From NCBI GenBank assembly GCA_026396575.1, contig JAPLWM010000020.1, forward strand, positions 14,266 to 78,265: a stretch of 64,000 bases of DNA. The letters are read 5' to 3'. Below are positions 1 through 64,000 of this stretch, piece by piece. The DNA comes from Candidatus Komeilibacteria bacterium (lineage in GTDB: Bacteria; Patescibacteriota; Patescibacteriia; UBA1558; UBA10009). The translations under genes and the position numbers were made by a program. Below the pieces are notes generated by a model that ran no database searches, had not been told where the DNA came from, and saw only the letters and a list, made by a program, of their open reading frames with translations. Within the stretch, counting starts at the first letter, position 1. The number at the start of each line of letters is the position of its first letter.

Positions 1-207
1 TGCACTAAATTTTTTGTATCAACCGGCGCGCCGCCTCCGGACTCTCCAACTTTCCAAGGTGCTGTTTGAATTACTACTCGTCTATAATGTGCCATGCCTC
101 TCACAAAAAACCTCTTCACCTCATCAAGTACCTTTTGCGGATTGCGAGCCAGTGCCGTCTGAAATTCTTTTAACCCAACAATTTCTACCGCTTGCTCGGC
201 CATATAG

Positions 208-528
208 TTAAACGCTTAAATAATCCTCGTGCCTTTCAATGATCAATTGCAAATGCTGGTTCGTGCCGTAATCTCTTTTATTAATCGCCTTAACTCCGTA
301 ATCAAATTCCCCATCGCTTATCAAATCCCCCTCTTCAACATCCGTGCCCAGCGGGCACCACAGCGTAAACGCCCGGGTAAAATTCAATCGTAAAGTTTCG
401 GCCAGCTCGGCCGCTGCCTGTTGCAAGTAGCCGTCGAAAGTGCTTTGCGTAATTAAGGCAGAACTTTCCCCGGACCAAGACATTCTCTTGGTTGTGAATT
501 GCGTTGTAAAAAACTTTGCGATTGTCAT
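208..528 (-). CDS. hypothetical phage protein (structural-module neighbour)
   Basis: 106 aa ORF in the co-directional phage gene string; no motif recognised. Confidence 0.35.
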   Translation of the reverse strand: MTIAKFFTTQFTTKRMSWSGESSALITQSTFDGYLQQAAAELAETLRLNFTRAFTLWCPLGTDVEEGDLISDGEFDYGVKAINKRDYGTNQHLQLIIERHEDYLSV

Positions 529-531
529 TGT

Positions 532-1146
532 TTAAATTTCAAATTTTTTATAACTTTCTAAAATTTGCTTAGCCCTGGCAAAGTCCTGCCAGTTGGCATC
601 ATTGGCATAAGACACTGAATACTCACCAATCCTTTCTGATTGCACATTCCTAGAAGTTACCAGCTGGCCAAGGTTGCAACATAGGCCGGCCACAATAACC
701 GTAACAGCGAACTTAATATCATCAGGAACAACTGTGCTGTAGCCCCACTTGGCAGTGATTCTTGCGTTTTGGAGCCCTTTAAGCCAATAACCCGATAAAA
801 GGTGCAACTTTCTAATTGGTACCCCCAGGGAAGCGTAATTATTAGGCAAAGCAAGATACCGGCCTGATCCGGCAGCCAACACCTCGGTAAAACTATCACC
901 GCACTCATCATTACCCGCCTCAACCTTAGTAATGGCCACACAATCATCAATTAATAAATCCGTCCGGCCGTTGCCGTCAAACACGCGCGCGCTCGTGGCC
1001 GAATCAGCAACAAAGTTTCTACCGGTCAGCTGATCGATAAATTTTTCAATCGAGGCAATCCAATTCTCAACCTGCTCTTGATAGCTGGCTTCAATAGTTA
1101 AAAGCAAATAATTTTCAATTGCCAAAATGCTCGAATATCCTTTCAT
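532..1146 (-). CDS. putative head-tail connector (gp6-like) protein
   Basis: N-terminus LAIENYLLLTIEASYQEQVENWIASIEKFIDQLTGR resembles phage gp6-like head-tail connector N-termini; 204 aa. Confidence 0.4.
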   Translation of the reverse strand: MKGYSSILAIENYLLLTIEASYQEQVENWIASIEKFIDQLTGRNFVADSATSARVFDGNGRTDLLIDDCVAITKVEAGNDECGDSFTEVLAAGSGRYLALPNNYASLGVPIRKLHLLSGYWLKGLQNARITAKWGYSTVVPDDIKFAVTVIVAGLCCNLGQLVTSRNVQSERIGEYSVSYANDANWQDFARAKQILESYKKFEI

Positions 1147-1154
1147 AAAATTTA

Positions 1155-1664
1155 TTAATTATCTTGAATATCTAAAATTAATGACTCTTTAACCGGTTGC
1201 ATTGCCATTCCCTTTACCTCAAGCTTTTCTCTAATCTTAACCGGTAACTGCTCCATATTTTCCTGAGTCAAATCGACGTTAAGTTTCTTGGCCAAAGATA
1301 GCAGGCCGTCATTTGCTCGCTTATAATTCATTCTCAAAACCTGTCCGCCCTGGATGCATTGCTCCGACACGCCGAAATCAGCGTAGTCCTTAATTTTTCC
1401 GCAATTGCTTTCGCAAACATCGATTACCGGCCTGCATCCGTTAGCAATGGCTGTCTGAATATAATTCTCAATTTCGGTGTCGGAAACATTAAGCGTCTGA
1501 TAACCGGCAATCACTCCAGCTATGCCCAAAGCGGCCGCGCCAATGATATTTATAATCTTGGCGTCGATTTTAGGTTTAAGTTCCGGTTGGATTTGTTCAA
1601 CCGGCGCTTGCTCTTCTATGGGCGCTTCTACCGGTTGCTCTTCCTGTTGTATTTCATCGGGCAT
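1155..1664 (-). CDS. phage membrane protein with acidic Pro/Glu-rich N-terminus
   Basis: 169 aa; single hydrophobic helix IINIIGAAALGIAGVIAGY; no catalytic motif. Confidence 0.35.
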   Translation of the reverse strand: MPDEIQQEEQPVEAPIEEQAPVEQIQPELKPKIDAKIINIIGAAALGIAGVIAGYQTLNVSDTEIENYIQTAIANGCRPVIDVCESNCGKIKDYADFGVSEQCIQGGQVLRMNYKRANDGLLSLAKKLNVDLTQENMEQLPVKIREKLEVKGMAMQPVKESLILDIQDN

Positions 1665-1738
1665 AATGATTGAATAAAAATAGTAAATAAATAATTAATG
1701 GCAAAGCCATGCTTAAAACGATTATCGGTCCAAAATTG

Positions 1739-2614
1739 TCAGGTTTGAAATTCATAATCCGTTAATGTTTTAATAAGCGAGCTATTTTGAATTTTCTTAA
1801 TTCCATGTCTAAATTCCGTACTAACAAAGCTTGAAAGATTTTCTTTACTCTTGGCTTTTAATTTTAACTTTTTGCCGATTTCTAAATTATTCAATTCCTT
1901 GCCGTCCTCCAATCCAAACCTAAATTTTATAATATCTCGCTCCCTGTCTTTTAAAGTTTTTAAAACATTGCCGATATGCTTTTGTAATAATTCAAGCGAA
2001 ATTTTTAACTCAGCGATATCTATCCTATTATCAACAATCGTATCTCCCAGGGTCATCGTATCCCTATCCTTACCCTCTATAGGAGCGTCAATGCTTTCGA
2101 TAGTGAAGTTTAAATAGTCGAGCGCTGGTTTTAAGGCATGCTTAGTCCAGCCAAGCAATGTGCCAATTTTTTTAACCACCTCTTCAACCTCGGGCATCCG
2201 GCCTAGCTCCTGCATCAATCGTTCTTCGGCTTTCCTATAACGGCCAATAACCATCCCTACTTCCTTGGGTAATTTAATGATATGACTTTTTTCATAGACG
2301 TACCCAATGACATAATTGTTGATATAGCTAATTGCGCTGTGAAAGAATTTGCCTTTTGCAGGGTCATGCTTATCTACTGCCTTCATTAATCCGATTAAAC
2401 CCTCTTGCAATAAATCCTCTTCAGGGGCAAAGGGGGTCCATTTTTGTACTTTATTAACGACCAAACCAAACCAATACAAAACTATTTTTTCCCTAATGTC
2501 TTGGTTTTTTGTCTGGCGGTATTCATCAATCCAGGACTCTTCAAATTTTTTTAAACCAAGCTCTTTTATTCGGGCATTGATTATTTTATAATACTCTTTG
2601 TTTGTTTCGTACAT
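1739..2614 (-). CDS. sigma-70 family RNA polymerase sigma factor (phage-encoded)
   Basis: Region 2 motif LLQEGLIGLMKAVDKHDPAKGKFFHSAISYINNYVIGYV and region 4 HTH ERDIIKFRFGLEDGKELNNLEIGKKLKL; 291 aa. Confidence 0.75.
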   Translation of the reverse strand: MYETNKEYYKIINARIKELGLKKFEESWIDEYRQTKNQDIREKIVLYWFGLVVNKVQKWTPFAPEEDLLQEGLIGLMKAVDKHDPAKGKFFHSAISYINNYVIGYVYEKSHIIKLPKEVGMVIGRYRKAEERLMQELGRMPEVEEVVKKIGTLLGWTKHALKPALDYLNFTIESIDAPIEGKDRDTMTLGDTIVDNRIDIAELKISLELLQKHIGNVLKTLKDRERDIIKFRFGLEDGKELNNLEIGKKLKLKAKSKENLSSFVSTEFRHGIKKIQNSSLIKTLTDYEFQT

Positions 2615-2615
2615 A

Positions 2616-4067
2616 TTAATCTAATTTTTTCCAGTCAGTGCCGTCGCACCCCCAGAAATGCTTATTATTCGGATTATAGAAAAACGAACCCTCAACATCG
2701 GCCGCGCAAGTGGTGGTGGAAGTTTGGGTCGTTCGTGAAATACCTTTAACGTTAAACTGGATTTTATCCGTTATTAATACCGGCGTGTCGGTGGCCACCC
2801 TAAGCAAACCCTGAATAGTGCTGGTGCCGTAAGTTTCCATTGAATCGTCTATAACCACTACCCCAAGATTGGCCGCCCTTAAAGTTAAATCAGCATTGGC
2901 ATAGGGGCTATAAGTTTCAATGTAAAAAGGATTTTCAGCCTTAATATAGCTGGCCGTTTCATTGGATAAAATTAAATTGCCGGCCATACCAACGTCGCCA
3001 CTTTGGGCGATTTGCAGTGGCACATTGGAAACAACCTGCACATCGCTGATAGTAAGGGCCGTAGTGTCTCTAACCTGCAGATTAAACGCAGGAACAGTGC
3101 CTGTGGCCAAAAATATGGCCGTTCCTGACGCGTTAACGGTCGTTGACCAGTAATTGCTGGAATTATATGAAAGACGCAATTGTTCCGTGGTTCCTTGCAC
3201 CTGAAGATAGGCCGATGGGCTGCTTAAACCAATGCCGGTTTTACCTCCGTCCAAAATGGTAAATACTTTAGTGTTGCCGTCATAGGCATTAAATAAATCT
3301 CCTGCACCTCCCTGCCTAACTGTTAAAATAGCTGATGTACCAGTGGCGCTGATAGTAGAAGTGGCAAAATTTCCTCTTGCTGCAAAATTAATATCGCCGC
3401 CACTTGGAGTGATGTTTAAATCGCCATTTGCGTCAGTTAAGAAATATGTTTGATGCGAGGCATCATAGGCCATTTTTAATTGCGCTGTAGTGCTTAAAAC
3501 TTCCAGCTTGGCCTGTGGATTAGTTGTGCCAATACCGACATTGCCGGTAGTAGGGTTTAAAATAATACTGGTGTTTCCCTGGCTGGCCTGATCAACCGTT
3601 AAAGCGCCGGTTGAATTGAAAATCTTTTGGTGAGCGTCAGTCGTACCGGTTGTTTTTAAGTTGCCGTTAACAGTAAAATCACCGCTGGAAACAATGGTAA
3701 AAAATGCTTTGCCGTCAACTTTAAGATTGCCGTTAATGTGCAAATTACCCTGAATGGTTGAAGTGGCTGTGGTAGAGGCCGCGTTAAACGAACCTAAATT
3801 TAAGTTATTAATATCCTGCCAGGCCGGGATGCCGTTATTAACCTGTAAAAATTGGCCGGTAGTGCCAATAGGCAATGTCTTTAAAAGAGTCGGGGCAGTA
3901 GATGAACCGTACAAAATATCGCCACGGTTATAATTCGTGATGCCGGTGCCGCCTCTGTTAGGAAAAACAATGGCCTGAGCGGAAACTGTGCCGGCTAAAC
4001 TTAGTCCGGCTAATATAGAAATGATGGCAAAGATTTTTTTCATAAAATTAAATTCTATAATCCGCAA
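2616..4067 (-). CDS. secreted tail-fiber-like beta-rich repeat protein
   Basis: Sec signal peptide MKKIFAIISILAGLSLAGTVSAQA; recurrent GNVGIGTTNP / TGIGLSSP fiber-like repeats; Cys-containing C-terminal knob; overlaps next tail fiber gene by 20 nt. Confidence 0.5.
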   Translation of the reverse strand: MRIIEFNFMKKIFAIISILAGLSLAGTVSAQAIVFPNRGGTGITNYNRGDILYGSSTAPTLLKTLPIGTTGQFLQVNNGIPAWQDINNLNLGSFNAASTTATSTIQGNLHINGNLKVDGKAFFTIVSSGDFTVNGNLKTTGTTDAHQKIFNSTGALTVDQASQGNTSIILNPTTGNVGIGTTNPQAKLEVLSTTAQLKMAYDASHQTYFLTDANGDLNITPSGGDINFAARGNFATSTISATGTSAILTVRQGGAGDLFNAYDGNTKVFTILDGGKTGIGLSSPSAYLQVQGTTEQLRLSYNSSNYWSTTVNASGTAIFLATGTVPAFNLQVRDTTALTISDVQVVSNVPLQIAQSGDVGMAGNLILSNETASYIKAENPFYIETYSPYANADLTLRAANLGVVVIDDSMETYGTSTIQGLLRVATDTPVLITDKIQFNVKGISRTTQTSTTTCAADVEGSFFYNPNNKHFWGCDGTDWKKLD

Positions 4068-4677
4068 TTACCGCGCTCATAGGCGGGGTGATAAATGTTA
4101 TTGTCGCCGTGCCTAAAGTAAAATCAACATTAGGCGTCATCCTTAATCCATCAGCCCAAACTTTAAGCGAACCGGCCGCTGGCGTATCCGGCAAGACAAA
4201 AATCGTGTTAATTCCATTGATTGCTCCGGTCGGAACAACATTGTCTTTGATTTTACTCAAGGTCTGATGCGGGTCATTATAATCAGTTAAATGCCCGGAC
4301 AAATCTTCAGCATTAGCCTTCGCATTTAATAATTCATCGGTTTCCCCGGATGTGTAGGCCCCTGTTTGGGCAGCTGTGACTGCGTGTGGATTATCATGAT
4401 CACCCTCATGATTGGTTAAATCCTCTGAATTAGCTTTAGCGCTTAATAATTCATCATCCTCGCCCTTAGTGTAAGCGCCAACCTGTCCGGCTGTTACCTG
4501 ATGCGGATTATCAGTGTCGCCAATATGATCGTCGGCCTTATCATTAACCTCCTTAAGTAAATTTGCTTTGGTTTGCTTTTTAGTTTCGTTGGCCGAAACA
4601 TCAACCACCACAACAAGGTCATTGTCTTCACTAGTGGTTATCGGGTCTAATTCTGAAATTTTTTTATTGGCGCTCAT
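4048..4677 (-). CDS. phage tail fiber protein with DNPH-type fiber repeats
   Basis: Two tandem repeats DNPHQVTAGQVGAYTKGEDDELLSAKANSEDL / DNPHAVTAAQTGAYTSGETDELLNAKANAEDL typical of the phage tail fibre repeat family. Confidence 0.6.
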   Translation of the reverse strand: MSANKKISELDPITTSEDNDLVVVVDVSANETKKQTKANLLKEVNDKADDHIGDTDNPHQVTAGQVGAYTKGEDDELLSAKANSEDLTNHEGDHDNPHAVTAAQTGAYTSGETDELLNAKANAEDLSGHLTDYNDPHQTLSKIKDNVVPTGAINGINTIFVLPDTPAAGSLKVWADGLRMTPNVDFTLGTATITFITPPMSAVIADYRI

Positions 4678-4814
4678 AGCTCTATAAAATAATCGTTCTC
4701 TTGCTTAATAAATCCGCCGTCCTCCTTTAAAAGCCTTGGGCAGTAGCTAACCCCGGCGTACGGCGTTGTTTTTGCGGCGTACGGCGTTGTTTCACATTCA
4801 GCTCCTGGCATAAG

Positions 4815-4958
4815 CTATTTTTGGATTATTTTGCCTGTTTTAAGGCCTGCTCGCAGTCCGGTATCCTTAAGCAACTCAAAACGCTTGCTATCAAGCTGTT
4901 CGTTGCTCAAAACCCTGTTACCGGTTTTTTTGTCTTTATAAATAAATCTTTTCATCAT
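4815..4958 (-). CDS. small hypothetical protein (47 aa)
   Basis: ATGATG start preceded by AAGGG; lies between capsid and tail fiber genes; not in the ORF track because it is under 60 aa. Confidence 0.2.
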   Translation of the reverse strand: MMKRFIYKDKKTGNRVLSNEQLDSKRFELLKDTGLRAGLKTGKIIQK

Positions 4959-4974
4959 ACTTCAACCCTTAATT

Positions 4975-4998
4975 CCGGGCGGGAATAATCCCGCCCGG
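4975..4998 (-). other. perfect 10 bp stem-loop directly downstream of the capsid gene stop
   Basis: ccgggcggga-ataa-tcccgcccgg; no U-tract, so more likely an mRNA-stabilising or attenuating hairpin than a full terminator. Confidence 0.4.
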
Positions 4999-5007
4999 TC
5001 AAAGAGC

Positions 5008-6363
5008 TTAAGCAGAAGCTTCAGCGGTCTTAAGGACAGTGATTGGTTTATTCAAAGTGGTAATCAATTGAACGTAACCAACTCTTTCAATAAGACGGAT
5101 GGCTTTGCGGTCAGTGGTAATCAGGTTCAGATCAGCGTTGGCGGCAACATTTCTAACCACGCCAGCGTCAAATCTCTCGGCCCTGATAGCGCCCTGGTAG
5201 CCGAATAAGGCACCGGCTTTCAAATCACCAAAGATGACGAAAGCGGTATCTTCGGCACTGTCGCCAGAGGTAGGCATAACCTCAACTTCCACAACCGGCT
5301 TGCCCCAAATGCTGGCAGGTCCAGTTTCGGAAGGACGTTGGAAGATATAATCTCCCTCTGCCTTTAATTTCCTAACCAAAGCCATGATGGAGAAGTGCAT
5401 GAAGTACTTACCCCTTGCCCTGGCAGCTGCCGGAGTGTCGATCTGCATATCCAGCAAATCGTCGGCATCAATGGAAGCAAAAGTGGTTCCAGCCATTACG
5501 GTTTCATTCACATTGGCGCTAAGGAGCAAACCAGTGAAGCTGCCGTAATCTGAAGTGCCGTCGCCATTAAAGACAAAATCGTCTTCAGCGCGAGCAAACT
5601 TTTCAGCTGCCCTTTCTGCAACCAAGCTGAACAAATCGATTTCCTGTTCTTCCAAAAGTTCGCTGGTCAGAGTTACAATCACGCCCAATTTCTTAAGGCT
5701 TAATGAATTCTGATCAAGAACCAACTGGCTGGAGGAAATAACCGCGCCCTCATCAACCCAATAAACGGTCAAATCAGTGACCAATTCATTGGCTTTATAG
5801 GTGTGCTTGGTTAATTGCAGGGAGGTTAGTTCGCGTCTGGCCACACCGTAGTCAGTCATCAAGTGACGAACTTCAGCGGACAATTCGCTATCAACCACGT
5901 AACCGGCGTAAGGAGTGCCCTGCGCATCAGTGGTCATTTCCTTAAATTTGGCTTCATCACCGGTAATAAGGGCCTTGGCCAAAGCTCTAATATGCTCATT
6001 AAAGCCTTTTCTTTTGGCCGCAATATCGGGCTGATAAACGCCGGCCTTTTTGGCCATTAAATCCTTGTGCTCTTCCAACCATTCCTTGACTTTCACTTCA
6101 AGATTGGTTTGGATGCCCTGGGCTTCCTTTCTCAGCAAATTGCTAAGCAATTCAGCGGTTTTTTCCTCAGAGGGTTCACCGCCGCCAGCGCCAGCAAGAG
6201 GATCAACCTCAGGCAATTTTTCGGCCTGCTCGGTTTCTTCCTTAACTGGTTCCTGCTCTTCCTGCTTCAATTTGGAAAATTCAGCCTTCAGGGCTTCCTT
6301 TTCCGCTTTGGTGGCAAAGCCTTTTTTTAAAAGGGCTTTTAACATTTTTAAGTAAATCAGCAT
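5008..6363 (-). CDS. HK97-family major capsid protein with N-terminal coiled-coil (delta or scaffold-like) extension
   Basis: C-terminal region (GKPVVEVEVMPTSGDSAEDTAFVIFGDLKAGALFGYQGAIRAERFD...) resembles HK97-fold capsids; N-terminal about 120 aa is K/E-rich coiled coil; sits between protease and tail fiber genes. Confidence 0.7.
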   Translation of the reverse strand: MLIYLKMLKALLKKGFATKAEKEALKAEFSKLKQEEQEPVKEETEQAEKLPEVDPLAGAGGGEPSEEKTAELLSNLLRKEAQGIQTNLEVKVKEWLEEHKDLMAKKAGVYQPDIAAKRKGFNEHIRALAKALITGDEAKFKEMTTDAQGTPYAGYVVDSELSAEVRHLMTDYGVARRELTSLQLTKHTYKANELVTDLTVYWVDEGAVISSSQLVLDQNSLSLKKLGVIVTLTSELLEEQEIDLFSLVAERAAEKFARAEDDFVFNGDGTSDYGSFTGLLLSANVNETVMAGTTFASIDADDLLDMQIDTPAAARARGKYFMHFSIMALVRKLKAEGDYIFQRPSETGPASIWGKPVVEVEVMPTSGDSAEDTAFVIFGDLKAGALFGYQGAIRAERFDAGVVRNVAANADLNLITTDRKAIRLIERVGYVQLITTLNKPITVLKTAEASA

Positions 6364-6367
6364 AGAA

Positions 6368-7318
6368 CTAAACTTTTAATTTTAATAACTTCCTAATGGC
6401 CTGATTAATTGTGCGATTAGTCGCGATCTTCGTTGCTGTTGCAGGGTCTTCCCCTGTTACAGTTACGGCACCTATTACATCTATCGCCTTGTTAATTCTG
6501 GCCAAAGCTCCACAACGCTTCTCAATAATCAGATTCGCTGCGGAGTTGATTGTTTTTAATGGATTGCTTTTTACCGGTTCAGCTGTTCCTGTTGGGCTAT
6601 TTTCGCCTCCCTGATTTGTTGGCTGTTGATCGCCAGGCTGGCCATTGTTTTGCTCTCCTCCGTTTTGCTCGCCTGCATCATTATTATTTTTCCCGCCCGC
6701 TTCACCACCGTCGCCGTTTCCGGGAGCTGGCGGTTCATCACCTTCCGGATTCTCTGGATCTTCATTACCTTTTGATTTATCATAATTTTTTTCAAATAAG
6801 GCCTCTGGATTTGCCGGCACTGGAACGGCCGATATTTCCAAAAGCTCGCTTTTAACAATTGACATTCCGTCGTCGCTGAACTCTTTGGGAATAAAGCCGA
6901 CGGACAGCGTATTTAAAAGTCCAGCCAGGCGCAATTTGTAAGCCAACATGCCTTTAGGGCTTTCCAAAGCAAAATAAACATCTCCTTGCAATTTATCATC
7001 CTTAACTTTAATGTTTTTAATCCCGCCGATGATATGTTCAATAGAATCGTAATTGTGGCTGTCTAAAAGAACGGGATTATTTTTATAACTTTTCAAATCC
7101 CAGTTTTGCTCCACAACATCGCCGTGCCTGTCTTCCGCGGCCGTTGAAAAAATAGCGTGGAAAAGATTATCCACCCCCTCGGCTTTTTGGAAAATGGTAA
7201 AAACAGGCAAAGTAAAACCCTCAAAACCTTTTTCCTGGATTTTATCCCAGAGGTCCTTGTAAGTTTTAACTTTTAATTCGGAAAACGACTTAGTTGAGAG
7301 TTGATAGAATTTTCGCAT
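6368..7318 (-). CDS. HK97-family prohead protease fused to a G/N/Q-rich low-complexity C-terminal region
   Basis: FSTAAEDRHGDVV ... LLDSHNY motif block typical of Caudovirales prohead serine proteases; gene order portal-protease-capsid. Confidence 0.7.
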   Translation of the reverse strand: MRKFYQLSTKSFSELKVKTYKDLWDKIQEKGFEGFTLPVFTIFQKAEGVDNLFHAIFSTAAEDRHGDVVEQNWDLKSYKNNPVLLDSHNYDSIEHIIGGIKNIKVKDDKLQGDVYFALESPKGMLAYKLRLAGLLNTLSVGFIPKEFSDDGMSIVKSELLEISAVPVPANPEALFEKNYDKSKGNEDPENPEGDEPPAPGNGDGGEAGGKNNNDAGEQNGGEQNNGQPGDQQPTNQGGENSPTGTAEPVKSNPLKTINSAANLIIEKRCGALARINKAIDVIGAVTVTGEDPATATKIATNRTINQAIRKLLKLKV

Positions 7319-7335
7319 ATAAAATGATTATTAAT

Positions 7336-9312
7336 TTAGATTTGGCATTGACAGTTCACGGTCTCTTCCGGATCTGCGCTTGGATCACCAGGATATTGAA
7401 GTCCATTGGAAAACGGATGATCCAAAGGCACTTCCTCGCCATCAATGGCTTGGTGTTCCGGCCTGACTCCGCCTCGAGCGCCAGCTGACCAAACCCAAAT
7501 CTTGGTCGGAATTTGCGCTTGCCTATAGGCCTCAAATGTTCCTTTGGAAGTAACGCCGCCGATTTCAGTCCTGGCAATCGTCTCGGCTCGTGATTTGGAT
7601 ATATCGCCGTAAACATTCTGTATTCTTTTAACCAATCCATCCCTGCCCTCGCCGGCCTCTAAGCTGGCTGCGAATTCATCCTGCAATTTATTTAAGGTAG
7701 TATCGGCAATTTCCCATGACGATTTGCTGACTTTTTCATTAAGCCAAGACGCAATCTGGCTGGAAAAAACAAAATCAAAATCTTTATAGCCGATGAAATT
7801 CATCGTTTCCTCTCCCGACTCAACCAAATACTTCTGTAAAAATGGCAGGAAAAGATTAATAGCCAGCTTAACCTCGTCGGCTTTATCAAACCTCTCATCA
7901 ATCAAACTTTTCTTTTTTAAGCTTTTAGCAGATTTTAATCCGTTCAATAGTCGTTCCTCCTGGCCTTTAAAATACTTATTCAACACTCTGGTAAATTCTT
8001 TTTCGCGCTTGCTATGGCTGATAGTTTTAAAATCCCAATACTTCCTGCGGATAAATTCATCACGTAATGGGTGCTCATAACCTTTTCTAAAACCTTTTTG
8101 AGCGGCCGGATCAGCGTTGGCCGGATTAACCGCGTCGCCCAAAGTACCCAGCCCAAAAGGAATTAAAATCTCATCGCCGCCATCAACCGGATCCAATTTA
8201 AGCATTTCTCGCTTTTCATTCGTGGTTAAAGCGTATGAAGCGGAAGCGGCTGCTAAGTCCTGCCTGATTTCGTTCCTATCCTCGGGCACCGGATTAACAA
8301 AATCCAGTTCAAACTCGGCCGGGATTAAATCCCAGTTAAGCTTATTAACCAAACGCTTCATTAAAGGCGCGATGGTTTCTTTCAAGAAAATCTTAATAGC
8401 CGCGTCAGCATTATCGAACTTAATCTCGTCCAAGCTGGACAATAACGGCTTAGGCACTGATGTTAAAATACAAATATCATTAAGCGTCATTTTTTTACTT
8501 TCAATGAACCCAAGCTCTTCCGGCGTTAAAGCTGTATTGGAATAATCAGAATCCCCGCCCAAGAATAACGGCTTGCCTGATTTTCTGGCCTCGGCAAACT
8601 GTTCGTCGTAATTATCTTTAAGCTCTGATAATTGCTGTTTGGTCAAACGTTCTGTTTTAAATTTGAATACTCCGCCAATCCGCCCGCCATTTTTTAAAAT
8701 GTTCGCCTGGTATTCAGCCAGCTGGATCTCGGTTGATATCGCTTTAATGCCCGATAAAATTAAACTCTCTGCCTTAAGCGGCGAATCCATACTCGGGTTA
8801 AAATCCCTAATAATTTCATCCGGCGTGTATTCTTGCTCTCTACTGTTAGGTAGCCGACGAATATACTTAGTAATACCCTGACTATCATCAACCACGTAGG
8901 ACATGGTCGTTGGATTAAAAAGGTGCAATGCCTCAATGCTTTTGGCCTCATTAAAAGCCCGGCCGTCTTTAGGCTGTTTCCAAATGTAAACCTCGCCCCA
9001 AAGGTCAAAATAACGCTGGTAAAGGTGGAAAAACTGCCGGCCGCTTAAAAACTGATTAGGCCTCCTTAAAAGTTGCAACCACGGATTGTTATCTGCTTTA
9101 TCAAGCACTTGCTCTCCGCGCCTTAAAATAAATTCAATCTCGCTAACCTTTTCAGCCCTTTTATTTAAAGCCCTATTTAAAGGCAAGCTTGATTTATAGG
9201 CAGTTAAAAAGTTTTTGCCGTCCCAGGCCTGTTCTTCACCACTCCAGTCATTAATCAGGCCGGTATAACTTTTTGCCTTAAAGAAATTTTTGATTGTTTT
9301 TAGGATTTGCAT
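7336..9312 (-). CDS. phage portal protein fused to a Mu-F / SPP1 gp7-like head morphogenesis domain
   Basis: About 650 aa; C-terminus TEIGGVTSKGTFEAYRQ...VNCQCQI matches the Mu F-like minor head domain; N-terminal 400 aa portal-like. Start set at ATG 9312; the ORF track uses an upstream TTG at 9336. Confidence 0.65.
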   Translation of the reverse strand: MQILKTIKNFFKAKSYTGLINDWSGEEQAWDGKNFLTAYKSSLPLNRALNKRAEKVSEIEFILRRGEQVLDKADNNPWLQLLRRPNQFLSGRQFFHLYQRYFDLWGEVYIWKQPKDGRAFNEAKSIEALHLFNPTTMSYVVDDSQGITKYIRRLPNSREQEYTPDEIIRDFNPSMDSPLKAESLILSGIKAISTEIQLAEYQANILKNGGRIGGVFKFKTERLTKQQLSELKDNYDEQFAEARKSGKPLFLGGDSDYSNTALTPEELGFIESKKMTLNDICILTSVPKPLLSSLDEIKFDNADAAIKIFLKETIAPLMKRLVNKLNWDLIPAEFELDFVNPVPEDRNEIRQDLAAASASYALTTNEKREMLKLDPVDGGDEILIPFGLGTLGDAVNPANADPAAQKGFRKGYEHPLRDEFIRRKYWDFKTISHSKREKEFTRVLNKYFKGQEERLLNGLKSAKSLKKKSLIDERFDKADEVKLAINLFLPFLQKYLVESGEETMNFIGYKDFDFVFSSQIASWLNEKVSKSSWEIADTTLNKLQDEFAASLEAGEGRDGLVKRIQNVYGDISKSRAETIARTEIGGVTSKGTFEAYRQAQIPTKIWVWSAGARGGVRPEHQAIDGEEVPLDHPFSNGLQYPGDPSADPEETVNCQCQI

Positions 9313-9346
9313 AAAAAAAACTGCCACCAATAGCAATTACGAATAA

Positions 9347-9398
9347 ACGTAATTGACATTGATGGCAGTTCTCCTGACACCGTTGGGCTGTTGTGCAG
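9347..9398 (-). terminator. 23 bp imperfect inverted repeat followed by a T8 run on the minus strand
   Basis: aactgccaccaatagcaattacg-aataaa-cgtaattgacattgatggcagtt; the minus-strand hairpin is followed by UUUUUUUU; lies between the terminase and portal genes. Confidence 0.4.
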
Positions 9399-9551
9399 CT
9401 AAAAAGGTATAGCCCTTTTATTCAATTGTGCTTTAATTATAAACCACAACTTATCCACAGTCAAGCAAATAAAAAAGCCCCCATTAAGGCGGGCCTTAAC
9501 AGGGTCTTTTTCGTAGTGATTGTTGAAATTATAGCAGACCTAAAATATCTG

Positions 9552-9734
9552 TCAACCGACATTAACGTTGTTTTTAATTTTGGCCTGGCTGATATTGGTC
9601 ACGACTCCATCCTTAACCGTCATCGTTAATTCAACCGTGCCAAAACCGGTCTCTTTAACGTAGCTTTTAATTACACTGAACCAAAGCCGTTCGTTTTTAT
9701 TTTCTATTTCTGACTCTTTGATTTCTTTAGCCAT
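9552..9734 (-). CDS. small hypothetical protein (60 aa)
   Basis: ORF in the long terminase-portal intergenic region; no motif. Confidence 0.2.
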   Translation of the reverse strand: MAKEIKESEIENKNERLWFSVIKSYVKETGFGTVELTMTVKDGVVTNISQAKIKNNVNVG

Positions 9735-9940
9735 GTGACAAGCATGTTAATTAATTTTTGAAAAAAACTTAATCTCGGTTTTACTTCTAGCTCGGCCGCA
9801 TAGGTTACACCGGTAATTTCCTTGGTTGGTTTTGTTTCCACCCATTCTTGAAGCCGATTTTTTCTGACTTTCAAATAGCGGTTAAACTTGTGAACATAGA
9901 CCCAAACGGTCTTGGCGTTCTCCTGGACAAATCCGCACAT
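9704..9940 (-). CDS. small basic hypothetical protein (78 aa)
   Basis: ORF in the terminase-portal intergenic region; overlaps the previous ORF in another frame. Confidence 0.2.
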   Translation of the reverse strand: MCGFVQENAKTVWVYVHKFNRYLKVRKNRLQEWVETKPTKEITGVTYAAELEVKPRLSFFQKLINMLVTWLKKSKSQK

Positions 9941-10002
9941 TTAATAGTACGGCGTGCCCGGATGATTTTGGATTTTTACGAACATATTTGTTTGGTTAAT
10001 TT

Positions 10003-11532
10003 TTAAACAAATCCTATGAATGAACCCTCATTGAACGTCAGTGCCAAGCTGTCCGCGTGGTCAGGCGATTTGCGCGTCCGTTCCTTTAATTTTTCTTTTG
10101 GCTCAAAAATGATTTTCTTTTCACCGGACTGCTGTTTATATTTCATCCAGGTAATCTGCGTCCATTCACCAGCTTGATCCAGCAACCCGCCGTCTTTAAT
10201 CCAAAGGCCTAAGTCCCAAAACAGCTCGGCTTTTTTATTGGCAAACCTTTCATTTTCAACGGCCGAACCGCCGAACGCCACGCCGTTAACGCTGTAGCCA
10301 ATCTCACGCAAGCGGTCCACTACGCCGCCGCCAACGCCCGTGTCATCAATGTTTACCTGGCCGGGGTCAATATCCAAATCCTTAATCAAGGCCTCAATTT
10401 CGTTCACGTTAACCATCGTATCAGCACTTTGGTTCTTGCCAGCCACATAGGCGAATAAGCCCTTGCGTACCACATAAACATTAAAGTCCTTGCCCCTGGC
10501 AATATCCGCGCCCAACTTGGTTGGCGGCATAGAGCCAAGCTCCTTTCTAAGCTCAACCTTTTCTTTTGATAATTTATCAATCTCGTCAAAGGTAATACCT
10601 TTCCGTTTAGATTCCTCGCCTATCGCAACCATGCGCGCTTTAATATCCCGCTCGCGCTGGATCAGCTTCATTACCTCGCCCCTAGCATCGCCGAATTTAA
10701 GCTGGTTACTGGTAACCAGCAAATAATAGCCCTGCTTATCAATCACATCCTCGGGCGGGAATTCGCAGGCAAATAAAATGTTATAAAGCGGTTTAGTCCG
10801 GGCAATAGCCAATTCTTCAGGGTTAGCCCGGCCCTCTTTTAACGCCAGCTCATCGTTAATATAAATTTTGTGGTACAAATCATTGTTCCAATCATTGAAA
10901 AAATGAGTTAAGGGCGGAGCTGAATAAAAAGGGTTGCCAATTTTACAGTATAATTTATCGTCGCCGGTTTTACCGGTAATCATACGGAAGATAGTGGCCT
11001 CAGTGTCGTCCTCAATCAAACCTGCCTCATCCGGAATTACTATCTTAGCGCCTTGACCCATGGCCGCCTCAATGCTTTTCTTGCTGTTCTTTTGGTCAAC
11101 CGATAAAGCAAATATCCCTCCGCCATTCCGCAAAATAATCCTCTGCTTGTTTTCTTCCTGCCTTAACCTTTCCAATTTAGTGTTTTTTTCCAACTGCTTA
11201 TAAAAAATCTCATGATCGCCGATATGCTCAATAAAATAACGCATTGTCAGTTTGGCTTTTTCAGCCGTTGGGGCCACAATGCAAACAACGATTCCCTGTA
11301 CCGCCGCCACGATGATTGCCGCCAAGGCGGTAAATAAAGTTTTGCCGTATTGAGTTAAGCAAATAATTTCAACGAACTTATGGAAGCGAAAAACAATGGC
11401 CGCGAAAATTGCGATTTGACCCTCAGTGGCAACCTGATCGGCCGGCTTGCCATCGATTTTAAAATAGCTTAATAAATGCAAACATGACTCTCTAACTATC
11501 GGGTCAAGTTCTGGTAACGGCGGTTTTAACAT
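10003..11532 (-). CDS. terL: terminase large subunit
   Basis: 509 aa; ATPase N-half with Walker-A-like YGKTL and Walker B VIPDEAG; nuclease-like C-half; directly upstream of the portal, protease and capsid genes. Confidence 0.75.
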   Translation of the reverse strand: MLKPPLPELDPIVRESCLHLLSYFKIDGKPADQVATEGQIAIFAAIVFRFHKFVEIICLTQYGKTLFTALAAIIVAAVQGIVVCIVAPTAEKAKLTMRYFIEHIGDHEIFYKQLEKNTKLERLRQEENKQRIILRNGGGIFALSVDQKNSKKSIEAAMGQGAKIVIPDEAGLIEDDTEATIFRMITGKTGDDKLYCKIGNPFYSAPPLTHFFNDWNNDLYHKIYINDELALKEGRANPEELAIARTKPLYNILFACEFPPEDVIDKQGYYLLVTSNQLKFGDARGEVMKLIQRERDIKARMVAIGEESKRKGITFDEIDKLSKEKVELRKELGSMPPTKLGADIARGKDFNVYVVRKGLFAYVAGKNQSADTMVNVNEIEALIKDLDIDPGQVNIDDTGVGGGVVDRLREIGYSVNGVAFGGSAVENERFANKKAELFWDLGLWIKDGGLLDQAGEWTQITWMKYKQQSGEKKIIFEPKEKLKERTRKSPDHADSLALTFNEGSFIGFV

Positions 11533-12070
11533 TTGAAATTAATTCGTTTAATTTTTCCCGATGATTTGTGATCTCGTCTTTTTCCTCACCATCGCCCTCG
11601 CGCTTAAAGATTGTAGTCGGCTCGCCCAGTTCGGTTTTGATTATTTCCCAGGCAGCCTTTATTTCCTGATAGGTTGGATTTTTAGTTAAGATGACCTTGT
11701 CGCCATTTTTATCGAGCAAAGTTATCTGCCTGGTCTCCAACAGCTTTATTGCTTCCTCGATTGATTTAACCTTGGCCGAAACAAGAATTTGCTGAACCGT
11801 GGAATTATACTCATCAATCCTTTTCTGCCTAATTTCAACTATTCTCGCCTTAAATGCATATAAATCCCTGTAATAATAAAGTTGCGCCGGACTGTGAAAA
11901 TCCGACTCTTGATCACGGCTGATAGCCAAAACATTGCCATTATGCCGGTCGTAAAGCATCAGTAAAAACTCCTGTTCCTCGGGGGTTAAATTGCGATAGG
12001 GGTATTTAAAAACTGTGAAATCCTGTACTTCACCAACCGGCACAATTGCTAAGTTTTGTTTTTCCTCCAT
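11504..12070 (-). CDS. putative terminase small subunit
   Basis: Called by position only: 188 aa gene immediately upstream of the large terminase and overlapping it. Confidence 0.3.
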   Translation of the reverse strand: MEEKQNLAIVPVGEVQDFTVFKYPYRNLTPEEQEFLLMLYDRHNGNVLAISRDQESDFHSPAQLYYYRDLYAFKARIVEIRQKRIDEYNSTVQQILVSAKVKSIEEAIKLLETRQITLLDKNGDKVILTKNPTYQEIKAAWEIIKTELGEPTTIFKREGDGEEKDEITNHREKLNELISNVKTAVTRT

Positions 12071-12195
12071 TGTTTTTATTTTAATAGCTTCCTGACACTG
12101 TTGATTAAATCGTTTAAATCATCGCGCTGGCGGTCAATTTTTTCATTATCACTGACATTCAAATCCGCTCTTGGCTTGTATTTGTCTTTTTGCTC

Positions 12196-12426
12196 CTAGG
12201 TCCAGCCGATAATCTGAATCACATCCACTTCGACCTGGCCAAGCTCCTTTAAAGCTTTCAGCCGGCCGTGGCCGCCTAAAATAACATTGTTTTCGTCAAT
12301 GACAATATCGTCCACGAAACCCAGCTCATCAATACTTTTCTTAATCAGCTGGTCAGCATGAAGCTTAGGATTGCGGTCGTTTTCCTTAAGCTCGCTTATT
12401 TTAATTTTAAGGTGTCGCTTTTCCAT
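12196..12426 (-). CDS. ParB N-terminal domain protein (76 aa)
   Basis: KISELKENDRNPKLHADQLIKKSIDELGFVDDIVIDENNVILGGHGRLKALKELG matches the ParB/Srx fold GxxR signature. Confidence 0.5.
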   Translation of the reverse strand: MEKRHLKIKISELKENDRNPKLHADQLIKKSIDELGFVDDIVIDENNVILGGHGRLKALKELGQVEVDVIQIIGWT

Positions 12427-12433
12427 AAATTTT

Positions 12434-12859
12434 CTACTTTTTACTTTCTCCCTCCCGGTTGATTAATCCCTCCTGCTTTAACTCAAATTGAATTAAGCCG
12501 CGGATCAGCTTAATGTAATCGCTGAATTTCATTTTTTTATAATCAATTCCGAAGTTCCGCATGATGTAGGCCTGCAGTTCGTTGGCTTTTTCGCCCTGCT
12601 TTCTAAAAGCGTCAAAGACATCTTTGTATTTACGCTTTAAGGTTTTACCGGCGTCCGAATCCTCGCCTAAAACAAAAACCTCATCCCAAAGGATTTTTTC
12701 TTTAAGCTTAATCGGCCTGCCCTCGCGCTCCAGCTCAACCTCGTCCTGGCCGTGCTGATCCTGCACTGTCCTTAAACCCTCGGAAGCAAGATACTCAAGA
12801 TCTTCCAGCTCCTTGGTCATCCGGACAATATCGGTTATTTTTTCTTCACTAATTTGCAT
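12434..12859 (-). CDS. hypothetical phage protein
   Basis: 141 aa, charged and helical; no motif. Confidence 0.35.
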   Translation of the reverse strand: MQISEEKITDIVRMTKELEDLEYLASEGLRTVQDQHGQDEVELEREGRPIKLKEKILWDEVFVLGEDSDAGKTLKRKYKDVFDAFRKQGEKANELQAYIMRNFGIDYKKMKFSDYIKLIRGLIQFELKQEGLINREGESKK

Positions 12860-14420
12860 AGATTTTTCCTTTCTTAACCACGCCTCCCTCCAAGGCGATG
12901 GTATAGTTATTTTTATAAATTATCTTTGTTAAATAATGTTTTTCAAGCAGGATTTTTAAAAACTCATTTCGCTTCCGTAAAACCTTGTAATCCGCAGTGT
13001 TGCCGATTTTATTGTGATCAACGGCTGATTCCGGAGTAAAAGCGACTTGCCAATAAGTTTGCGACAGGCGCCAATAAAAATCAGTATGCTCGCCCTCGAT
13101 TTTAATCTTCTCGTCCCAGCGAACATCATTGAATAATTGCCGGCGAAATAACGTAAAATTCATAACCGCGCCCGTTTTTTTATATTTAATATGGTCGCAG
13201 TAATCCCATTGGTCGCCGTCATCAACGTGATATAAAATATCGCCCTCCTGCTTCCAATAATGGCAAAATCTGACCGGGTAACCGTTTTCCAGCACCTCGC
13301 CGCCTAAAGCCCCAATCGTCGGGTTCATTTCCAAAATGGTCATCATTTTATTGATATTGGTTTTATCGGTAAAAACAAAGTCATCCTCAAGCAATAGGAT
13401 GTACGGAGCGGAAGTTTTATTAAGCAAAAAGTTCCTGGCGTAAGACAGGCCGCAATCGTAAGGCAGGTTATAAGCCGTAGGTTTGTTTTTAAAATCAAGC
13501 TTTTTCCAAAGTGCCCGGTAATAGCTGGCATAAAACTTCTTTGACTGGTCAGCAATGAATATCCGGGCCATCGGGTAAAATTCCCTGATGGAAAAAAGCA
13601 ATTTTTCCAGTTGCGGATAGCGGTCAAAAGTAGTTATTAAAAAATCCACTTCCGCCATTTTAGTGCTGTCGTATTCATCTCGTCGGCCGGACATATCAAT
13701 CGTATAGTCCAATTTATATTTTTCATAAAAGGCCTTTTTATCATTCGTCCGGCGGCGATAAAGCAAATAAGTATCGTAATCCGTCTTGGAAATTTTAACC
13801 GGCGGCTTATGCTCTACAATCGGCAAAGGTGAATAGGCCGCTTTAAATCCGGCACGCTTCAAATCAATAAAAAAGGTGCTGTGCTCGTAAGAAATCTTAA
13901 TGCTTTCATCCCACCTGACTTGTTTTAAAACCTCCGTCTTGCCGATGAAAAAATTAAAAGTAATGTCAGCCGGCTGCAACTTAGCACCGTTGTCATTAAG
14001 CTTCCGCCAAATCATATAATTACCGTGATCCTCAATAAAACCTTGATAATCCCTAACCTTGCCGCCCTCGCGCGCGCGCCCACCCACCATGTCAAAATTG
14101 CTATTCTTAATTAGATCCAGCATTAACTCAAGTTTTGCATCCTTGGTATATAAAAAATCATCATCGCCGATTAAGGTATAAGGTGTTTTTATTAAATCAA
14201 CGAGCATATTTCGGCCAACGCAGATACCGCAATCAAACGGCAGATCATAATAATCAGCTTGGTATTTTTGGCAAATGGCTCGTTTAGATTCCGGATCCCC
14301 GCCATTATTGCCGACAATGATATTAATATCAGGGTAAATTTCCCTTAGAGATTTAACGCAAAGCTCAAGGTACTCAATGCGGAAAAACGAAACAATTAAG
14401 GCAGTTAGTTGGTTTTTCAT
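12849..14420 (-). CDS. tandem two-domain family-2 (GT-A) glycosyltransferase
   Basis: Two repeated GT-A units (IVSFFRIEYLELCVKSLREIYPD...IGDDDFLY and FLITTFDRYPQLEKLLFSIREFYP...LLLEDDFVF), each with a DxD or EDD motif. Confidence 0.65.
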   Translation of the reverse strand: MKNQLTALIVSFFRIEYLELCVKSLREIYPDINIIVGNNGGDPESKRAICQKYQADYYDLPFDCGICVGRNMLVDLIKTPYTLIGDDDFLYTKDAKLELMLDLIKNSNFDMVGGRAREGGKVRDYQGFIEDHGNYMIWRKLNDNGAKLQPADITFNFFIGKTEVLKQVRWDESIKISYEHSTFFIDLKRAGFKAAYSPLPIVEHKPPVKISKTDYDTYLLYRRRTNDKKAFYEKYKLDYTIDMSGRRDEYDSTKMAEVDFLITTFDRYPQLEKLLFSIREFYPMARIFIADQSKKFYASYYRALWKKLDFKNKPTAYNLPYDCGLSYARNFLLNKTSAPYILLLEDDFVFTDKTNINKMMTILEMNPTIGALGGEVLENGYPVRFCHYWKQEGDILYHVDDGDQWDYCDHIKYKKTGAVMNFTLFRRQLFNDVRWDEKIKIEGEHTDFYWRLSQTYWQVAFTPESAVDHNKIGNTADYKVLRKRNEFLKILLEKHYLTKIIYKNNYTIALEGGVVKKGKIYAN

Positions 14421-15001
14421 AGTTCGCTGGCAAAAATAAATATGCTATTTTTTGATTTTAAATACTCAATACATTTAACAAACTCCGCGAAACTGGCCAC
14501 GCTCCACATGCTTGGATGAAGCTGGAAAGTAATCACGCCCTCCGGCGCCTCGACTTCGGCCAGCGATCTAACAAACTTCTCGTAATCAACCCCTGTGGGA
14601 TTTTCCAGTACTCCATAGCCATTAACATCGATAATCGGTTTAATCTTTAAAAGATTTTGGTATTGAAAAAATGTTTTTAAATAAAAAACGTGGTGAATTT
14701 CCGGAATTTGCGAAAGGATTTTTATAGTGGTATCGTCGCAAGCATTGGCTGGAAACCCGATTGCCTGGCAGTTAAAATCAAAAACCTGCTTTATGGCCAG
14801 ATTAGTTTTAGTAATGCTTTCCAGCTGATAATCATGATCCGTGCCAAATAATTCCTTTTTAGTTCCGGTAAAAAATCTATGCCCCCAGGAATGGTTAAAC
14901 GGCTCAATAAAATCCTTGTAAGTCAATAACCTCTGCCTTTTTTCGTCAGAGATATTTTCCAGTCCGGCACCGATCACGCCAAGATTAACTTTAATGCCCA
15001 A
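14417..15001 (-). CDS. possible polysaccharide deacetylase-like (CE4-like) protein
   Basis: FNHSWGHR (HSxxH-like) and LHPSMW motifs; N-terminal Asp motif not seen; weak call. Confidence 0.3.
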   Translation of the reverse strand: MGIKVNLGVIGAGLENISDEKRQRLLTYKDFIEPFNHSWGHRFFTGTKKELFGTDHDYQLESITKTNLAIKQVFDFNCQAIGFPANACDDTTIKILSQIPEIHHVFYLKTFFQYQNLLKIKPIIDVNGYGVLENPTGVDYEKFVRSLAEVEAPEGVITFQLHPSMWSVASFAEFVKCIEYLKSKNSIFIFASEL

Positions 15002-15072
15002 ATGAACGATGCCATTTAAAAAATAAAACCATTTCTCGCCTGGCCAAAAGTCATCCGCTTTTAAAATAATTC

Positions 15073-15393
15073 TTATAGATAATTAATTAGTTTATTAATT
15101 TGATGGGCGAAAAAGTGTTCTCTAATTGCCCCGGCGCTTTTTTTCCAATTCGGCAGCATGTAAACTTCATCAACCCGCTTAATAACATCAAAGTCCCGCT
15201 CCATCCACTCCTCGTAAGTTAATAAATTCACATTGATGCCGGTCTCGTTCAGGTGCGGGCTGTAAACAATCAAACCCTGCCTCCAAAGCTTTCGCGCGTA
15301 TTGCCAGGCAACAAGGTAATTCCACAGCTTAAAGCCTGAAAGCTTGCCGGCCAAATAAATCATTTTAAGCTTTTTTTCCATAGTCAACTCCAA
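15073..15393 (-). CDS. nucleoside 2-deoxyribosyltransferase-like fold protein (YLAG motif)
   Basis: MIYLAGKLSG near the N-terminus resembles the Nuc_deoxyrib_tr/DUF4406 family signature; 106 aa. Confidence 0.3.
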   Translation of the reverse strand: MELTMEKKLKMIYLAGKLSGFKLWNYLVAWQYARKLWRQGLIVYSPHLNETGINVNLLTYEEWMERDFDVIKRVDEVYMLPNWKKSAGAIREHFFAHQINKLINYL

Positions 15394-16588
15394 CCCTTAA
15401 ATAAATAATATCTCCGTGCCGGTCCGTATTCAGATACCGGCAAACATAATCAGCTACTACCAATGGCTCCAATAATTCCGTTGCTTCCGGATTAAGCGCC
15501 TGCTGAAGTTTGCCCCTAACCTTTGCCGGCGCGATTGCGTTGATAAAAATACCTTTGCCGGCTAGCTCCACGTGCCTGCTTTGAATTAAAGAATTAAGCG
15601 CGGCCTTGCTCGCAGAATAAATCGGAGTGCCTGGGCGGCCGTAAGCGCCAGCCGTCGATGACAAAAAAACAATGTTGCCTTGCCAGTTTTGTTCCTCGGC
15701 CAATTCAATCAACCTTACGGCTGACCAAAAATTTACCTCCATCATTTCCCAGTCATTTTTGTATGAGCCCGCCGCATAGATAATCGAGCGGAAATCTTTT
15801 AAATTTAAGATTGGTTTATTATTCAAGGTAAAATCAAACGATGATTTTGCGAGGTTAAGCTCCTGACGGCTTGGAGCGCAATAATTATCTAACCTAGCAC
15901 AGCAGGCCTGGCCAATATCCCCTGATCCCCCAAAAACAAGCACCTTACCCCAAAATTCTGCCCCAAGTTGAAGCGGTTGCGCCCAGTTGGCCATAATGCC
16001 CTCGGCAAACCCCAAATCCCGCTCGTACGTGATTTTTGAATTAATCTGCGTACCGTAAACAATGGCCGGTTTAAGCCCTAACAAATCGTAAACCATCGAC
16101 ACTTCATCCTGATAATTTTTAACTCTCAAAGTAAAAGCTTTTCTTAAAATATCTCTAGGAAATCCTTCGGGCGTTAAGCTGATTTGCCTGCCTGTTTTTT
16201 CTTTTGGGAATCCATCCTCTAAATAGCCGTCCACAATATCCACTGCCGTATCAACCGATTTCCAGTCATTCAAAAGCAACTGCTTTAATTCCTCAATCTC
16301 CCGGGCCGTAATAAATGGCCGCACAGCATCATGGAAAATAATAAAATCGCCGGTTGAAGCTTTAAAGCCATTCTCGGCGCTCTCACTCCGGCTGCTTCCT
16401 GGCCGGACTGTTTTATAATTTTTATATTGTTCGTTGGCCACGATGATCACTTCATCAACCAACGGCTCGATTACGTCCAGGCAATACTGAATAACCAGCT
16501 TGCCGTTTAAAGACATGAACTGCTTAGGAATGGTTGAGCCAAAGCGCTCGCCGGATCCGCCGGCCAAAATGATTGCGGTAAATTTCAT
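15365..16588 (-). CDS. bifunctional CDP-ribitol synthase-like protein (TarI/IspD-type cytidylyltransferase fused to TarJ-type short-chain dehydrogenase)
   Basis: N-terminus MKFTAIILAGGSGERFG...PKQF (IspD/TarI nucleotidyltransferase); C-half VLVFGGSGDIGQA ... YSASKAALNSL (SDR Rossmann plus YxxxK). Confidence 0.65.
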   Translation of the reverse strand: MKFTAIILAGGSGERFGSTIPKQFMSLNGKLVIQYCLDVIEPLVDEVIIVANEQYKNYKTVRPGSSRSESAENGFKASTGDFIIFHDAVRPFITAREIEELKQLLLNDWKSVDTAVDIVDGYLEDGFPKEKTGRQISLTPEGFPRDILRKAFTLRVKNYQDEVSMVYDLLGLKPAIVYGTQINSKITYERDLGFAEGIMANWAQPLQLGAEFWGKVLVFGGSGDIGQACCARLDNYCAPSRQELNLAKSSFDFTLNNKPILNLKDFRSIIYAAGSYKNDWEMMEVNFWSAVRLIELAEEQNWQGNIVFLSSTAGAYGRPGTPIYSASKAALNSLIQSRHVELAGKGIFINAIAPAKVRGKLQQALNPEATELLEPLVVADYVCRYLNTDRHGDIIYLRVGVDYGKKA

Positions 16589-16745
16589 AGATTACTTTTT
16601 TATTATTTCTTTTAACTCATCCCAAAATTTAGTAAATTGGTGACTATACTCCCAGGGCTTGATCATTTGGATTAAAAATATCACCAAGATTAAAACCACT
16701 CGTTCCCTTAAATTAAGATAGTCTTTTTCCATTGTTTTAAATGCC

Positions 16746-16961
16746 TTACGGCTTAATTATTTTGTACCCTAATTTATTTAAAGCATCTACCAACTCAACG
16801 ATTAAAGACGTTTTTGGTAGCGCTAAAAATGAATAAATACATTCGTTATCTTTAACGTCTTGCGAACCAGCAGCAACTATTAAGGCCGACATTAAAGCGT
16901 TGCATTGCTCGCCATTTTCGCCCCCAAACATATCGCATTTAAGCTGATTACTGGATGTCAT
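16746..16961 (-). CDS. small hypothetical protein (71 aa)
   Basis: ORF between the CDP-ribitol synthase-like and LicD-like genes; overlaps the LicD gene start. Confidence 0.3.
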   Translation of the reverse strand: MTSSNQLKCDMFGGENGEQCNALMSALIVAAGSQDVKDNECIYSFLALPKTSLIVELVDALNKLGYKIIKP

Positions 16962-17511
16962 ATTTTTCCCTCACTAATTTATTATTTTCCGCGTTATAGC
17001 AGGAGTAATCCCTGCGGTTAACTGGCGTGCGCCAGTCGCCATATTTAAGCGTCAGGTACTCCTCGATGTTCCGTGGCCGGTTAAATAAAGCACCGTGAAA
17101 CTCAATCAGCTCCAGCTCCTCGTAAAAATGAGCCGGGATAACAACGAACTTGTCAATGTTGAAAGTGCCAGGCCGGTAAAGATATGTGTAAGCTTCTTTG
17201 CCATTTTTTTTGTTAAAAAATAAATCTATTTTATAGCCGTCGCGCTTAAAAGCGATTTCCAATTCCCAGCGTCTTTTAACTTCAAAACCTTTTTCAGCGG
17301 CCCGTGCAATCAGCTCGTCAGCCAAAACCATCCAATTGTCCCAGCAACAAAGGTCTACATCATCTTCATCATTGGCGCAAAAGTTATGATCCCGATAAGC
17401 GCCCAGCAAAGTACCGCCATCAAGCCAAAAAACAATCCCGAGCCGGTCAAGAATGTTTTTAAAATCAAGCAGATTTTTTTTAGCGATTTGCTGGCTTGTA
17501 TTTAATTCCAT
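16948..17511 (-). CDS. LicD-family (fukutin-like) phosphotransferase
   Basis: IVFWLDGGTLLGAYRDHNFCANDEDDVDLC: canonical LicD GTLLGAxR plus DxD motifs; 187 aa. Confidence 0.65.
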   Translation of the reverse strand: MELNTSQQIAKKNLLDFKNILDRLGIVFWLDGGTLLGAYRDHNFCANDEDDVDLCCWDNWMVLADELIARAAEKGFEVKRRWELEIAFKRDGYKIDLFFNKKNGKEAYTYLYRPGTFNIDKFVVIPAHFYEELELIEFHGALFNRPRNIEEYLTLKYGDWRTPVNRRDYSCYNAENNKLVREKYDIQ

Positions 17512-17514
17512 AAA

Positions 17515-17862
17515 TTAATTTTCTTTAATAAATTTAATCGCCTCATCTGCGCCTTTACAAACGACCGCCTTAATGCCAGGACAACTCCCCAACGCCTCAA
17601 TCCAGCTTTTCTGAAATTCACTTACTACTCCGCCTTTAACCCGTTTCATTTCAATAAACAACAATCGATTGGCGGGAGAGATAACAATCAAGTCCGGAAG
17701 CCCGGGCCGGAGGCCAAGAGCTTTGTTTCGCATCTTAACCGCCCAGCTCCGGGTAAAGGTTGAATTTGGAATGGCCGTAAATTTTAAGTGCCTCAACTCC
17801 AGATATTCAACCAAAGCTTTTTGCTCGTCGTCTTCCGAACGGATGTAATTATTTTTTTGCAT
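17515..17862 (-). CDS. VRR-NUC domain nuclease
   Basis: PD-(D/E)xK-like PGLPDLIVI...FIEMK block; 115 aa, typical size for phage VRR-NUC. Confidence 0.55.
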   Translation of the reverse strand: MQKNNYIRSEDDEQKALVEYLELRHLKFTAIPNSTFTRSWAVKMRNKALGLRPGLPDLIVISPANRLLFIEMKRVKGGVVSEFQKSWIEALGSCPGIKAVVCKGADEAIKFIKEN

Positions 17863-19270
17863 CCTTGCCGGTAATTAATTTAACAACGCCAATTTTTTTC
17901 CAACTATCATAAGACGGCATTAAAACTTCAATCGTCAGCCTTAATTTTTCCGTGTCATCCAGCTTGGCCGCATTTTCCCTGACACACCTGTCATAATCCA
18001 AATAACCATTGGGCTGATATTGCGTTTTAGTTCTCGGTACTTCCCAACCACGTCTCTTAACGATTGGCCGATACTGGTCAGTGCCCGAATGGAACATGGC
18101 TAATCCAAAGAGAGTATTTAACATTTTACTGTCGATTGGCCACTTTATTGTTTTAAGTAAGTCAGCCGTCGCTTTGTTGTTGCGCTCAATCTTCTTTTTT
18201 TCGTTTTCTTTTTCCTTAAGGAGATCCGCTTTGCGTTTCTTTTCCTCAGCCGGGCTTAATCTGTATTCGGAATGGCTACGCCCATGGGTTTTGCAATCCT
18301 TATTGGAACAAATTAAAATTTCCTTGCCCAAATCATCACCCTCGGCAAAGATAGCGCCATGGGCTGATTCGCATTTATCCTTACCCTTAGCGGCAATAAC
18401 AGCGTATTCGCTCTTAGACAAACAACCCTTGGCCGGCTGGGAATACTCGCTGGAAATTTTAGTCAGCTTAGATTCCTGTTTCCGGTGTTCAATATAAGCC
18501 GTCATTTTCCTTTCCCAGCATTTTAAATTTGTGCAAGCACCCTCTTTAACTTCGCCGAACAATGAAGCGCGCGTCGGCTCGCACTCCTTACACGGACCAA
18601 CAGCGGCCATTAATTCTTTTGATTTCAGCCAGGGCTGATTTTCCAAAGTGGAATAAATATGATCATGAATCCAATCCTTTAAATCCTTAACGCTCATTCC
18701 TCGGCCCCATCTGTCAACGCACTCATTAAGTGCTTTCAGCTGATCATCGTTGGACAACTGGGCAATTAAAACGGCGTGGCCATCGTTAATTTTTCCGGAA
18801 CGATAAGCGTCAGCCGGCTTGGACTCAAGGTTGGTTAAGAATAATCTTTGCTTAACGTACGATTCGGATTTGCCGACCTTGGCCGCAATGGCGCTGATTT
18901 CGTACTTTGATTTTTCCCGAAGCTGGCGGTAGGCCTCGCCCTCTTCCAAAGGATGCACATCTTCACGCTGCAGGTTTTCAACAATCGCGGCTTCTCTTGC
19001 TTCAACGTCATTCATTTCAACAACGTAAACCGGGATCTCTTTTAAGCCAGCCTGTTGAGCTGCCCTAAGCCGACGATTGCCGGCAATAACCTCAAACTGT
19101 TTGGCACCGGCTTTCTTTTCCCGGACCAAAATTGGAACTAACACGCCTTTCTCTTTCACGCTGGCTACTAAATCGTCAAACGCCTGCCCCTCAAACCTGC
19201 TTCCACGGGGATTGGTTTTTGATTCGTAAGCCAAATTGACTAAAACACTTTTCAGATTCATTTTTGACAT
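17849..19270 (-). CDS. ParB-like nuclease domain protein with Cys-rich C-terminal half
   Basis: N-terminus FEVIAGNRRLRAAQQAGLKEIPVYVVEM (ParB/Srx GxxR); C-terminal CxxC clusters. Confidence 0.6.
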   Translation of the reverse strand: MSKMNLKSVLVNLAYESKTNPRGSRFEGQAFDDLVASVKEKGVLVPILVREKKAGAKQFEVIAGNRRLRAAQQAGLKEIPVYVVEMNDVEAREAAIVENLQREDVHPLEEGEAYRQLREKSKYEISAIAAKVGKSESYVKQRLFLTNLESKPADAYRSGKINDGHAVLIAQLSNDDQLKALNECVDRWGRGMSVKDLKDWIHDHIYSTLENQPWLKSKELMAAVGPCKECEPTRASLFGEVKEGACTNLKCWERKMTAYIEHRKQESKLTKISSEYSQPAKGCLSKSEYAVIAAKGKDKCESAHGAIFAEGDDLGKEILICSNKDCKTHGRSHSEYRLSPAEEKKRKADLLKEKENEKKKIERNNKATADLLKTIKWPIDSKMLNTLFGLAMFHSGTDQYRPIVKRRGWEVPRTKTQYQPNGYLDYDRCVRENAAKLDDTEKLRLTIEVLMPSYDSWKKIGVVKLITGKDAKK

Positions 19271-19432
19271 AATGTTTTTTGCCCTAAGGCTTTAATTATT
19301 ATTGATTTTTTATGCATTGCTGTAGTCGACCATTTAGATTGCTTATTTGATTATTTTGGAAAAAAATAATCGTAAAACAAACAGCAAAAAATAAAAGTAA
19401 AATTGAAATAATAAAGTTTTTAAACATAGGAT

Positions 19433-19507
19433 TGGTGTCGGGGGCAGGAATCGAACCTGCGACCTCCTGGTTATGAGCCAAGTGAGCTGCCACTGCTCTA
19501 CCCCGAG
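19433..19507 (-). tRNA. tRNA with CAT anticodon (Met); initiator-like features
   Basis: Cloverleaf folded by hand from the reverse complement: 7 bp acceptor stem, D arm GAGC/GCUC, anticodon loop CUCAUAA, T loop TTCGATT, 3' CCA encoded. Positions 1:72 are C:C (unpaired) and 11:24 are A:U, both initiator hallmarks; only 2 of the 3 G-C pairs expected in an initiator anticodon stem are present. Confidence 0.8.
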
Positions 19508-19539
19508 GCGAAGTGCCAGGACTTCCTGGCACTAAGTTT

Positions 19540-19740
19540 TTATTCAGCTGATTGATCAACTGCTGTAATTTGATCCTCAAACATCCCGCTGCTACAGATA
19601 GCGCCAGTGTCCGCTGAATACTCAACTTCGTATTGCAATCTATTTTGCCTATCGACAAAAAGACCAATTACCGTAGCGACTCTTTGATTAACATTTATGG
19701 TGACTTTGTCACCAATCTTGAATACAAAATTGTATTCCAT
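19540..19740 (-). CDS. small hypothetical protein (66 aa)
   Basis: Clean ORF immediately upstream of the tRNA on the same strand. Confidence 0.35.
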   Translation of the reverse strand: MEYNFVFKIGDKVTINVNQRVATVIGLFVDRQNRLQYEVEYSADTGAICSSGMFEDQITAVDQSAE

Positions 19741-19786
19741 AAAATACTGTCCTTTCTAAATGCGCTTTAAAGGCGCTTAATTAATT

Positions 19787-20449
19787 TTAAAATGGGCATT
19801 TCCAATACTCCAAAGTATATTTTAAATCCTCGCTCAAATCAGCTTGTTTGCTTAACCACTCCAAATAACCGATATCTTTTACCGTAACTTCCTCGAACGT
19901 TTGCTTTTTGTATTTCCCGAATGGCAACCGGCGCATTAGAACCGGATGCTGGCTGATTGTTAACATTTCCTCAACGCTGATTTTTTCTTTTAAGAGATTA
20001 AACAAAGCCCTTAAAACTTCCACATCGCCGTCAGCGCTGTGTGCATCGCCGGCAACGTCCAGCTTAAAATAATAACGCAGGTACTGAAGTTTATACTGTG
20101 GTAAATCGTAAAGGTGCTGGGCAACTTTTAAGGTGTCAATGACCCGCGAATGATCAACCTTAAGCCCCTCATTTTCCAAAATCTTAACGTCAAAGGCGGC
20201 GTTATGGGCAACTAAAATAGATTCGTCTATTGCGCCCTGGACAAACGGTCTATTAACAGAAAACGGCAAACATTCTGCTATGTGCTCATTTGTGATGCCA
20301 TGAACCGACATCGCCTCAACTGAAATCTCAACCGGCGGTTTATAATTTTGGCAAGTCGGTATATCGTTATTTTTTGCGTAAGCCAGTTGCACCAGCCGCG
20401 CGTCATCGTCCTTGCCGGTCGTCTCGGTGTCTAAAAATAGTAATTCCAT
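19787..20449 (-). CDS. DnaQ-like 3'-5' exonuclease (DEDDh family)
   Basis: Exo I FLDTETTG, Exo II VAHNAAFD, Exo III H...D block; 220 aa. Confidence 0.7.
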   Translation of the reverse strand: MELLFLDTETTGKDDDARLVQLAYAKNNDIPTCQNYKPPVEISVEAMSVHGITNEHIAECLPFSVNRPFVQGAIDESILVAHNAAFDVKILENEGLKVDHSRVIDTLKVAQHLYDLPQYKLQYLRYYFKLDVAGDAHSADGDVEVLRALFNLLKEKISVEEMLTISQHPVLMRRLPFGKYKKQTFEEVTVKDIGYLEWLSKQADLSEDLKYTLEYWKCPF

Positions 20450-20461
20450 TTGTGTATTTAA

Positions 20462-20890
20462 TTATTTTTTAGTGCAAACTACATTTAAACTTCCGTCCCT
20501 CACCTCAACAATTTTATAGGGGGAAGTTGGAGGTAAAAAATGCCCTGTTGTTGCTTCCACCCACACGCCCAGCCATGCGTGGCTCCGGTCCTTATTGATA
20601 AAAATACTGCTCTGAATACCATCCAACGCTAATTTTTCCTGCAAGGCCTTGCTATGGTCATAACAATTATTGCCAGGCGTCCAAGGGATTGATCCGATTT
20701 CGTCAAGCGCTTTTGTAAAGGCATTGTATTTTTTAACTTCCTGATATGCCGCTTCGGATGCCGAAAGCTTTAAAGTCAGCTGATATTTTTCGTTTTTAAT
20801 CTCGTCGTTAATTTTATTAGTTGATTTATTTAACAGAAACATCCCCGCGGAAACAACAACCAATAAAGTGATTATTAAATTTTTACCCAT
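20462..20890 (-). CDS. membrane-anchored protein with a Cys/His pair (possible papain-like peptidase; speculative)
   Basis: N-terminal TM LIITLLVVVSAGMFLL; NCYDHS ... SHAWLGVW pattern. Confidence 0.3.
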   Translation of the reverse strand: MGKNLIITLLVVVSAGMFLLNKSTNKINDEIKNEKYQLTLKLSASEAAYQEVKKYNAFTKALDEIGSIPWTPGNNCYDHSKALQEKLALDGIQSSIFINKDRSHAWLGVWVEATTGHFLPPTSPYKIVEVRDGSLNVVCTKK

Positions 20891-21188
20891 AAACCCTGTT
20901 TTTTAATTTAGTGATTCTTCTATGTGCCTGCCTTAACCTCTCAACCTCTTTTGCTAGATCAGTTCCTCTGTCCCTAACCGTTCCCGGCAACCAGGAGAAA
21001 TGCATCCGCCTTAAATCGATGTGGATAAAATAGGGCTGGTAAAGATTTTTAGTAACGTGGAACCTTGGAAAATCGTATTTGGTCAAACGCTTGATATACT
21101 CTTCGACTTTGCCCGAATCAGGATAGGGTTGTTTAGCTTCCCACCCGCACATTTTAAAAATCTTTTTATCAAGCCCTCCGATTTTCAT
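20883..21188 (-). CDS. hypothetical phage protein
   Basis: 101 aa; no motif. Confidence 0.35.
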   Translation of the reverse strand: MKIGGLDKKIFKMCGWEAKQPYPDSGKVEEYIKRLTKYDFPRFHVTKNLYQPYFIHIDLRRMHFSWLPGTVRDRGTDLAKEVERLRQAHRRITKLKNRVYG

Positions 21189-21198
21189 TTTTGTTTTG

Positions 21199-21624
21199 TT
21201 AATCTTTTAATGCATTTTGCCAGTCGCCAAATATATCGCTTAAAACTTCCGGATAAAAATTAGGGATAAAATAAACCTCGTCATTGAACGCAACCGGCCG
21301 TGTCAGCTCTAAGTACAAAGGATTTTTTACATACTGCCGGTCAGCAAAGCCGATTGTTATTTTTATATCGCCTTTAGAATAACGCCCAAGCGCCTCCTCC
21401 TTAAACTGAAACTCATCGATTAAATCATAAAGCAATTGGCTTTCAAATTGCGGTTTGTAATAATCCCACGTTATCAACTCAATTGATTCGCTGATCAATT
21501 TTTGGTCGCGGCCAATACCCAATAAAGTCCGGCCCCAAAGAATCATGGGAACATTTAACCTTTTAAAAACATCCCCGATATTTTCCAACGCGTTAATGGC
21601 TAAAGCTTCTTGATGGCTGTCCAT
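21199..21624 (-). CDS. LicD-like nucleotidyltransferase-fold protein lacking the DxD motif (possibly inactive paralogue)
   Basis: MILWGRTLLGIGRDQKLI mirrors the LicD GTLLGAxR block of the 16948-17511 gene; no DxD follows. Confidence 0.35.
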   Translation of the reverse strand: MDSHQEALAINALENIGDVFKRLNVPMILWGRTLLGIGRDQKLISESIELITWDYYKPQFESQLLYDLIDEFQFKEEALGRYSKGDIKITIGFADRQYVKNPLYLELTRPVAFNDEVYFIPNFYPEVLSDIFGDWQNALKD

Positions 21625-22138
21625 AGATTTTGTTTACCGGCATAATTTTAATGCCGAAATTAAATAATTTTACCTGTCCGTTATCCGGCGCAACCGGATC
21701 CAAATAATCAATCATCCTCGACTGCTCGCCAGCCCACATCGGCACGTCGCCTTTTAACAACTCTCTAAGCGTTACTAAACACCTCTCGGCCTCAAAATAA
21801 CCCTCCTGGTGCCCGGTAACCTTAGAAATGATGGCGTACTGCGGAATTGCCTTACCGTGCAGGAATTGGCCAGCTTTTCGTGTTAAGCAATAATAGCCGG
21901 GCTTGCCATCGATGTAGGCAATTAAACCGTGAAATCTTGGTCTTGATAAATTAGTCAGAAACCATTTTTTATTTCCACTGCAATCCATTTCACGCGCCGG
22001 GTGGATTTCATTTTTTCCCTTAGCTGAAATCGCATTAAGCATCGCCAAAACAATTTTCACAGTGCCTTTATCAAGGCCTAATAAATAATTTTCAGATTGG
22101 CCACAGCGTTCACAAGTTGTAGGTTTGAAACCAAGCAT
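21593..22138 (-). CDS. hypothetical phage protein with N-terminal CxxC
   Basis: 181 aa; TCERCGQSE at the N-terminus. Confidence 0.35.
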   Translation of the reverse strand: MLGFKPTTCERCGQSENYLLGLDKGTVKIVLAMLNAISAKGKNEIHPAREMDCSGNKKWFLTNLSRPRFHGLIAYIDGKPGYYCLTRKAGQFLHGKAIPQYAIISKVTGHQEGYFEAERCLVTLRELLKGDVPMWAGEQSRMIDYLDPVAPDNGQVKLFNFGIKIMPVNKIYGQPSRSFSH

Positions 22139-22153
22139 AGGTGCATCAAACTT

Positions 22154-22390
22154 TTAATCTTTAAAACAATTTGGATCAGCCCGAAAATGTGAATAAGATT
22201 CAAGGTCTTCAACATCGCGCAACATCCGTCTTATCCAGGCAAGGACAAAATAATCACACCCTTTTTTTGAGCATTTTTCACCTAAAATTTTCATTGTTTT
22301 CGCATCTCGGATGTGAATCGTTTCGGGGAATTTGCACTTTGGGCAATCTGCATCATGAACAGTTTGAATAATTTTAATTTTTTTAGTCAT
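22154..22390 (-). CDS. small zinc-ribbon protein
   Basis: 78 aa; CPKC ... C..GC pattern. Confidence 0.35.
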   Translation of the reverse strand: MTKKIKIIQTVHDADCPKCKFPETIHIRDAKTMKILGEKCSKKGCDYFVLAWIRRMLRDVEDLESYSHFRADPNCFKD

Positions 22391-22394
22391 AAAT

Positions 22395-22607
22395 TTATTT
22401 GATTAATTTTAGATATTTTTCTTTATTCGGACAGGCTGAATCATTTAAGCCATGATGATGGTGTCCACATTGCTCAGTATGAACACATTGAGCACAGCGA
22501 TTATTAATCCAACAAAATATCACACCATGCTGACTGCAATGATTATGGACAGGATCTCTTGTTACCCTATCAACCATTTGCTTCGGCGTTTCATTTCCAA
22601 TAATCAT
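22395..22607 (-). CDS. small Cys/His-rich protein
   Basis: 70 aa; HNHCSQH..C...CAQCVHTEQCGHHHH. Confidence 0.35.
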   Translation of the reverse strand: MIIGNETPKQMVDRVTRDPVHNHCSQHGVIFCWINNRCAQCVHTEQCGHHHHGLNDSACPNKEKYLKLIK

Positions 22608-22693
22608 TTTTTTATTTACTTAACTCAACCTCGCGCAACATCCGCCTTAGCCATGCCTTGCGCCAGTGTTTTAGCCAGATTTTTTTGATTAGA

Positions 22694-23143
22694 TTAAACA
22701 TTTTTTATGCTTTTATAATACCTATTGCTGACAGCTTGTTCCGTCACGCCAAATTCATCAGCTATTTTTCTGATACTCATTCCAGAATCTTTTAACGACT
22801 TAATTCTTTTATCATCCTCGTCGGTCCAGCGTCTTTTAGAGCCTTTGATTTTACTAACCTTAACTTCCGGTTCGTCCATTTCTTCACAATGGATTGAATT
22901 ACAGCTTGGGCAGGTGGCATCCCACTTTTTCAGATTAGATTTAAACTCTTTATTGCACTCCTGGCATTTGTAATTAATGGCGCTGCTTAAAGTTTCTTCT
23001 ACCTCGGCCTTTTTGTATTTTCGCTTTCCGTTTTTTTTGCCCTTTTTATAACCGTAAACTTTTTTAGCCGGTGGTTTTATCGGCTCAATTTCTTCCCTTA
23101 CCGGTTCAACTGGCTTTAAATTTTCTACCCCCCCCCCGACCAT
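22694..23143 (-). CDS. zinc-ribbon plus C-terminal HTH DNA-binding regulator
   Basis: CQEC...CPSC zinc ribbon; C-terminal RRWTDEDDKRIKSLKDSGMSIRKIADEFGVTEQAVSNRYYK (sigma-r4/GcrA-like HTH); start codon sits directly on a G10 tract. Confidence 0.55.
   Translation of the reverse strand: MVGGGVENLKPVEPVREEIEPIKPPAKKVYGYKKGKKNGKRKYKKAEVEETLSSAINYKCQECNKEFKSNLKKWDATCPSCNSIHCEEMDEPEVKVSKIKGSKRRWTDEDDKRIKSLKDSGMSIRKIADEFGVTEQAVSNRYYKSIKNV
23128..23137. repeat. homopolymeric C10 (G10 on the coding strand) tract at the 5' end of the regulator CDS
   Basis: Direct read: ...ctaccccccccccgacc...; it encodes the GGG of the MVGGGV N-terminus. Confidence 0.9.
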
Positions 23144-23209
23144 TAACCAGTTCCAAAATTAAATTCAGAACGGTAATAACTTTATCAATTTGATTTTGCA
23201 TATTTTATT

Positions 23210-23728
23210 TTAATTATTTAATAACCCTGCCGATTTTGAGCAGGCCCACAGATAAGCCTGGCCGGCTTTTAATTTATTAATTGTCCACGTGGCGCTCTCC
23301 TCAACGTCCATGGCGATTTTAGCCGTGCCTGGCCAAAACTCCTGATTGATTTGGAATAGACCTAAGCTTGAACCTCCATCACCCACAGCTTTCGGGTCAA
23401 ACCTGCTTTCGCACCAGGCCAGCCTGAGCAATTTTTCAGCGTCAAAGTTTTCCTGTTTGGCCACCAGCCTGATTCGGTCCCAAACAGTCAGTTCGTTCAG
23501 ATTGATTATTTCCGGCATCGCTTCCTGCGCTGCCACTTTTTGCGCCAGGCCGATGTTATAGCGCCTGCCTAATTCTCTTAACCCGAGCGAGGTAAAGAAA
23601 ATAATTAATATGGCCAAAATAATTAATCCAACAGTCAATCCCGAGCTTAATCTCTTCCTGCGCCACTCTTGATTTTTAGGTGTGATAATTGGCATACTCC
23701 AATTAGTCCAATAATTTTGTTGTTGCAT
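23210..23728 (-). CDS. membrane-anchored lytic transglycosylase (SLT-domain lysozyme)
   Basis: N-terminal TM; WCESRFDPKAVG...GLFQIN SLT catalytic block. Confidence 0.7.
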   Translation of the reverse strand: MQQQNYWTNWSMPIITPKNQEWRRKRLSSGLTVGLIILAILIIFFTSLGLRELGRRYNIGLAQKVAAQEAMPEIINLNELTVWDRIRLVAKQENFDAEKLLRLAWCESRFDPKAVGDGGSSLGLFQINQEFWPGTAKIAMDVEESATWTINKLKAGQAYLWACSKSAGLLNN

Positions 23729-23738
23729 ATTTTTGTTT

Positions 23739-24287
23739 TTATTTTTTTATTGATAACTTTTTAATTAGCTCCGTCCGAGCCATTAGGAACTTCTCCCCCT
23801 TTTCCGTATTTTTTAATTTTAAAAAATTCGTATTGGTATTTATACTGTCCTTTGGTACGGAGTACTGTCTTATATTAGGATTAGCATTTGTGCTAAACCT
23901 CTTTGCATTTGTGCTAAACCTCTCTTTAGCCGTCCACCGATTATCTACAGATTTATTAACAGCATTTCCACTGTGCTTCTTGAATTTCTTTTTGGCTTTT
24001 TTAACTCCAATTTTAATTCCGTAAGGGGTGTGGATTAGAGTTAAATATCCTTGCTCGGTCAACTTATTAATGTTCCGTGAAATCGTAGTGAAGTGAACAT
24101 CCATATCAACCGACAAATCCTTTAAGTTAACTGGCTTGCCACCCAGCACCCAGCCGGTACCGTCATCATCAATCATGGTGATGTGATCCAAGCACCACAT
24201 AAATTCCCACACTGCCTCGCCCATCTTTTTACGATGGCCGTTTTGCAATAGACCGTTAGAAATTTCTATGTAGTAACCTTGAACCAT
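23739..24287 (-). CDS. winged-helix DNA-binding protein (possible replication or regulatory protein)
   Basis: FTTISRNINKLTEQGYL wHTH; Lys-rich C-terminus carrying an in-frame 21 bp tandem duplication (KRFSTNA x2). Confidence 0.45.
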   Translation of the reverse strand: MVQGYYIEISNGLLQNGHRKKMGEAVWEFMWCLDHITMIDDDGTGWVLGGKPVNLKDLSVDMDVHFTTISRNINKLTEQGYLTLIHTPYGIKIGVKKAKKKFKKHSGNAVNKSVDNRWTAKERFSTNAKRFSTNANPNIRQYSVPKDSINTNTNFLKLKNTEKGEKFLMARTELIKKLSIKK

Positions 24288-24310
24288 ACCGGCTGGGTTT
24301 ATAATTTTAA

Positions 24311-24727
24311 TTAGAATGGGATGTCTTCAGTGTTGATTTCTTCTTCAACATTGATCACCGGCAAATCTTCTTCCTTTTGCATCCTTTCCTTAGCGGTTTC
24401 AGCCGGCTTGCTTCCCAACAGTTCGAATTCTTTAACGATAATCTCGGTGCGGTAATTAGTCCTGCCGTCATCATCTTTCCAGCTCCTGGTTTGAATTTTG
24501 CCCTCTACAAGCAACTGACTTCCCTTTTTAGCATATTTAGCCACAACATCGGCTTGGACTCCCCAAAAGACCAAACTGTGAAAATCAACCCTTTCTTTTT
24601 TCTCGCCAGTGCCGTCTTTCCAAATTTCATTCGTGGCCAAGCTGACTGTGCCAACCGTTTTGCCCGAGCCGGTTTTTTTCAATTCAACGTCTCGAACTAA
24701 CCGGCCCATTAAAGTAACTTTATTCAT
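24311..24727 (-). CDS. ssb: single-stranded DNA-binding protein
   Basis: OB-fold N-terminus MNKVTLMGRLVRDVELKKT...; acidic C-terminal tail ending DIPF. Confidence 0.8.
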   Translation of the reverse strand: MNKVTLMGRLVRDVELKKTGSGKTVGTVSLATNEIWKDGTGEKKERVDFHSLVFWGVQADVVAKYAKKGSQLLVEGKIQTRSWKDDDGRTNYRTEIIVKEFELLGSKPAETAKERMQKEEDLPVINVEEEINTEDIPF

Positions 24728-24732
24728 ATGAC

Positions 24733-25915
24733 TTATTTTTTAAGGACTTGGATTAAGTGATCGGCCTCGGCCACAGTTAATTCGTCTAATTTGGTAATTC
24801 CCTCTATTCCGTACATGAAACCAAGGAAACTAACTTGCCTTACTGGATCGCTGGTTTCGGCGGCTATTTCAAGCAACGACTTAAGGGTTGCCAATCTCAT
24901 CGGGCCAGCTTTCGGATCAGTAGCCCTGTTGACGACTGGCATTTTCAATCCAGGCAATTTGTCGTCAACTACTTTGTCGGCCGGCTGTTCCGGAATTAAC
25001 GGCTCCGCTGAATTTTCAGCAGGCGCTTTAGGCGCTGGATCAGCTGGCTTAGCGGGCTGCTGATTTTTCAGCGCTGTGGCTATGGCCTGATAATTTTCCT
25101 CTTTCAATTCGATGCCGGTTAAATCCTTAACACTCTGCTTCGCTTCTTCGGCCGTCGCCCTCTTAGCGTTCAATCTTTTTAACTGGCTCATGATTTCGCC
25201 TTTAACGGCGACATAATCCAATGATCCATTTTCGTTCCATTGCTTAATCTTTTTGCCGGTCTCAACTGTGATGACAAAAGGATCCACGTCAATGAACATT
25301 GAAGTCCTATCTTTACTGGCCATCGCGAAGTGGCCGTCACGATCAATGTTGAAGTTGACCGTTAATTCGTACTCAAATCCTTCGCGCTGGATTTCTTTGG
25401 TTCCAACCTTTTTAATTTTTTTATCCTCGGTTTGGATGGTGTCGGTCTTGCTTCTTGCGGTCGTAATCATGTGAGCTGGGGAAGTGACTATCGCCTCGAT
25501 AAACTTCCGATGCTTTGGCGTAGTCGCCGACCAAGCGGCCCAGCTGTTACCCTTAAACTTGGTTTGGGCTAACAACTCGTTTGTTTCAAGACAACCACCC
25601 TTACCATCCCACTCATGGGAAACTGAATCTACAATGATAACTTCCATGCCGGCATCCTCACACGCTTTAATTGCCTCGATGTATCTTTCCGGAGCAAATG
25701 GCGCGCTCAAAGTGATGACGTTGTACTCGCCGAGATTGCTGTATAATTCGCCCGACCCATTCTCGGTATCGATTAAAGCGATTTTTTCCCAATCGCTGGT
25801 AATGCCGTAAGCCAGCAATAAAGCGCTGTAGGTTTTACCGGCGCCTGATGGAGCCGATATACCAATCCTTAACTTCGCTTGCTTACGTTCTGCTCTCCTA
25901 ATCTGCATCGTCATA
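24733..25915 (-). CDS. RecA-fold ATPase (Sak4/AAA_24-like recombination protein) with a C-terminal extension
   Basis: Walker A LRIGISAPSGAGKTYSA, Walker B VIIVDSV; the ORF track extends to a GTG at 26025, and the ATG at 25915 is the more plausible start. Confidence 0.55.
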
Positions 25916-26056
25916 ATTTTCGTGGTTAATTGTTTTTCCCTTAGTCCGCCTGTGGCAATCCCAGCACTCGGGATATTTTTCGCTTTTATGATTTCCGCAC
26001 GCGCAGAGATCCGAGCCATGGGCACAACTAAGACAATTTATATTTTTACATTTCAT
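25898..26056 (-). CDS. possible 52 aa Cys/His-rich small protein overlapping the 5' region of the ATPase gene
   Basis: MKCKNINCLSCAHGSDLCACGNHKSEKYPECWDCHRRTKGKTINHENYDDAD read by hand in an alternative frame; not in the ORF track because it is under 60 aa. Confidence 0.2.
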   Translation of the reverse strand: MKCKNINCLSCAHGSDLCACGNHKSEKYPECWDCHRRTKGKTINHENYDDAD

Positions 26057-26065
26057 TTTAAAGTG

Positions 26066-26248
26066 CTATAATTTAATTAAGTTCTGCTCGTTAGTGTCGC
26101 CGGTTGGCGGCATTGACGAGTTTTTTATTTGTCCGGTTAGGCCGGATACCTCGACCTTGGGCGAGTTGGCATAAGTTGTCCACAGGTCGTAGGAACCCGG
26201 GCCAGAGCTTATGTCCACCTCGCCTAAGGTAGTTATCCCCTTAGACAA
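26066..26248 (-). CDS. small hypothetical protein (60 aa), last ORF of the phage-like block
   Basis: ORF only. Confidence 0.2.
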   Translation of the reverse strand: MSKGITTLGEVDISSGPGSYDLWTTYANSPKVEVSGLTGQIKNSSMPPTGDTNEQNLIKL

Positions 26249-26252
26249 ACAA

Positions 26253-26276
26253 AAAATCCTACTTTCGTAGGATTTT
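26253..26276 (-). terminator. rho-independent terminator of secA
   Basis: aaaatcctac-tttc-gtaggatttt perfect 10 bp hairpin; on the minus strand it is followed by UUUUUUGUUUG, 33 nt after the secA stop. Confidence 0.6.
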
Positions 26277-26308
26277 GAAATTCTGTTGATTTTGCTAAGG
26301 TTTATGCC

Positions 26309-28996
26309 CTATTTCCCATGGCACTTCTTAAATTTTTTGCCGGAACCGCAGTAACATGGATCGTTTCGCCCTATTTTATGGCCGGTCTCATCTTTGGGTT
26401 TTACGGAAATTACTTGAGCCGTGCGGTTTTTTTGATTTTCACCGGCCAATTTTGCTATGCCGCTTTGCTTGTCCAGGGCGGTTTTGGCAGCTCCGGAAAA
26501 AGTTAAATTATTATTAGACATGCCGGAAGCGGCTAAAACCGAGGCTTGGCCCACTTTAAATATAGTATAAACCACCTCGCTTTGAATAGTAGCCAGTAAA
26601 GTTTTAAATAATTGATAAGAGTCCTTTTTATATTCAATTAAGGGATCGCGCTGGCCGTAGCCCCTAAGCCCGATGCCGGTTCTAAGGTGATCAATGGCTT
26701 CCAAGTGTTCCACCCATAAAGTATCAATGGCGTTTAACAATAGGCGGCTTTCAATATTGCGCAAGGTTTCCGCTTGCCCTTCTTCCATGGCTTGGTATTT
26801 TTCTTTAGCCAAAGAAACCAGATATTCGATTAATTCCGCCGCTGTTTGATAAGTGGCGATTTTTTCTTTTTCTTCTTCGGTTAAAATAAAAATGGAATTA
26901 ACGGTTTCTATGATTTCTTTATTGTTTGAGTTATCCGTGGTTTCTTGAGAGAAATGAAAATTAACAACTTGGGTGATTTCCTGTTCCAAATATTCCAAAA
27001 TAACGTTTTTACCGGAAATTTCCTGGTTTAAGATGGCTCGGCGTTTTTTGTAAATCACTTCGCGGTGCTTATTGATCACGTCGTCGTATTCCACCAAATG
27101 TTTGCGGATATCAAAATTATTGCCTTCAACTTTATGCTGGGCCGATTCCAAGGATTTGGAAATCAATTTGTTTTCAATGGGCATGTCTTCCGGCACCCTT
27201 AAGGTGGTCATAATGGATTTAAGCCGTTCGGAGCCGAAAATCCGCATTAAATCGTCGTCCAAGGAAACAAAAAACTGGGAAGAGCCGTTATCCCCTTGCC
27301 GGCCGGATCTGCCTCTTAACTGGTTATCAATGCGCCTGGATTCGTGCCGTTCGGTGCCTAAAATATGCAACCCTCCGACTTCGCGCACCTGGCGCGCTTC
27401 GTCGGCTGAAGCCAGATAGCCTCCTAAAATTATATCCACGCCGCGGCCGGCCATATTGGTGGCCAGGGTTACGGCGCCCCAGCGCCCGGCTTGGGCAATG
27501 ATTTGCGCTTCCCGCTCATGGTTTTTGGCGTTTAACAATTCGTGCTTAATGCCTTCACGGCTAAGCAATTCCGAAAGCACTTCGTTTTTTTCTATGGAAA
27601 TAGTGCCGATCAAGACCGGCTGGCCGGTGCTATGCCGCTTTTTAACTTCGGCCACCACGGCTTTGAATTTGCCCATTTCCGATTTGTAAATCAAATCATT
27701 GAGGTCATGCCTAACCATGGGCTTATTTGTAGGAACAACGGTTACGTCCAAATTGTAGATTTTGGCGAATTCCTCGGATTCGGTGGCGGCCGTGCCGGTC
27801 ATGCCCGAAAGCTTTTTGTACATCCTGAAATAATTCTGGAAAGTGACAGTGGCCATGGTAATGCTTTCCCGCTGGACCTTGACGTTTTCCTTGGCTTCAA
27901 TGGCCTGGTGCAAACCTTCGCTGTATCTTCGGCCGAACATCAAGCGACCGGTAAATTCGTCCACGATAATCACCTCATCATCTTTAACCACGTAATCGCG
28001 ATCCCGCTTGAATAAAGTTTCGGCTTTTAAAGCCGCTTCCAAATGATGGACCATGCCGATGCCGTGCGATTCGTAGATATTTTTTACGCCCAGGGCTTTT
28101 TCGATTTTTTCTATGCCTTTTTCGGTTAAGCTGGCGGCCCGCATTTTTTCGTCAATATTGTAATCGTCATTTTCTTTCAGGTTTTTTACCAAGCGGGCGA
28201 ATTGGAAATACTGGTCGGTTGATTCTTCGGCCGGCGCGCTGATAATTAAAGGCGTGCGGGCTTCGTCGATTAAAATGGAATCAACTTCGTCGATAATGGC
28301 AAAGTTCAAGTCGCGCTGGACCATTTGCCCCAGCGATTGCACCATGTTGTCGCGCAAATAATCAAAACCGTATTCGTTATTGGTGCCGTAGGTAATATCG
28401 GCGGCATAGGCCTCGCGCCGGGGCACCGGTTTTAAATAATTTTCATTGACTACTACGCCGCGGTCGCGTTCGGCTTCGGTCAGTTCCGGCGCCTGATAAC
28501 TGGCATCATATAAGAAGGCCTTTTCATGCTGAACGCAAGCCACGCTTAAACCCAATAAATCATAAATTTGGCCCATCCAAACAGTATCGCGCTTGGCCAA
28601 ATAATCGTTAACGGTAATCACATGAACCCCCTTACCTGAAAGCGCGTTAAGATAGGCCGGCAAGGTGGCGACCATGGTTTTGCCTTCGCCGGTTTTCATT
28701 TCGGCAATCTGACCCTGATGCAGCACAATGCCGCCTAGCAATTGAACATCATAATGACGCTGGTTTAGCGTGCGCTTGGCCGCTTCCCTGACCAAAGCAA
28801 AAGCCAAGGGCAAAATATCGTCCAAAATTTTGCCGCTGGCCAGTTCGGTTTTAAGCTCCTGAGTTTTGGCTTTAAGCTCGTTATTGCTTAACTTTAATAA
28901 ACCCTCTTCCAAAGAGTTGGTTGCTAGAACCAATGGCTCCAAACCTTTTAAATAGCGCTTATTGGCGTCTCCGAAAATTTTATAGATAAATGACAT
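26309..28996 (-). CDS. secA: preprotein translocase ATPase SecA
   Basis: 895 aa; DEAD-like motor motifs; C-terminal zinc-binding CYCGSGKKFKKCHGK. Confidence 0.95.
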   Translation of the reverse strand: MSFIYKIFGDANKRYLKGLEPLVLATNSLEEGLLKLSNNELKAKTQELKTELASGKILDDILPLAFALVREAAKRTLNQRHYDVQLLGGIVLHQGQIAEMKTGEGKTMVATLPAYLNALSGKGVHVITVNDYLAKRDTVWMGQIYDLLGLSVACVQHEKAFLYDASYQAPELTEAERDRGVVVNENYLKPVPRREAYAADITYGTNNEYGFDYLRDNMVQSLGQMVQRDLNFAIIDEVDSILIDEARTPLIISAPAEESTDQYFQFARLVKNLKENDDYNIDEKMRAASLTEKGIEKIEKALGVKNIYESHGIGMVHHLEAALKAETLFKRDRDYVVKDDEVIIVDEFTGRLMFGRRYSEGLHQAIEAKENVKVQRESITMATVTFQNYFRMYKKLSGMTGTAATESEEFAKIYNLDVTVVPTNKPMVRHDLNDLIYKSEMGKFKAVVAEVKKRHSTGQPVLIGTISIEKNEVLSELLSREGIKHELLNAKNHEREAQIIAQAGRWGAVTLATNMAGRGVDIILGGYLASADEARQVREVGGLHILGTERHESRRIDNQLRGRSGRQGDNGSSQFFVSLDDDLMRIFGSERLKSIMTTLRVPEDMPIENKLISKSLESAQHKVEGNNFDIRKHLVEYDDVINKHREVIYKKRRAILNQEISGKNVILEYLEQEITQVVNFHFSQETTDNSNNKEIIETVNSIFILTEEEKEKIATYQTAAELIEYLVSLAKEKYQAMEEGQAETLRNIESRLLLNAIDTLWVEHLEAIDHLRTGIGLRGYGQRDPLIEYKKDSYQLFKTLLATIQSEVVYTIFKVGQASVLAASGMSNNNLTFSGAAKTALDKQSGIAKLAGENQKNRTAQVISVKPKDETGHKIGRNDPCYCGSGKKFKKCHGK

Positions 28997-29143
28997 ATAT
29001 TTCCCTGTTGCTAATATAAGCTCCTCGGCTCGGTAATATGAAAATAAATTTTCATATTACCTCGCCTTACGTCGCTTATAATCCAGCCAATCTTACCAGA
29101 TTTTATTGATTTTGACAATCTTATCCACTTTGACAGTTGGGCG

Positions 29144-29152
29144 TGGTATAAT
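29144..29152 (+). promoter_or_regulatory. extended -10 promoter element TGGTATAAT
   Basis: gcgTGGTATAATct about 50 nt upstream of the GGAGGAGG-preceded ATG at 29202. Confidence 0.4.
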
Positions 29153-29201
29153 CTAAGATATGGGTGAAATTGAACACAAACAATCTATTTTTGGAGGAGG
29201 T

Positions 29202-30209
29202 ATGTCAGTGCCACTCGGTACTTTAATGGGCAATGGGTTTGCCATCGTGTCCGGCAGAACCAATCCGGCGCTGGTTAACTCCATTGCCGAGTATTTGGCC
29301 GTGAAGCCGGTTTTTCTCCAAACGGGAAATTGGGGCAACGGCTATCCAAGGTGCAAACGCCGCGAGGAAGACAAAGATGTCACTTTTTCAGGCAAAAAAG
29401 TGATTATCATTACCAGTTTGCAATACCGCGGCATCGGTTCGCCGGTAGAAGAGCTGGAATTGATGGTTGATGCTTGTGGCAGCGCCGATGAAATCCACGT
29501 TATTCTTACCTGGCTCTGCGGCAAGGATGACGTTCAGCACGGTTCGGAGCACACGCCGACCATTGCCTGGATGGCTCATCGGATTGCCGGGCTTAACCCC
29601 ACTTCGGTTAACCTGTTCGATCCCCATCAATCCGGCCACACGGAGTTGTTTTATCCGGTAAAGCGGCGCCGTTTCTATCTGCTGCGCTTGCTGATAGAAA
29701 AAGCCAGGGAAATGAGCATCGACCAGATCGCGGCCACCGATTTTTCTTCAACCAAACGGGCGAAGAAGGTGGAAAGTTTTCTGGGCACCGGCCAACCGAT
29801 TTTTTTGGCCAGCAAAGAACACCACCATCAGGCCGCCGGCAGCCCATTGGCGGAACTGGACCTTAGGGGTCGCTTGGTTGGCGAAAAAATCGGCGTCTTT
29901 GACGATATGGCTCTAAGCTGGAATACCATGCGCAAAGTGGTGGAAAGCCTGAAAATGGATTTTGGGGCAAAAGAGGTGCATGCTTTTGCGCCGCACTTTG
30001 ATCCCACCCCGGAAACTTTCGACAATCTTCAGCTGGCTTTCCAAAACAATTGGCTAACCAGTTTTACCACCACCAACTCCAACCAGATCGATGCTCGGTA
30101 TCTGGAACTGCCCGGCTTTACCGTTGTTGATATCTCTAAGTTCGTGGCTCAAGTGGTTGAGCTTCTGATTCTAAAGAAATCAACATCCAATCTCTTCGAC
30201 GACATTTAA
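29202..30209 (+). CDS. divergent ribose-phosphate pyrophosphokinase (PRPP synthetase)-like protein
   Basis: FAIVSGRTNPALVNSIAEYL, ELELMVDACGSADEIHVILTWLCGKDD and RLVGEKIGVFDDMALSWNTMRKVVESLK align with the Prs N-domain, flexible loop and PRPP-binding DDM-T regions, with insertions; strong RBS GGAGGAGG; start moved from the track ATG 29160 to 29202. Confidence 0.5.
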   Translation: MSVPLGTLMGNGFAIVSGRTNPALVNSIAEYLAVKPVFLQTGNWGNGYPRCKRREEDKDVTFSGKKVIIITSLQYRGIGSPVEELELMVDACGSADEIHVILTWLCGKDDVQHGSEHTPTIAWMAHRIAGLNPTSVNLFDPHQSGHTELFYPVKRRRFYLLRLLIEKAREMSIDQIAATDFSSTKRAKKVESFLGTGQPIFLASKEHHHQAAGSPLAELDLRGRLVGEKIGVFDDMALSWNTMRKVVESLKMDFGAKEVHAFAPHFDPTPETFDNLQLAFQNNWLTSFTTTNSNQIDARYLELPGFTVVDISKFVAQVVELLILKKSTSNLFDDI

Positions 30210-30216
30210 GTCTAAA

Positions 30217-30258
30217 AGAGGGTCCCTTCCTTACAGGAACCCTCTCTTTTTTATCCGT
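30217..30258 (+). terminator. rho-independent terminator
   Basis: agagggtcc-cttccttaca-ggaaccctct stem (one bulged base) followed by TCTTTTTTAT. Confidence 0.5.
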
Positions 30259-30287
30259 GAAATCCGTTTTAATCCGTGTAATCCGTA

Positions 30288-31256
30288 TCAAAAACCTACG
30301 TATCTTACTTCTTCTTCCAGTTGTATGCCGGTTTTATCCCTAACCTGTTGTTTAATATAGCCGATCAGCCGGATAACGTCATCGGCTTTAGCGCCGCCCA
30401 GATTGATAATATAATTGGCATGTTTTTCGGCAATCTGCGCCTTGCCGATGGTTTTGCCTTTTAAGTCCAGTTTTTCAATTACCCAAGAGGCGGGTATTTT
30501 TTGGTATTCCTTGAATTTGGGCGAAAGCTCCCAATTTAATTTTTTCAGGTTTTCGGCAATGGTTTCTGTGTAAGCGATGTTTTTAAAAGTGCAGCCGGCT
30601 GAAGGATAACCATGGGGCTGGGAAGTGGTGCGGTAAGCCAGCCGTTCGTCGATTAACTTGCGGCTGGCTGCCAAATCCCCCGTGGTTAATTGTAGAACCG
30701 CGCTAACGATTAACCAGCTGTCGTGTTCTTTAAAAATGCTGTGGCGGTAAGCAAAGTTGCATTGCTGGCCGGTACAGGTTTCTATTTCCAAATTATCATT
30801 GATAAAATCAACGGTTTTTACCGCTTTATCCATGGCTTCGCCATAAGTGCCGGCATTGCCTTTAATTGCTCCGCCCACCGTGCCAGGCACGCCGGCGGCA
30901 AATTCCAAGCCGGTTAAGCCCAAATCCAGGGTTTTCATAATCAAGCCGGCCAAGGTACAGCCGGCATCGGCGGTTATCAGATTATTTTCAATTAATAATT
31001 CCCCGGGGTTGGTTTTAATCACGGCGCCGTCATAGCCGGCATCGCTCACCAGCAGATTGCTGCCGCCGCCGATCATTATGTATTTTAAGCCGCGCTGTTT
31101 GATGATTTTTAAAATTTCCAGCAGTTCGGTTGGCGACTTCGCTTCCAGATAAACCTTAGCCGGGCCGCCGATTTGGAAAGTGGTGTGATTGGCCAAGGGT
31201 TCATTTTCTTTAACTGCAATATTTAATTTTTGCAGCTCTTTAATTATTTGCTTCAT
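30288..31256 (-). CDS. murB: UDP-N-acetylenolpyruvoylglucosamine reductase
   Basis: FAD-binding N-terminus FQIGGPAKVYLEAKSPTELLEIL...GGGSNLL; dcw cluster context. Confidence 0.85.
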   Translation of the reverse strand: MKQIIKELQKLNIAVKENEPLANHTTFQIGGPAKVYLEAKSPTELLEILKIIKQRGLKYIMIGGGSNLLVSDAGYDGAVIKTNPGELLIENNLITADAGCTLAGLIMKTLDLGLTGLEFAAGVPGTVGGAIKGNAGTYGEAMDKAVKTVDFINDNLEIETCTGQQCNFAYRHSIFKEHDSWLIVSAVLQLTTGDLAASRKLIDERLAYRTTSQPHGYPSAGCTFKNIAYTETIAENLKKLNWELSPKFKEYQKIPASWVIEKLDLKGKTIGKAQIAEKHANYIINLGGAKADDVIRLIGYIKQQVRDKTGIQLEEEVRYVGF

Positions 31257-31310
31257 TGTTCTTTTGATTTATTGCTTCATTGTTCTTTTGATTTATTGCT
31301 TCATTGTTCT
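31254..31310. repeat. 24 bp tandem repeat (2.4 copies) duplicating the murB translation start
   Basis: ttgcttcattgttcttttgattta x2 plus a partial copy; on the minus strand it reads AGAACAATGAAGCAATAA twice (MKQ-stop mini-ORFs) before the real ATGAAGCAAATA start. Confidence 0.9.
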
Positions 31311-32687
31311 TTAAGTTAATTCTCTGGCCACGTTGTCAATGTCGCCGGCGCCGACAATTAAAATCAAATCGCCGGGCAAAGTTTTTTCCAAAATCAATTT
31401 TTTGGTTTCGCTTAAATCGGGCGAATAAATTATTTCCTTGTTAGGGTAGGTTTTTTGCAACTCCTCGGTTAAAATTTTACCGTTAATGGTCCGGCTGCCG
31501 TCGTGTTCCCTGCCGGCCACGTCGTAAATTTCATTAATTAAAAGTAAATCGGCGCCGGCCAAGCTGGCGATAAATTCCTTGAATAACTTGGCGGTCCGGT
31601 CAAAATGATGCGGCTGGAAAACGGCGAAAATCCGCTTGCTTGGATAAAATTCATGCGCCGCTTTTAACACGCCTTTTAAAGCAACGGGATGATGTCCGTA
31701 ATCCGAAACCACCAAGGTATCTTTTTTACCCTTAACCGGGCCTAAAATTTCAAACCTACGCCAGCAATTAGGAAACTCGGCCAAGGCAGCGGCGATAATT
31801 TCCTCGTCTATTTTAAAATATTTGGCTACGGTGATGGCGGCCAGAGCGTTATAAATATTGTATTCGCCGGGAATCTTCAAAGAATATTCTTTATCACCGA
31901 CGTTAAAAATTTGCCTGGCGTTTTCTTGTTTGATATTTTTAGCAAAACAATCGGCTGCTTCGTTATCTATGGCCCAGGATTTTACTTGATAGCCCTTATC
32001 TTTAGTTAAGCTTAAAACATTGGCATCGTCCGCATTATAGGCCAAAAAACCTTTTCTTACGGGCAAGGCATTAATGAATTTTTGAAAATAATGCTTGATA
32101 TCCTCTATATCCTTGTAAAAGTCCAAATGATCCGGCTCCAGATTGGTTAAAACAATGGTTTGGGGCGATAAATTAAGCATATGGGCGCGCCATTCGCAGG
32201 CCTCGGCAATCAGCCATTTTGATTGCCCCATTCGCAGATTGCCGTTAAAACCCGGCACTTGGGTGCCCACGATCACCGTGGGGTCCAGCCCCGCTTTCTC
32301 AAAAATTTTGCCGATCATGGCCGTGGTAGTGGATTTGCCGTTGGTGCCGGCAATGGCAATGGTTTTGTATTCGCGGCTCATGTCGCCTAAAAATTCCGGG
32401 TAGCTTAATTGTTCAATATTCAAGTCCTTGGCTTGCTGCCTTTCCGGATTGGTTTCCGGCACGGCCGGCGAATAAATGATCAAATCCGTTTCTTTGGCAA
32501 TATTGGCAGCGGCTTGCTGGTAAAAAATTTTAATCCCCTGTTTTTCCAAATTTTTAGTTAGATCGGCAGCCGCCGCATCCGAACCGCTGACTGTTTTATT
32601 GTTGGCCAGAAAAAATTTGGCCATGGCCGAAACGCCGATGCCCCCGATGCCGATTAAGTGAACTCGGTTGATCTTGCTTAAATTCAT
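31311..32687 (-). CDS. murC: UDP-N-acetylmuramate--L-alanine ligase
   Basis: N-terminus HLIGIGGIGVSAMAKFFL; Mur ligase P-loop GTNGKSTTTAMI. Confidence 0.85.
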   Translation of the reverse strand: MNLSKINRVHLIGIGGIGVSAMAKFFLANNKTVSGSDAAAADLTKNLEKQGIKIFYQQAAANIAKETDLIIYSPAVPETNPERQQAKDLNIEQLSYPEFLGDMSREYKTIAIAGTNGKSTTTAMIGKIFEKAGLDPTVIVGTQVPGFNGNLRMGQSKWLIAEACEWRAHMLNLSPQTIVLTNLEPDHLDFYKDIEDIKHYFQKFINALPVRKGFLAYNADDANVLSLTKDKGYQVKSWAIDNEAADCFAKNIKQENARQIFNVGDKEYSLKIPGEYNIYNALAAITVAKYFKIDEEIIAAALAEFPNCWRRFEILGPVKGKKDTLVVSDYGHHPVALKGVLKAAHEFYPSKRIFAVFQPHHFDRTAKLFKEFIASLAGADLLLINEIYDVAGREHDGSRTINGKILTEELQKTYPNKEIIYSPDLSETKKLILEKTLPGDLILIVGAGDIDNVARELT

Positions 32688-33721
32688 ATCAGCAGTTTTA
32701 AGGCGATCTCCGCCATTTTAGCAGCGCCCTCGTATTCCATAATTGAATGGATTTTATCGCTCAAATGTTTCAGTTTTGTTTTTTCTTTTAAGAGTCCGAC
32801 AATCTCGCCGGTTAAGCCTTCGGCCGAAAGTTTGGTTTGCTTTAAATAAACCGCCGCTCCCCGATCGGCAAAATATTCGGCATTTTTTTCCTGCTGGCTG
32901 GAAGCGATGGGAATAATAACAGTCGGTTTGGTTAAATAAGCCAGCTCCGTTAAAGCGCCCAAGCCGGCGCGGGAAACAACCAATTGGGCCGCCGCAATTT
33001 TGGCGTAATAATCTTCGGCTAACAAATCGCATTGATTATAGTTGGCGTAACCGTTGACGACGATGGCTTTGTTTTTGCCGGTAACATGGTTAACGGTTAT
33101 TTCTTCGGGCAGCAAGGGAATAACTTCGGCTATTAATTGGTTTAAAGTTAAAGCGCCGGTGCCGCCGCCTAAAATCAAAACATTGTTTTCTTGCGCCGCC
33201 GGCAAAGTTTGCTTGATTTCTTCGCGCAAAACCGCGCCAACGCAGGCAGTTTTATTTTTAGGAAAATTAACCAAAGATTCCTTGAAAGTTACGGTAATTT
33301 TATCGGCCAGATTTTTAACCAGCCGGTTGCTTAAGCTGGCTTGCAAATCCAGCTGATGGATTAAAACCTTAATATTTAAAATTTTAGCGATTAAAATTAC
33401 GGGCACGGCCGCAAAACTGCCGGCCGAAATAATCAGCTTCGGCTTGAATTTTAAAATAATAATCAAGGATTGCAGGCAGCCCAGTAATATTAAAAAGGGA
33501 TCCAGAAAATTTTTCAAACTGAAATAACGCCTTAATTTTCCGGCTAAAATCGGCTTAAAAATTATGGGATAACGGCTAAGAAACTCTTTTTCCGGCCCGG
33601 CATAGGTACCGATAAATAAAGCTTCCAGATTATCCGCGGTTTTATTTTTTAAGGCCTGCCAAACGGCAATTAACGGGCTAACCGAGCCCAAAGTGCCGCC
33701 GCCGGTTAGGATGATTTTCAT
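32684..33721 (-). CDS. murG: undecaprenyldiphospho-muramoylpentapeptide beta-N-acetylglucosaminyltransferase
   Basis: MKIILTGGGTLGSVSPLIAV N-terminus; GT-B fold, 345 aa; overlaps murC by 4 nt. Confidence 0.85.
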   Translation of the reverse strand: MKIILTGGGTLGSVSPLIAVWQALKNKTADNLEALFIGTYAGPEKEFLSRYPIIFKPILAGKLRRYFSLKNFLDPFLILLGCLQSLIIILKFKPKLIISAGSFAAVPVILIAKILNIKVLIHQLDLQASLSNRLVKNLADKITVTFKESLVNFPKNKTACVGAVLREEIKQTLPAAQENNVLILGGGTGALTLNQLIAEVIPLLPEEITVNHVTGKNKAIVVNGYANYNQCDLLAEDYYAKIAAAQLVVSRAGLGALTELAYLTKPTVIIPIASSQQEKNAEYFADRGAAVYLKQTKLSAEGLTGEIVGLLKEKTKLKHLSDKIHSIMEYEGAAKMAEIALKLLI

Positions 33722-33763
33722 GAAGCGAATTTTAGCTTAATTTGAGCTATTTTTCAAGCTGGA

Positions 33764-34933
33764 TTAATACGGTTTGGTTTGTTTGGAAATATTGGTAACA
33801 ATGCCCACGCCCAATAATGAAATAGCCAAGGCGGTGCCGCCGTAGCTGATAAACGGCAAAGGGATGCCGGTAATGGGAAACAGGCCGATCATGGCGGCGA
33901 TATTGATAAAGGCCTCAAAGATAAACCAGCTGATAATGCCCACGGTTAAAAATTGGCTGAAATTGTCCGGCGCGGCCCGGGCGATTTTAAAGCCGCGAAT
34001 GGCCACGGTTAAAAACAGCGCCAGTAAAATAACGCAGAAAATAAAACCCATCTCTTCGGCAATAACGGCAAAAATGGAATCGCCGTAAACTTCCGGCAAA
34101 TAATCGAATTTTTGGCGAGATTTACCGATGCCCAGCCCCAAAATTCCGCCGCTGCCCACGGCGATTTTGGCCTGGGTAATGTGGTAGCTGATGCCCTGCG
34201 GGTCAACGTCGGAATTTAAAAAAGCGGTAATGCGGGCCAGCCGATATGGCGCTATCTGAACGGCCAGGAAAAAAATAACTAAAACGCCGGCGCCGATCAG
34301 CAGCAGGTGCCGGTAAGGCGCTTTGGCGATAAAATAAACGGTTAAACAGCTGGCTAAAATAATAATCAAGGTGCCGATATCTGGCTGGGCCAGAATTAAA
34401 GTGGAAATAATGCCCAAAGAAGTCAGAAAAGGGATTAAGCCGTATTTTAAATCCTGCAAATTGCGTTCGCCGCGTTTTTCCAGCCAAGTGGCCAAATAAA
34501 CCAAAAAGAACAGCTTAACCGTTTCCGCCGGCTGAAAGCTGATCGGCCCCAGTTTTAACCAGCTTTGGGTTTTACCGTAATTTTTCCCCAAGCCGGGTAT
34601 AAAAACGGCCAGCAGGATAACCACGCAGACAATCAGCATTAAAAAAGCTTTTTTCTTCCAAGTGCGGAAATCCATCTGGGCGGCCCAGAAAAATAAAATC
34701 AAACCCGGTAAAAAACCGACCAGCAGCTGATGTTTGAAAAAGTAATAGCTGTCGCCGTGCTCTTTAAAGCCGGTCACCGAACTGGCTGAAGAAAGCATCA
34801 TTAAGCCGATCACGATAATTAAGGCCAAGGCGCCCAAAAAAACATAGTCAGGAGCATGATGCCGGCTCTGGTAGCTGAAGGGCAGCTTGAGCAAATGCTT
34901 TAAATATTCGGAAAATTTTCTTTTTCTGATCAT
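33764..34933 (-). CDS. ftsW: SEDS-family peptidoglycan glycosyltransferase FtsW/RodA
   Basis: About 10 TM protein with conserved C-terminal PLPFISYGG block; sits between murD and murG. Confidence 0.85.
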   Translation of the reverse strand: MIRKRKFSEYLKHLLKLPFSYQSRHHAPDYVFLGALALIIVIGLMMLSSASSVTGFKEHGDSYYFFKHQLLVGFLPGLILFFWAAQMDFRTWKKKAFLMLIVCVVILLAVFIPGLGKNYGKTQSWLKLGPISFQPAETVKLFFLVYLATWLEKRGERNLQDLKYGLIPFLTSLGIISTLILAQPDIGTLIIILASCLTVYFIAKAPYRHLLLIGAGVLVIFFLAVQIAPYRLARITAFLNSDVDPQGISYHITQAKIAVGSGGILGLGIGKSRQKFDYLPEVYGDSIFAVIAEEMGFIFCVILLALFLTVAIRGFKIARAAPDNFSQFLTVGIISWFIFEAFINIAAMIGLFPITGIPLPFISYGGTALAISLLGVGIVTNISKQTKPY

Positions 34934-36318
34934 GGCAATTGATTGACCAATTCTTTAAATTTTTCGGATCTGGCACGGTAATCGGCAAACTCGCCGAAGC
35001 TTTCGTGCGCCGGCGAGAGCAAGACAATATCGTTTTTTTTCGCTTTTGCCGAAGCTTGCTTGGTTGCTCCCGCTAAATTAGCGGCGGGAACGGCGTTAAG
35101 CCCGGCTTTTAGAAGCAGCGGCAATAAAAATTTTCGGATCCGGCCGCTAACAATAACCGCTTTAACTTTCCTTTCTTTTATGGCTTTAATTAATTTTAAA
35201 TATTCGGCCATCATTTTTTCCGGCGCTTTGCGGGAACCTTCCAAAATTAAAATAATTTTGCCTGCGGGAAAACTGTTTAACGCCTCAATGGTTGATTTAA
35301 GGCGGGTAGCCGCGCCGTCATTGATAAACTGAATGCCTTGATAATTGCGGATCGGCTCCAAGCGGCCGCTTCTGGGCTTAAAGCCGCCTAAGGCCCGGCT
35401 GATCGCCTGATTACCGATCTTTAAAGTTTTGGCAACGATAATTGCCGCCACCGCGTCGCTTTTAAGATGTTCGGCAATTAAATTTTTATTGTTGATCAGC
35501 TTGCTTTGGGCATTGTGCGAATTGTAAATGATGGTTTTTTTCGGCCAAGCCAGTTTGGCAATTTCCGGATCCTGACCGTTAACAATTAAAAGATCGCCCG
35601 GTTTTTGGTAACGGCGGATTTCCAGCTTAACTTTTTTATATTCGGCAAAGGAATTATGATGATCGTCCAAGTGGTGTGGAAAGATATTGGTAATAATCGC
35701 TACCGAGGGAGATTTTTTTGACTCGCCGGCCAGCAGCAAGGTTCGGTTATTAACTTCTGCTACCACTATCCCCTGTTGGCCGGTTTTAAAAATACGGGCC
35801 AAATCCAGGTAATGCCAGCTTTCACCGGCCAGCCAAACTTTCTTTTTAGCGGTTTTTAAAATTTGGTAAAGCAAATTGGTCACCGTGCCTTTGCCGGCCG
35901 TGCCGGTAACGCCGATCAACAGTCCGGGATAAAATTCCAATAGCAAATTATACCAATTCCAGATTTTAACCCGGCCTTGGGCTTTAAGCGTAACCAAGGG
36001 CCGATTCTGCGGGTACCTGAAATAAGAAGCAGGAGCAAAAATTATTTCCGCCTCTTTAATGCCCGCTAGATAACTATTCTTAAAATTAATTTTTTTAAAG
36101 CTTGTTTTTAATTTATCAAATAAGGCGTTTTTAGCCGAATTGTTTAAATTATCGTGATAATTAAAAAAGCTCCGTTTAAACTCCGCGGCTGTTTTAAAAT
36201 CATGGCCGATTAAATTTTTTATCCCCAACGAAGCTAAAAAAAGAGCCAAACTGCTGCTCTCCGCTCCGGAAATCCCAATCAGGTGGATTTTCTTGTTTTT
36301 TAAATCTGCCAGTTTCAT
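34930..36318 (-). CDS. murD: UDP-N-acetylmuramoylalanine--D-glutamate ligase
   Basis: Mur ligase family; P-loop GVTGTAGKGTVT; position between mraY and ftsW. Confidence 0.75.
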   Translation of the reverse strand: MKLADLKNKKIHLIGISGAESSSLALFLASLGIKNLIGHDFKTAAEFKRSFFNYHDNLNNSAKNALFDKLKTSFKKINFKNSYLAGIKEAEIIFAPASYFRYPQNRPLVTLKAQGRVKIWNWYNLLLEFYPGLLIGVTGTAGKGTVTNLLYQILKTAKKKVWLAGESWHYLDLARIFKTGQQGIVVAEVNNRTLLLAGESKKSPSVAIITNIFPHHLDDHHNSFAEYKKVKLEIRRYQKPGDLLIVNGQDPEIAKLAWPKKTIIYNSHNAQSKLINNKNLIAEHLKSDAVAAIIVAKTLKIGNQAISRALGGFKPRSGRLEPIRNYQGIQFINDGAATRLKSTIEALNSFPAGKIILILEGSRKAPEKMMAEYLKLIKAIKERKVKAVIVSGRIRKFLLPLLLKAGLNAVPAANLAGATKQASAKAKKNDIVLLSPAHESFGEFADYRARSEKFKELVNQLP

Positions 36319-36322
36319 GAAT

Positions 36323-37378
36323 TTAAAATTTGGCTTTATCCAATAAAAATAAAATCAGGCCGATAGCCGAAGTGACGCCGGAAATCACCCAGAAGCGCAT
36401 GACGATTTTCGGCTCGCTCCAGCCCAAGGCCTCCAGATGATGGTGCAAAGGCGAGGATAAAAAAACCTTTTTGCCGCGCCTCAATTTTTTGGAAGTCAGC
36501 TGGATAATCACCGATAGCGATTCAATAACCAAAACCGCGCTGATTACCGGTAAAAATAAAGCGGTATTGGTCACCATCGCCACAATGCCCAGGGTAATCC
36601 CCAGCGACATGGAACCGGTATCGCCCATAATAAAGCGGGCCGGATTGATGTTAAACCATAAAAAAGCCAGCAAGGCGCCGACGATTACCCCGCAAAAAGC
36701 CGCTAAATTGTATTTGCCCAAACTAAAAGAGATCACTCCCAGCGAACCGAAAGAGGTTAAAAGCACGCCGCCGGCCAAACCGTCCAGACCGTCGGTTTCA
36801 TTAACCGAAAAAGCGGTGGCCACGATGGTAAAAACAAAAATCGGCAGATACCACCAGCCTAAAGCGAAATTTCCCAAAAAAGGCACGTGCAAGGTATCCC
36901 AGCCCAGTTTAAAGTAAAACCAAGCGGCGCCTACCAAGGCAATGGCCGCATAAATTAACAATTTGTGTTTTACTTTTAAGCCGCCGCCATGCGGGCCGAT
37001 GCCCCTTACTCCAAGCCAGTCGTCAACTAAGCCGACAATGGCCGAAGCGACCAAGACGCCCAGGGGCAGCCAGGTTTCGGAACGGGTTAAAAAATTAAGG
37101 TTTAAAAAACTGCCGGCGGGAACGAAGTTGCTTAAAATTAAAAATAAAAAAGCCAAGAGCAAGGTGGTCAGCCAGATAATGATGCCGCCCATGGTGGGCG
37201 TGCCACTTTTATGCTGGTGCAATTTGAAAAAAATCGGGCTGGAACTTTCATTTCTGATCTGCTTGCCCATTTTATAGCGGTATAAAAAATGAGTCAGCGC
37301 CGGAGTTAATAAAAAAGCCAAAATAAAAGAAACCGTGGTTAAAAGAAAAATCTTAATGATGATAAAATTGACCGGCAT
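36323..37378 (-). CDS. mraY: phospho-N-acetylmuramoyl-pentapeptide transferase
   Basis: Polytopic protein with the MraY hallmark blocks (NFMGDTGSMSLG-like IMGDTGSMSLG, HHHLE). Confidence 0.9.
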   Translation of the reverse strand: MPVNFIIIKIFLLTTVSFILAFLLTPALTHFLYRYKMGKQIRNESSSPIFFKLHQHKSGTPTMGGIIIWLTTLLLAFLFLILSNFVPAGSFLNLNFLTRSETWLPLGVLVASAIVGLVDDWLGVRGIGPHGGGLKVKHKLLIYAAIALVGAAWFYFKLGWDTLHVPFLGNFALGWWYLPIFVFTIVATAFSVNETDGLDGLAGGVLLTSFGSLGVISFSLGKYNLAAFCGVIVGALLAFLWFNINPARFIMGDTGSMSLGITLGIVAMVTNTALFLPVISAVLVIESLSVIIQLTSKKLRRGKKVFLSSPLHHHLEALGWSEPKIVMRFWVISGVTSAIGLILFLLDKAKF

Positions 37379-37382
37379 AGGG

Positions 37383-37748
37383 TTAACTGAAGTAGTTGAT
37401 AATCAGGGAAAGAACGGTAATCAGGACGAAAACCTGCACGCCCAGGCCGGCCCAGGCCAAGGCCAGGCCCAGCTGTCGCTGGCGATCGTAAATTAAGCCG
37501 CTGATGATTAAGTTAATTATCAGGATTAACAAGCTTAAGCCCGGGTAATAAATAACATTGATCCATTGGCCGATCCAGCCGATGCCGAAATAAACATTGT
37601 AGTAAAGGGGTATCCAAGCGGCCGAAGCCGGCAAGCGCCAAATAATCAGCAGCCAAATAAAAGCATTGATAAACAAAGCGGCCAGCAGCGGTAAAAATAA
37701 AGCCGACTCTTTGTAAAACCGGCCCAGGAAAACATTGATATTTTTCAT
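37383..37748 (-). CDS. small polytopic membrane protein upstream of mraY
   Basis: 121 aa, 3-4 predicted TM helices; no motif. Confidence 0.4.
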   Translation of the reverse strand: MKNINVFLGRFYKESALFLPLLAALFINAFIWLLIIWRLPASAAWIPLYYNVYFGIGWIGQWINVIYYPGLSLLILIINLIISGLIYDRQRQLGLALAWAGLGVQVFVLITVLSLIINYFS

Positions 37749-37828
37749 AATGTCGCTTATAAAAAGTTTTTAAAAACAGCAGGGCTATTATAGCAAAATA
37801 TCCGGGAAATGACGAGAGGCCGGATTTA

Positions 37829-37837
37829 TGTTATAAT
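37829..37837 (+). promoter_or_regulatory. extended -10 element TGTTATAAT upstream of pilB
   Basis: tatGTTATAAT; ATG at 37866 follows about 29 nt downstream. This argues against the track start at 37809, which would contain the promoter. Confidence 0.35.
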
Positions 37838-37865
37838 TTATTCATTAACATTTGTCAATTTGCCT

Positions 37866-39602
37866 ATGATTGAGGATAAAAAGCTAAAAGACCTGCTAAC
37901 CAAGGACGATTTAATCGATGCTAAAAAATTGGCAGACGCCTTTAAAGAATGCCAGGAGAAAAAAACCACCCTTTTTTATTACCTTTTGGAAAAAAATCTA
38001 GTTTCCGAAAGCGTGCTTTATAATTTGGCGGCTGATTTTTTTAAACTGCCCTTAGTGGATTTAAAGGACGAGAATATCCGCAAAGATATCCTCTTTTTCG
38101 TTCCCGAGCCCATTGCCCAGGCCCACGAAATCGTGGCTTTCGGCGAAAGCGACGAAGGCATTAAAATCGCCACCACCGACCCCACCGATTTGCAAACCAT
38201 CGAGTTTCTTAAAAAGCGGCTGGAAAAAAATCTGGTCATTCACCTGGCCACGCCCAAAACCATTAAAGAAGCTTTAAAACAGTATCACCAAAGCTTGGAA
38301 GCGGAATTTCAAAACATCGGCAAGGCCGAGCAGGACGAACCGGGCGAAAAAACCGACCAGGAATTAAAGGAGCTGGCCCAGGATTTGCCGATCGTTAGGG
38401 TGGTGGATACTTTGCTGGAATACGCCATTTTTGAAGACGCTTCCGATATCCATATCGAACCGACGGAAAAAAACGTGGTCATCCGCTATCGGCTGGACGG
38501 CATGCTTAAGGAAGTTATGACTTTGCCGAAATCGGTCCAAGCCGGCTTGGTGGCCAGAATCAAAGTTTTGGCCAATTTAAAACTGGACGAACACCGCCTG
38601 CCACAGGACGGCCGCTTTAAAATTTCTTCGCCCCAGTATAAAGTGGCTTTCCGCGTTTCCATTATTCCGGTTTTTGACGGCGAAAAAGTGGTTTTAAGAT
38701 TGTTAAACGAATCCACCAAAACTTTAAGCCTGGAAGATCTGGGTTTGCAAAAAAAACAGCTGGAGCTTTTAAAAACCGGCATCAGCAAGCCCCATGGCAT
38801 TATTTTGGTCACCGGCCCGACCGGTTCGGGCAAAACCACCACCTTGTACACCATTATGAATGTTTTAAACAAACCCGCTGTTAATATCGCCACCATTGAA
38901 GACCCGATTGAATACCGCATGCCCAGAATCAACCAAAGCCAGGTTAACCCAAAAATCGATTTCACCTTTGCCAAGGGCTTAAGGGCGCTGCTGCGGCAGG
39001 ATCCCAATATTATCATGGTGGGCGAAATCCGCGATAAGGAAACCGCGGAAATTGCCGCCAACGCCGCCATGACCGGACATTTGGTTTTATCCACTCTGCA
39101 CACCAACGACGCGGTTTCTTCGCCCCAGCGCCTGATTAACATGGGCATTCCCTCCTTTCTGGTTTCTTCCACCACCAATTTAATCATGGCCCAGCGCTTG
39201 GTTAGAAAAATCTGCAAGAACTGCATTTACAGCTATACCTTGGACAAGAAAATGATCGAGGAGCTGGATCGGCATTTTAATTTAAAAAAGGTCTTTGAAT
39301 TTTTAATCAAAGAAGGCCTGCTGGCCAAGGATAAGGCCTCTTCTTTGGACGAAGTGCTGTTTTATCGGGGCAAAGGCTGTAAAAAATGCGGCCAAACCGG
39401 CTATAAAGGCCGGGTGGGCATTTATGAATTAATGGAAGTTTCCCCTAAAATCGCCGGTTTAATTACGGAAAAAGCTTCGGTAGAACAAATTTTCAACCAG
39501 GCGATTGCCGAAGGCATGGTTATCCTTACCCAGGACGGCTTTATTAAAGCCATTACCGGCGTAACCAGCGTTGAAGAAGTTTTGCGCGTTACCCAGGAAT
39601 AA
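37866..39602 (+). CDS. pilB: type IV pilus assembly ATPase PilB/GspE
   Basis: GSPII_E N-domain then Walker A GPTGSGKTTTL, Asp box, Walker B, His box; tetracysteine CKNC...CKKCGQTG. Confidence 0.85.
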   Translation: MIEDKKLKDLLTKDDLIDAKKLADAFKECQEKKTTLFYYLLEKNLVSESVLYNLAADFFKLPLVDLKDENIRKDILFFVPEPIAQAHEIVAFGESDEGIKIATTDPTDLQTIEFLKKRLEKNLVIHLATPKTIKEALKQYHQSLEAEFQNIGKAEQDEPGEKTDQELKELAQDLPIVRVVDTLLEYAIFEDASDIHIEPTEKNVVIRYRLDGMLKEVMTLPKSVQAGLVARIKVLANLKLDEHRLPQDGRFKISSPQYKVAFRVSIIPVFDGEKVVLRLLNESTKTLSLEDLGLQKKQLELLKTGISKPHGIILVTGPTGSGKTTTLYTIMNVLNKPAVNIATIEDPIEYRMPRINQSQVNPKIDFTFAKGLRALLRQDPNIIMVGEIRDKETAEIAANAAMTGHLVLSTLHTNDAVSSPQRLINMGIPSFLVSSTTNLIMAQRLVRKICKNCIYSYTLDKKMIEELDRHFNLKKVFEFLIKEGLLAKDKASSLDEVLFYRGKGCKKCGQTGYKGRVGIYELMEVSPKIAGLITEKASVEQIFNQAIAEGMVILTQDGFIKAITGVTSVEEVLRVTQE

Positions 39603-39621
39603 CAATTAAAAATTAATTCGT

Positions 39622-40758
39622 ATGGTTTTGGATTTAAAAACAAAAGAAACCTCGCCGGAACAAAATTCTAAAACTAATATCTGGTTTAAAGCTTTATTGG
39701 CTCGTTCGGAGGAAATCAGCAGCATTTCCGCCAAGGAAAAGATTTTTTTCGTGCAAAATTTACAGGTGATGATCCGGAGCGGTTTGGCTTTGGACCGTTC
39801 CTTAAAAACCCTGGCCGAACAAACCAAAAACAAGCGCTTTAAAAAAATTATCACGGCTTTGGCTTACGATACGGAAAAAGGCGTTTCTTTTACCGACAGC
39901 TTGAAAAAATACGAAAGCGTTTTCGGCCATTTGTTCATCAGCATGGTGGAAGCCGGAGAAATTTCCGGACGGCTGGAGGCGGTCTTGAAGCAAATTTATC
40001 TGCAAATTAAAAAAAGCCATGAGCTGAAAAGCAAGGTGATGGCGGCCATGGCTTACCCGATGATCGTGGTTATCGCCATGGCGGGCATCGGCATCGGCAT
40101 GATGATTTTCGTGGTGCCCAAAATCATCGGAATTTTCGATCAAATGGCCGCCCAGTTGCCGCCGGCCACCAAATTTTTAATCGGCGTTTCCAATTTTATC
40201 ACCCATAACGGCATCCTCTGCGCCGTTTTGGCTGTGTTAGCCGTAATTTTTGTGATCGTTACCTTAAAGATGGAAAAAACCAAATATTATTACCATTACC
40301 TTTTCATCCATATTCCCATTTTCGGCACGATCGTCAAAAAAATCAATTTAGCAAGGTTCGCCCGCACCATTAGTTCGCTGATTAAAACCGACATTGCCAT
40401 TATGAAGGCCTTTGAAATTACCGGGGAAATTTTAGGCAACCGCCTTTACCGCCAGTCCTTACTGGCTTCGGTGGAAAGTTTAAGGGGCGGTTCAACTTTA
40501 ACTTCGGTTTTGGAAAAATACCCGCAGCTCTATCCGCCGGTTATCGTTCAAATGACGGCGGCCGGCGAAGAAACCGGCACGGTTGATGAAATTTTAGGCG
40601 AGCTGGCCGATTTTTACGAAGAAGAAATAGACCAAACCATGAAAACCCTGCCCTCCATAATCGAACCCATCCTTTTATTGGTTTTGGGCGCCGGCGTCGG
40701 CCTGATGGCCGTGGCGATTATCATGCCAATGTACACTTTAACCCAGTATGTTAACTAA
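39622..40758 (+). CDS. pilC: type IV pilus platform protein PilC/GspF
   Basis: Two GspF repeats, 3 TM helices; directly follows pilB. Confidence 0.85.
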   Translation: MVLDLKTKETSPEQNSKTNIWFKALLARSEEISSISAKEKIFFVQNLQVMIRSGLALDRSLKTLAEQTKNKRFKKIITALAYDTEKGVSFTDSLKKYESVFGHLFISMVEAGEISGRLEAVLKQIYLQIKKSHELKSKVMAAMAYPMIVVIAMAGIGIGMMIFVVPKIIGIFDQMAAQLPPATKFLIGVSNFITHNGILCAVLAVLAVIFVIVTLKMEKTKYYYHYLFIHIPIFGTIVKKINLARFARTISSLIKTDIAIMKAFEITGEILGNRLYRQSLLASVESLRGGSTLTSVLEKYPQLYPPVIVQMTAAGEETGTVDEILGELADFYEEEIDQTMKTLPSIIEPILLLVLGAGVGLMAVAIIMPMYTLTQYVN

Positions 40759-41212
40759 TTTAAAAAAGAGCCGGGCGGGATTCACGCTTTTTGAGCTGTT
40801 GACGGTTATCGCCATAATTGCTATTTTAGCCGCGATTTTTTATCCCAGTTTTAGGGATTATTTGCAGGATCAGGATTTAAAAAACAGCACCCTGGCTTTT
40901 ATCGGCAATTTAAAATTGGCCCAGCAGGATACCGTTACTGAACAGGTAAAATATTCTCTGCAAATGAACTTGCAATCCAACGCTTATGCCTTGGTTAAAA
41001 AAACCTCTCCGGCTACGGTGATCGGTAATTTTCACCTGGGCGGCAATATCTATTTTTCCACTATTACCGGCTTGGTTAACAACGAGGCGGTTTTTAATCC
41101 CACCGGCGCGGCGGATTTTAGCGGTGAAATTTTTTTAAGCCACGGCTCTTCCGGCAAAAGAACAAAAATTTATCTTAAACCATCCGGTTATGTTACCTGG
41201 GAAATGCTTTAA
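40748..41212 (+). CDS. type IV pilin (prepilin-type N-terminal cleavage/methylation domain)
   Basis: RAGFTLFELLTVIAIIAILAAI class III signal peptide with G-1, F+1, E+5. Confidence 0.7.
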   Translation: MLTNLKKSRAGFTLFELLTVIAIIAILAAIFYPSFRDYLQDQDLKNSTLAFIGNLKLAQQDTVTEQVKYSLQMNLQSNAYALVKKTSPATVIGNFHLGGNIYFSTITGLVNNEAVFNPTGAADFSGEIFLSHGSSGKRTKIYLKPSGYVTWEML

Positions 41213-41630
41213 ACAACCAAGATCCGTCCCTAAGGGATTTACTTTAGTGGAAACTCTAATCGCTTTGGCGGTTTTTATCATTGCCGTTGTTTATTTGGCC
41301 GGCGTTTTCCCAACAGGCCTAGGCTTCACTTTAAGCGCCCAGCATAAAACCGTGGCCGTGGCTTTGGCCCAGGCCCGAATTGAAGAAATTATCAGTTCGC
41401 AGTATTCCGGCGTAACCGTTGGCCAGGCGCGGGAGGCTTCGCTCTCCGCCATTGATCCGGATTTTAGCCACTACTCCCGGACCACTACGGTAAATTACGT
41501 CAACGGCGATTTGCAAACCGTTGGCGCCGACATCGGCTTGAAAAAAATCCAGGTAGCGGTTTTTTGGAAAGATCGGGCCGATCAAGCCACTACTTCAATT
41601 AATTTAATGACTTTAATCGCCAATTATTGA
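41190..41630 (+). CDS. minor pilin (prepilin-type N-terminus)
   Basis: PKGFTLVETLIALAVFIIAVV. Confidence 0.65.
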   Translation: MLPGKCFKQPRSVPKGFTLVETLIALAVFIIAVVYLAGVFPTGLGFTLSAQHKTVAVALAQARIEEIISSQYSGVTVGQAREASLSAIDPDFSHYSRTTTVNYVNGDLQTVGADIGLKKIQVAVFWKDRADQATTSINLMTLIANY

Positions 41631-42214
41631 TGAAAAATTGCCGGAAAAAAAATCAGCGTGGATTTACCTTAACCGAAGTGCTGACGGTTTTGGGCATTAC
41701 GATAATTATCACTTTAATCACCTATGATATTTTTTTAGTTTCCCAACAGTCGTTTAAAAAAGGCGACGCCGCTTTGGAAATTACCCAGAACGGCCGGATT
41801 TTTTTGGACCGCTTAACCAGGGAACTTAGGCAAACTCCGGAAATTGCCACTTCGCTGCCGCCCGCTAAAACCACCCAGGGTTTTCCGCCGGCGGCCGAAA
41901 TTATGTTTGCCGACGGCCACGACGTGCCTGATATTCAATATTTGCGTTATTTTTTAAACAACGGGATGGTTAAACGCCAGCGGCTGGTTTACTATTTTGC
42001 CACCGAACCCGGCGTTTACGTTCATTGGAATGCCCGCGATGCATTCGGCCAGCTGCCGCAAAGTTCGGTTTTGGAAGAGCGGGACATCGCCGAATACGTT
42101 AACCAGATAAAATTTTACGGTGCCGGCGTAACTTACATGGAAATCTGGCTGACTAAAGGCCTCTCAACCGCGCATTTTTATACCGGCGTTTGGGGCCGCA
42201 ATACCAGATTGTAA
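41627..42214 (+). CDS. minor pilin (prepilin-type N-terminus)
   Basis: QRGFTLTEVLTVLGITIIITL. Confidence 0.65.
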   Translation: MMKNCRKKNQRGFTLTEVLTVLGITIIITLITYDIFLVSQQSFKKGDAALEITQNGRIFLDRLTRELRQTPEIATSLPPAKTTQGFPPAAEIMFADGHDVPDIQYLRYFLNNGMVKRQRLVYYFATEPGVYVHWNARDAFGQLPQSSVLEERDIAEYVNQIKFYGAGVTYMEIWLTKGLSTAHFYTGVWGRNTRL

Positions 42215-42218
42215 TTTT

Positions 42219-43424
42219 ATGCGAACAAGCCAAAAACAATCGGGCATGATTTTAATTTTGGTGGTCACCGTCATGGCGGCCCTGCTTTTATCCATTACTT
42301 ATTTTTTGGATTTTATCGTAACCGAAAAAAAAATCGCCCAAAGCCAATATCTGGCTACCGAAGCTTATTACTTAACCGAAGCCGGCATTCAGCAGGCTAT
42401 TTGGAAAGTCAGCCACGACCCGACCTGGCTCGTTAATTTTCAAACCGACCCCGATTGGCAAACCAGTTTTGATCTGGCCAATCCCATGGATGCCAATCAA
42501 TCGTATCACGTGGCGGCCCAAAATAACGGCCTGGGCAATGCCCAGGTGGTAGTTACCGGGCACTTAAATTTAGGCGATAAACAATCCCAAAGGGTGGTAA
42601 AAACCACTGTTTTTCAGGCGCAAGGCCCGGCGGCCACCTCCAGCGTGGCTTTATTTTCGGATAATGAACTTAATTTTAACGGCGTTAACGCTCATTTTGT
42701 TAATGCCGGTATTTTTGCCAATAATAATATCAAGGTTAACCTAAGCAGCACAATTAATGTAGATGGCAATGCTTCGGCAGCGAATAATATCAGCATTTCC
42801 TGGCTTTCACACCTTAACGCCGCCCATCTTTATGACAAGGATCATCCGCCCAAGCCGGCTAAGCAGGAAATGGCCCAGATTGATTTTGATTCAAATAACG
42901 CCGCTTCTTTACTGAAATGCGCCACTGCTGTTTACACTTCTAATCAATTTGACCAACTGCTTAATCAGCATCCCACTTTAACGCTTAACGGCCTTATTTT
43001 TGTAGACGGCAATTTAACCATTCCCCGAGGCGTTAATTTAACCGTGAACGGCGCGCTGGTGGCGAGCGGCAATATCAGCATTGGTGCCGATTTATGGCCG
43101 TTTTGGCTAAGCGGACCGATCCTGACCATTAACGATCCCGGTTCCGGGCCGGCCGGGCTCTTGGCTAAAAGAAAAATCAATGTCGGCAGCTATGCCGATA
43201 CCCTGGCGGTTAACGGCTTAATTTACGCCAATGACGAATTTAAAATCGACGCCTACGGCTTAAATTTCAATTTAAACGGCGGTTTTATCACCAGAACTTT
43301 TACGGTTTCCAGCTTATGGCAAACCTTGGTAATCAATTACAATGAAGCGGTAATCAAACGCACTTTAGGTTTGCCCCAAGCGGCGCCGATTATCAACGTT
43401 GACCATTGGGAAGAAGAGTATTAA
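42219..43424 (+). CDS. large minor pilin / GspK-PilX-like protein
   Basis: N-terminus KQSGMILILVVTVMAALLL (prepilin-like, no Glu at +5 as in GspK); 401 aa Asn/Gly-rich beta-rich body. Confidence 0.45.
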   Translation: MRTSQKQSGMILILVVTVMAALLLSITYFLDFIVTEKKIAQSQYLATEAYYLTEAGIQQAIWKVSHDPTWLVNFQTDPDWQTSFDLANPMDANQSYHVAAQNNGLGNAQVVVTGHLNLGDKQSQRVVKTTVFQAQGPAATSSVALFSDNELNFNGVNAHFVNAGIFANNNIKVNLSSTINVDGNASAANNISISWLSHLNAAHLYDKDHPPKPAKQEMAQIDFDSNNAASLLKCATAVYTSNQFDQLLNQHPTLTLNGLIFVDGNLTIPRGVNLTVNGALVASGNISIGADLWPFWLSGPILTINDPGSGPAGLLAKRKINVGSYADTLAVNGLIYANDEFKIDAYGLNFNLNGGFITRTFTVSSLWQTLVINYNEAVIKRTLGLPQAAPIINVDHWEEEY

Positions 43425-43457
43425 AAAACCGCTTTTTGTGCTATAATTAAACGGCTT

Positions 43458-44498
43458 ATGGAATTTAATTTCATTCAAAATTACTTCGGCCTGGATATCA
43501 GCGAGAATTATTTGCGTTTGGTGGAATTAAAAAAAATCGGCGCCAAAATTTACTGTTCCGCTTATAATTCTTTAAAAATGGAGCCGGGGATAATTGCCGA
43601 CGGCCAATTTGTTAAAAAAACGGAAGCGGTTCATTTGTTAAAAAAGCTGATCCAAACCGACCAGGGCCAAAAAATCTTTACCCGCTACGCCGTGGCTTCC
43701 CTGCCGGAACCGAAAACTTTCATCAAGGTCATCGATATCGTTTACGCCAAAGTTCAAAATATCGTGGACGAGGTGATTGAAGAGTCCAAAAAACACATCC
43801 CCTACACTTTGGATAAAGTTTACCTGGATTGGCAGCCGCTCTGGCAGGGCGATAAAACCAAGGTGATTATCGGCGTTTGCCCCAAAGAAGTGGTGGAAAA
43901 TTACCAGCAAGTTTTAGCCCAAGCCGCCATTATGCCGGTGGTTTTGGAAATTGAAGCCATGGCCATTGCCCGCAGCCTCTTCCCCTTGCGCAAAACCTTG
44001 GCCGAACCGATTATGGTTATCGATCTGGGCGCTTCCCGGACCGGCCTGTTTGTTTATGAAAAGGATTATATTCCTTTCAGCCTGTCTTTAAAAACTTCTT
44101 CCAACGATCTAACCAAATGCTTGGCCGCCAAATTAAAATTAACCGCGGACCAAGCCGAGGAAATTAAAAAGAAAATCGGCCTGGATGCCACCCTGGCCGA
44201 CGGAGGTTTAAAAAAAGTTTTAGACCGGCCTTTAAGCGCTTTAGCCGAACAAATCAAAGAAGCCAAATATTTTTATTACGAACATTTTAACAGTGCCAGT
44301 AAAATCGCCAAAGTTTATTTAACCGGCGGCGGCTCCAATTTAAAAAATCTGGCGCCGTTCTTAGCCGAAAAAATTAATTTGCCGGTTGAACGGGCCAACC
44401 CCCTGCTTAATTTAACCGCTGGTAAAATAAATTTACCCGTTAGCGAAATACAATCTTACACCACGGCGATCGGCCTGGCTCTAAGGCAATACCAATAA
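43458..44498 (+). CDS. pilM: type IV pilus assembly protein PilM (actin-like ATPase fold)
   Basis: 346 aa; N-terminal LDISENYLRLVEL, actin-fold phosphate motifs; followed by PilN and PilO-like genes. Confidence 0.8.
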   Translation: MEFNFIQNYFGLDISENYLRLVELKKIGAKIYCSAYNSLKMEPGIIADGQFVKKTEAVHLLKKLIQTDQGQKIFTRYAVASLPEPKTFIKVIDIVYAKVQNIVDEVIEESKKHIPYTLDKVYLDWQPLWQGDKTKVIIGVCPKEVVENYQQVLAQAAIMPVVLEIEAMAIARSLFPLRKTLAEPIMVIDLGASRTGLFVYEKDYIPFSLSLKTSSNDLTKCLAAKLKLTADQAEEIKKKIGLDATLADGGLKKVLDRPLSALAEQIKEAKYFYYEHFNSASKIAKVYLTGGGSNLKNLAPFLAEKINLPVERANPLLNLTAGKINLPVSEIQSYTTAIGLALRQYQ

Positions 44499-44503
44499 TT
44501 CAT

Positions 44504-45025
44504 ATGATTTCCTTAAATTTAATTTCACCCCAGCAGCAGCATTATTTAAAAATCCGCTATGGGCATGTTTTAATTAAGAATTTTTTGGGCGTTTTGATTA
44601 TTTTAAGCGTGGCCTTGGCGATTGTTTCTCTGCCTTTACAGCGGCAGCTTAATAATTTGGAAATAAACAATGCGGCGATTAAAAAATCCATTGCCGGACA
44701 AAACCAGGAAACCACCCAAAAAATATCGGTTTTAAACCAAAAAATCCTGGATTTAACCAAAATTACCGTCGAAGCTTATAACTGGAATCGGCTGTTGCTG
44801 GCTTTAGCCGCCGCCGCGCCCCAGGACGTGGCTTTAAGTGATTTTTCCGCCAATTTAAGTTCAGCCGATTTTACGCTTAAGGGCTATGCCAAAACCCGGG
44901 AGGGTTTAATTGCCTTCAAGGACAATTTGGATAAAGCGGCTGTTTTTTCCAATATTCAATCCCCGCTGGAAAACTATTTGGAAAAACAGAATATCACTTT
45001 TTCTATTAGCGGCAAAATAAAATGA
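44504..45025 (+). CDS. pilN: PilN-like bitopic protein
   Basis: Single N-terminal TM (FLGVLIILSVALAIVSL) plus coiled coil; position after pilM. Confidence 0.6.
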   Translation: MISLNLISPQQQHYLKIRYGHVLIKNFLGVLIILSVALAIVSLPLQRQLNNLEINNAAIKKSIAGQNQETTQKISVLNQKILDLTKITVEAYNWNRLLLALAAAAPQDVALSDFSANLSSADFTLKGYAKTREGLIAFKDNLDKAAVFSNIQSPLENYLEKQNITFSISGKIK

Positions 45026-45558
45026 TTAAAAAAATCTTCAACCAAGCGGAACTGATTAAACTGGCCATCTTTTTGACCGTTTTCGGCTTTGTTTTATTGG
45101 CCTTCAATTTGCCTTTTATCGCCCGGGTTAACGACTTTTACGCCGCCTTAAAAGATGGTGAACAAAAATTAGCCGCCCAGTCTAAAGCCGGCAGCAGCCT
45201 GGATAAAGCCCAGGAAGATTATTCGGCTTTTAACGCTCTTATTCCCGAAGCCGAAGATTTATTCACCGCCAGCGGCCAGGAATTAAAATTAATCACGGAT
45301 TTGGAACAACTGGCCGCCACCCATAATTTAACCCAAAAATTGAACCTTAGCCCCGATCGGGTTAATTATTCCGACCAACTGGAGGCCTTAACTTTGTCCT
45401 TGGAGTTAAAAGGCGGCTTTAACGATCTGCTGGCTTATTTGGCCGATTTAAGCCAGCGCCGCTTTAGTTTAAACGTTAACGCCATCAGCTTAACCCAGCT
45501 AGACCAAAATTCGCTGGAAATTAAATTATTGACCAATACCTATTGGTTAAAACCGTAA
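45022..45558 (+). CDS. pilO: PilO-like bitopic protein
   Basis: Single N-terminal TM, coiled coil; overlaps pilN stop (ATGA). Confidence 0.55.
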   Translation: MIKKIFNQAELIKLAIFLTVFGFVLLAFNLPFIARVNDFYAALKDGEQKLAAQSKAGSSLDKAQEDYSAFNALIPEAEDLFTASGQELKLITDLEQLAATHNLTQKLNLSPDRVNYSDQLEALTLSLELKGGFNDLLAYLADLSQRRFSLNVNAISLTQLDQNSLEIKLLTNTYWLKP

Positions 45559-45857
45559 TTATGGCTTTTAAAAACCCAAAATTAAATATAAAATTCTTCT
45601 ATGCTTTAATGGCTGCGATAATTATATTAATCGTTGGTTTATTCGGTTTTACTACCTATAAGAAATATCTGGAATCGTTTGCTTTATCCGATAATATTAA
45701 TAAATACCTGAAAAGCGTTTCTTTGCGGGAAGTGGAAAAAGACAAAGCCGAAGCGATTATTAAATTTTTAGCGGCCAGCTCCACTGAACCGATAAATTTG
45801 GCAGGCGTAAAAAATCCTTTTTTCCCAGTACCGGCTGACGAGGAAAAGAAAAAATAA
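45543..45857 (+). CDS. small membrane protein (PilP-like position)
   Basis: 104 aa with one TM; last gene of the pilus operon. Confidence 0.35.
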   Translation: MVKTVIMAFKNPKLNIKFFYALMAAIIILIVGLFGFTTYKKYLESFALSDNINKYLKSVSLREVEKDKAEAIIKFLAASSTEPINLAGVKNPFFPVPADEEKKK

Positions 45858-45861
45858 TGTA

Positions 45862-45883
45862 AGGGCGCAATATATTGCGCCCC
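45862..45883. terminator. bidirectional hairpin terminator between the pilus operon and a convergent small gene
   Basis: agggcgcaatatattgcgccct perfect 9 bp palindromic stem; the minus-strand copy is followed by a U-rich tract. Confidence 0.5.
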
Positions 45884-45902
45884 TCAAACAAAAAACCGAA
45901 AA

Positions 45903-46022
45903 TTATTTGCGCTTTTTCTTAGCCCGGGCTTCCAGCATCAATCTTTTTACTTCCAATCTCTTCTTGGTTTTATGGGAATGCGATTTTTGCCTTCGGCCGA
46001 AGGCATGCTCTCTTTTTGCCAT
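45903..46022 (-). CDS. 39 aa highly basic small protein
   Basis: MAKREHAFGRRQKSHSHKTKKRLEVKRLMLEARAKKKRK read by hand; lies between tRNA-Gln and the terminator; not in the ORF track because it is under 60 aa. Confidence 0.3.
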   Translation of the reverse strand: MAKREHAFGRRQKSHSHKTKKRLEVKRLMLEARAKKKRK

Positions 46023-46056
46023 ATGCGTATGCGTAAAGATTAAAAATTAGTTTCTT

Positions 46057-46130
46057 TGGCTCGGAGACAGGGAATCGAACCCCGATTAGCAGAGCCAGAA
46101 TCTGCTGTCCTACCATTAGACGATCTCCGA
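46057..46130 (-). tRNA. tRNA-Gln (CTG anticodon)
   Basis: Hand-folded cloverleaf: acceptor UCGGAGA/UCUCCGA with U1-A72, D arm GTCT/GGAC, anticodon stem GCAGA/TCTGC, loop TTCTGGC, T loop TTCGATT, discriminator G; CCA encoded. Confidence 0.85.
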
Positions 46131-46156
46131 AAACAAATATATTATTATAATGCCTT

Positions 46157-47689
46157 TCATTTTACCACTTCCCCGCCAAGGGCATCAATTACACCCTTTA
46201 CCAGATTATCGCCTTTTTGTCCAGCCAGATCGTCCAATAAGCCGTTGCCGAAACTTTCATCTATTTTGCCCAAAATGGACAGGGGCTTTAAAAACACCTT
46301 GCTTAAAACCTCTTCCACCATCCTTAAATTTTTATCTTCCTTAATTCTTTCGTAATGGAAATTGTATTTGAAGCCCACCACGATTTTTTTGCCCTGCACT
46401 GCCACAGGATAACCTGATTTTAAAAACATGGACAAAGAATGGTTGTAATCCTTTAGGGCCTCGATAATTTCCGGCCATTTTTGGCGGACCGTTTCCAGAT
46501 TGATGGCGCCGGCTTCCTGAATTTCCGGCTCTTGGGGAACTGATTTTTCGACCGCCGGTTTTTGAACCGCTTTTTCAGCAGTTAATATCGGCTGAACTTT
46601 ACCCAGGGCCTCGGCCGATTTAACCGCGGCAATTTCCAGAGGCAGCTGGATAATGGCGGTTTGCTTTAAGCCGAGCAAGGCTTCCAAAAATATTTCCAAA
46701 ACCTTAACCATAGAGGCGGTTGAAATTTCCTTGGTGTTTAAAACCAATTGGCGCAAGCGCTCTTCGCCGGCTTCCCAGCCCAATTCCTGCCAATCGCCGG
46801 TAACCTTGGCCAATAAAATTTTTCTTAAAGTTTCCACGGCGGTTTTGGCGAAGTGCTCCAAATCCACCCCTTCTTCCATTAAGACATTGATCATCTGGAT
46901 GGCTTCCTTGGTTTGGCCCAAAAACAAAAAATTGATAAACTCCATGACTTTTTGCCAATGGCTCTTGGGTAAAACCAAACTGGCCTGTTCTTCGGTGATT
47001 TCACGCTCGCCCAAAGACAAAATCTGGCCCAAAAGCGAAACCGCGTCCCGCAGGTAGCCCTCGGAAATCCGGGCGATATTTTTTATCACGGCGCCGGCTA
47101 CCTTAACATCTTCCCGAGAGGCCAAATCTTCCAGATGCAGAATAATTTCGTTTAACGGCACTTTTTTATAATCAAAACGCTGGCAGCGGGAAATGATGGT
47201 TTCAGGAATTTTATGGATTTCGGTGGTGGCCAGGATAAAAATGGCGTGCGCGGGCGGTTCTTCCAAGGTTTTTAAGAGGGCGTTAAAAGCCTCGTTGGTA
47301 AGCATGTGCGCCTCATCTATTATAAAAACCTTGTATTTTTCCTTAAGCGGGGTGTATTTGGTTTGCTCTCGCAGTTCCCGGATCTCGTTAATGCCCCGAT
47401 TGGAAGCGGCATCAATTTCCACTAAATCCAAAGAACGGCCTTCGCGGATTTCCACGCAACTGGGGCACTCGTCGCAGGGCTCAAAACCCCGGCGATTCTG
47501 GCAATTTAGGGCCTTGGCCAAAATCCGGGCAATGGTGGTTTTGCCGATGCCCCGGGGGCCGGAAAATAAATAAGCGTGGGCCAGCTTGCCCGAAGAAATT
47601 TCGTTTTGCAAAGTTACCTTGATATGGTTTTGGGCCACCACTTGGGAAAACTTCTGCGGCCGGTATTTGCGGTATAAGGTAGTAGACAT
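46157..47689 (-). CDS. dnaX: DNA polymerase III subunit gamma/tau
   Basis: AAA+ clamp-loader motifs GPRGIGKTT, DEAHML, SRC (TIISRCQRF), zinc module CDECPSC. Confidence 0.9.
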   Translation of the reverse strand: MSTTLYRKYRPQKFSQVVAQNHIKVTLQNEISSGKLAHAYLFSGPRGIGKTTIARILAKALNCQNRRGFEPCDECPSCVEIREGRSLDLVEIDAASNRGINEIRELREQTKYTPLKEKYKVFIIDEAHMLTNEAFNALLKTLEEPPAHAIFILATTEIHKIPETIISRCQRFDYKKVPLNEIILHLEDLASREDVKVAGAVIKNIARISEGYLRDAVSLLGQILSLGEREITEEQASLVLPKSHWQKVMEFINFLFLGQTKEAIQMINVLMEEGVDLEHFAKTAVETLRKILLAKVTGDWQELGWEAGEERLRQLVLNTKEISTASMVKVLEIFLEALLGLKQTAIIQLPLEIAAVKSAEALGKVQPILTAEKAVQKPAVEKSVPQEPEIQEAGAINLETVRQKWPEIIEALKDYNHSLSMFLKSGYPVAVQGKKIVVGFKYNFHYERIKEDKNLRMVEEVLSKVFLKPLSILGKIDESFGNGLLDDLAGQKGDNLVKGVIDALGGEVVK

Positions 47690-47737
47690 AGCAAAAGCAT
47701 TTTAACAAAATAACGGTTAAAAGGCAAATAAAAAAAA

Positions 47738-47853
47738 CTTGCCTACTATGTATCATTGCGAGCCCCGAGGGGGCGTGGCAATCCCGTTGTACTTGGTATA
47801 AACATCGGGATTGCTTCGTCGCGCGGCTCCTCGCAATGACAGCGATAGGCAAG
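47738..47853. repeat. copy 1 of a roughly 115 bp imperfect palindromic repeat element
   Basis: cattgcgag-ccccgagggggcgtg-gcaatcccg [19 nt loop] cgggattgc-ttcgtcgcgcggctc-ctcgcaatg flanked by an 8 bp outer stem cttgccta/taggcaag and by A/T runs; a near-identical core recurs at 53221-53306. Confidence 0.75.
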
Positions 47854-47859
47854 ATTTTT

Positions 47860-48396
47860 TTATTTTTTAATGATGTTTTCTATGGCCGCGTGCTGGCTTT
47901 CGGCCCCTTTGGGCACTAAAATTACGGCCTCATCGCCGATGCTGCCCTTAAAATAGGTAATGCTGGCCAAAATAACCTTGTACACCTTGTTATCGGCCAA
48001 AACGCGGTATTCGCCGGTGGCTTCATCTTTAATCACCTTGCCAACCAAACGTTCCCGCTCTACCGGGCCGATCTGCTTATAAACAAAATTGCCGGCCTCG
48101 TCGATCGACAATTTTAAAATATCGCCTTCCACCAATTTTGATTTGGAAATATAATTGGCCGGCACCGAATATTCCTTGCCGTCCGGGCCGATCATTTTTT
48201 GTCCGTCAAACACCCCTTCCACGATCCGTTCGCTGCTTAAAGCTTTCATTTCTTCCATACCCACCTTGGCCGCTTTTTTGCTGTAATCGATATCGTCCAA
48301 GGGATTCAAACTGCCGCCGGCCAAAAGCACTTTGCATTTCTGCACCTGAATTTCTATGTTATCCAAAATTTGTTTTAGCTCTTCCAAATTTTTCAT
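47860..48396 (-). CDS. hypothetical protein with two beta-rich repeats
   Basis: 178 aa; internal repeat around GDILKLSIDEAGNFVYKQIGPV / GEYRVLADNKVYKVILASI; no known motif. Confidence 0.45.
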   Translation of the reverse strand: MKNLEELKQILDNIEIQVQKCKVLLAGGSLNPLDDIDYSKKAAKVGMEEMKALSSERIVEGVFDGQKMIGPDGKEYSVPANYISKSKLVEGDILKLSIDEAGNFVYKQIGPVERERLVGKVIKDEATGEYRVLADNKVYKVILASITYFKGSIGDEAVILVPKGAESQHAAIENIIKK

Positions 48397-48481
48397 ATTT
48401 ATTTTTTCCGCCTTCGCCTCAACGCGGAAGCTGGCGGATTTTTATTTTTATTTAAATATTTTGATTTTAGCTATTAAACTC

Positions 48482-48509
48482 AATATAACAACTTTTTCAG
48501 GGTTGTCAA
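48482..48509 (-). promoter_or_regulatory. sigma-70-like promoter (TTGACA, 16 nt spacer, TATATT) for the 178 aa gene
   Basis: Minus strand reads TTGACAaccctgaaaaagttgtTATATT, about 80 nt upstream of the ATG at 48396. Confidence 0.35.
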
Positions 48510-48568
48510 ACAGCCAAGGTGTGAATAACTTTACCCCGCGCCCCGAGCACAGCCGAGGCGGCGCGGGG

Positions 48569-49093
48569 TTAGAAACGATATAAATACAGGGGCATGCCGT
48601 TGGCTGTGGCTTTAAACACTTCGGCCGGCTGGTAGTTTGGCAATTTAAAAGCCAAAGAAACCACCCGGGCGCCGGGATGCAATTCTTTTTTAAATTTGGG
48701 CTCCAGCTTGGCCATAACTTTGGGCAGAGAAAAAATATAAATCACGTCGGCCCCGCTTAAATCCAGCTGGTAAAAATTCCGCCAGCAAACTTTAATCCGC
48801 GCGCGATTCGGGCTAAGCCAGCGGCGCACTTGCGCCAAAACATAAGGCAATAAAGAAATTTCCACGCCGATTATTTTTTTTGCTCCCGTTAAGCGGGCCG
48901 CCGCGGTTAGCCAGCGGCCGTCGCCGCAACCCAGATCATAAACCGTTTCCCTTGCCTTAATATCGGCCAGCTTAAAACTGGCCAGCAGATTTTTATTAAA
49001 AGTCGGCACCCAGGGAGCACCGCTAAAGCCGGCCCGGATCATGGTGCCGAAAAGAATTAAAAATATTAAAATAAGCAGGGTGGGCAGAAACAT
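48569..49093 (-). CDS. class I SAM-dependent methyltransferase with N-terminal TM anchor
   Basis: Motif I VYDLGCGDGRW; N-terminal hydrophobic helix; 174 aa; 5 nt downstream of the VirD4-like gene. Confidence 0.65.
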   Translation of the reverse strand: MFLPTLLILIFLILFGTMIRAGFSGAPWVPTFNKNLLASFKLADIKARETVYDLGCGDGRWLTAAARLTGAKKIIGVEISLLPYVLAQVRRWLSPNRARIKVCWRNFYQLDLSGADVIYIFSLPKVMAKLEPKFKKELHPGARVVSLAFKLPNYQPAEVFKATANGMPLYLYRF

Positions 49094-49097
49094 AAAA

Positions 49098-51690
49098 TTA
49101 AGAAACCAGCCTCATCCGGGTTAAAATTTCCTGCTCGGCCAAAGCCCGGTCGCGGCCGTATTTAAGGCGCGATAATTCCCTGACGCGCAAAGCCATGGCT
49201 TTATCGCCGCCGGTAGGCGGATAGGGGCTTAAATTAAAAGCCCGGGCATTTTGATTGTCTATTAAAAGCTTGATGTAAGCGTTATATTTGGGAATATTGA
49301 TTAAATCGTACTCGTTAAACACCGGGGCGAATTGCTTGGCCAGCAGTTCGGCGTCATCGGGCCCGATTCTAAACGCCAGCATGGTGCCCACGTTGCCAAA
49401 AACCGCATCTCTAATGGAGGTATCCTTATTATTCCTGGTTAATTGGCCGATATACTGATGAGCCACGATTAAACACAGCCGGTATTTGCGGGCTTCGGAT
49501 AAAATAATGGCAATGGAATCGGTAATAAAATTCTGGAACTCGTCAATATACAGATAAAAATCCCGGCGCTCTTCCAAGGGCAGATCCACTCTGGACAAAG
49601 CGGCAATCAACAGTTTGCCCACGATGACCATGCCCAGCAAGTTGGCGCTTAAATCGCCGATTTTGCCTTTGGCCAATTTAATCAGCAAAATCTGGCCGCG
49701 ATCCATAACCTGCCTGAAATTGAAGGAACTTTTTTGCTGGGCGATAATCGGGCGCATTAAATCCGAAGAAACGAACGGCGTCAGCTTGCTGGTAATGTAA
49801 GGCACCATATTGGCGAGCGATGCTTCGCCGCCGGCTTTTTCCGCTTCTTTCTGCCAAAAATCCTTAACCACCGGATTTAAGCATTTCTCAAGTTTGAATT
49901 TTCGGAAAGCGGCATCGGCCAAAACCTTGGGCACTTCCAATAAGGTGGAGCCTGAAGCCGGATCTTCCATCATCAACAGCATGGCGTTGCGCATATACTG
50001 CTCAAACATCGGGCCGCCGGTGGCTTTAAGGTCGTAAAGCTTGTCAAAAATATTGATCATTTCGTTGATCACAAAAGTTTTCTGCTCCGGATTTTCAAAT
50101 TCCAGCATATTGAGGCCGATCGGCCGCTCGGTATCCGACGGATCGAACAAGATAACGTCATCGGCCCGCTCCGGCGGAATATGCTCCAGCACAGCGTCCA
50201 CCAAATCGCCGTGCGGATCAATTAAGCAAACGCCTTTGCCGGCGGCAATATCCTGGATAATCAGATTCTGCTGGAAAACCGATTTGCCGGTGCCGGATTT
50301 GCCGATAATGTACATATGGCGGCGGCGGTCGTCTTCGGCCATTCTGATCGGCGTACGCAAGCCGCGGTAAAAATTATCCCCGAGTAAAATTCCTTCCGCC
50401 GGAAGATTTAAAGGCGGCGCCGCTTTGCGGGCTTCCAACCAATGGATATTCGGCGTTTCCGAACGAGGCAAAGGCAAATGCCAAAGCGAAGCCATTTCTT
50501 CGGCATTTAAAATCATATTGTACTTGGGCACAAAGCCGCGTTGGATAAAATCAGTCACCAGCTTGGGCAAATTAACGAATTTGGCCCGCTTAAAAGCGTT
50601 GCCGTACTGGTAAATATTGAATTGGGCGAAAGCATTGACCATGTTGCCCAGATAATTTTCGGCCAGCTGCTTGGTCGGCGCCGAAACCACCAGCCGCAAA
50701 TTAACATCCAAGCCGGCTTTGCTGGTTTTTTCTTCAATGCCCTTGATTAGTTCCTGCTCCATGGGCGACAAGCGGTACTGCAATTCGGCCCGGCCAAGAT
50801 TTTCCTCGCTTTTTTTGGTAGTGGAAAAAAAAGTCACGATGCCCCAGATAAAACCGCCGATTTTATCAAAAACATTGCCAAACCCGGCCCGCCTTAAAGC
50901 GGCCCGCATGGTCCGGCCCTGCTGAACTTCCCGCGCTACCCTAACCCCGCGCCAGTGCCACCTTCGGTGCGAAGAACGGATCACGAATTGAATGCCGGCC
51001 GAAAGCGTTTTATCCGCTTCGGCATTGCCCAAACCGGCGATTTTAGCCAAAGAACTGGTAAGGGCATCAACCGGATCGCTGCCCATTTTTACATAGGTTT
51101 TAAGGGGAAAAATAAAATCCCGGGCCAAACGCAAATAAGCGCCGGCCAGCTCGCCTTTAACCGAAAAAATATTATAATCCTCCACTTCTTCCGTTAAAGC
51201 GAACGGATAAGAAGCGTGGATCTGCTGTTCCAAGGTTTCTTTCAAGTAATCAGGCACGGCAATATAAAAATAAATTTTACCCTGTTGTAAAATTATTTCC
51301 AGGGAAAACAAATCGGTCCGGCCGACCAGCCATTGATGCAAACCGCGCTGGGCTCTTAACCCGCCCAAAACAGAAAATAAATCTTCGGCCACGCTGATTT
51401 CCTCTTTTAGGGCCTGCTGAATCGGCGCCGTGGGAGATTTTTCGTTTTTGCGCAAGGACTCTTTGGGCACGGAAACCAACAAGACCCTTTGCTTGAAAGC
51501 GGCGGGCAAACGATAGGACCTGGCCAACCACCTTCTTAAAAAATGCAGGCCGGCCCACAAAAACAAAAAAATAATTGCCGCCCAAAAAAGAGAGACAATT
51601 ACCGGACTGTTTAAAAAAAGATTAAAATTATTGGTAGCCGGCAAGTCGGAACCGAACTCCAGCTGCACGGCCAATAAAAACATCGCCATT
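49098..51690 (-). CDS. VirD4/TraG/TraD-like coupling ATPase (type IV secretion DNA-transfer family), membrane anchored
   Basis: Two N-terminal TM helices; Walker A MYIIGKSGTGKSV; Walker B YLYIDEFQNF; LIVAHQYIGQL block. Start placed at ATG 51690, adjacent to the upstream gene stop (TAATG); the track start 51791 lies inside the upstream ORF. Confidence 0.55.
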
Positions 51691-52219
51691 ATTTTTGCAT
51701 TCTTTCTTTTAAAGCCAGCAGGCGGTCGGCTTTGATTTTCGCTTCCTGCTCCAAAAAATACTTGTTCACGCCAGGAATAATCCGCAGCCACTTAAAAATC
51801 AGCAAGAAAATCTCCTTAACCTTAACTTTGGCGCTAATCAACAATTTGGCTATTTTACGGGCCGTTTCCTCGCCTTGAGTTTTAAACTCCTGCTGTTTGG
51901 CGCGGGGCATTTTGGCGTAGGCCTCCTCCAAATCTTCGGCTAAAATGCTTTCCACCTGCCTGGTTAGCTGAACCGCCGCCGGAGCAGCCGCCGTTGCGGC
52001 CGGACTTGAGGAAAATTTTTGTTCCAAGCCGGTCGGAGCCGTTTCCTTGATCGCTTCTTTAATTTCCGGACTAATTTCAAAAACGGCCTCTGGAGCTTCG
52101 GCTTGGGGCTCTGATTTTTCCGCCCGACTAAGCGACTCTAAAACTGCTAAATCGTCCCGGGCCTCTTTAATTGCGCCATCAAGGTTATTTTGCGGCATCT
52201 TGCTTAAATTATACAACAA
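51691..52219 (-). CDS. hypothetical coiled-coil protein translationally coupled to the VirD4-like ATPase
   Basis: 176 aa, Ala/Pro-rich middle, amphipathic C-terminus; stop codon abuts the downstream start. Confidence 0.4.
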
Positions 52220-52224
52220 AACGT

Positions 52225-52233
52225 GGTATAATA
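52225..52233 (+). promoter_or_regulatory. extended -10 element TGGTATAAT upstream of corA
   Basis: acgTGGTATAATaaaaggag; the same CGTGGTATAAT 11-mer occurs at 29142-29152. Confidence 0.35.
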
Positions 52234-52263
52234 AAAGGAGTTCAACTAAGCTTCTTTTTCAAC

Positions 52264-53196
52264 ATGGAAAAATCAAAACACGTCAAAGAAATAAAAACCG
52301 CCAAAGTCCGCTGGGTGCATTTAAGCAAAAACACCGTGCGGGAAATAGATTATTTAAGGCAGAACTTTAAATTCCACCCGCTGGATTTGGACGATTGCCT
52401 TTCGCCCGCCCAGCGCCCCAAGCTGGATGAATACGAAAGCTATCTGTTTTTAGTGATGACCTTCCCCTATTATGACCGCGAACAGCGGGAAATTATGGCT
52501 TCGGAAGTCAACTTTTTTATCGGGCCGGATTATTTGGTAACGGTGACCGACGGCAAGCTGCTGCCTTTATTAAAATTCTTCGAGCAATGCCAAACCAGCG
52601 ACGGCTACCGCGAAAAATACCTGGGCATTAACCCTATTTTCCTGTTTTCAGAAATCTTGGATAAATTGCAGCTTAATTTGTACCCTATTTTGGACCATAT
52701 CGGCGAAGAAATAAACCAGCTGCAAAAAGCGATTTTTTCCGGTTCGGAAAAACAGATGGTTAAGGAAATCCTGATCATCAAGCGCAACATCATCAATTTC
52801 CGCAAAATCGTCCAGGCCCATAAAAACGTGGTGCGCAAGCTGATTGCCAAAAAAGACAAATTTTTTATTCCTTCCAATTTAATGGTTTACCTGGCCAATA
52901 ATTTGGAGCAAAGCAAGGATATCTGGGACACTTTGGAAAGCCTGAAAGAAAACGTGGAAGCCCTGCACAATACCAACGAATCGCTGATTTCTTTCCGCTT
53001 AAACGACATCATTAAAATTTTAACCATTATTTCTGTAATTTTATTGCCGGCCAATTTGATTGCCGTAACTTTCGGCATGAAAACCGCAGGCATGCCTTTA
53101 GCCAACAATCCATATGGCTTTTGGCTGGCGGTGGGCCTGATGGCGGCGGTGATGCTTTCGTTGATCCTTTATTTTAAAAACAAGCGTTGGTTGTAA
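52264..53196 (+). CDS. corA: CorA-family divalent cation transporter with GMK in place of the GMN signature
   Basis: Cytoplasmic N-domain plus two C-terminal TM helices; loop sequence AVTFGMKTAGMP aligns with the CorA YGMNF motif; start set at MEKSKHVKEIK. Confidence 0.65.
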   Translation: MEKSKHVKEIKTAKVRWVHLSKNTVREIDYLRQNFKFHPLDLDDCLSPAQRPKLDEYESYLFLVMTFPYYDREQREIMASEVNFFIGPDYLVTVTDGKLLPLLKFFEQCQTSDGYREKYLGINPIFLFSEILDKLQLNLYPILDHIGEEINQLQKAIFSGSEKQMVKEILIIKRNIINFRKIVQAHKNVVRKLIAKKDKFFIPSNLMVYLANNLEQSKDIWDTLESLKENVEALHNTNESLISFRLNDIIKILTIISVILLPANLIAVTFGMKTAGMPLANNPYGFWLAVGLMAAVMLSLILYFKNKRWL

Positions 53197-53206
53197 AATA
53201 AAAAAA

Positions 53207-53321
53207 CTTTGCTCTTTTGTCATTGCGAGCCCCGAAGGGGCGTGGCAATCCCGATGTTAATGGTTATTAATAACGGGATTGCTTCGTCGCGCGGCTCCTC
53301 GCAATGACAGCGTAAGCAAAG
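53207..53321. repeat. copy 2 of the palindromic repeat element
   Basis: Core cattgcgagccccgaaggggcgtggcaatcccg...cgggattgcttcgtcgcgcggctcctcgcaatg identical to copy 1 except one base and the loop; outer stem here is ctttgct/agcaaag (different sequence, still complementary); sits between convergent corA and the pilin-like gene. Confidence 0.75.
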
Positions 53322-53326
53322 TTTTT

Positions 53327-53782
53327 TTATTCCCCGAAAACCACCATTTGCTGGCGGGTGATTTCGGAAAAATACCACAAGTTGTAAGATTGGCCGTCGC
53401 TCCAATAGCCGTACGACAGGCCGCTGCCGGACAAAGGATCCCTGGGGATCTCTTTTAAAGCCGCGGCTAAAATATCCTGGCCGTGAACGGTCTCTTTTTT
53501 CTGGACCGGATAGGTTTTATGTTCGGCTTGGTAGGTTTTAAGCTTGTCCTGCAAAACAACCATGTCGGCTTTTCTTTGTTCGTCGCGCTTTCCTTCCAAA
53601 CCCTTGGCATGGTCCAGATTGGCAAACACGCTGCTGCCAATTAGGCCTAAAATGGCTAAAGTCAGCGGAATAGCTATAATGGCAAAACCTTTTTGATTAG
53701 TCATAGTATGGCAGTTAGATAACTTGGGCATTGTACTCTTTTTTAAGATTTTGTCAACCCGCAATGCGCTTGACAAAATCAT
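53327..53782 (-). CDS. membrane-anchored pilin-like protein (no Glu+5)
   Basis: MTNQKGFAIIAIPLTLAILGLIGSSVFANL hydrophobic N-terminus resembling a prepilin but lacking E5; 151 aa. Confidence 0.35.
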   Translation of the reverse strand: MILSSALRVDKILKKSTMPKLSNCHTMTNQKGFAIIAIPLTLAILGLIGSSVFANLDHAKGLEGKRDEQRKADMVVLQDKLKTYQAEHKTYPVQKKETVHGQDILAAALKEIPRDPLSGSGLSYGYWSDGQSYNLWYFSEITRQQMVVFGE

Positions 53783-53859
53783 TATAATCTGCTAGATTTA
53801 AATGTTTGAGTTCGTTGAAATTCAATCAAAAACAACACAATACAAAAGGAGGCATTAAA

Positions 53860-54645
53860 ATGCCAGAAGGTTCGGAAACGGCAAAATCTGCCATCCGACT
53901 CACCCTTGAGGCCATGCTCAACAATATACTCAAAACCTTGGGAGTAGCGGCTGAGAAGTGGGTCGATCGTATTTCTCAAGACGTGTTCAACGTCAAGGGA
54001 CACTGGGACGACAGTGTATTCAACCTGATCAAAGCCATGTACCGCAAGGTGCGTGGCAAAAAAAACTACAGTGCGCTACTACGCCTAATTGGGTTCTTAA
54101 CCGAACCCGAGCATCAAGAATTCGGAGTGATTTCCATCAGCGAATTGGCTCTTACCTATAAGGAAGAAGAGCCGCCTGCTAAAGGAAAAGCATCGAAACC
54201 CGGAGAAAAAGAAGGAGGCAAAAAACCGCTTTCCGTGGTGGAAAAAAATTTCGCTTTCTTTCTGAACGATTTCGATTTCGAAAAGCGGGAGAACTACACC
54301 GTCCTGTTTGAATCGTACGACTTTCTGATTCGCGACTTTTTACAGCTGGAAGCAAAAGGCCGGGCCAATCGAGATGAGGTAGTGCGCCTGATGCACTTGA
54401 ATTCGCTTTACGCCGATGAAACGTTGAAAAAACGGCTAGCCGGCGTGATGTTGCATGTTGCCGACTGGCCCGCCACTCTGAAAAAGTGGCGTAAGCAAGG
54501 TTGGGCAATGTTTGTTGTCGGCTTGAAAGCTGCTGATAAACACCTCAACGAACGGTTTAGCGAACGTGCTCGGGCATCTCGGGAAAGCAGCGCTAATGCT
54601 CTTGCGCAAGCAAAAGAGCGGTTATGTAACCGCCTCCAACACTAA
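53860..54645 (+). CDS. hypothetical soluble protein, first gene of a three-gene cassette
   Basis: Strong RBS AAAGGAGG 8 nt upstream of ATG 53860; 262 aa with Lys/Glu-rich linker; no motif; locally elevated GC. Confidence 0.5.
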   Translation: MPEGSETAKSAIRLTLEAMLNNILKTLGVAAEKWVDRISQDVFNVKGHWDDSVFNLIKAMYRKVRGKKNYSALLRLIGFLTEPEHQEFGVISISELALTYKEEEPPAKGKASKPGEKEGGKKPLSVVEKNFAFFLNDFDFEKRENYTVLFESYDFLIRDFLQLEAKGRANRDEVVRLMHLNSLYADETLKKRLAGVMLHVADWPATLKKWRKQGWAMFVVGLKAADKHLNERFSERARASRESSANALAQAKERLCNRLQH

Positions 54646-54654
54646 GGAGAACGC

Positions 54655-55545
54655 ATGAATTCAATCTTGGACCAACTCTGGAGTTTTATCGATCGTCTTG
54701 GAGTGTTGGTTTTAACCATCGCCGACATGATCGTCCAGGGTAAAAACACACTGGCCGAAATCCACTACAAGGAATTTGGCGAGCGAATACAATGGCAGGT
54801 GCGAAGAGCCGGCATCATCGCCCTGATTTGCATCGGGGTGCTGCTGGCCATGAGTGTGGCAGGCCTGTGGTGCGGTTATACCGGCCACTGGGTAATAAGT
54901 TCATGGCTTCTGGGCTGGGCAATAGTGGGCTTGGGCCTGCTAATGCTGTTTGAGCAGGCGGTATTTGCTGCGCTGGGGATTATGGTCTTTGGCGCTAGAT
55001 TTGCCGCTTTGGCAGGGGTCTACCCCGCCTTCATGATAGGCAAGGGCCTACTTGGAGAGATCGGCAAAATGCTCAAACTACCGGGCAAACTGGTGGAATG
55101 GATACCCCGCCTGGGAAAAGTAATCGCCATCCAGTTGAACACCTGGGGCAAGAAATCGCCCGAAGAAATCCGCCAGCTCTTTGAGCTGATGGAAAAACCG
55201 GAAGGCGATCAAAGTCATCCCGACCAACAGGCCTGGGATGATAACTGGCGAGAAGTGAACGGGATGTTGAATGAAGCGAAGCAGAAAGCAGAGGAGGTGG
55301 CGCAAACCATCTTCTTCTATACCGAGGCCTGCCTTGGGTTCCTGGCATTCATGGCCATTTTCTTCTTTGTCGTGGCACCAAACTCCGAAACCGCTTCTGC
55401 GGCTTTAGGGTTGGATAGCTCGATAAAAGGATTCTGGCTGGACATCGTCAATAGTCGGCGTACATTACTCGCCGTAACGCTGATCGGATTGTTCGGAGCG
55501 TTTACGGTAAGTAGGAAACCAAAACTGCCGGAGGCAACTCAATGA
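54655..55545 (+). CDS. hypothetical polytopic membrane protein, second gene of the cassette
   Basis: 296 aa, about 4 N-terminal TM helices plus one C-terminal TM with a soluble acidic middle; starts 10 nt after gene 1. Confidence 0.5.
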   Translation: MNSILDQLWSFIDRLGVLVLTIADMIVQGKNTLAEIHYKEFGERIQWQVRRAGIIALICIGVLLAMSVAGLWCGYTGHWVISSWLLGWAIVGLGLLMLFEQAVFAALGIMVFGARFAALAGVYPAFMIGKGLLGEIGKMLKLPGKLVEWIPRLGKVIAIQLNTWGKKSPEEIRQLFELMEKPEGDQSHPDQQAWDDNWREVNGMLNEAKQKAEEVAQTIFFYTEACLGFLAFMAIFFFVVAPNSETASAALGLDSSIKGFWLDIVNSRRTLLAVTLIGLFGAFTVSRKPKLPEATQ

Positions 55546-56453
55546 GACCAAAAACTCTAATCATCGTGCTGGTTGCCGCTGGCATGATCGTCATTGCCGC
55601 CAGTGCGGTAATAAAAAATCTGCCCATCAAAGGCGACGCTCGAGTGGCTTACGCCGATGCTGACCGCAACGAAATCGTCAGGAATAACGAAGCCGCCCTG
55701 CTGCTCGACGAAAGCGTTTGGATCAGTGAAGAAAAACTGGCGGTCTGCCTGGATTCCACTAATCTGACGGACTTGATGTTCGCGGAAACGCCAATAACGA
55801 TTTCAGCCGGTGAGATTGTTATTTACGGCGACGTTGTCTTTTCTGAACCGAGGCAAATGTTCAGAAAAATTTGGCTTGTTAACCAGCGAAGCCGCCGGGC
55901 AACTGGCCACACCGGACTGGTGTTAAGCGCGTTGTTAAGGTATTTCCCGGACCCGAACCAGGCCTGGGCTTACCAAGACAGCTGCCAAAAAGCGCTGGCT
56001 GATACCGGAGAAACGCCAAACCCTAGTTTGGCCGCCTCACTGCCTGATTCGTTTGTTTACGATATCAGCCAAGGCGAGGTGGCATTGGGCTTGGTAACAG
56101 AGGGCGAATCCTTCCGGATTGTGCCGACACTGTTATCGGATACGCTTATCTGGGACAGGTGCCGGTGCGATTACTGCCGCACCCATACCGACGGCGGCAG
56201 CAAATCCCTTCGGGGAATTGTTACCGGCCGCTTGGCTAGAACGGTAAAGGAACGTCCAAACGATTACCCGGCTCCGGAAGCACCAATAGGCGCCTTGCTG
56301 ATTAAGCTGCCCGGCCAAACCTGGGCAATACTGGATCGTCCTGAAACTTATCAGGCCAGGCAAAACGGCTTGGTATTGGTAAGTTTAAATGACCGAAACG
56401 GGCTCTTCTCGGAAAACGCCGGGAAGATTCTGTTAAAGTCATCGCGGCTCTAA
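55542..56453 (+). CDS. hypothetical membrane-anchored protein with CRCDYCRTH cysteine cluster, third gene of the cassette
   Basis: N-terminal TM LIIVLVAAGMIVIAASAV; overlaps gene 2 stop by 4 nt (ATGA). Confidence 0.5.
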   Translation: MRPKTLIIVLVAAGMIVIAASAVIKNLPIKGDARVAYADADRNEIVRNNEAALLLDESVWISEEKLAVCLDSTNLTDLMFAETPITISAGEIVIYGDVVFSEPRQMFRKIWLVNQRSRRATGHTGLVLSALLRYFPDPNQAWAYQDSCQKALADTGETPNPSLAASLPDSFVYDISQGEVALGLVTEGESFRIVPTLLSDTLIWDRCRCDYCRTHTDGGSKSLRGIVTGRLARTVKERPNDYPAPEAPIGALLIKLPGQTWAILDRPETYQARQNGLVLVSLNDRNGLFSENAGKILLKSSRL

Positions 56454-56459
56454 GCCGAA

Positions 56460-56498
56460 AAACCAAGAAGCCAGCCGTCCATTCGTGGACAGCTGGCC
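56460..56498 (+). terminator. rho-independent terminator of the three-gene cassette
   Basis: gccagccgtcca-ttcg-tggacagctggc (12 bp stem, one mismatch, TTCG loop) followed by CTCTTTTTTTT. Confidence 0.7.
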
Positions 56499-56545
56499 TC
56501 TTTTTTTTAATAAATTCACAGCGAATAAAATGAGCTGTAGAATTT

Positions 56546-56607
56546 ATTAACCCCGCACCCGAGGCGTGATACCTGAGCGAAGCGAATGGTTCACGGCGAG
56601 TGGTGCG
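56546..56607. other. GC-rich stem (ccccgcacc/ggtgcgggg) enclosing a 44 nt structured loop, downstream of dnaJ
   Basis: Direct read; similar GC-rich 9 bp stems at 48533-48572 and inside the palindromic repeat cores. Confidence 0.3.
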
Positions 56608-56630
56608 GGGTACTATGAATTTTTTAATAT

Positions 56631-57746
56631 TTAAAGTCCTTCTTTAGCTAAATCTTCCAACAATTTTTTTTGTGAGCGCGATAAATTATTAGGTATAATA
56701 ACTTTTACTTCCACTAATAAATCCCCTCGGCCATGGCCATGCAACTTGACTACGCCCTTGCCTTTAATGCTGAACTGCTGGCCGCCGGGAGTGCCGGCCG
56801 GAATTTTCAAACTGACCTGGCCGTCCAAAGTTTCCACGTCCACCTTATCGCCCAAAGCGGCCCGGCTAAAGCTGATATTTTTAACGGTAAGCAAATTATC
56901 GCCCGAACGCTTAAACAGCGGATGGGGCAAAACTTTGATATTAATATACAAATCGCCCGGCCTTAAGCCGCGTTCGGCAGCGCCGCCTTTGCCCGAAAGC
57001 TTTAAGGTTTCGCCACTGGATATTCCGGCCGGAACTTTTACCTTGATCGTTTCCACGCCCCGCTTAAAACCCCGCCCACCGCAAACAATGCACTTTTTTT
57101 CAGGCACCTGGCCTTCGCCATTGCAATCCGGACAAGCCGCCACCGAGCGGAAATTGCCAAAAAAAGTGGCTTGCGAAATGGTAACCTGGCCCGAACCTTT
57201 GCAGGTTTTGCAGGTATTTATTTTAACGCCCGGCTCGGCGCCATTGCCTTGGCAATGATCGCAGGTTATTTCTTTGGTTAATTCCAAAACTTTTTCCGCG
57301 CCAAAAACCGCGTCTTGCAAGCTAATGGTAATGCCGGCTTCCAAGTCTTCGCCGTGCGTACGCTGCCTGGTAGAACTTCTGCCGCCGCCGAAGAAATCGC
57401 CGAAAATCTCGCCCAAATCGGAAATATTAAAATCCTGGTTTCTAAAACCGGAAGCGCCAAAACCGGACTGGCGGCTAAAATCGGACCAATTAAATCCGCC
57501 CTGGCCGCCGCCAGCGCCAAAACCCGCTCCTTGAGAAAAGGCCTCGGAGCCGAATTGGTCATAGGTTTTGCGCTTTTCCGGATTGCCCAGCACCTGATAG
57601 GCCTCGTTTAATTCCTTGAATTTTTCGGCATTGCCGCCGGATTTGTCCGGATGGTGCTGATGGGCCTTTTTCCTAAAAGCGCTTTTAATTTCTTCAGGCG
57701 TGGCCGTTTTGGCCACGCCTAAAATGGAATAGTAATCTTTTGCCAT
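56631..57746 (-). CDS. dnaJ: molecular chaperone DnaJ
   Basis: J-domain with HPD (KAHQHHPDK), G/F-rich region, four CxxCxGxG zinc-finger repeats. Confidence 0.9.
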   Translation of the reverse strand: MAKDYYSILGVAKTATPEEIKSAFRKKAHQHHPDKSGGNAEKFKELNEAYQVLGNPEKRKTYDQFGSEAFSQGAGFGAGGGQGGFNWSDFSRQSGFGASGFRNQDFNISDLGEIFGDFFGGGRSSTRQRTHGEDLEAGITISLQDAVFGAEKVLELTKEITCDHCQGNGAEPGVKINTCKTCKGSGQVTISQATFFGNFRSVAACPDCNGEGQVPEKKCIVCGGRGFKRGVETIKVKVPAGISSGETLKLSGKGGAAERGLRPGDLYINIKVLPHPLFKRSGDNLLTVKNISFSRAALGDKVDVETLDGQVSLKIPAGTPGGQQFSIKGKGVVKLHGHGRGDLLVEVKVIIPNNLSRSQKKLLEDLAKEGL

Positions 57747-57941
57747 TTAATTTTTCTTTTCTTTGCTGTTTAATAACTCCATTTCCGGATCTATATATGT
57801 TTTTTTACAATCCGAGCAAATGCCGTGGCTAATACCAGGCCCTTCCCATCTGCCTATTTCCTTTTTACACCAAGCGCAAACCACCATACCTTTTAATTGT
57901 TCACTTTCCGGCTTGGGCATCGGTTGTTGTTCAAAATCCAT
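57747..57941 (-). CDS. small zinc-ribbon protein between dnaK and dnaJ
   Basis: 64 aa; CAWCKK ... CSDCKK two CxxC pairs. Confidence 0.4.
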   Translation of the reverse strand: MDFEQQPMPKPESEQLKGMVVCAWCKKEIGRWEGPGISHGICSDCKKTYIDPEMELLNSKEKKN

Positions 57942-57954
57942 AATTTTAGATCAA

Positions 57955-59904
57955 TTATTTTTTAACCTCTTCATATTCGGCTTCTACTGGTTCCTCCTTC
58001 GCTCCTTGCGGAGCTTCGGAGGATGCACCCGCCTGTCCGCTTGATTGCTGGCCTGCTTGTCCGCCGGAGCCTTGGGCGGAGGCGGAATACATGGCCGAAC
58101 CGATTTTTTGCACGGTTTGGTTTAAATCTTCAAAGGCCGATTTTATAGCTGCAGCATCGCTGCCATCTTTAACCTTTTTCAAAACTTCAACTTTTTCATT
58201 AACTTCCTTTACCACCTCGGCCGGCACTTTATCGCCGGATTCCTTGAGGATTTTTTCGGTCTGGTAAATTACGCTGTCGGCATTGTTCCTTAAATCGATC
58301 AGCTCTTTCTTTTTTTCGTCTTCGGCAGCATGAATTTCCGCTTCCTTGCGCATCTTTTCCACTTCGTCTTTGGACAAGCCCGAAGAAGCGGTAATGGTAA
58401 TGGATTGCTCCTTATTGGTGGCTTTATCCTTGGCTTTAACATTTAAGATGCCGTTGGCGTCCAAATCAAAAGTTACTTCCACTTGAGGCACGCCCCTGGG
58501 AGCCGGCGGAATGCCGGATAAAATGAAGCGGCCCAAAGTTTTATTGTCTTCGGCCATTTTGCGCTCGCCCTGTAAAACATGGATTTCCACGCTGGTTTGC
58601 GAATCGGCAGCCGTGGAAAAAATCTGGCTCTTGGAAGTGGGAATAGTGGTGTTGCGGTCAATCAGCGGCGTCATTACGCCGCCCAAAGTTTCAATGCCCA
58701 AAGTTAAAGGCGTAACATCCAAGAGTAAAACATCCTTAACGTCGCCTTGCAGTACGCCGGCTTGCACGGCCGCGCCTAAGGCCACAACTTCATCCGGATT
58801 AACCGAGACATTGGGCTTTTTGCCGAAAAATTCTTCGACTTTCTTTAAAACCAAAGGCATGCGGGTCATGCCGCCGACCAAAACCACTTCGTTAATCTGG
58901 GCTTTGGAAAAACCCGAATCCTTAATCGCCTGTTCGGCCGCAATGAATGTTTTATCAACCAAATCCATTACCAGCTCTTCCAGCTTGGCACGGGTTAATT
59001 TCATAACCAAATGTTTGGGGCCGGAAGCATCGGTAGAAATAAACGGCTGGTTAATTTCGGTTTCCACGGAAGTGGAAAGTTCGATTTTGGCTTTTTCGGC
59101 AGCCTCCTTGACCCGCTGCATGGCCATGGCGTCGCCGGTTAAATTAATCCCCTGATCTTTTTTGAATTCGGCAATAATCCAGTTAATCAAACGCTGGTCA
59201 AAATCGTCGCCGCCCAAATGGGTATCGCCGTTGGTGGATTTTACTTCAATGTGCGGCTCTTTAACTCCGCCGCCCATGTCTGCTTCGCCAATTTCCATAA
59301 TGGAAATGTCAAACGTACCGCCGCCTAAATCATAAACAGCGATTTTTTGTTCTTTACTTTTATCAAAGCCGTAAGCCAAAGCCGCGGCCGTGGGTTCGTT
59401 GATGATTCTTTTTACGGTAAAGCCCGCAATTTCGCCGGCATCCTTGGTGGCTTGGCGCTGGGAATCGTCAAAATAAGCGGGTACGGTAATAATCGCTTCG
59501 GTAATTTTTTCGCCCAAACGCTCTTCGGCATCGGCTTTTAACTTGGCCAGAATCATGGCCGAAATTTCCTGCGGCGTGTAATCCTTGTCGCCCATTTTTA
59601 TTTTAACGCCTTCGCCGGCTTGGATGATTTTATAAGGCATGGTTTTTAAATCGCGGCTTACTTCCGGGTCGTTAAAATGCCGGCCGATCAAGCGCTTAAT
59701 GGAAAACAAGGTATTGGCCGGATTGGTTACGGCCTGGCGCTTGGCCAACAAGCCTACTAACCGTTCGCCGGTTTTAGCAATCGCCACCATGGAAGGAGTG
59801 GTGCGGTTGCCTTCTTTGTTTTCTAAAATCTTGGGCTGGCCGCCTTCCATAACGGCCATGGCACTGTTGGTGGTGCCCAAATCAATTCCTAAAATTTTTG
59901 GCAT
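57955..59904 (-). CDS. dnaK: molecular chaperone DnaK (Hsp70)
   Basis: 649 aa; [20 protein letters not shown]-less acidic C-terminus. Confidence 0.95.
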
Positions 59905-59930
59905 ATGTTTTTTAATTATTTATTAATAAT

Positions 59931-60266
59931 TTAAATTTTTCTCATTTTCTCGATAAAAAAACCGTTGCTGTCAATTAACTGATGGATGGCCAAAACCTGG
60001 TCGCTGACTACCGAAGGTTCGGCGCCGTAAACGGCAACTTCGGCCGCGGTTAAATCGGTTAAAATGGCGTTGCCCACCAAGCCGTGCGGCATGGTCATCA
60101 CCCGCACAATAATGCTGGAAGCGCAAAAACCGCAGGTTAGATAGGCCAAAAAGCTGTATTCGTTTTCCTCCAAAATTTCCACCCGGCCTTCGTTGTAATC
60201 ATTGTTGCAAACCGGGCATTTTTGGATTAAACGGACGCTGAATTGTCCGCGCTGGTCTTGGTTCAT
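59931..60266 (-). CDS. hypothetical zinc-ribbon protein inserted between grpE and dnaK
   Basis: 111 aa; CPVC ... CGFC. Confidence 0.4.
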   Translation of the reverse strand: MNQDQRGQFSVRLIQKCPVCNNDYNEGRVEILEENEYSFLAYLTCGFCASSIIVRVMTMPHGLVGNAILTDLTAAEVAVYGAEPSVVSDQVLAIHQLIDSNGFFIEKMRKI

Positions 60267-60778
60267 CGGTTAGTTGGATTTAAATCCTCTTCTTGAACAG
60301 AAGCTGATTTATCCCCATTATTAGATACGATTACCTGGGCCGCTTGCAAAATTTGGCCGTTTAACAGATAACCGGCTTTTACTTCGCTGATAATTTCCCC
60401 TTCCGGCTTATCCGACGGCTGGTAGCTTAAGGCCTGGTGCAAATTATGGTTAAACTGCTCGCCCTTGGTTTTAATTTCCGTCACACCGGCGTTTTGCAAA
60501 AAATCGTCAAACTGCTTTTTAATATGCAAAATGCCTTTGACCCAATCTTCAGCTAATTGATTCATTGGAATATGCGCCGCCCCTAATTTAAAATGATCGT
60601 AAATCGGCAAAACCTGCAAAAGCAAATTTTGGCTGACATATTCGCCGGCCGCTGCCAACTTTTTAGCCGTTTCTTTCTGCAAGTTTTCATAATCGGCCAA
60701 AGAACGCTTCCAACCGGCCAGATATTCGTCGGCTTTGGCTTGCAATTCAATTAGTTCCTGGTTCTGTTTATTGCTCAT
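60263..60778 (-). CDS. grpE: nucleotide exchange factor GrpE
   Basis: 171 aa; coiled-coil N-terminus then GrpE beta-domain; operon position hrcA-grpE-dnaK. Confidence 0.8.
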   Translation of the reverse strand: MSNKQNQELIELQAKADEYLAGWKRSLADYENLQKETAKKLAAAGEYVSQNLLLQVLPIYDHFKLGAAHIPMNQLAEDWVKGILHIKKQFDDFLQNAGVTEIKTKGEQFNHNLHQALSYQPSDKPEGEIISEVKAGYLLNGQILQAAQVIVSNNGDKSASVQEEDLNPTNR

Positions 60779-60780
60779 AA

Positions 60781-61473
60781 TTAAATCTGTTCTCTGATAA
60801 AATTAACCAAGCCCAGATTTTTTTCATAATCCATCCGCACCGGGCCCAAAATGCCCAGCAGGCCGCTCTGTTTTTTAAAACGCCAATTGATTAAAACCAC
60901 GCTACACTGCTGGCCGAAAGGATTTTTAGCCCCGATTTTAACGGTGGCCTGGGTAACCTCGTTAAATAGCCGATTCATCACTTGATCCAGATGGTCGATA
61001 ATCAAACTTAAATCGTAAACACAAGACGGATCCTGGAATTCCGGCTGGGAAAATAAATTAGCCAAGCCGGTGTAATAAAAACTGTTATCGGCAAAACCCA
61101 CTACAATGGCGTTATTGGACAGGTCAGCTAATTTTCTAGCCAAATTCCTAATTAATAATTCCAACGGTTCGTTTTGCCATTTTTGCGCCAATTGTTTTAA
61201 ATCCTGTTCCTCCTTGGCCGTTATTTTACCCAAATTTTTAAGCTGATTATCCAAAAAATACTGATAGCCAAGGCACGTGGGAATCCGGCCGGCCGAAGTG
61301 TGGGGCTGAACAATATAACCCAGCTCTTCCAACTCGGCCAGGGCGTTTCTGATGGTAGCTGAAGAAAGTCCCAAGTGGCTTTTATTTTCCAAAGTTTTGG
61401 AGCCAATCGGCACGGCGCTATGCAAATATTCTTTAATTACCTGCCCCAATAAGGCTTCTTGGCGCTGATTCAT
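60781..61473 (-). CDS. hrcA: heat-inducible transcription repressor HrcA (short form)
   Basis: wHTH N-terminus IGSKTLENKSHLGLSSATIRNALAELEELGYI; CIRCE operator immediately upstream; 230 aa, shorter than typical HrcA. Confidence 0.75.
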   Translation of the reverse strand: MNQRQEALLGQVIKEYLHSAVPIGSKTLENKSHLGLSSATIRNALAELEELGYIVQPHTSAGRIPTCLGYQYFLDNQLKNLGKITAKEEQDLKQLAQKWQNEPLELLIRNLARKLADLSNNAIVVGFADNSFYYTGLANLFSQPEFQDPSCVYDLSLIIDHLDQVMNRLFNEVTQATVKIGAKNPFGQQCSVVLINWRFKKQSGLLGILGPVRMDYEKNLGLVNFIREQI

Positions 61474-61488
61474 AAGGCTTTTCTTACA

Positions 61489-61515
61489 TTAGCACTCTAC
61501 CAGTTAGAGTGCTAA
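61489..61515. promoter_or_regulatory. CIRCE operator (TTAGCACTC-N9-GAGTGCTAA), perfect consensus
   Basis: ttagcactc-taccagtta-gagtgctaa read directly, 16 nt upstream of the hrcA start. Confidence 0.9.
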
Positions 61516-61519
61516 AACC

Positions 61520-61547
61520 ATTATAACAAATAATAAAATAGCGTCAA
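61520..61547 (-). promoter_or_regulatory. sigma-70 promoter of the hrcA operon (TTGACG, 16 nt spacer, TATAAT) abutting CIRCE
   Basis: Minus strand reads TTGACGctattttattatttgtTATAATggtt followed by CIRCE. Confidence 0.5.
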
Positions 61548-61592
61548 GTGCCCTGTAATACTGTATAAAAGCGAGCGCGAGCTTCAATATAT

Positions 61593-62828
61593 TTATTCAA
61601 ATCTCAACGCTTCAATCGGGTCCATTTTGGCCGCTTTTTGAGCCGGATAGAGGCCAAAACCCAAACCGATTAAAACCGAAACGCCCACCGCCCAAACCAA
61701 AGACATGGGCTTGATTACAAAAGCCCAATTAAAGCCCTGCGAATTAGCGGCTACCGAAACAAGAAACGACAGACCGATGCCGAAAATAATGCCGATAATG
61801 CCGCCGATAAACGTTAAAAACACAGCTTCCCACAAAAATTGCAGCATGATTTTTTGTTCGCTGGCGCCAACGGCTTTGCGCAGGCCGATCTCATTGGTCC
61901 GCTCGGTGACCGAAACCAGCATGATATTCATAATCCCCACTCCCCCCACGATCAGGGAAACTGCGGCAATGGCGATTAATAATAAAGAAATGCCGCCCAA
62001 AATTTTATTCAAATTATCCAAAGCGTCCACCATGGTGGTAATGGCAAAATCCTCCTTGTCCGGATCGGTAATATTGTGCCGCTCCCTCATTAATATTTTC
62101 AAATCATCGGCCGTGGCAGCGGTTAAATCGGTATTTTTAAGTTTGGCGACCACGAAAGAAACATGGTTAATGCCCATAATCAATTTCTGCAAAGAAGTAA
62201 GGGGCAGATAGATAAACTTATCCATATCCATATACATAATCGCGCCTTTCCCGGCCATCACGCCGATGACCTTAAAATTATGTTTGCCGATTTTTAGGCT
62301 TTTGCCGATCGGGTCGCTATCGCCGAAAAACTTGGTTTTAGCCGAAGAGCCCAACACCGCCACCCGGGCTAAACTTTTATCCTCGTCATCGGTAAAAAAC
62401 CGCCCGGTGGCCACTTTGCCCGAATCGATATTTAAAAAACTGGCCGTTGTGCCCCAAAGCTGGACGATATCCGAATCCTGATCGGTGCCGGCTACGGCCT
62501 GGCCCATCACTGTTGAATAAACATCCTTGATATTGGGCACTTTGGCAATGGCTGCGGCATCGGCATTTTTTAAAGTGGTAATGCCGGCCTGGCCCATAGC
62601 GTTGGCCGTAGAGTTCTGGGCGGCTGCCGGCACCTTGGGCTCCACTTCAATAAAATCCGAGCCCCAGCTGGCCACTTGGGCCATAATCAAACCCCTTAAG
62701 CCCTCGCCGGCCGAAAAAACTATAATCACCGCCATAATGCCGATGACAATGCCAGCAATGGTTAAAAAACTGCGCAAGCGATTACGCCACAAAGATGATA
62801 AAGAAATTTTAATAATACTTAAATCCAT
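61593..62828 (-). CDS. ABC transporter permease, FtsX/MacB-like (MacB periplasmic domain plus 4 TM)
   Basis: N-terminal TM LRSFLTIAGIVIGIMAVI, large periplasmic domain, C-terminal FtsX block ERTNEIGLRKAVGA. Confidence 0.75.
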   Translation of the reverse strand: MDLSIIKISLSSLWRNRLRSFLTIAGIVIGIMAVIIVFSAGEGLRGLIMAQVASWGSDFIEVEPKVPAAAQNSTANAMGQAGITTLKNADAAAIAKVPNIKDVYSTVMGQAVAGTDQDSDIVQLWGTTASFLNIDSGKVATGRFFTDDEDKSLARVAVLGSSAKTKFFGDSDPIGKSLKIGKHNFKVIGVMAGKGAIMYMDMDKFIYLPLTSLQKLIMGINHVSFVVAKLKNTDLTAATADDLKILMRERHNITDPDKEDFAITTMVDALDNLNKILGGISLLLIAIAAVSLIVGGVGIMNIMLVSVTERTNEIGLRKAVGASEQKIMLQFLWEAVFLTFIGGIIGIIFGIGLSFLVSVAANSQGFNWAFVIKPMSLVWAVGVSVLIGLGFGLYPAQKAAKMDPIEALRFE

Positions 62829-62830
62829 AG

Positions 62831-63994
62831 TTATTCGTATCTTAACGCCTCAATGGGATCCAAGTGAGCGGCTCTTTTTGCCGGAAAATAACCGAAAATA
62901 ATGCCGATGCCGGCCGAAACAACCACGCTCACTATAATAGAAACGGGCGAAACAATAAATTGCCAGGCGTAACCCAAATAATTGGCTACCACCGCTACCA
63001 AGCCGGAAACGCCGGCGCCCAACAAAACGCCGATCACGCCCGCTAAAAAGGTAAGCATTATGGCTTCGGCCAAAAACTGTTTTAAAATGCTTTCTTCCTG
63101 CGCGCCCACGGCTTTGCGCAAGCCGATTTCCCTGGTGCGCTCGGTTACGGCCACATACATGATATTCATAATGCCTACGCCGCCCACCAGTAAGGAAATG
63201 GCGGCAATGGCCGCCAGAAAAAACTTCAAGGCGTTGGTAATGGTGGTTAAAGCGGCTAAGGCCTCGGCCTGATTGCGCACGTCAAAATCGTCATTATTGG
63301 AATTTTGGATATTATGGCGCTGCCGCAAAACCTGCTTGATGCTTTCCACGGCCTGGAGCACTTCTGCGGAACTAGCCACCTTGACCCTGATTAAATGAAG
63401 ATAATTAATGCCCAAAAGCAGTTTTTGTCCGCTGGACAATGGAATAAAAACCTGGCTGTCGGGGCTTTGAAAACCAACCGATCCCCTTTCCTTAAAAACG
63501 CCTATTACTTCAAAACTTTCGCGCTTGATTTTAATCTGCTGGCCCAAGGGATCCTGATCGCTGAATAAATCCTGGGCGATTTTAGAGCCCAGCACCGCTA
63601 CCCGGGCCACGCTTTTTTCTTCCGACTCGCTAAAAAAACGGCCGCTCAATAAAGTGGCGTCTTCCACCGAAGTATAGCTGGCCTGGGTGCCTAAAAAAGT
63701 GACGGAAGCTTTTTGATTCTGCCAGGAAACCGTATCGTTGCCCTGGACAAAGGCGGCCACGGCCGAAACTTCCGGCACCTGCCTTAAAATCGCTTCGGCA
63801 TCGGCGGTTTTTAAAGTGGTCACGGTAATGCCGAAAGCAATGGCCGGCGGTCCGTTCTTATCGGCCGCGCCCGGCAAAATGCCCACTAAATTGGAGCCGA
63901 CTTTTTCAATCTGGGAAAAAATCAAACTCTGGGCCCCGGCGCCCACCGACATAATGATGATTACCGAAGCAATGCCAATAACAATGCCCAGCAT
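62831..63994 (-). CDS. ABC transporter permease, FtsX/MacB-like, tandem paralogue (5' end probably beyond the window)
   Basis: ERTREIGLRKAVGA block; same architecture as the previous gene; the ORF runs to the window edge. Confidence 0.7.
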   Translation of the reverse strand: MLGIVIGIASVIIIMSVGAGAQSLIFSQIEKVGSNLVGILPGAADKNGPPAIAFGITVTTLKTADAEAILRQVPEVSAVAAFVQGNDTVSWQNQKASVTFLGTQASYTSVEDATLLSGRFFSESEEKSVARVAVLGSKIAQDLFSDQDPLGQQIKIKRESFEVIGVFKERGSVGFQSPDSQVFIPLSSGQKLLLGINYLHLIRVKVASSAEVLQAVESIKQVLRQRHNIQNSNNDDFDVRNQAEALAALTTITNALKFFLAAIAAISLLVGGVGIMNIMYVAVTERTREIGLRKAVGAQEESILKQFLAEAIMLTFLAGVIGVLLGAGVSGLVAVVANYLGYAWQFIVSPVSIIVSVVVSAGIGIIFGYFPAKRAAHLDPIEALRYE

Positions 63995-64000
63995 GGTTAA

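What the first reader, a model, noticed from the sequence alone, without database searches (positions are those of the whole stretch)
47738..47853. Two-copy roughly 115 bp palindromic repeat family with a conserved core and covarying outer stems
Nearly identical cores occur at 47754-47838 and 53221-53306. Each has the arms cattgcgag...gcaatcccg and cgggattgc...ctcgcaatg, with two non-complementary 15-nt GC-rich inserts (ccccgagggggcgtg and ttcgtcgcgcggctc) and an AT-rich loop that differs between the copies. The outermost stems differ between copies (cttgccta/taggcaag versus ctttgct/agcaaag) but stay complementary within each copy. That pattern suggests selection for structure rather than simple transposition with terminal inverted repeats and target duplications. 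Both copies sit at gene ends, flanked by A and T runs: one after the 178 aa gene and upstream of dnaX, the other between convergent corA and a pilin-like gene. They look like large bidirectional terminators or a REP/MITE-like structured element family, possibly protein-bound.
Basis: seen in the sequence. Interest (0 to 1): 0.6.

Follow-up and report, generated by a model that had tools for sequence, protein, structure and literature searches.

The report
Nuclease-site hairpin pair inside terminators
The two repeats are real: each is a pair of inverted 35-base hairpin units of a known repeat class (CGTC-tagged REPs, the likely cutting sites of small Ssn single-strand DNA nucleases), sitting inside a two-way transcription terminator at gene ends in a tiny-genome Komeilibacteria bacterium.

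Summary
There are two copies, at 47726-47868 and 53195-53331, and only these two in the window. The arms are 68/70 identical, and each copy folds into a very stable long hairpin (z -8.5 to -11).

Each copy has two layers. The core is a head-to-head heterodimer of two 35-nt units, (C/T)GTC-ATTGC-GA-[5-bp stem + triloop]-GNR-GCAAT-CCCG. The shell is an A-run, a 7-8 bp outer stem and a T-run that starts at the stop codon of the adjoining gene.

The units match the head, the A/T stem start, the tail, the dimer type and the gene-end position of the CGTC-tagged REPs (Di Nocera 2013). These are now called Ssn-related motifs (Chenal 2025). They do not match the published stem and loop lengths or the SRM search pattern.

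All nine small Ssn-like GIY-YIG gene loci I fetched are flanked by such hairpins, six of them by this exact unit family. RAYT-like transposase genes are not flanked by them.

Relatives carry plain bidirectional terminators at the same two sites. Thirty-six related copies never lie between divergent genes. Outer stems vary with compensating changes, and the spacers next to them are unconserved.

Verdict: a new variant of a known repeat class. The terminator role and the nuclease partner are inferred, not shown.

The parts
47726..47737 (.). Copy A: A-run (AAATAAAAAAAA). It becomes the U-run for transcripts read on the + strand's complement. Its left edge overlaps the -35 of the dnaX promoter-like site.
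   Evidence: promoter-like TTGCCT-17-TAAAAT at 47727..47699 on the - strand
47738..47745 (.). Copy A: outer stem, left arm CTTGCCTA
   Evidence: Pairs with 47846-47853
47752..47786 (+). Copy A unit 1 ('type 2'): ATC-ATTGC-GA-GCCCC-GAG-GGGGC-GTG-GCAAT-CCCG. The head is degenerate (ATC in place of GTC).
   Evidence: the inner 5-bp stem covaries across 38 distinct units
47787..47805 (.). Copy A: spacer/apical loop TTGTACTTGGTATAAACAT, conserved (83%) among Komeilibacteria-type copies and found in either orientation
47806..47840 (-). Copy A unit 2 ('type 1'), read on the - strand: GTC-ATTGC-GA-GGAGC-CGC-GCGAC-GAA-GCAAT-CCCG. The inner stem has tandem G.A pairs.
47846..47853 (.). Copy A: outer stem, right arm TAGGCAAG
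47855..47868 (.). Copy A: T-run. It overlaps the stop codon (47860-47862, - strand) of the 178-aa gene.
53195..53206 (.). Copy B: A-run. It starts inside the corA stop codon (53194-53196).
53207..53213 (.). Copy B: outer stem, left arm CTTTGCT
   Evidence: I13: a 17-nt perfect inverted repeat including the A/T runs
53219..53253 (+). Copy B unit 1 ('type 2'): GTC-ATTGC-GA-GCCCC-GAA-GGGGC-GTG-GCAAT-CCCG
53254..53273 (.). Copy B: spacer/apical loop ATGTTAATGGTTATTAATAA, divergent from copy A and itself a small hairpin
53274..53308 (-). Copy B unit 2 ('type 1'), identical to unit 2 of copy A
53315..53321 (.). Copy B: outer stem, right arm AGCAAAG
53322..53331 (.). Copy B: T-run. It overlaps the stop codon (53327-53329, - strand) of the 151-aa gene.

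Best explanation
Each copy is a two-layer element.

Inner layer (shown by sequence comparison): a head-to-head heterodimer of two ~35-nt hairpin units of the CGTC-tagged REP class, which the 2025 Ssn paper calls Ssn-related motifs. Each unit has an unpaired (C/T)GTC head and a 5-bp stem ATTGC/GCAAT. Then comes a GA / GNR internal loop, a second 5-bp stem that is free to vary but stays paired or carries tandem G.A, and a triloop. A C follows directly after the palindrome.

Inferred partner: by analogy with Neisseria SsnA and its NTS repeat, the units are bound and cut, as single-stranded DNA and on one strand only, by a small GIY-YIG Ssn-type nuclease encoded elsewhere in the genome. Because the two units are inverted, each DNA strand presents exactly one unit in the cuttable sense. 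Inferred consequences are limits on recombination of incoming single strands and/or spread and homogenisation of the repeat within a genome.

Outer layer (position shown, activity inferred): an A-run, a 7-8 bp stem and a T-run enclose the dimer and start at the stop codon. On either strand the transcript ends in a hairpin followed by U's, so the whole element serves as the bidirectional intrinsic terminator of the adjoining genes.
For: **Family and unit structure**
- The same unit occurs in viral contigs and in genomes of Patescibacteria, Acetobacteraceae and Firmicutes. Twenty-six metagenome loci carry it.
- Across 38 distinct units the inner stem keeps pairing through double changes: 27 cells against 11.4+-2.2 in shuffles, 0/500.
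- Longer inserts are themselves hairpin extensions of that stem.

**Match to the described class**
- The head, the A/T stem start, the 3-nt tail, the HH heterodimer with a conserved spacer, the position under 30 nt from 3' ends, and the lack of a flanking transposase all match PMC3733652.
- The NTS is CGTCATTCCCGCG..CGCGGGAATCYRG. The GTC is needed for cutting and the C after the palindrome for binding.

**Partner nuclease**
- All 9 Ssn-like GIY-YIG loci fetched are flanked by CGTC-type hairpins. Six carry this exact unit family: L049, L070, L079, L089, L090, L094.
- A profile of the window-type cores hits the L070 and L079 flanking dimers over their full length.
- The proteins are 95-97 aa with a single domain. 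Their Y5/Y16/E63 spacing equals SsnA Y6/Y17/E64.
- L049 carries both the nuclease gene and a terminator-nested copy.

**Dynamics**
- Three unit-number alleles sit upstream of an identical nuclease protein.
- Copies within a genome share private variants.
- L034 and L055 have near-identical cores with unrelated outer stems.

**Terminator layer**
- Relatives have plain A-run/stem/T-run terminators at both sites, with the T-run abutting the same dnaX promoter.
- Context of related copies: 18 codirectional, 11 convergent, 0 divergent. The core lies 18-29 nt from the upstream stop codon.
- All 27 copies have a perfect outer helix, mean 12.9 bp against 4.7 in shuffled flanks.
- Identity is 99% in stem I, 37-40% in the adjoining spacers and 79% in the outer arms.
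Against: - No Ssn-like gene lies in the 64-kb window, and the rest of the source genome could not be read.
- The units do not match the published SRM search pattern or the 8-9 bp stem / 4-5 nt loop given for CGTC REPs.
- Assignment of the flanked nucleases to cd10448 could not be run. NCBIfam gave no hit for the L049-type protein.
- No cleavage, binding or transcript-end data exist for any member of this subfamily.
- No empty site with the same outer stem was found, so mobility is inferred, not seen.
- The outer stems are short and only 3-4 G-C pairs strong.
- Compensated changes in a palindrome can also arise by template switching between arms, without selection.
Confidence: 0.68

Rival explanations
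1. It is only an unusually large bidirectional intrinsic terminator family. The whole hairpin is selected at the RNA level, copies arise by duplication, and no dedicated protein partner or DNA-level role exists.
For: Position at stop codons, A/T runs, and plain terminators at the same sites in relatives. Outer stems show compensated changes. A few G.T wobbles occur on one strand (L016, L036).
Against: The 85-nt core is 99-100% conserved while neighbouring proteins are only ~70% identical. The same units occur without any outer stem or T-run in Acetobacteraceae, Firmicutes and phage contigs. They flank Ssn-like nuclease genes. The core lies in both orientations relative to genes. A terminator has no need for a sequence-conserved insert.
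Confidence: 0.1
2. It is a REPIN: a non-autonomous element made of two inverted REPs and mobilised by a RAYT (Y1 HUH transposase).
For: Inverted doublet with a spacer forming a long hairpin. RAYT-like Y1_Tnp genes exist in related genomes: L044 has PF01797 at 34.6 bits. Homologues P0167 and P0204 come from the same sequencing samples as the window organism.
Against: None of the RAYT-like genes examined (L044, L065, L067/68, L069) is flanked by these units. The head is CGTC/TGTC, not GTAG. The 2013 survey found no transposase linked to CGTC repeats. The NCBIfam REP-transposase model scores 53.8, below its cut-off of 80. One RAYT-like locus in about 570 kb is what chance would give.
Confidence: 0.1
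3. It is a structured non-coding RNA (sRNA or 3'-UTR regulatory element) whose function lies in the transcript.
For: Strong predicted folds on both strands, covariation, location in 3' UTRs.
Against: No Rfam match even at E<=10. The element is quasi-symmetric and occurs in both orientations at one site. The tandem G.A arrangement is strand-specific to a different arm on each strand. The units also occur in tandem and as singles next to nuclease genes.
Confidence: 0.05
4. It is a MITE derived from a DDE-type insertion sequence, with the arms as terminal inverted repeats bound as double-stranded DNA.
For: Inverted arms, small size, multicopy. An IS1595-type transposase sits in a relative's syntenic region (L056).
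Against: No target-site duplication in any of the 27 copies inspected. Each arm has internal covarying hairpins, which a double-stranded DNA binding site does not need. No IS with these ends was seen in 720 kb.
Confidence: 0.03

Closest known systems
CGTC-tagged REPs (Di Nocera, De Gregorio & Rocco 2013, BMC Genomics 14:522; includes Neisseria dRS3 and Rickettsia RPE-4/RPE-6)
   Same: Unpaired CGTC/TGTC head. The stem starts with A then T. A 3-nt tail (CCC here, CCA in the Acetobacteraceae and phage copies). Mostly head-to-head dimers with the tags outside. Heterodimers with a conserved spacer. Located between convergent or codirectional genes close to 3' ends. No flanking transposase.
   Different: The published families have one 8-9 bp stem and a 4-5 nt loop. 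Here the stem is bipartite (5 bp, a 2x3 internal loop, then 5 bp that often holds tandem G.A) with a triloop, which makes the unit about 10 nt longer. The host phylum (Patescibacteria) was not surveyed. The survey reported none in Acetobacteraceae, where one search finds perfect homodimers. Nesting inside a terminator hairpin is not described.
NTS / Ssn-related motifs and the Ssn GIY-YIG single-strand nucleases (Chenal et al. 2025, Nat Commun 16:2388)
   Same: HGTCWY head, hairpin, C directly after the palindrome, RNCYNB-like tail (ATCCCG). The motif-gene-motif arrangement around 95-97 aa single-domain GIY-YIG genes was seen in 9 of 9 loci here. That paper shows the loop to be dispensable and extendable, which fits the variable inner stem.
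   Different: The literal SRM pattern is not matched (against the unit sequence). No nuclease gene lies in this window. Specificity and cleavage of the CPR proteins are untested. The Neisseria role (curbing transformation by NTS-bearing DNA) is only an analogy here.
REPIN-RAYT systems (Bertels & Rainey 2011)
   Same: Two inverted REP units with a short spacer folding into one long hairpin. Many copies per genome, with within-genome sequence clusters. Extragenic position.
   Different: The head is CGTC, not GTAG. RAYT-like genes in these genomes are not flanked by the units.
Bidirectional Rho-independent terminators, including inverted DUS pairs in Neisseria (my own knowledge)
   Same: A-run, stem and T-run directly after stop codons between convergent or codirectional genes. 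Canonical versions sit at the same two sites in relatives.
   Different: The 'loop' is about 100 nt holding a conserved structured insert. The outer stems are short (7-8 bp in the window).

Membership tests
CGTC-tagged REP superfamily (PMC3733652) | Unpaired terminal tag CGTC (or TGTC/CCTC) at one end of the palindrome | tested here: met
   Window units: TGTC in three, TATC in one. In the 27 related copies listed (my reading, not a script tally), the head of the first unit reads CGTC in 16, TGTC in 7, GGTC in 3 and TATC in 1.
CGTC-tagged REP superfamily (PMC3733652) | Stem begins with complementary A and T in first and second position | tested here: met
   ATTGC...GCAAT in all units. Sister subfamilies have ATTTC/GAAAT, ATCCC/GGGAT, ATCGC/GCGAT, ATGCC/GGCAT.
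CGTC-tagged REP superfamily (PMC3733652) | Stem 8-9 bp and loop 4-5 nt (Table 1 of the paper) | tested here: not met
   The stem is bipartite: 5 bp, a GA/GNR internal loop, then 5 bp, with a 3-nt loop.
CGTC-tagged REP superfamily (PMC3733652) | Short unpaired 3-nt tail, mostly CCA | tested here: met
   CCC in the CPR copies; CCA in L006, L009, L010.
CGTC-tagged REP superfamily (PMC3733652) | Mostly HH dimers (tags outside), often heterodimers, with a conserved spacer | tested here: met
   Both window copies and all 58 full elements found are tag-outside dimers. Spacer identity is 83%.
CGTC-tagged REP superfamily (PMC3733652) | Lies between convergent or unidirectional ORFs, close to 3' ends | tested here: met
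   18 codirectional, 11 convergent, 0 divergent; 18-29 nt from the stop codon.
Ssn-related motif (SRM) / Ssn nuclease system (PMC11893778) | Matches the published degenerate pattern HGTCWYN(0-2)YYVSBRHN(0-5)WNVSBRGN(0-2)RNCYNB | tested here: not met
   The head HGTCWY and the tail RNCYNB fit. The middle does not, because TGCGAG breaks YYVSBRH in every register and the unit is too long. I checked this by hand against the pattern quoted.
Ssn-related motif (SRM) / Ssn nuclease system (PMC11893778) | GTC upstream of the palindrome and a C immediately after it (cleavage and binding determinants in SsnA) | tested here: met
   GTC-ATTGC...GCAAT-C in 3 of 4 window units (ATC in the fourth) and in all related units.
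Ssn-related motif (SRM) / Ssn nuclease system (PMC11893778) | Motifs flank the gene of a small single-domain GIY-YIG (cd10448) nuclease | tested here: met
   Met in related loci: L049, L070-78, L079-88, L089, L090 and L094-103 carry this unit family; L091-93 carry sister families. Not met inside the window, which has no such gene.
Ssn-related motif (SRM) / Ssn nuclease system (PMC11893778) | The flanked protein belongs to CDD family cd10448 | not testable with these tools
   No CDD search is available. Consistent facts: PF01541 only, 95-97 aa, Y/Y/E spacing as in SsnA. The same profile recovers L091, whose flanks are canonical NTS-like repeats.
Ssn-related motif (SRM) / Ssn nuclease system (PMC11893778) | Strand-specific cleavage of single-stranded DNA only | not testable with these tools
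   Needs purified protein and oligonucleotides.
REPIN-RAYT | The RAYT gene is flanked by the REP units it mobilises | tested here: not met
   L044, L065, L067/68 and L069 RAYT-like genes have no CATTGCGAG units beside them.
REPIN-RAYT | GTAG-type head on the REP | tested here: not met
   The head is CGTC/TGTC.
Rho-independent bidirectional terminator | Stem directly followed by a T-run and preceded by an A-run, just after a stop codon | tested here: met
   canonical terminators at the same sites in L056, L061, L063.
Rho-independent bidirectional terminator | Short loop (about 3-8 nt) | tested here: not met
   The outer stem encloses about 100 nt. The consensus scan with loop <=8 does not call either element.
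Rho-independent bidirectional terminator | Transcripts end at the T-run | not testable with these tools
   No transcript data.
DDE-type MITE | Target-site duplication flanking terminal inverted repeats | tested here: not met
   No direct repeats flank the core or the outer stem in the 27 copies.

The most novel reading that the evidence does not exclude
The dimers are still-mobile elements that an Ssn-type nuclease cuts at the two outward GTC heads. They settle specifically at the apex of terminator hairpins, giving a hairpin within a hairpin. Small CPR genomes would thus carry 'portable' terminator inserts. The same sites would mark the chromosome for cleavage of incoming single-stranded DNA taken up through the type IV pilus machinery. 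One Ssn-like gene sits between pilC and a pilin gene.
Probability: 0.2. Interest if true: 0.75.

Novelty: new variant of a known kind. Interest (0 to 1): 0.45.

Why it matters
How CGTC-tagged repeats spread has been open since 2013, and the Ssn nucleases were described only in 2025, mainly in Proteobacteria. This finding adds three things.

- A distinct, longer unit architecture that the published search pattern misses, so current censuses probably undercount the class.
- The class in Patescibacteria and phage contigs, tightly linked to Ssn-like genes.
- A setting where the repeat is built into the terminators of a streamlined genome, with three zones of different constraint side by side: sequence-frozen core, free spacers, structure-kept outer stem.

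That makes two questions directly testable with a few oligonucleotides and one small protein. Do these nucleases cut this unit? Does the nested hairpin terminate transcription?

Tried and rejected
- **Rfam:** nothing at gathering scores on the whole window or at E<=10 on the locus.
- **Literature search by the sequence itself:** only chance primer matches.
- **BLAST of the element:** three half-unit hits in plasmids, none in phage records.
- **RAYT hypothesis:** I found a Y1 gene near one copy and fetched four homologous loci. None is flanked by the units, so I rejected RAYT as the partner.
- **Empty sites:**
  - Orthologous sites in four relatives carry plain terminators, but with unrelated stems.
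  - No plain GGCCTTGCC-stem hairpin with A/T runs occurs in the 720 kb held.
  - All 15 contigs carrying the neighbouring 151-aa protein end inside the element.
  - So insertion was not caught in the act.
- **Target-site duplications:** an apparent ACCG/ACGG direct repeat in a few copies is explained by the GT...AC palindrome ends and shared descent.
- **Column-wise covariation count on outer stems:** abandoned, because anchoring on the innermost pair puts copies out of register. I used self versus non-self helix lengths instead.
- **Simple terminator/promoter scan:** not enriched over shuffles, and blind to loops over 8 nt.
- **Loose unit definition (GTC + 5-bp complement + C):** no better than chance in the window, 4 against 3.9, so only the specific family was counted.
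- **C-terminal repeat-encoded peptides in 120 Ssn-like proteins:** only the query's own cluster has one.

Full report
**1. The observation**

The window holds two copies of a quasi-palindromic element.
- The pattern CATTGCGAG-N15-GCAATCC occurs four times, two per copy on opposite strands, where shuffles give 0.03.
- The copies align at 88%. The two arms are 68/70 identical and the central loop differs.
- The outer stems are CTTGCCTA/TAGGCAAG and CTTTGCT/AGCAAAG. They differ between copies, pair within each copy, and are bracketed by A and T runs.
- Both strands fold into one long hairpin, as RNA or as DNA. Energies are 7.8 to 11.2 standard deviations below shuffles.
- A profile built from 27 related cores finds only these two copies in the 64 kb.
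- Copy A lies between the stop codon of a 178-aa gene and the promoter-like site of dnaX. Copy B lies between the stop codons of convergent corA and a 151-aa gene.
- The 'pilin-like' label for the 151-aa gene is not confirmed.

**2. It is a large family, not a local duplication**

- Public assemblies of the same organism break exactly inside the element. All five contigs that carry the 178-aa gene end inside copy A, and the one reaching corA also starts inside copy B. All 15 contigs with the 151-aa gene end inside copy B.
- The source is a MAG of Candidatus Komeilibacteria.
- A scan of species-representative genomes with a relaxed dimer pattern found 18 loci. Seven are in one other Komeilibacteria MAG. 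The rest are in other Patescibacteria, Acetobacteraceae, an unclassified alphaproteobacterium and two Firmicutes.
- Viral contigs gave six loci. A subfamily-specific pattern gave 26 metagenome loci.

**3. Anatomy of the unit**

Each arm is a hairpin in its own right:
- a head (C/T)GTC;
- stem P1, ATTGC/GCAAT;
- an internal loop, GA on the 5' side and GNR on the 3' side;
- a second 5-bp stem P2, and a triloop;
- then CC(C/A).

P2 comes in several versions. Fully paired forms are GCCCC/GGGGC, GGCCC/GGGCC, GGCCG/CGGCC, GGCAC/GTGCC and GCCCT/AGGGC. Other forms carry tandem G.A pairs, such as GGAGC/GCGAC and GGGAG/CGACC.

On 38 distinct units, three of the five P2 pairs change on both sides: 27 such cells against 11.4+-2.2 in shuffles, with 0 of 500 shuffles as high. 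Longer inserts simply extend P2 as a further hairpin (L025, L039, L047, L049).

Sister subfamilies keep the head and tail but swap P1 in a compensated way: ATTTC/GAAAT, ATCCC/GGGAT, ATCGC/GCGAT, ATGCC/GGCAT, ACTTC/GAAGT.

In the window, one arm is a paired-P2 unit and the other a G.A unit. This is why the two 15-nt 'inserts' are not complementary. In Acetobacteraceae both arms are the same and the dimer is a perfect palindrome.

**4. What is known about such units**

The features are those of the CGTC-tagged REPs of Di Nocera et al. 2013:
- an unpaired CGTC/TGTC tag;
- a stem that starts with A then T;
- a 3-nt tail, mostly CCA;
- mostly head-to-head dimers with the tags outside, frequently heterodimers with conserved spacers;
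- a place between convergent or unidirectional genes near 3' ends;
- no linked transposase.

That class includes Neisseria dRS3. In 2025 Chenal et al. showed that the longer dRS3-containing repeat NTS is CGTCATTCCCGCG..CGCGGGAATCYRG. It is bound and cut, only as single-stranded DNA and only on one strand, by SsnA, a 94-aa single-domain GIY-YIG protein. The GTC upstream matters for cutting and the C after the palindrome for binding, while the loop is dispensable and extendable. Homologous genes across bacteria are flanked by 'Ssn-related motifs'.

The present unit shares the head, the C after the palindrome and the tail. It fails the published stem and loop lengths and the literal SRM pattern because of its bipartite, longer stem.

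**5. Testing the two candidate partners**

*RAYT.* A Y1_Tnp gene lies 1.1 kb from one copy (L044), and homologues come from the same samples as the window organism. None of four such loci is flanked by the units.

*Ssn.* I started from a small GIY-YIG gene whose 3' end runs into a dimer (L049) and fetched homologues.
- In Patescibacteria (L070-78) a dimer sits upstream and an inverted unit directly follows the stop codon.
- In WWE3 (L079-88) the same heterodimer flanks both sides.
- In Parcubacteria (L094-103) a unit abuts the ATG and an inverted one overlaps the stop codon. Contigs encoding the identical protein carry one, two or three units upstream.
- Five viral-contig homologues are all flanked as well. 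Two carry this family, one carries canonical NTS-like repeats and two carry a further subfamily.

In total, nine of nine loci have CGTC-type hairpins and six of nine have this unit family. The window-type core profile aligns over its full length to the L070 and L079 flanking dimers. The proteins are 95-97 aa with only PF01541, and their tyrosine/tyrosine/glutamate spacing is that of SsnA. CDD membership could not be run. The window itself has no such gene.

**6. The outer layer**

Gene order around both copies is conserved in four relatives that are all about 70% identical in protein to the window and to each other.
- Downstream of the 178-aa gene, the window and L059 carry the element, with the core in opposite orientation.
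- L056, L061 and L063 instead carry ordinary A-run/stem/T-run terminators with unrelated stems. The T-run abuts the same dnaX promoter.
- Downstream of corA the three relatives again have plain bidirectional terminators.

Among 36 Komeilibacteria-type copies, 18 lie between codirectional genes, 11 between convergent genes and none between divergent genes. The core is typically 18-29 nt from the upstream stop codon.

Every one of 27 copies has a perfect outer helix of 7-21 bp. The mean is 12.9 bp, against 4.7 for shuffled flanks (maximum 9) and 7.7 for flanks of different copies.

Most outer stems are versions of GGCCTTGCC/GGCAAGGCC with compensated changes: GGCCGTGC/GCACGGCC, GACCTGGCC/GGCCAGGTC, GGTTTTGCC/GGCAAAACC, AGCCTTGCC/GGCAAGGCT, and the two window versions. 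A few are unrelated sequences that still pair (L030, L048, L055, L040). L034 and L055 have nearly the same core but unrelated outer stems.

No plain hairpin terminator with the GGCCTTGCC stem and A/T runs occurs without a core in the 720 kb held.

Pairwise identity is 99-100% in the core stems, 90% in the inserts and 83% in the spacer loop. It falls to 37-40% in the 6 nt just outside the GTC heads and rises to 79% in the outer arms. The sequence-frozen block therefore ends exactly at the heads. The junctions are free, and the outer stem is kept as a structure.

**7. How it most likely works**

*Shown:*
- the unit and dimer architecture;
- its class;
- its tight linkage to Ssn-like genes elsewhere;
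- its place at terminator positions;
- the pattern of constraint.

*Inferred:*
- An Ssn-type nuclease of the host recognises each unit as single-stranded DNA. Each strand offers one cuttable unit because the units are inverted.
- The outer stem plus U-run ends transcription in both directions, with the nested dimer folding first.
- Copies are spread or homogenised within genomes. Private variants are shared by the copies of one genome: CCGCGCG in both window copies, GCGTAGC in six JAUYIT01 copies, GCGCTAGC in L034 and L055. Unit number also varies next to an identical nuclease gene.

*Open:* whether the core inserts into existing terminator loops or travels together with its outer stem.

**8. 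Verdict**

The element is real and multicopy. It is best filed as a new variant of the CGTC-tagged REP / Ssn-related-motif class, nested in bidirectional terminators of a Patescibacteria genome. It is not a new kind of system.

It extends a recently described nuclease-repeat pairing to a new phylum and a new unit architecture. It also offers clean experiments.

Interest is moderate.

Noticed in passing
L044 5318-5348; L065 about 4235-4285; L067 about 150-190; L069 about 9965-10000: Every RAYT-like Y1_Tnp gene fetched has a conserved hairpin right before its start codon, AACAGGGTCAT...CCCTGTTTTT-ATG, downstream of a TTGACA-type promoter. It starts with GTCAT like the repeat units and may be a regulatory or recognition site.
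   Followed up: partly
L094-L103 (for example L094 182-2397): An Ssn-like GIY-YIG gene sits between pilC (T2SSF) and a prepilin (N_methyl) gene in a Parcubacteria type IV pilus cluster. Contigs encoding the identical protein carry 1, 2 or 3 repeat units upstream.
   Followed up: partly
L056 10590-10680: At the site where the window has copy A, a relative has a plain terminator followed by a different palindromic dimer. Its units have the same GTCAT head and CCCG tail but other first stems (ATTTC/GAAAT and ATCCC/GGGAT).
   Followed up: partly
L061 12150-12800; L030 9200-9700: A second subfamily of small GIY-YIG genes lies next to tRNA genes. In L061 the 5' part of the tRNA is duplicated upstream with a GC-rich hairpin inserted in the D-loop region, as if the gene had inserted into the tRNA.
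   Followed up: no
L044 2362 and 5631; L052 about 680-720: Another palindromic repeat (GGAGCCTTGATTAATCAAGGCTCC) occurs twice in L044: once as a terminator-like hairpin and once inside the RAYT-like reading frame. The syntenic RAYT-like gene in L052 is split at the same place by a different hairpin.
   Followed up: no
L069 6488-6830, 12327-12373, 13474-13578: A Komeilibacteria contig with a long RAYT-like gene carries six copies of yet another CGTC-headed unit, CGTCACTTCGACCGA...GGAGAAGTCT.
   Followed up: no
L012, L015, L017, L020, L026, L029: MAGs labelled Acetobacteraceae carry perfect homodimers of the unit, although the 2013 survey reported CGTC repeats missing from that family.
   Followed up: no
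L028 4082-4163: In one copy only the central spacer is inverted relative to the two arms. At the window/L059 orthologous site the whole core is inverted. This suggests flipping by recombination between the inverted arms.
   Followed up: partly
L010 1037-2791 and 11653-11745; L011 5892-6781; L090 1240-2100: Phage-like contigs carry several of these dimers in intergenic spots, for example after a terminase large-subunit-like gene in L011. One (L090) also carries an Ssn-like gene.
   Followed up: partly
window 19436-19507 and 46060-46130: Two tRNA genes on the - strand. The second lies just downstream of dnaX.
   Followed up: no
L044 6100-6500 and L052 1-420: A conserved non-coding stretch downstream of the RAYT-like gene looks like a structured RNA gene. 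It was not identified.
   Followed up: no

What the first reader, a model, noticed from the sequence alone, without database searches (positions are those of the whole stretch)
53860..56453. Tightly coupled three-gene cassette (soluble plus two membrane proteins) with no recognisable domains, compositionally distinct and bracketed by structured elements
Three plus-strand genes are separated by 10 nt and by a 4 nt overlap. The first has a strong AAAGGAGG RBS and the cassette ends with a strong intrinsic terminator (56460-56498). They encode a 262 aa soluble protein with a Lys-rich linker, a 296 aa polytopic membrane protein, and a 303 aa membrane-anchored protein with a CRCDYCRTH cysteine cluster. 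I recognise no catalytic or family motif in any of them. Codon usage is visibly more GC- and CTG-rich than the neighbouring genes. The cassette is flanked on the left by palindromic repeat copy 2 and on the right by GC-rich hairpins before dnaJ. This is a plausible horizontally acquired envelope-associated module, possibly a transporter, toxin/immunity pair or surface system, of unknown function.
Basis: partly seen in the sequence, partly recalled or inferred. Interest (0 to 1): 0.6.

Follow-up and report, generated by a model that had tools for sequence, protein, structure and literature searches.

The report
Three-part surface lectin membrane complex
Three tightly linked orphan genes of an ultrasmall (CPR, Komeilibacteria) bacterium encode the parts of one membrane complex that most likely displays a LecA-type sugar-binding domain on the cell surface; it is an inherited, fast-evolving candidate for recognising partner cells, not a recently imported gene island.

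Summary
There are three coupled plus-strand genes (261, 296 and 303 aa) with a strong RBS and a terminator, and none matches Pfam, NCBIfam, PHROGs or PADLOC. The window is a Candidatus Komeilibacteria (CPR) genome.

Horizontal acquisition is not supported. The cassette sits in the same slot (CorA | pilin-like gene | cassette | dnaJ-dnaK) in four other lineages whose DnaJ is only 60-74% identical.

In relatives the modules are fused. g2-like and g3-like parts form single 533 and 563 aa proteins. A 788 aa protein equals a relative's whole three-gene operon. So the genes make one unit:
- M1 (g1): a cytoplasmic protein.
- M2 (g2): a six-helix membrane platform with a cytoplasmic loop of about 90 aa.
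- M3 (g3): a membrane-anchored protein.

The last 137 residues of g3 model confidently (pLDDT 88). The top 11 PDB fold matches are all LecA/PllA/EclA lectins, and the Ca2+ motif N-D...[D/N/E]-N-x-G is kept.

Best reading: a tripartite membrane complex showing a Ca2+-type lectin at the surface, for glycan recognition. That function is inferred.

The cassette evolves much faster than its flanks. Its GC3 excess recurs in relatives and is unexplained. The g1-to-M1 link rests on position only.

The parts
53770..53798 (+). Promoter-like site for the cassette: TTGACA, 17 nt, TGnTAGATT. It sits back to back with the pilin-like gene's promoter on the minus strand (53757-53730).
   Evidence: The paired TTGACA boxes (inverted repeat TTTTGTCAA-N12-TTGACAAAA) are conserved in L001, L010 and L015. 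Promoter activity is inferred.
53845..53852 (+). Shine-Dalgarno AAAGGAGG, 7 nt before the g1 ATG
   Evidence: Read from the sequence.
53860..54645 (+). g1 (261 aa), proposed module M1. It is soluble with no hydrophobic segment. It has an N-terminal domain (aa 1-100), a Lys-rich linker (aa 101-123, 54160-54228) and a C-terminal domain.
   Evidence: Orthologues are 57-59% identical and lie in the same position. Equivalence to M1 of distant relatives rests on position, size and layout only. Sequence evidence is marginal.
54655..55545 (+). g2 (296 aa), module M2, a polytopic membrane platform. Hydrophobic helices lie at about aa 14-30, 52-75, 79-99, 102-124, 218-242 and 269-287. A K/R-rich loop of about 90 aa (aa 125-217, 55027-55305) is predicted to be cytoplasmic.
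   Evidence: hhalign against the membrane modules of L016_271, P0013, P0011 and P0015 gives probability 95.2%, E 2.6e-8, over 184 columns. Topology is inferred.
55542..56453 (+). g3 (303 aa), module M3. It has an N-terminal MRPK plus a membrane helix (aa 6-24, 55557-55613), a lineage-specific region (aa 25-166) and a C-terminal lectin-fold domain.
56040..56450 (+). LecA/PA-IL-like beta-sandwich domain (g3 aa 167-303)
   Evidence: AF2 gives pLDDT 88.1 and pTM 0.83. In Foldseek against the PDB, ranks 1-11 are all LecA, PllA or EclA, with E 8e-6 to 3e-4 and TM 0.54-0.69. The sequence profile's top PDB hits are LecA and PllA. hhalign against LecA gives P 9e-5.
56160..56177 (+). CxCxxC (g3 C207, C209, C212), in a variable loop that replaces LecA's His50/Gln53 loop
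   Evidence: It is conserved in P0002 and P0011 only, and the loop has lower model confidence (pLDDT 60-74).
56388..56423 (+). Putative Ca2+/sugar-site motif N283-D284...E291-N292-x-G294, aligned to LecA N99-D100...N107-N108-x-G110
   Evidence: Alignments. LecA ligand roles are taken from PMC9321714. N283, N292 and G294 are invariant in the family.
56465..56510 (+). Intrinsic terminator: a stem of up to 17 pairs followed by a T-run. It can act in both directions between g3 and the convergent dnaJ.
   Evidence: An equivalent hairpin lies between M3 and dnaJ in L001.
53327..53704 (-). Divergently transcribed pilin-like gene (125 aa; KG|F site, no Glu5; GspG-like). It is the conserved left neighbour of the cassette in 5 lineages. 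A functional link is not shown.

Best explanation
g1, g2 and g3 encode the three modules of a single membrane complex specific to Komeilibacteria-type CPR bacteria.
- M1 (g1) is a soluble cytoplasmic protein.
- M2 (g2) is a six-helix membrane platform. Both its ends and a loop of about 90 aa face the cytoplasm.
- M3 (g3) is anchored by one N-terminal helix (N-in, C-out). Outside the cell it carries a lineage-specific region and a C-terminal LecA-type, probably Ca2+-dependent, carbohydrate-binding beta-sandwich.

The genes are co-transcribed from one promoter and translationally coupled, so the parts are made in matched amounts.

The most likely role is recognition of glycans on another cell's surface, either for attachment to or sensing of a host or partner. 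The cytoplasmic mass (M1 plus the M2 loop) suggests the binding event is coupled across the membrane rather than the complex being a passive anchor.

The locus is inherited vertically at a fixed chromosomal slot and diverges much faster than its housekeeping neighbours.

Shown: gene structure; synteny; M2-M3 and M1-M2-M3 fusions in relatives; g2 = M2 and g3 = M3 homology; LecA-like predicted fold and motif.

Inferred: topology; g1 = M1; sugar binding; the biological role.
For: One unit. P0013 (788 aa) matches, in order, the three adjacent genes of L016: 225 aa (E 1e-19), 271 aa (E 2e-38) and 311 aa (E 6e-25). P0011 (533 aa) and P0015 (563 aa) combine an M2-like module with the g3-like anchor and domain. 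g2 aligns to these membrane modules at hhalign probability 95.2%, E 2.6e-8. The g3 C-domain matches all of them at E 1e-10 to 1e-24.

Gene order. The order g1-g2-g3 is kept in L001 and in L006/L007.

Lectin domain. The Ca2+ motif is complete in 6 of 8 members.

Topology. The 788-aa fusion needs an odd number of crossings between a signal-less N-terminal domain and the C-terminal domain. K/R-rich segments flank the g2 C-tail and the g3 N-terminus.

Vertical inheritance. The slot is the same in L001, L010, L015 and L008.

Fast divergence. DnaJ is 60-74% identical, CorA 57-69% and the ATPase 67-69%. By contrast M2 is 22-57% and the lectin domain 33-41%.

Context. Glycan-based host recognition is suspected in cultivated Patescibacteria, and the molecules involved are largely unknown (PMC11623550).
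Against: - No experimental or expression data exist.
- The lectin assignment rests on a predicted structure. The sequence matches to LecA are below significance on their own: E 0.37 against the PDB, and Pfam PA-IL E 0.028 in 1 of 8 members, below the curated cut-off.
- LecA's galactose-specific residues His50 and Gln53 are not alignable.
- P0013 and P0016 lack the Asp100 equivalent, and P0013 also lacks the Asn107 equivalent, so sugar binding may not be universal in the family.
- g1 cannot be shown to be homologous to M1 of distant relatives. The best of several decoy tests gave empirical p = 0.002 (6 of 3000); the others gave 0.006-0.19.
- The topology model puts one K/R-containing loop outside the cell, and DeepTMHMM was not available.
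- g3 has a possible AxA signal-peptidase site, so the lectin part could be released rather than anchored.
- M1 and M2 have no known relatives and no motifs, so the 'coupling' idea has no mechanistic support.
Confidence: 0.5

Rival explanations
1. One reading: a recently horizontally acquired envelope module, such as a toxin/immunity pair, a defence system or a mobile surface system.
For: g2 and g3 have the highest total GC of the window's ORFs. The GC3 excess over flanks is also seen in L008 (z 2.7), L016 and L001. The family is extremely rare, with about 8 real clusters among 1.84e9 representatives.
Against: The cassette has the same chromosomal slot and neighbours in lineages with 60-74% DnaJ identity. 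No integrase, tRNA or direct repeats border it (one search finds no tRNA near it). There is no PADLOC or PHROG match. It has no relatives in viral contigs, phages or plasmids. The palindrome on the left is separated from the cassette by a conserved pilin-like gene.
Confidence: 0.05
2. A carbohydrate capture and uptake device. The surface lectin domain binds a sugar or glycan and M2 forms the membrane conduit, with M1 as a cytoplasmic gate or enzyme.
For: The complex combines a lectin-fold ectodomain with a six-helix membrane protein. From general knowledge, CPR bacteria depend on scavenging.
Against: M2 matches no transporter family in Pfam, NCBIfam or PDB sequences. There is no ATPase or binding-protein signature in M1. 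LecA-type domains are known as adhesion lectins, not transporter receptors.
Confidence: 0.12
3. An accessory of the pilus/pseudopilus system. The complex would be a membrane base or receptor for the divergently transcribed pilin-like protein, or would work with the nearby type IV pilus genes.
For: The pilin-like gene is the immediate divergent neighbour and shares a conserved back-to-back promoter region in the window, L001, L010, L015 and L008. A PilB/C/M/N/O cluster lies about 8-16 kb upstream.
Against: The two are separable. L013 has CorA plus the pilin-like gene without the cassette. L007 has the cassette with a different upstream gene. L016 and L017 show other neighbours. The cassette has no similarity to PilM/N/O/C or other pilus families.
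Confidence: 0.13
4. A self-directed envelope tether. The lectin domain binds the cell's own wall or S-layer glycans to link membrane and wall, giving a structural role without partner recognition.
For: The architecture is the same as for the best explanation. The complex sits in a chromosomal, housekeeping-like neighbourhood next to dnaJ and dnaK.
Against: Very fast divergence and a lineage-specific variable ectodomain region fit an interface that changes between lineages better than a conserved self-structure. The family is absent from most CPR genomes.
Confidence: 0.15

Closest known systems
LecA (PA-IL) of Pseudomonas aeruginosa and its relatives PllA (Photorhabdus) and the EclA N-domain (Enterobacter); Pfam PF07828
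   Same: The predicted fold of g3 aa 167-303 matches. The top 11 PDB matches are all this family. The shared motifs NPGD-like, GAL[IV]xK and ND...[DNE]NxG align with LecA N99-D100, N107-N108 and G110.
   Different: Sequence similarity is below family thresholds. The loop carrying LecA His50/Gln53 (galactose O6 contacts) is replaced by a longer loop with CxCxxC. From general knowledge, LecA is a small soluble tetramer, whereas here the domain ends a membrane-anchored protein that is one third of a tripartite complex. Sugar specificity is unknown.
RsgI-type anti-sigma factors with extracellular carbohydrate-binding modules (Clostridia/Bacillus). Compared on mode of action only.
   Same: An extracellular sugar-binding domain is linked through the membrane to a cytoplasmic module. 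This is the logic proposed here. It is based on general knowledge plus the paper listed (10.1101/2023.06.27.546760).
   Different: There is no sequence or domain relationship. No sigma factor, anti-sigma domain or SEAL domain was detected. The complex has six or seven helices instead of one.
Lectin-like minor pilins PilX1 and PilX2 of Saccharibacteria
   Same: Both are predicted glycan-binding surface proteins of Patescibacteria, proposed to mediate host recognition (PMC11623550).
   Different: Those are pilus subunits with L-type or PLL-type lectin folds. This one is a membrane complex with a LecA-type fold, in a different CPR phylum.
Gram-positive-type T4SS membrane components (VirB6-like polytopic, VirB8-like bitopic)
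   Same: A polytopic protein is paired with a bitopic membrane protein. A TrwB/DUF87-type ATPase lies 2 kb upstream.
   Different: There are no significant matches, only chance-level hits to DUF2749, DUF2976 and TrbC at E 0.03-0.16. The ectodomain is LecA-like rather than NTF2-like. CorA and the pilin-like gene lie between the cassette and the ATPase.

Membership tests
LecA / PA-IL-like lectin domain (PF07828) | LecA-type beta-sandwich fold | tested here: met
   The AF2 model has pLDDT 88.1. Foldseek PDB ranks 1-11 are all LecA, PllA or EclA, with E 8e-6 to 3e-4, probability 1.00 and TM 0.54-0.69. The next hit is at E 7e-3. This is a predicted structure, not a solved one.
LecA / PA-IL-like lectin domain (PF07828) | Sequence match to the family model above the curated threshold | tested here: not met
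   Pfam PA-IL is hit by 1 of 8 family members at E 0.028, and g3 itself gives no hit. The profile against PDB sequences puts LecA on top but at E 0.37. hhalign gives probability 59%, P 9e-5.
LecA / PA-IL-like lectin domain (PF07828) | Ca2+-site side chains Asp100, Asn107 and Asn108 | tested here: inconclusive
   By alignment, D100 = g3 D284, N107 = g3 E291 (D or N in most members) and N108 = invariant N292. P0013 lacks two of these and P0016 lacks one. Whether a metal binds is not testable here. Ligand roles come from PMC9321714 and from memory for Asn108.
LecA / PA-IL-like lectin domain (PF07828) | Galactose-specific contacts His50 and Gln53 | tested here: not met
   That loop is replaced by a longer, variable, low-confidence loop (domain residues 41-60, pLDDT 60-74) that carries CxCxxC in 3 of 8 members.
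LecA / PA-IL-like lectin domain (PF07828) | Carbohydrate-binding activity | not testable with these tools
   This needs a glycan array or ITC on the recombinant domain.
Mobile or horizontally acquired island | Variable presence at the locus, mobility genes or attachment sites, and relatives on mobile elements | tested here: not met
   The slot is conserved in 5 lineages. No tRNA or integrase is adjacent. There are no matches in viral contigs, phages or plasmids.
Mobile or horizontally acquired island | Atypical composition relative to the host genome | tested here: inconclusive
   Total GC is highest in the window, but GC3 and CTG use lie within the local range. The GC3 excess recurs at the same slot in L008, L016 and L001, so it is not a signature of a recent event.
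Anti-phage defence or toxin-immunity systems (PADLOC) | Match to any known defence protein model | tested here: not met
   There were no hits at E <= 1 for the three proteins.
Known transporter families | Match of the polytopic protein to a transporter family or fold | tested here: not met
   Pfam and NCBIfam give nothing. The M2 profile against PDB sequences returns only designed helical proteins.
Type IV pilus assembly proteins (PilM/N/O/C) | Sequence match to the pilus assembly families | tested here: not met
   The genuine PilB/C/M/N/O genes lie elsewhere in the window. The cassette proteins give no such hits.

The most novel reading that the evidence does not exclude
The cassette is the host- or partner-recognition receptor of a Komeilibacteria lineage. 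It would be a previously undescribed tripartite transmembrane lectin receptor in which two new protein families (M1 and M2) couple surface glycan binding to a cytoplasmic response. On this reading, its fast divergence and persistent GC3 excess reflect recurrent allelic exchange or diversifying selection at a host-specificity locus.
Probability: 0.2. Interest if true: 0.75.

Novelty: new variant of a known kind. Interest (0 to 1): 0.45.

Why it matters
How ultrasmall CPR/Patescibacteria find and hold on to their partner cells is largely unknown (PMC11623550). This work turns three 'hypothetical' orphan genes into a defined candidate with a predicted exposed sugar-binding domain, a proposed membrane layout and natural fusion variants showing that the parts belong together.

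The candidate is directly testable, by glycan arrays on a 137-residue domain or by labelling community members with that domain. The work also adds a membrane-anchored architecture to the LecA lectin fold and defines two membrane or cytoplasmic protein families with no known relatives.

The limits are the narrow distribution (a handful of lineages) and the absence of any experimental data.

Tried and rejected
- Pfam, NCBIfam, PHROGs and PADLOC on the three proteins gave nothing usable. The WCCH, holin-X, DUF2749 and other hits are all below cut-off and read as chance.
- AF2 on full-length g3 with a 2-sequence alignment failed (pLDDT 32) and was not used.
- g1 was compared with the positional equivalents in L010 and L008 and with the P0013 N-terminus by BLASTP, hhalign, hmmsearch and a shuffled-decoy test. 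The result was not significant. The best of several decoy tests gave p = 0.002 and the others 0.006-0.19. Homology is therefore not claimed.
- The 287-aa gene upstream of P0013 in L008 is an unrelated beta-rich protein.
- In L017, the neighbours of the g3-like gene could not be linked to M1 or M2.
- Profiles of M1 and M2 against PDB sequences returned only designed helical proteins.
- The pilin-based scans added only L011 (the same organism as L008) and three short contigs.
- A weak A4 hit in the window at 34933-36354 is a Mur ligase and therefore spurious.
- Rfam found nothing in 53000-56800.
- Contigs of the same strain are 100% identical to the window, so no polymorphism data could be extracted.
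Full report
**1. What is there.**

The window comes from a Candidatus Komeilibacteria (Patescibacteria/CPR) metagenome-assembled genome. g3 and g2 are 100% identical to NCBI 'MAG: hypothetical protein NTZ18_04000/03995 [Candidatus Komeilibacteria bacterium]' (lineage).

- g1: 53860-54645, 261 aa
- g2: 54655-55545, 296 aa
- g3: 55542-56453, 303 aa

The g1-g2 gap is 9 nt, with an AAGGAG overlapping the g1 stop. g2 and g3 overlap by ATGA, with GGAGG 8 nt upstream. AAAGGAGG lies 7 nt before the g1 ATG. The longer TTG start at 53806 is not in frame in the closest relative.

A sigma-70-like promoter (TTGACA-17-TGnTAGATT, 53770-53798) sits back to back with a minus-strand promoter for the neighbouring gene. 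The hairpin at 56465-56502 plus a T-run is a strong terminator (dG -23.9 kcal/mol, z -5.6).

g1 has no hydrophobic segment, g2 has five to six, and g3 has one at its N-terminus. None of the three matches Pfam, NCBIfam, PHROGs or PADLOC above noise.

**2. Rarity and close relatives.**

Each protein has only two relatives besides itself among 5.8e9 clustered proteins: g1 at 57-59% identity, g2 at 55-56% and g3 at 44%.

The contigs carrying these relatives keep the order g1-g2-g3 (L001; L006/L007). In L001 the neighbours are also the same: a 125-aa pilin-like gene on the other strand upstream and dnaJ convergent downstream.

**3. Distant relatives and synteny.**

A full HMMER scan with the g3 profile against 1.84e9 representatives found six further real members. 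All match through the last ~140 residues of g3. Two other hits are repeat-rich proteins and are discounted.

Their contigs show the same chromosomal arrangement as window 46157-59904:

dnaX | small ORF(s) | ~850-aa DUF8128/DUF87/TrwB-like ATPase | ~175-aa ORF | CorA | pilin-like gene | cassette | dnaJ | dnaK ...

Between the window and these lineages, identities are as follows:

| Protein | Identity to window |
|---|---|
| DnaJ | 60-74% |
| CorA | 57-69% |
| ATPase | 67-69% |
| M2 (membrane module) | 22-57% |
| Lectin domain | 33-41% |

So the cassette is an old, vertically inherited resident of this slot that diverges far faster than its neighbours. It has no relatives in viral contigs, phage genomes or plasmids. 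No tRNA or integrase is adjacent.

**4. The three genes are one unit.**

In L016 the family exists as three coupled genes of 225, 271 and 311 aa. The 788-aa protein P0013 matches these three in order:
- aa 40-192, E 1e-19
- aa 226-481, E 2e-38
- aa 493-779, E 6e-25

P0013 is thus a complete fusion. P0011 (533 aa) and P0015 (563 aa) join the membrane module to the anchor-plus-domain module. Each is preceded by a separate 277-aa or 244-aa soluble protein related to L016_225 (E 1e-5 to 1e-45).

g2 aligns to the membrane modules of these proteins with hhalign probability 95.2%, E 2.6e-8, over 184 columns. The hydrophobic-segment pattern is the same in all of them.

g1 occupies the M1 position and shares its size and layout: an N-terminal domain, a Lys-rich linker and a C-terminal domain. 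However, I could not demonstrate homology to distant M1s. The best of several decoy tests gave p = 0.002 and the others 0.006-0.19. That link is positional inference.

**5. The recognisable domain.**

Full-length g3 with two sequences did not fold (pLDDT 32). The C-terminal 137 residues with the 8-member alignment A4 gave pLDDT 88.1 and pTM 0.83.

In Foldseek against the PDB, ranks 1-11 are all LecA (PA-IL), PllA or the EclA N-domain (E 8e-6 to 3e-4, probability 1.00, TM 0.54-0.69). The next hit is at E 7e-3.

Independent sequence evidence points the same way but is weak:
- The A4 sequence profile's best PDB hits are LecA and PllA, though at E 0.37-0.56.
- hhalign against LecA gives P 9e-5.
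- One member touches Pfam PA-IL at E 0.028.

The family-invariant residues N283, N292 and G294 of g3, together with D284, align with LecA N99, N108, G110 and D100. LecA N107 corresponds to E291 (D or N in most members). In LecA, Asn107 binds Ca2+ and galactose, and Asp100 and Thr104 contact O4 (PMC9321714).

The loop bearing LecA's galactose-specific His50 and Gln53 is replaced by a longer, variable loop. Only CxCxxC is conserved, and only in 3 of 8 members. The fold is therefore LecA-like, a Ca2+-type site is plausible, and sugar specificity is open.

**6. Proposed topology (inferred).**

M1 has no signal peptide and is fused N-terminally in P0013. g3 starts MRPK followed by a helix. The g2 C-tail (RKPK) and the linker before M3's helix in the fusions are K/R-rich.

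An odd number of crossings is needed between M1 and the lectin domain. This is satisfied if all six hydrophobic segments of g2 span the membrane. That puts the ~90-aa K/R-rich loop (aa 125-217) in the cytoplasm and the lectin domain outside.

Two weaknesses remain. One short loop with 2-4 K/R falls outside the cell, and g3 has a possible A-S-A|V signal-peptidase site that is not conserved.

**7. Mechanism.**

The best-supported reading is a tripartite membrane complex presenting a Ca2+-type lectin on the cell surface, for glycan recognition. About 350 residues of conserved cytoplasmic mass (M1 plus the M2 loop) argue for transmembrane coupling rather than a simple anchor.

Three things fit a role in recognising a partner cell: the fast divergence, the lineage-specific ectodomain region, and the episymbiotic lifestyle reported for cultivated Patescibacteria, where glycan binding is suspected but the molecules are largely unknown (PMC11623550). 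This role is inference.

The rivals are listed with their evidence: a sugar-uptake device, a pilus accessory, a self-envelope tether and a horizontally acquired module. The pilus link is weakened because the pilin-like gene and the cassette occur without each other.

**8. Composition.**

g2 and g3 have the highest total GC among 61 ORFs (0.52-0.53 against 0.446 ± 0.034). Their GC3 and CTG/Leu fall within the range of the 26-64 kb half of the window.

The GC3 excess recurs at the same slot in relatives:
- L008: 0.49 against 0.32 ± 0.06 (z 2.7)
- L016: 0.49-0.54 against 0.28-0.31
- L001: 0.48-0.58 against 0.39-0.42
- L010 and L015: no clear excess

This is not the signature of a recent transfer and stays unexplained. 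Recombination or biased gene conversion at a fast-evolving locus is one possibility.

**9. Verdict.**

On novelty, this is a new membrane-anchored, three-module setting for the LecA lectin fold, with two partner families that have no known relatives.

Interest is moderate. It is a concrete, testable candidate for CPR partner recognition, but it is confined to a few lineages and rests on prediction.

Noticed in passing
window 53197-53331 and 47751-47784: A REP-like nested palindrome lies between the convergent CorA and pilin-like genes. It has a 17-nt perfect outer inverted repeat and 44-nt inner arms. A second copy of its core lies 5.5 kb upstream. Two independent Logan contigs of the same strain both break at 53283, inside the element.
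   Followed up: partly
window 53730-53798; L001 ~520-590; L015 ~1525-1565; L010 ~8955-9005: Two promoter-like sites lie back to back, arranged as an inverted repeat TTTTGTCAA-N12-TTGACAAAA. The two TTGACA boxes are conserved across lineages. A 22-nt 5'UTR stretch (AATGTTTGAGTTCGTTGAAATT) is identical in the window and L001. This may be a shared regulatory region for the pilin-like gene and the cassette.
   Followed up: partly
window 53327-53704 (-): The mechanically listed 151-aa ORF is really a 125-aa GspG-like pilin-type protein starting MTNQKGF. It has a G|F cleavage-type site but no Glu5. It sits next to CorA in the window and in L010, L015, L008 and L013; the L001 contig has the pilin-like gene but ends before any CorA could be seen.
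   Followed up: partly
window 49098-51791 (-): An 897-aa membrane-anchored DUF8128/DUF87/TrwB-TraG-like ATPase is 67-69% identical across lineages. It always lies in the block dnaX ... ATPase, ~175-aa ORF, CorA. It is a highly conserved coupling-protein-like ATPase of unknown role in this CPR group.
   Followed up: no
window 37809-45558: A type IV pilus gene cluster lies 8-16 kb upstream of the cassette: PilB at 37809-39602, PilC at 39622-40758, and PilM, PilN and PilO at 43458-45558. L010 also has PilN upstream in the equivalent position.
   Followed up: partly
window 1-26000 vs 26000-64000: The window has two compositional halves. Gene GC3 is about 0.44 in the first 26 kb and about 0.54 in the rest.
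   Followed up: no
L008 10001-12367; L016 846-2596; L001 643-3251: The cassette's GC3 excess over its flanking genes recurs at the same syntenic slot in relatives (L008 z = 2.7). Cassette GC stays at about 0.43-0.53 whatever the host locus GC (0.37-0.46). This is unexplained.
   Followed up: partly
window 57747-57941 (-): A 64-aa ORF with CxxC...CxxC (zinc-ribbon-like) lies between dnaK and dnaJ. It is also present as a 65-aa ORF in L015.
   Followed up: no
L011 (CAZPMS010000006.1): The record is titled 'uncultured Gammaproteobacteria bacterium', but its gene content and order match this CPR locus. It carries P0013 and encodes a closely similar DnaK. The taxonomic label looks wrong.
   Followed up: partly
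window 56550-56611: A GC-rich hairpin with 10-nt perfect arms lies just downstream of dnaJ on the minus strand (dG -30.6 kcal/mol, z -4.75). It is probably the dnaJ terminator rather than a boundary of the cassette. It is absent from L001, where a single hairpin serves both genes.
   Followed up: partly
L008 8882-9745: In the lineage with the fully fused 788-aa protein, an extra 287-aa beta-rich protein with a C-terminal membrane anchor is inserted between the pilin-like gene and the fusion gene. It is unrelated to g1.
   Followed up: partly
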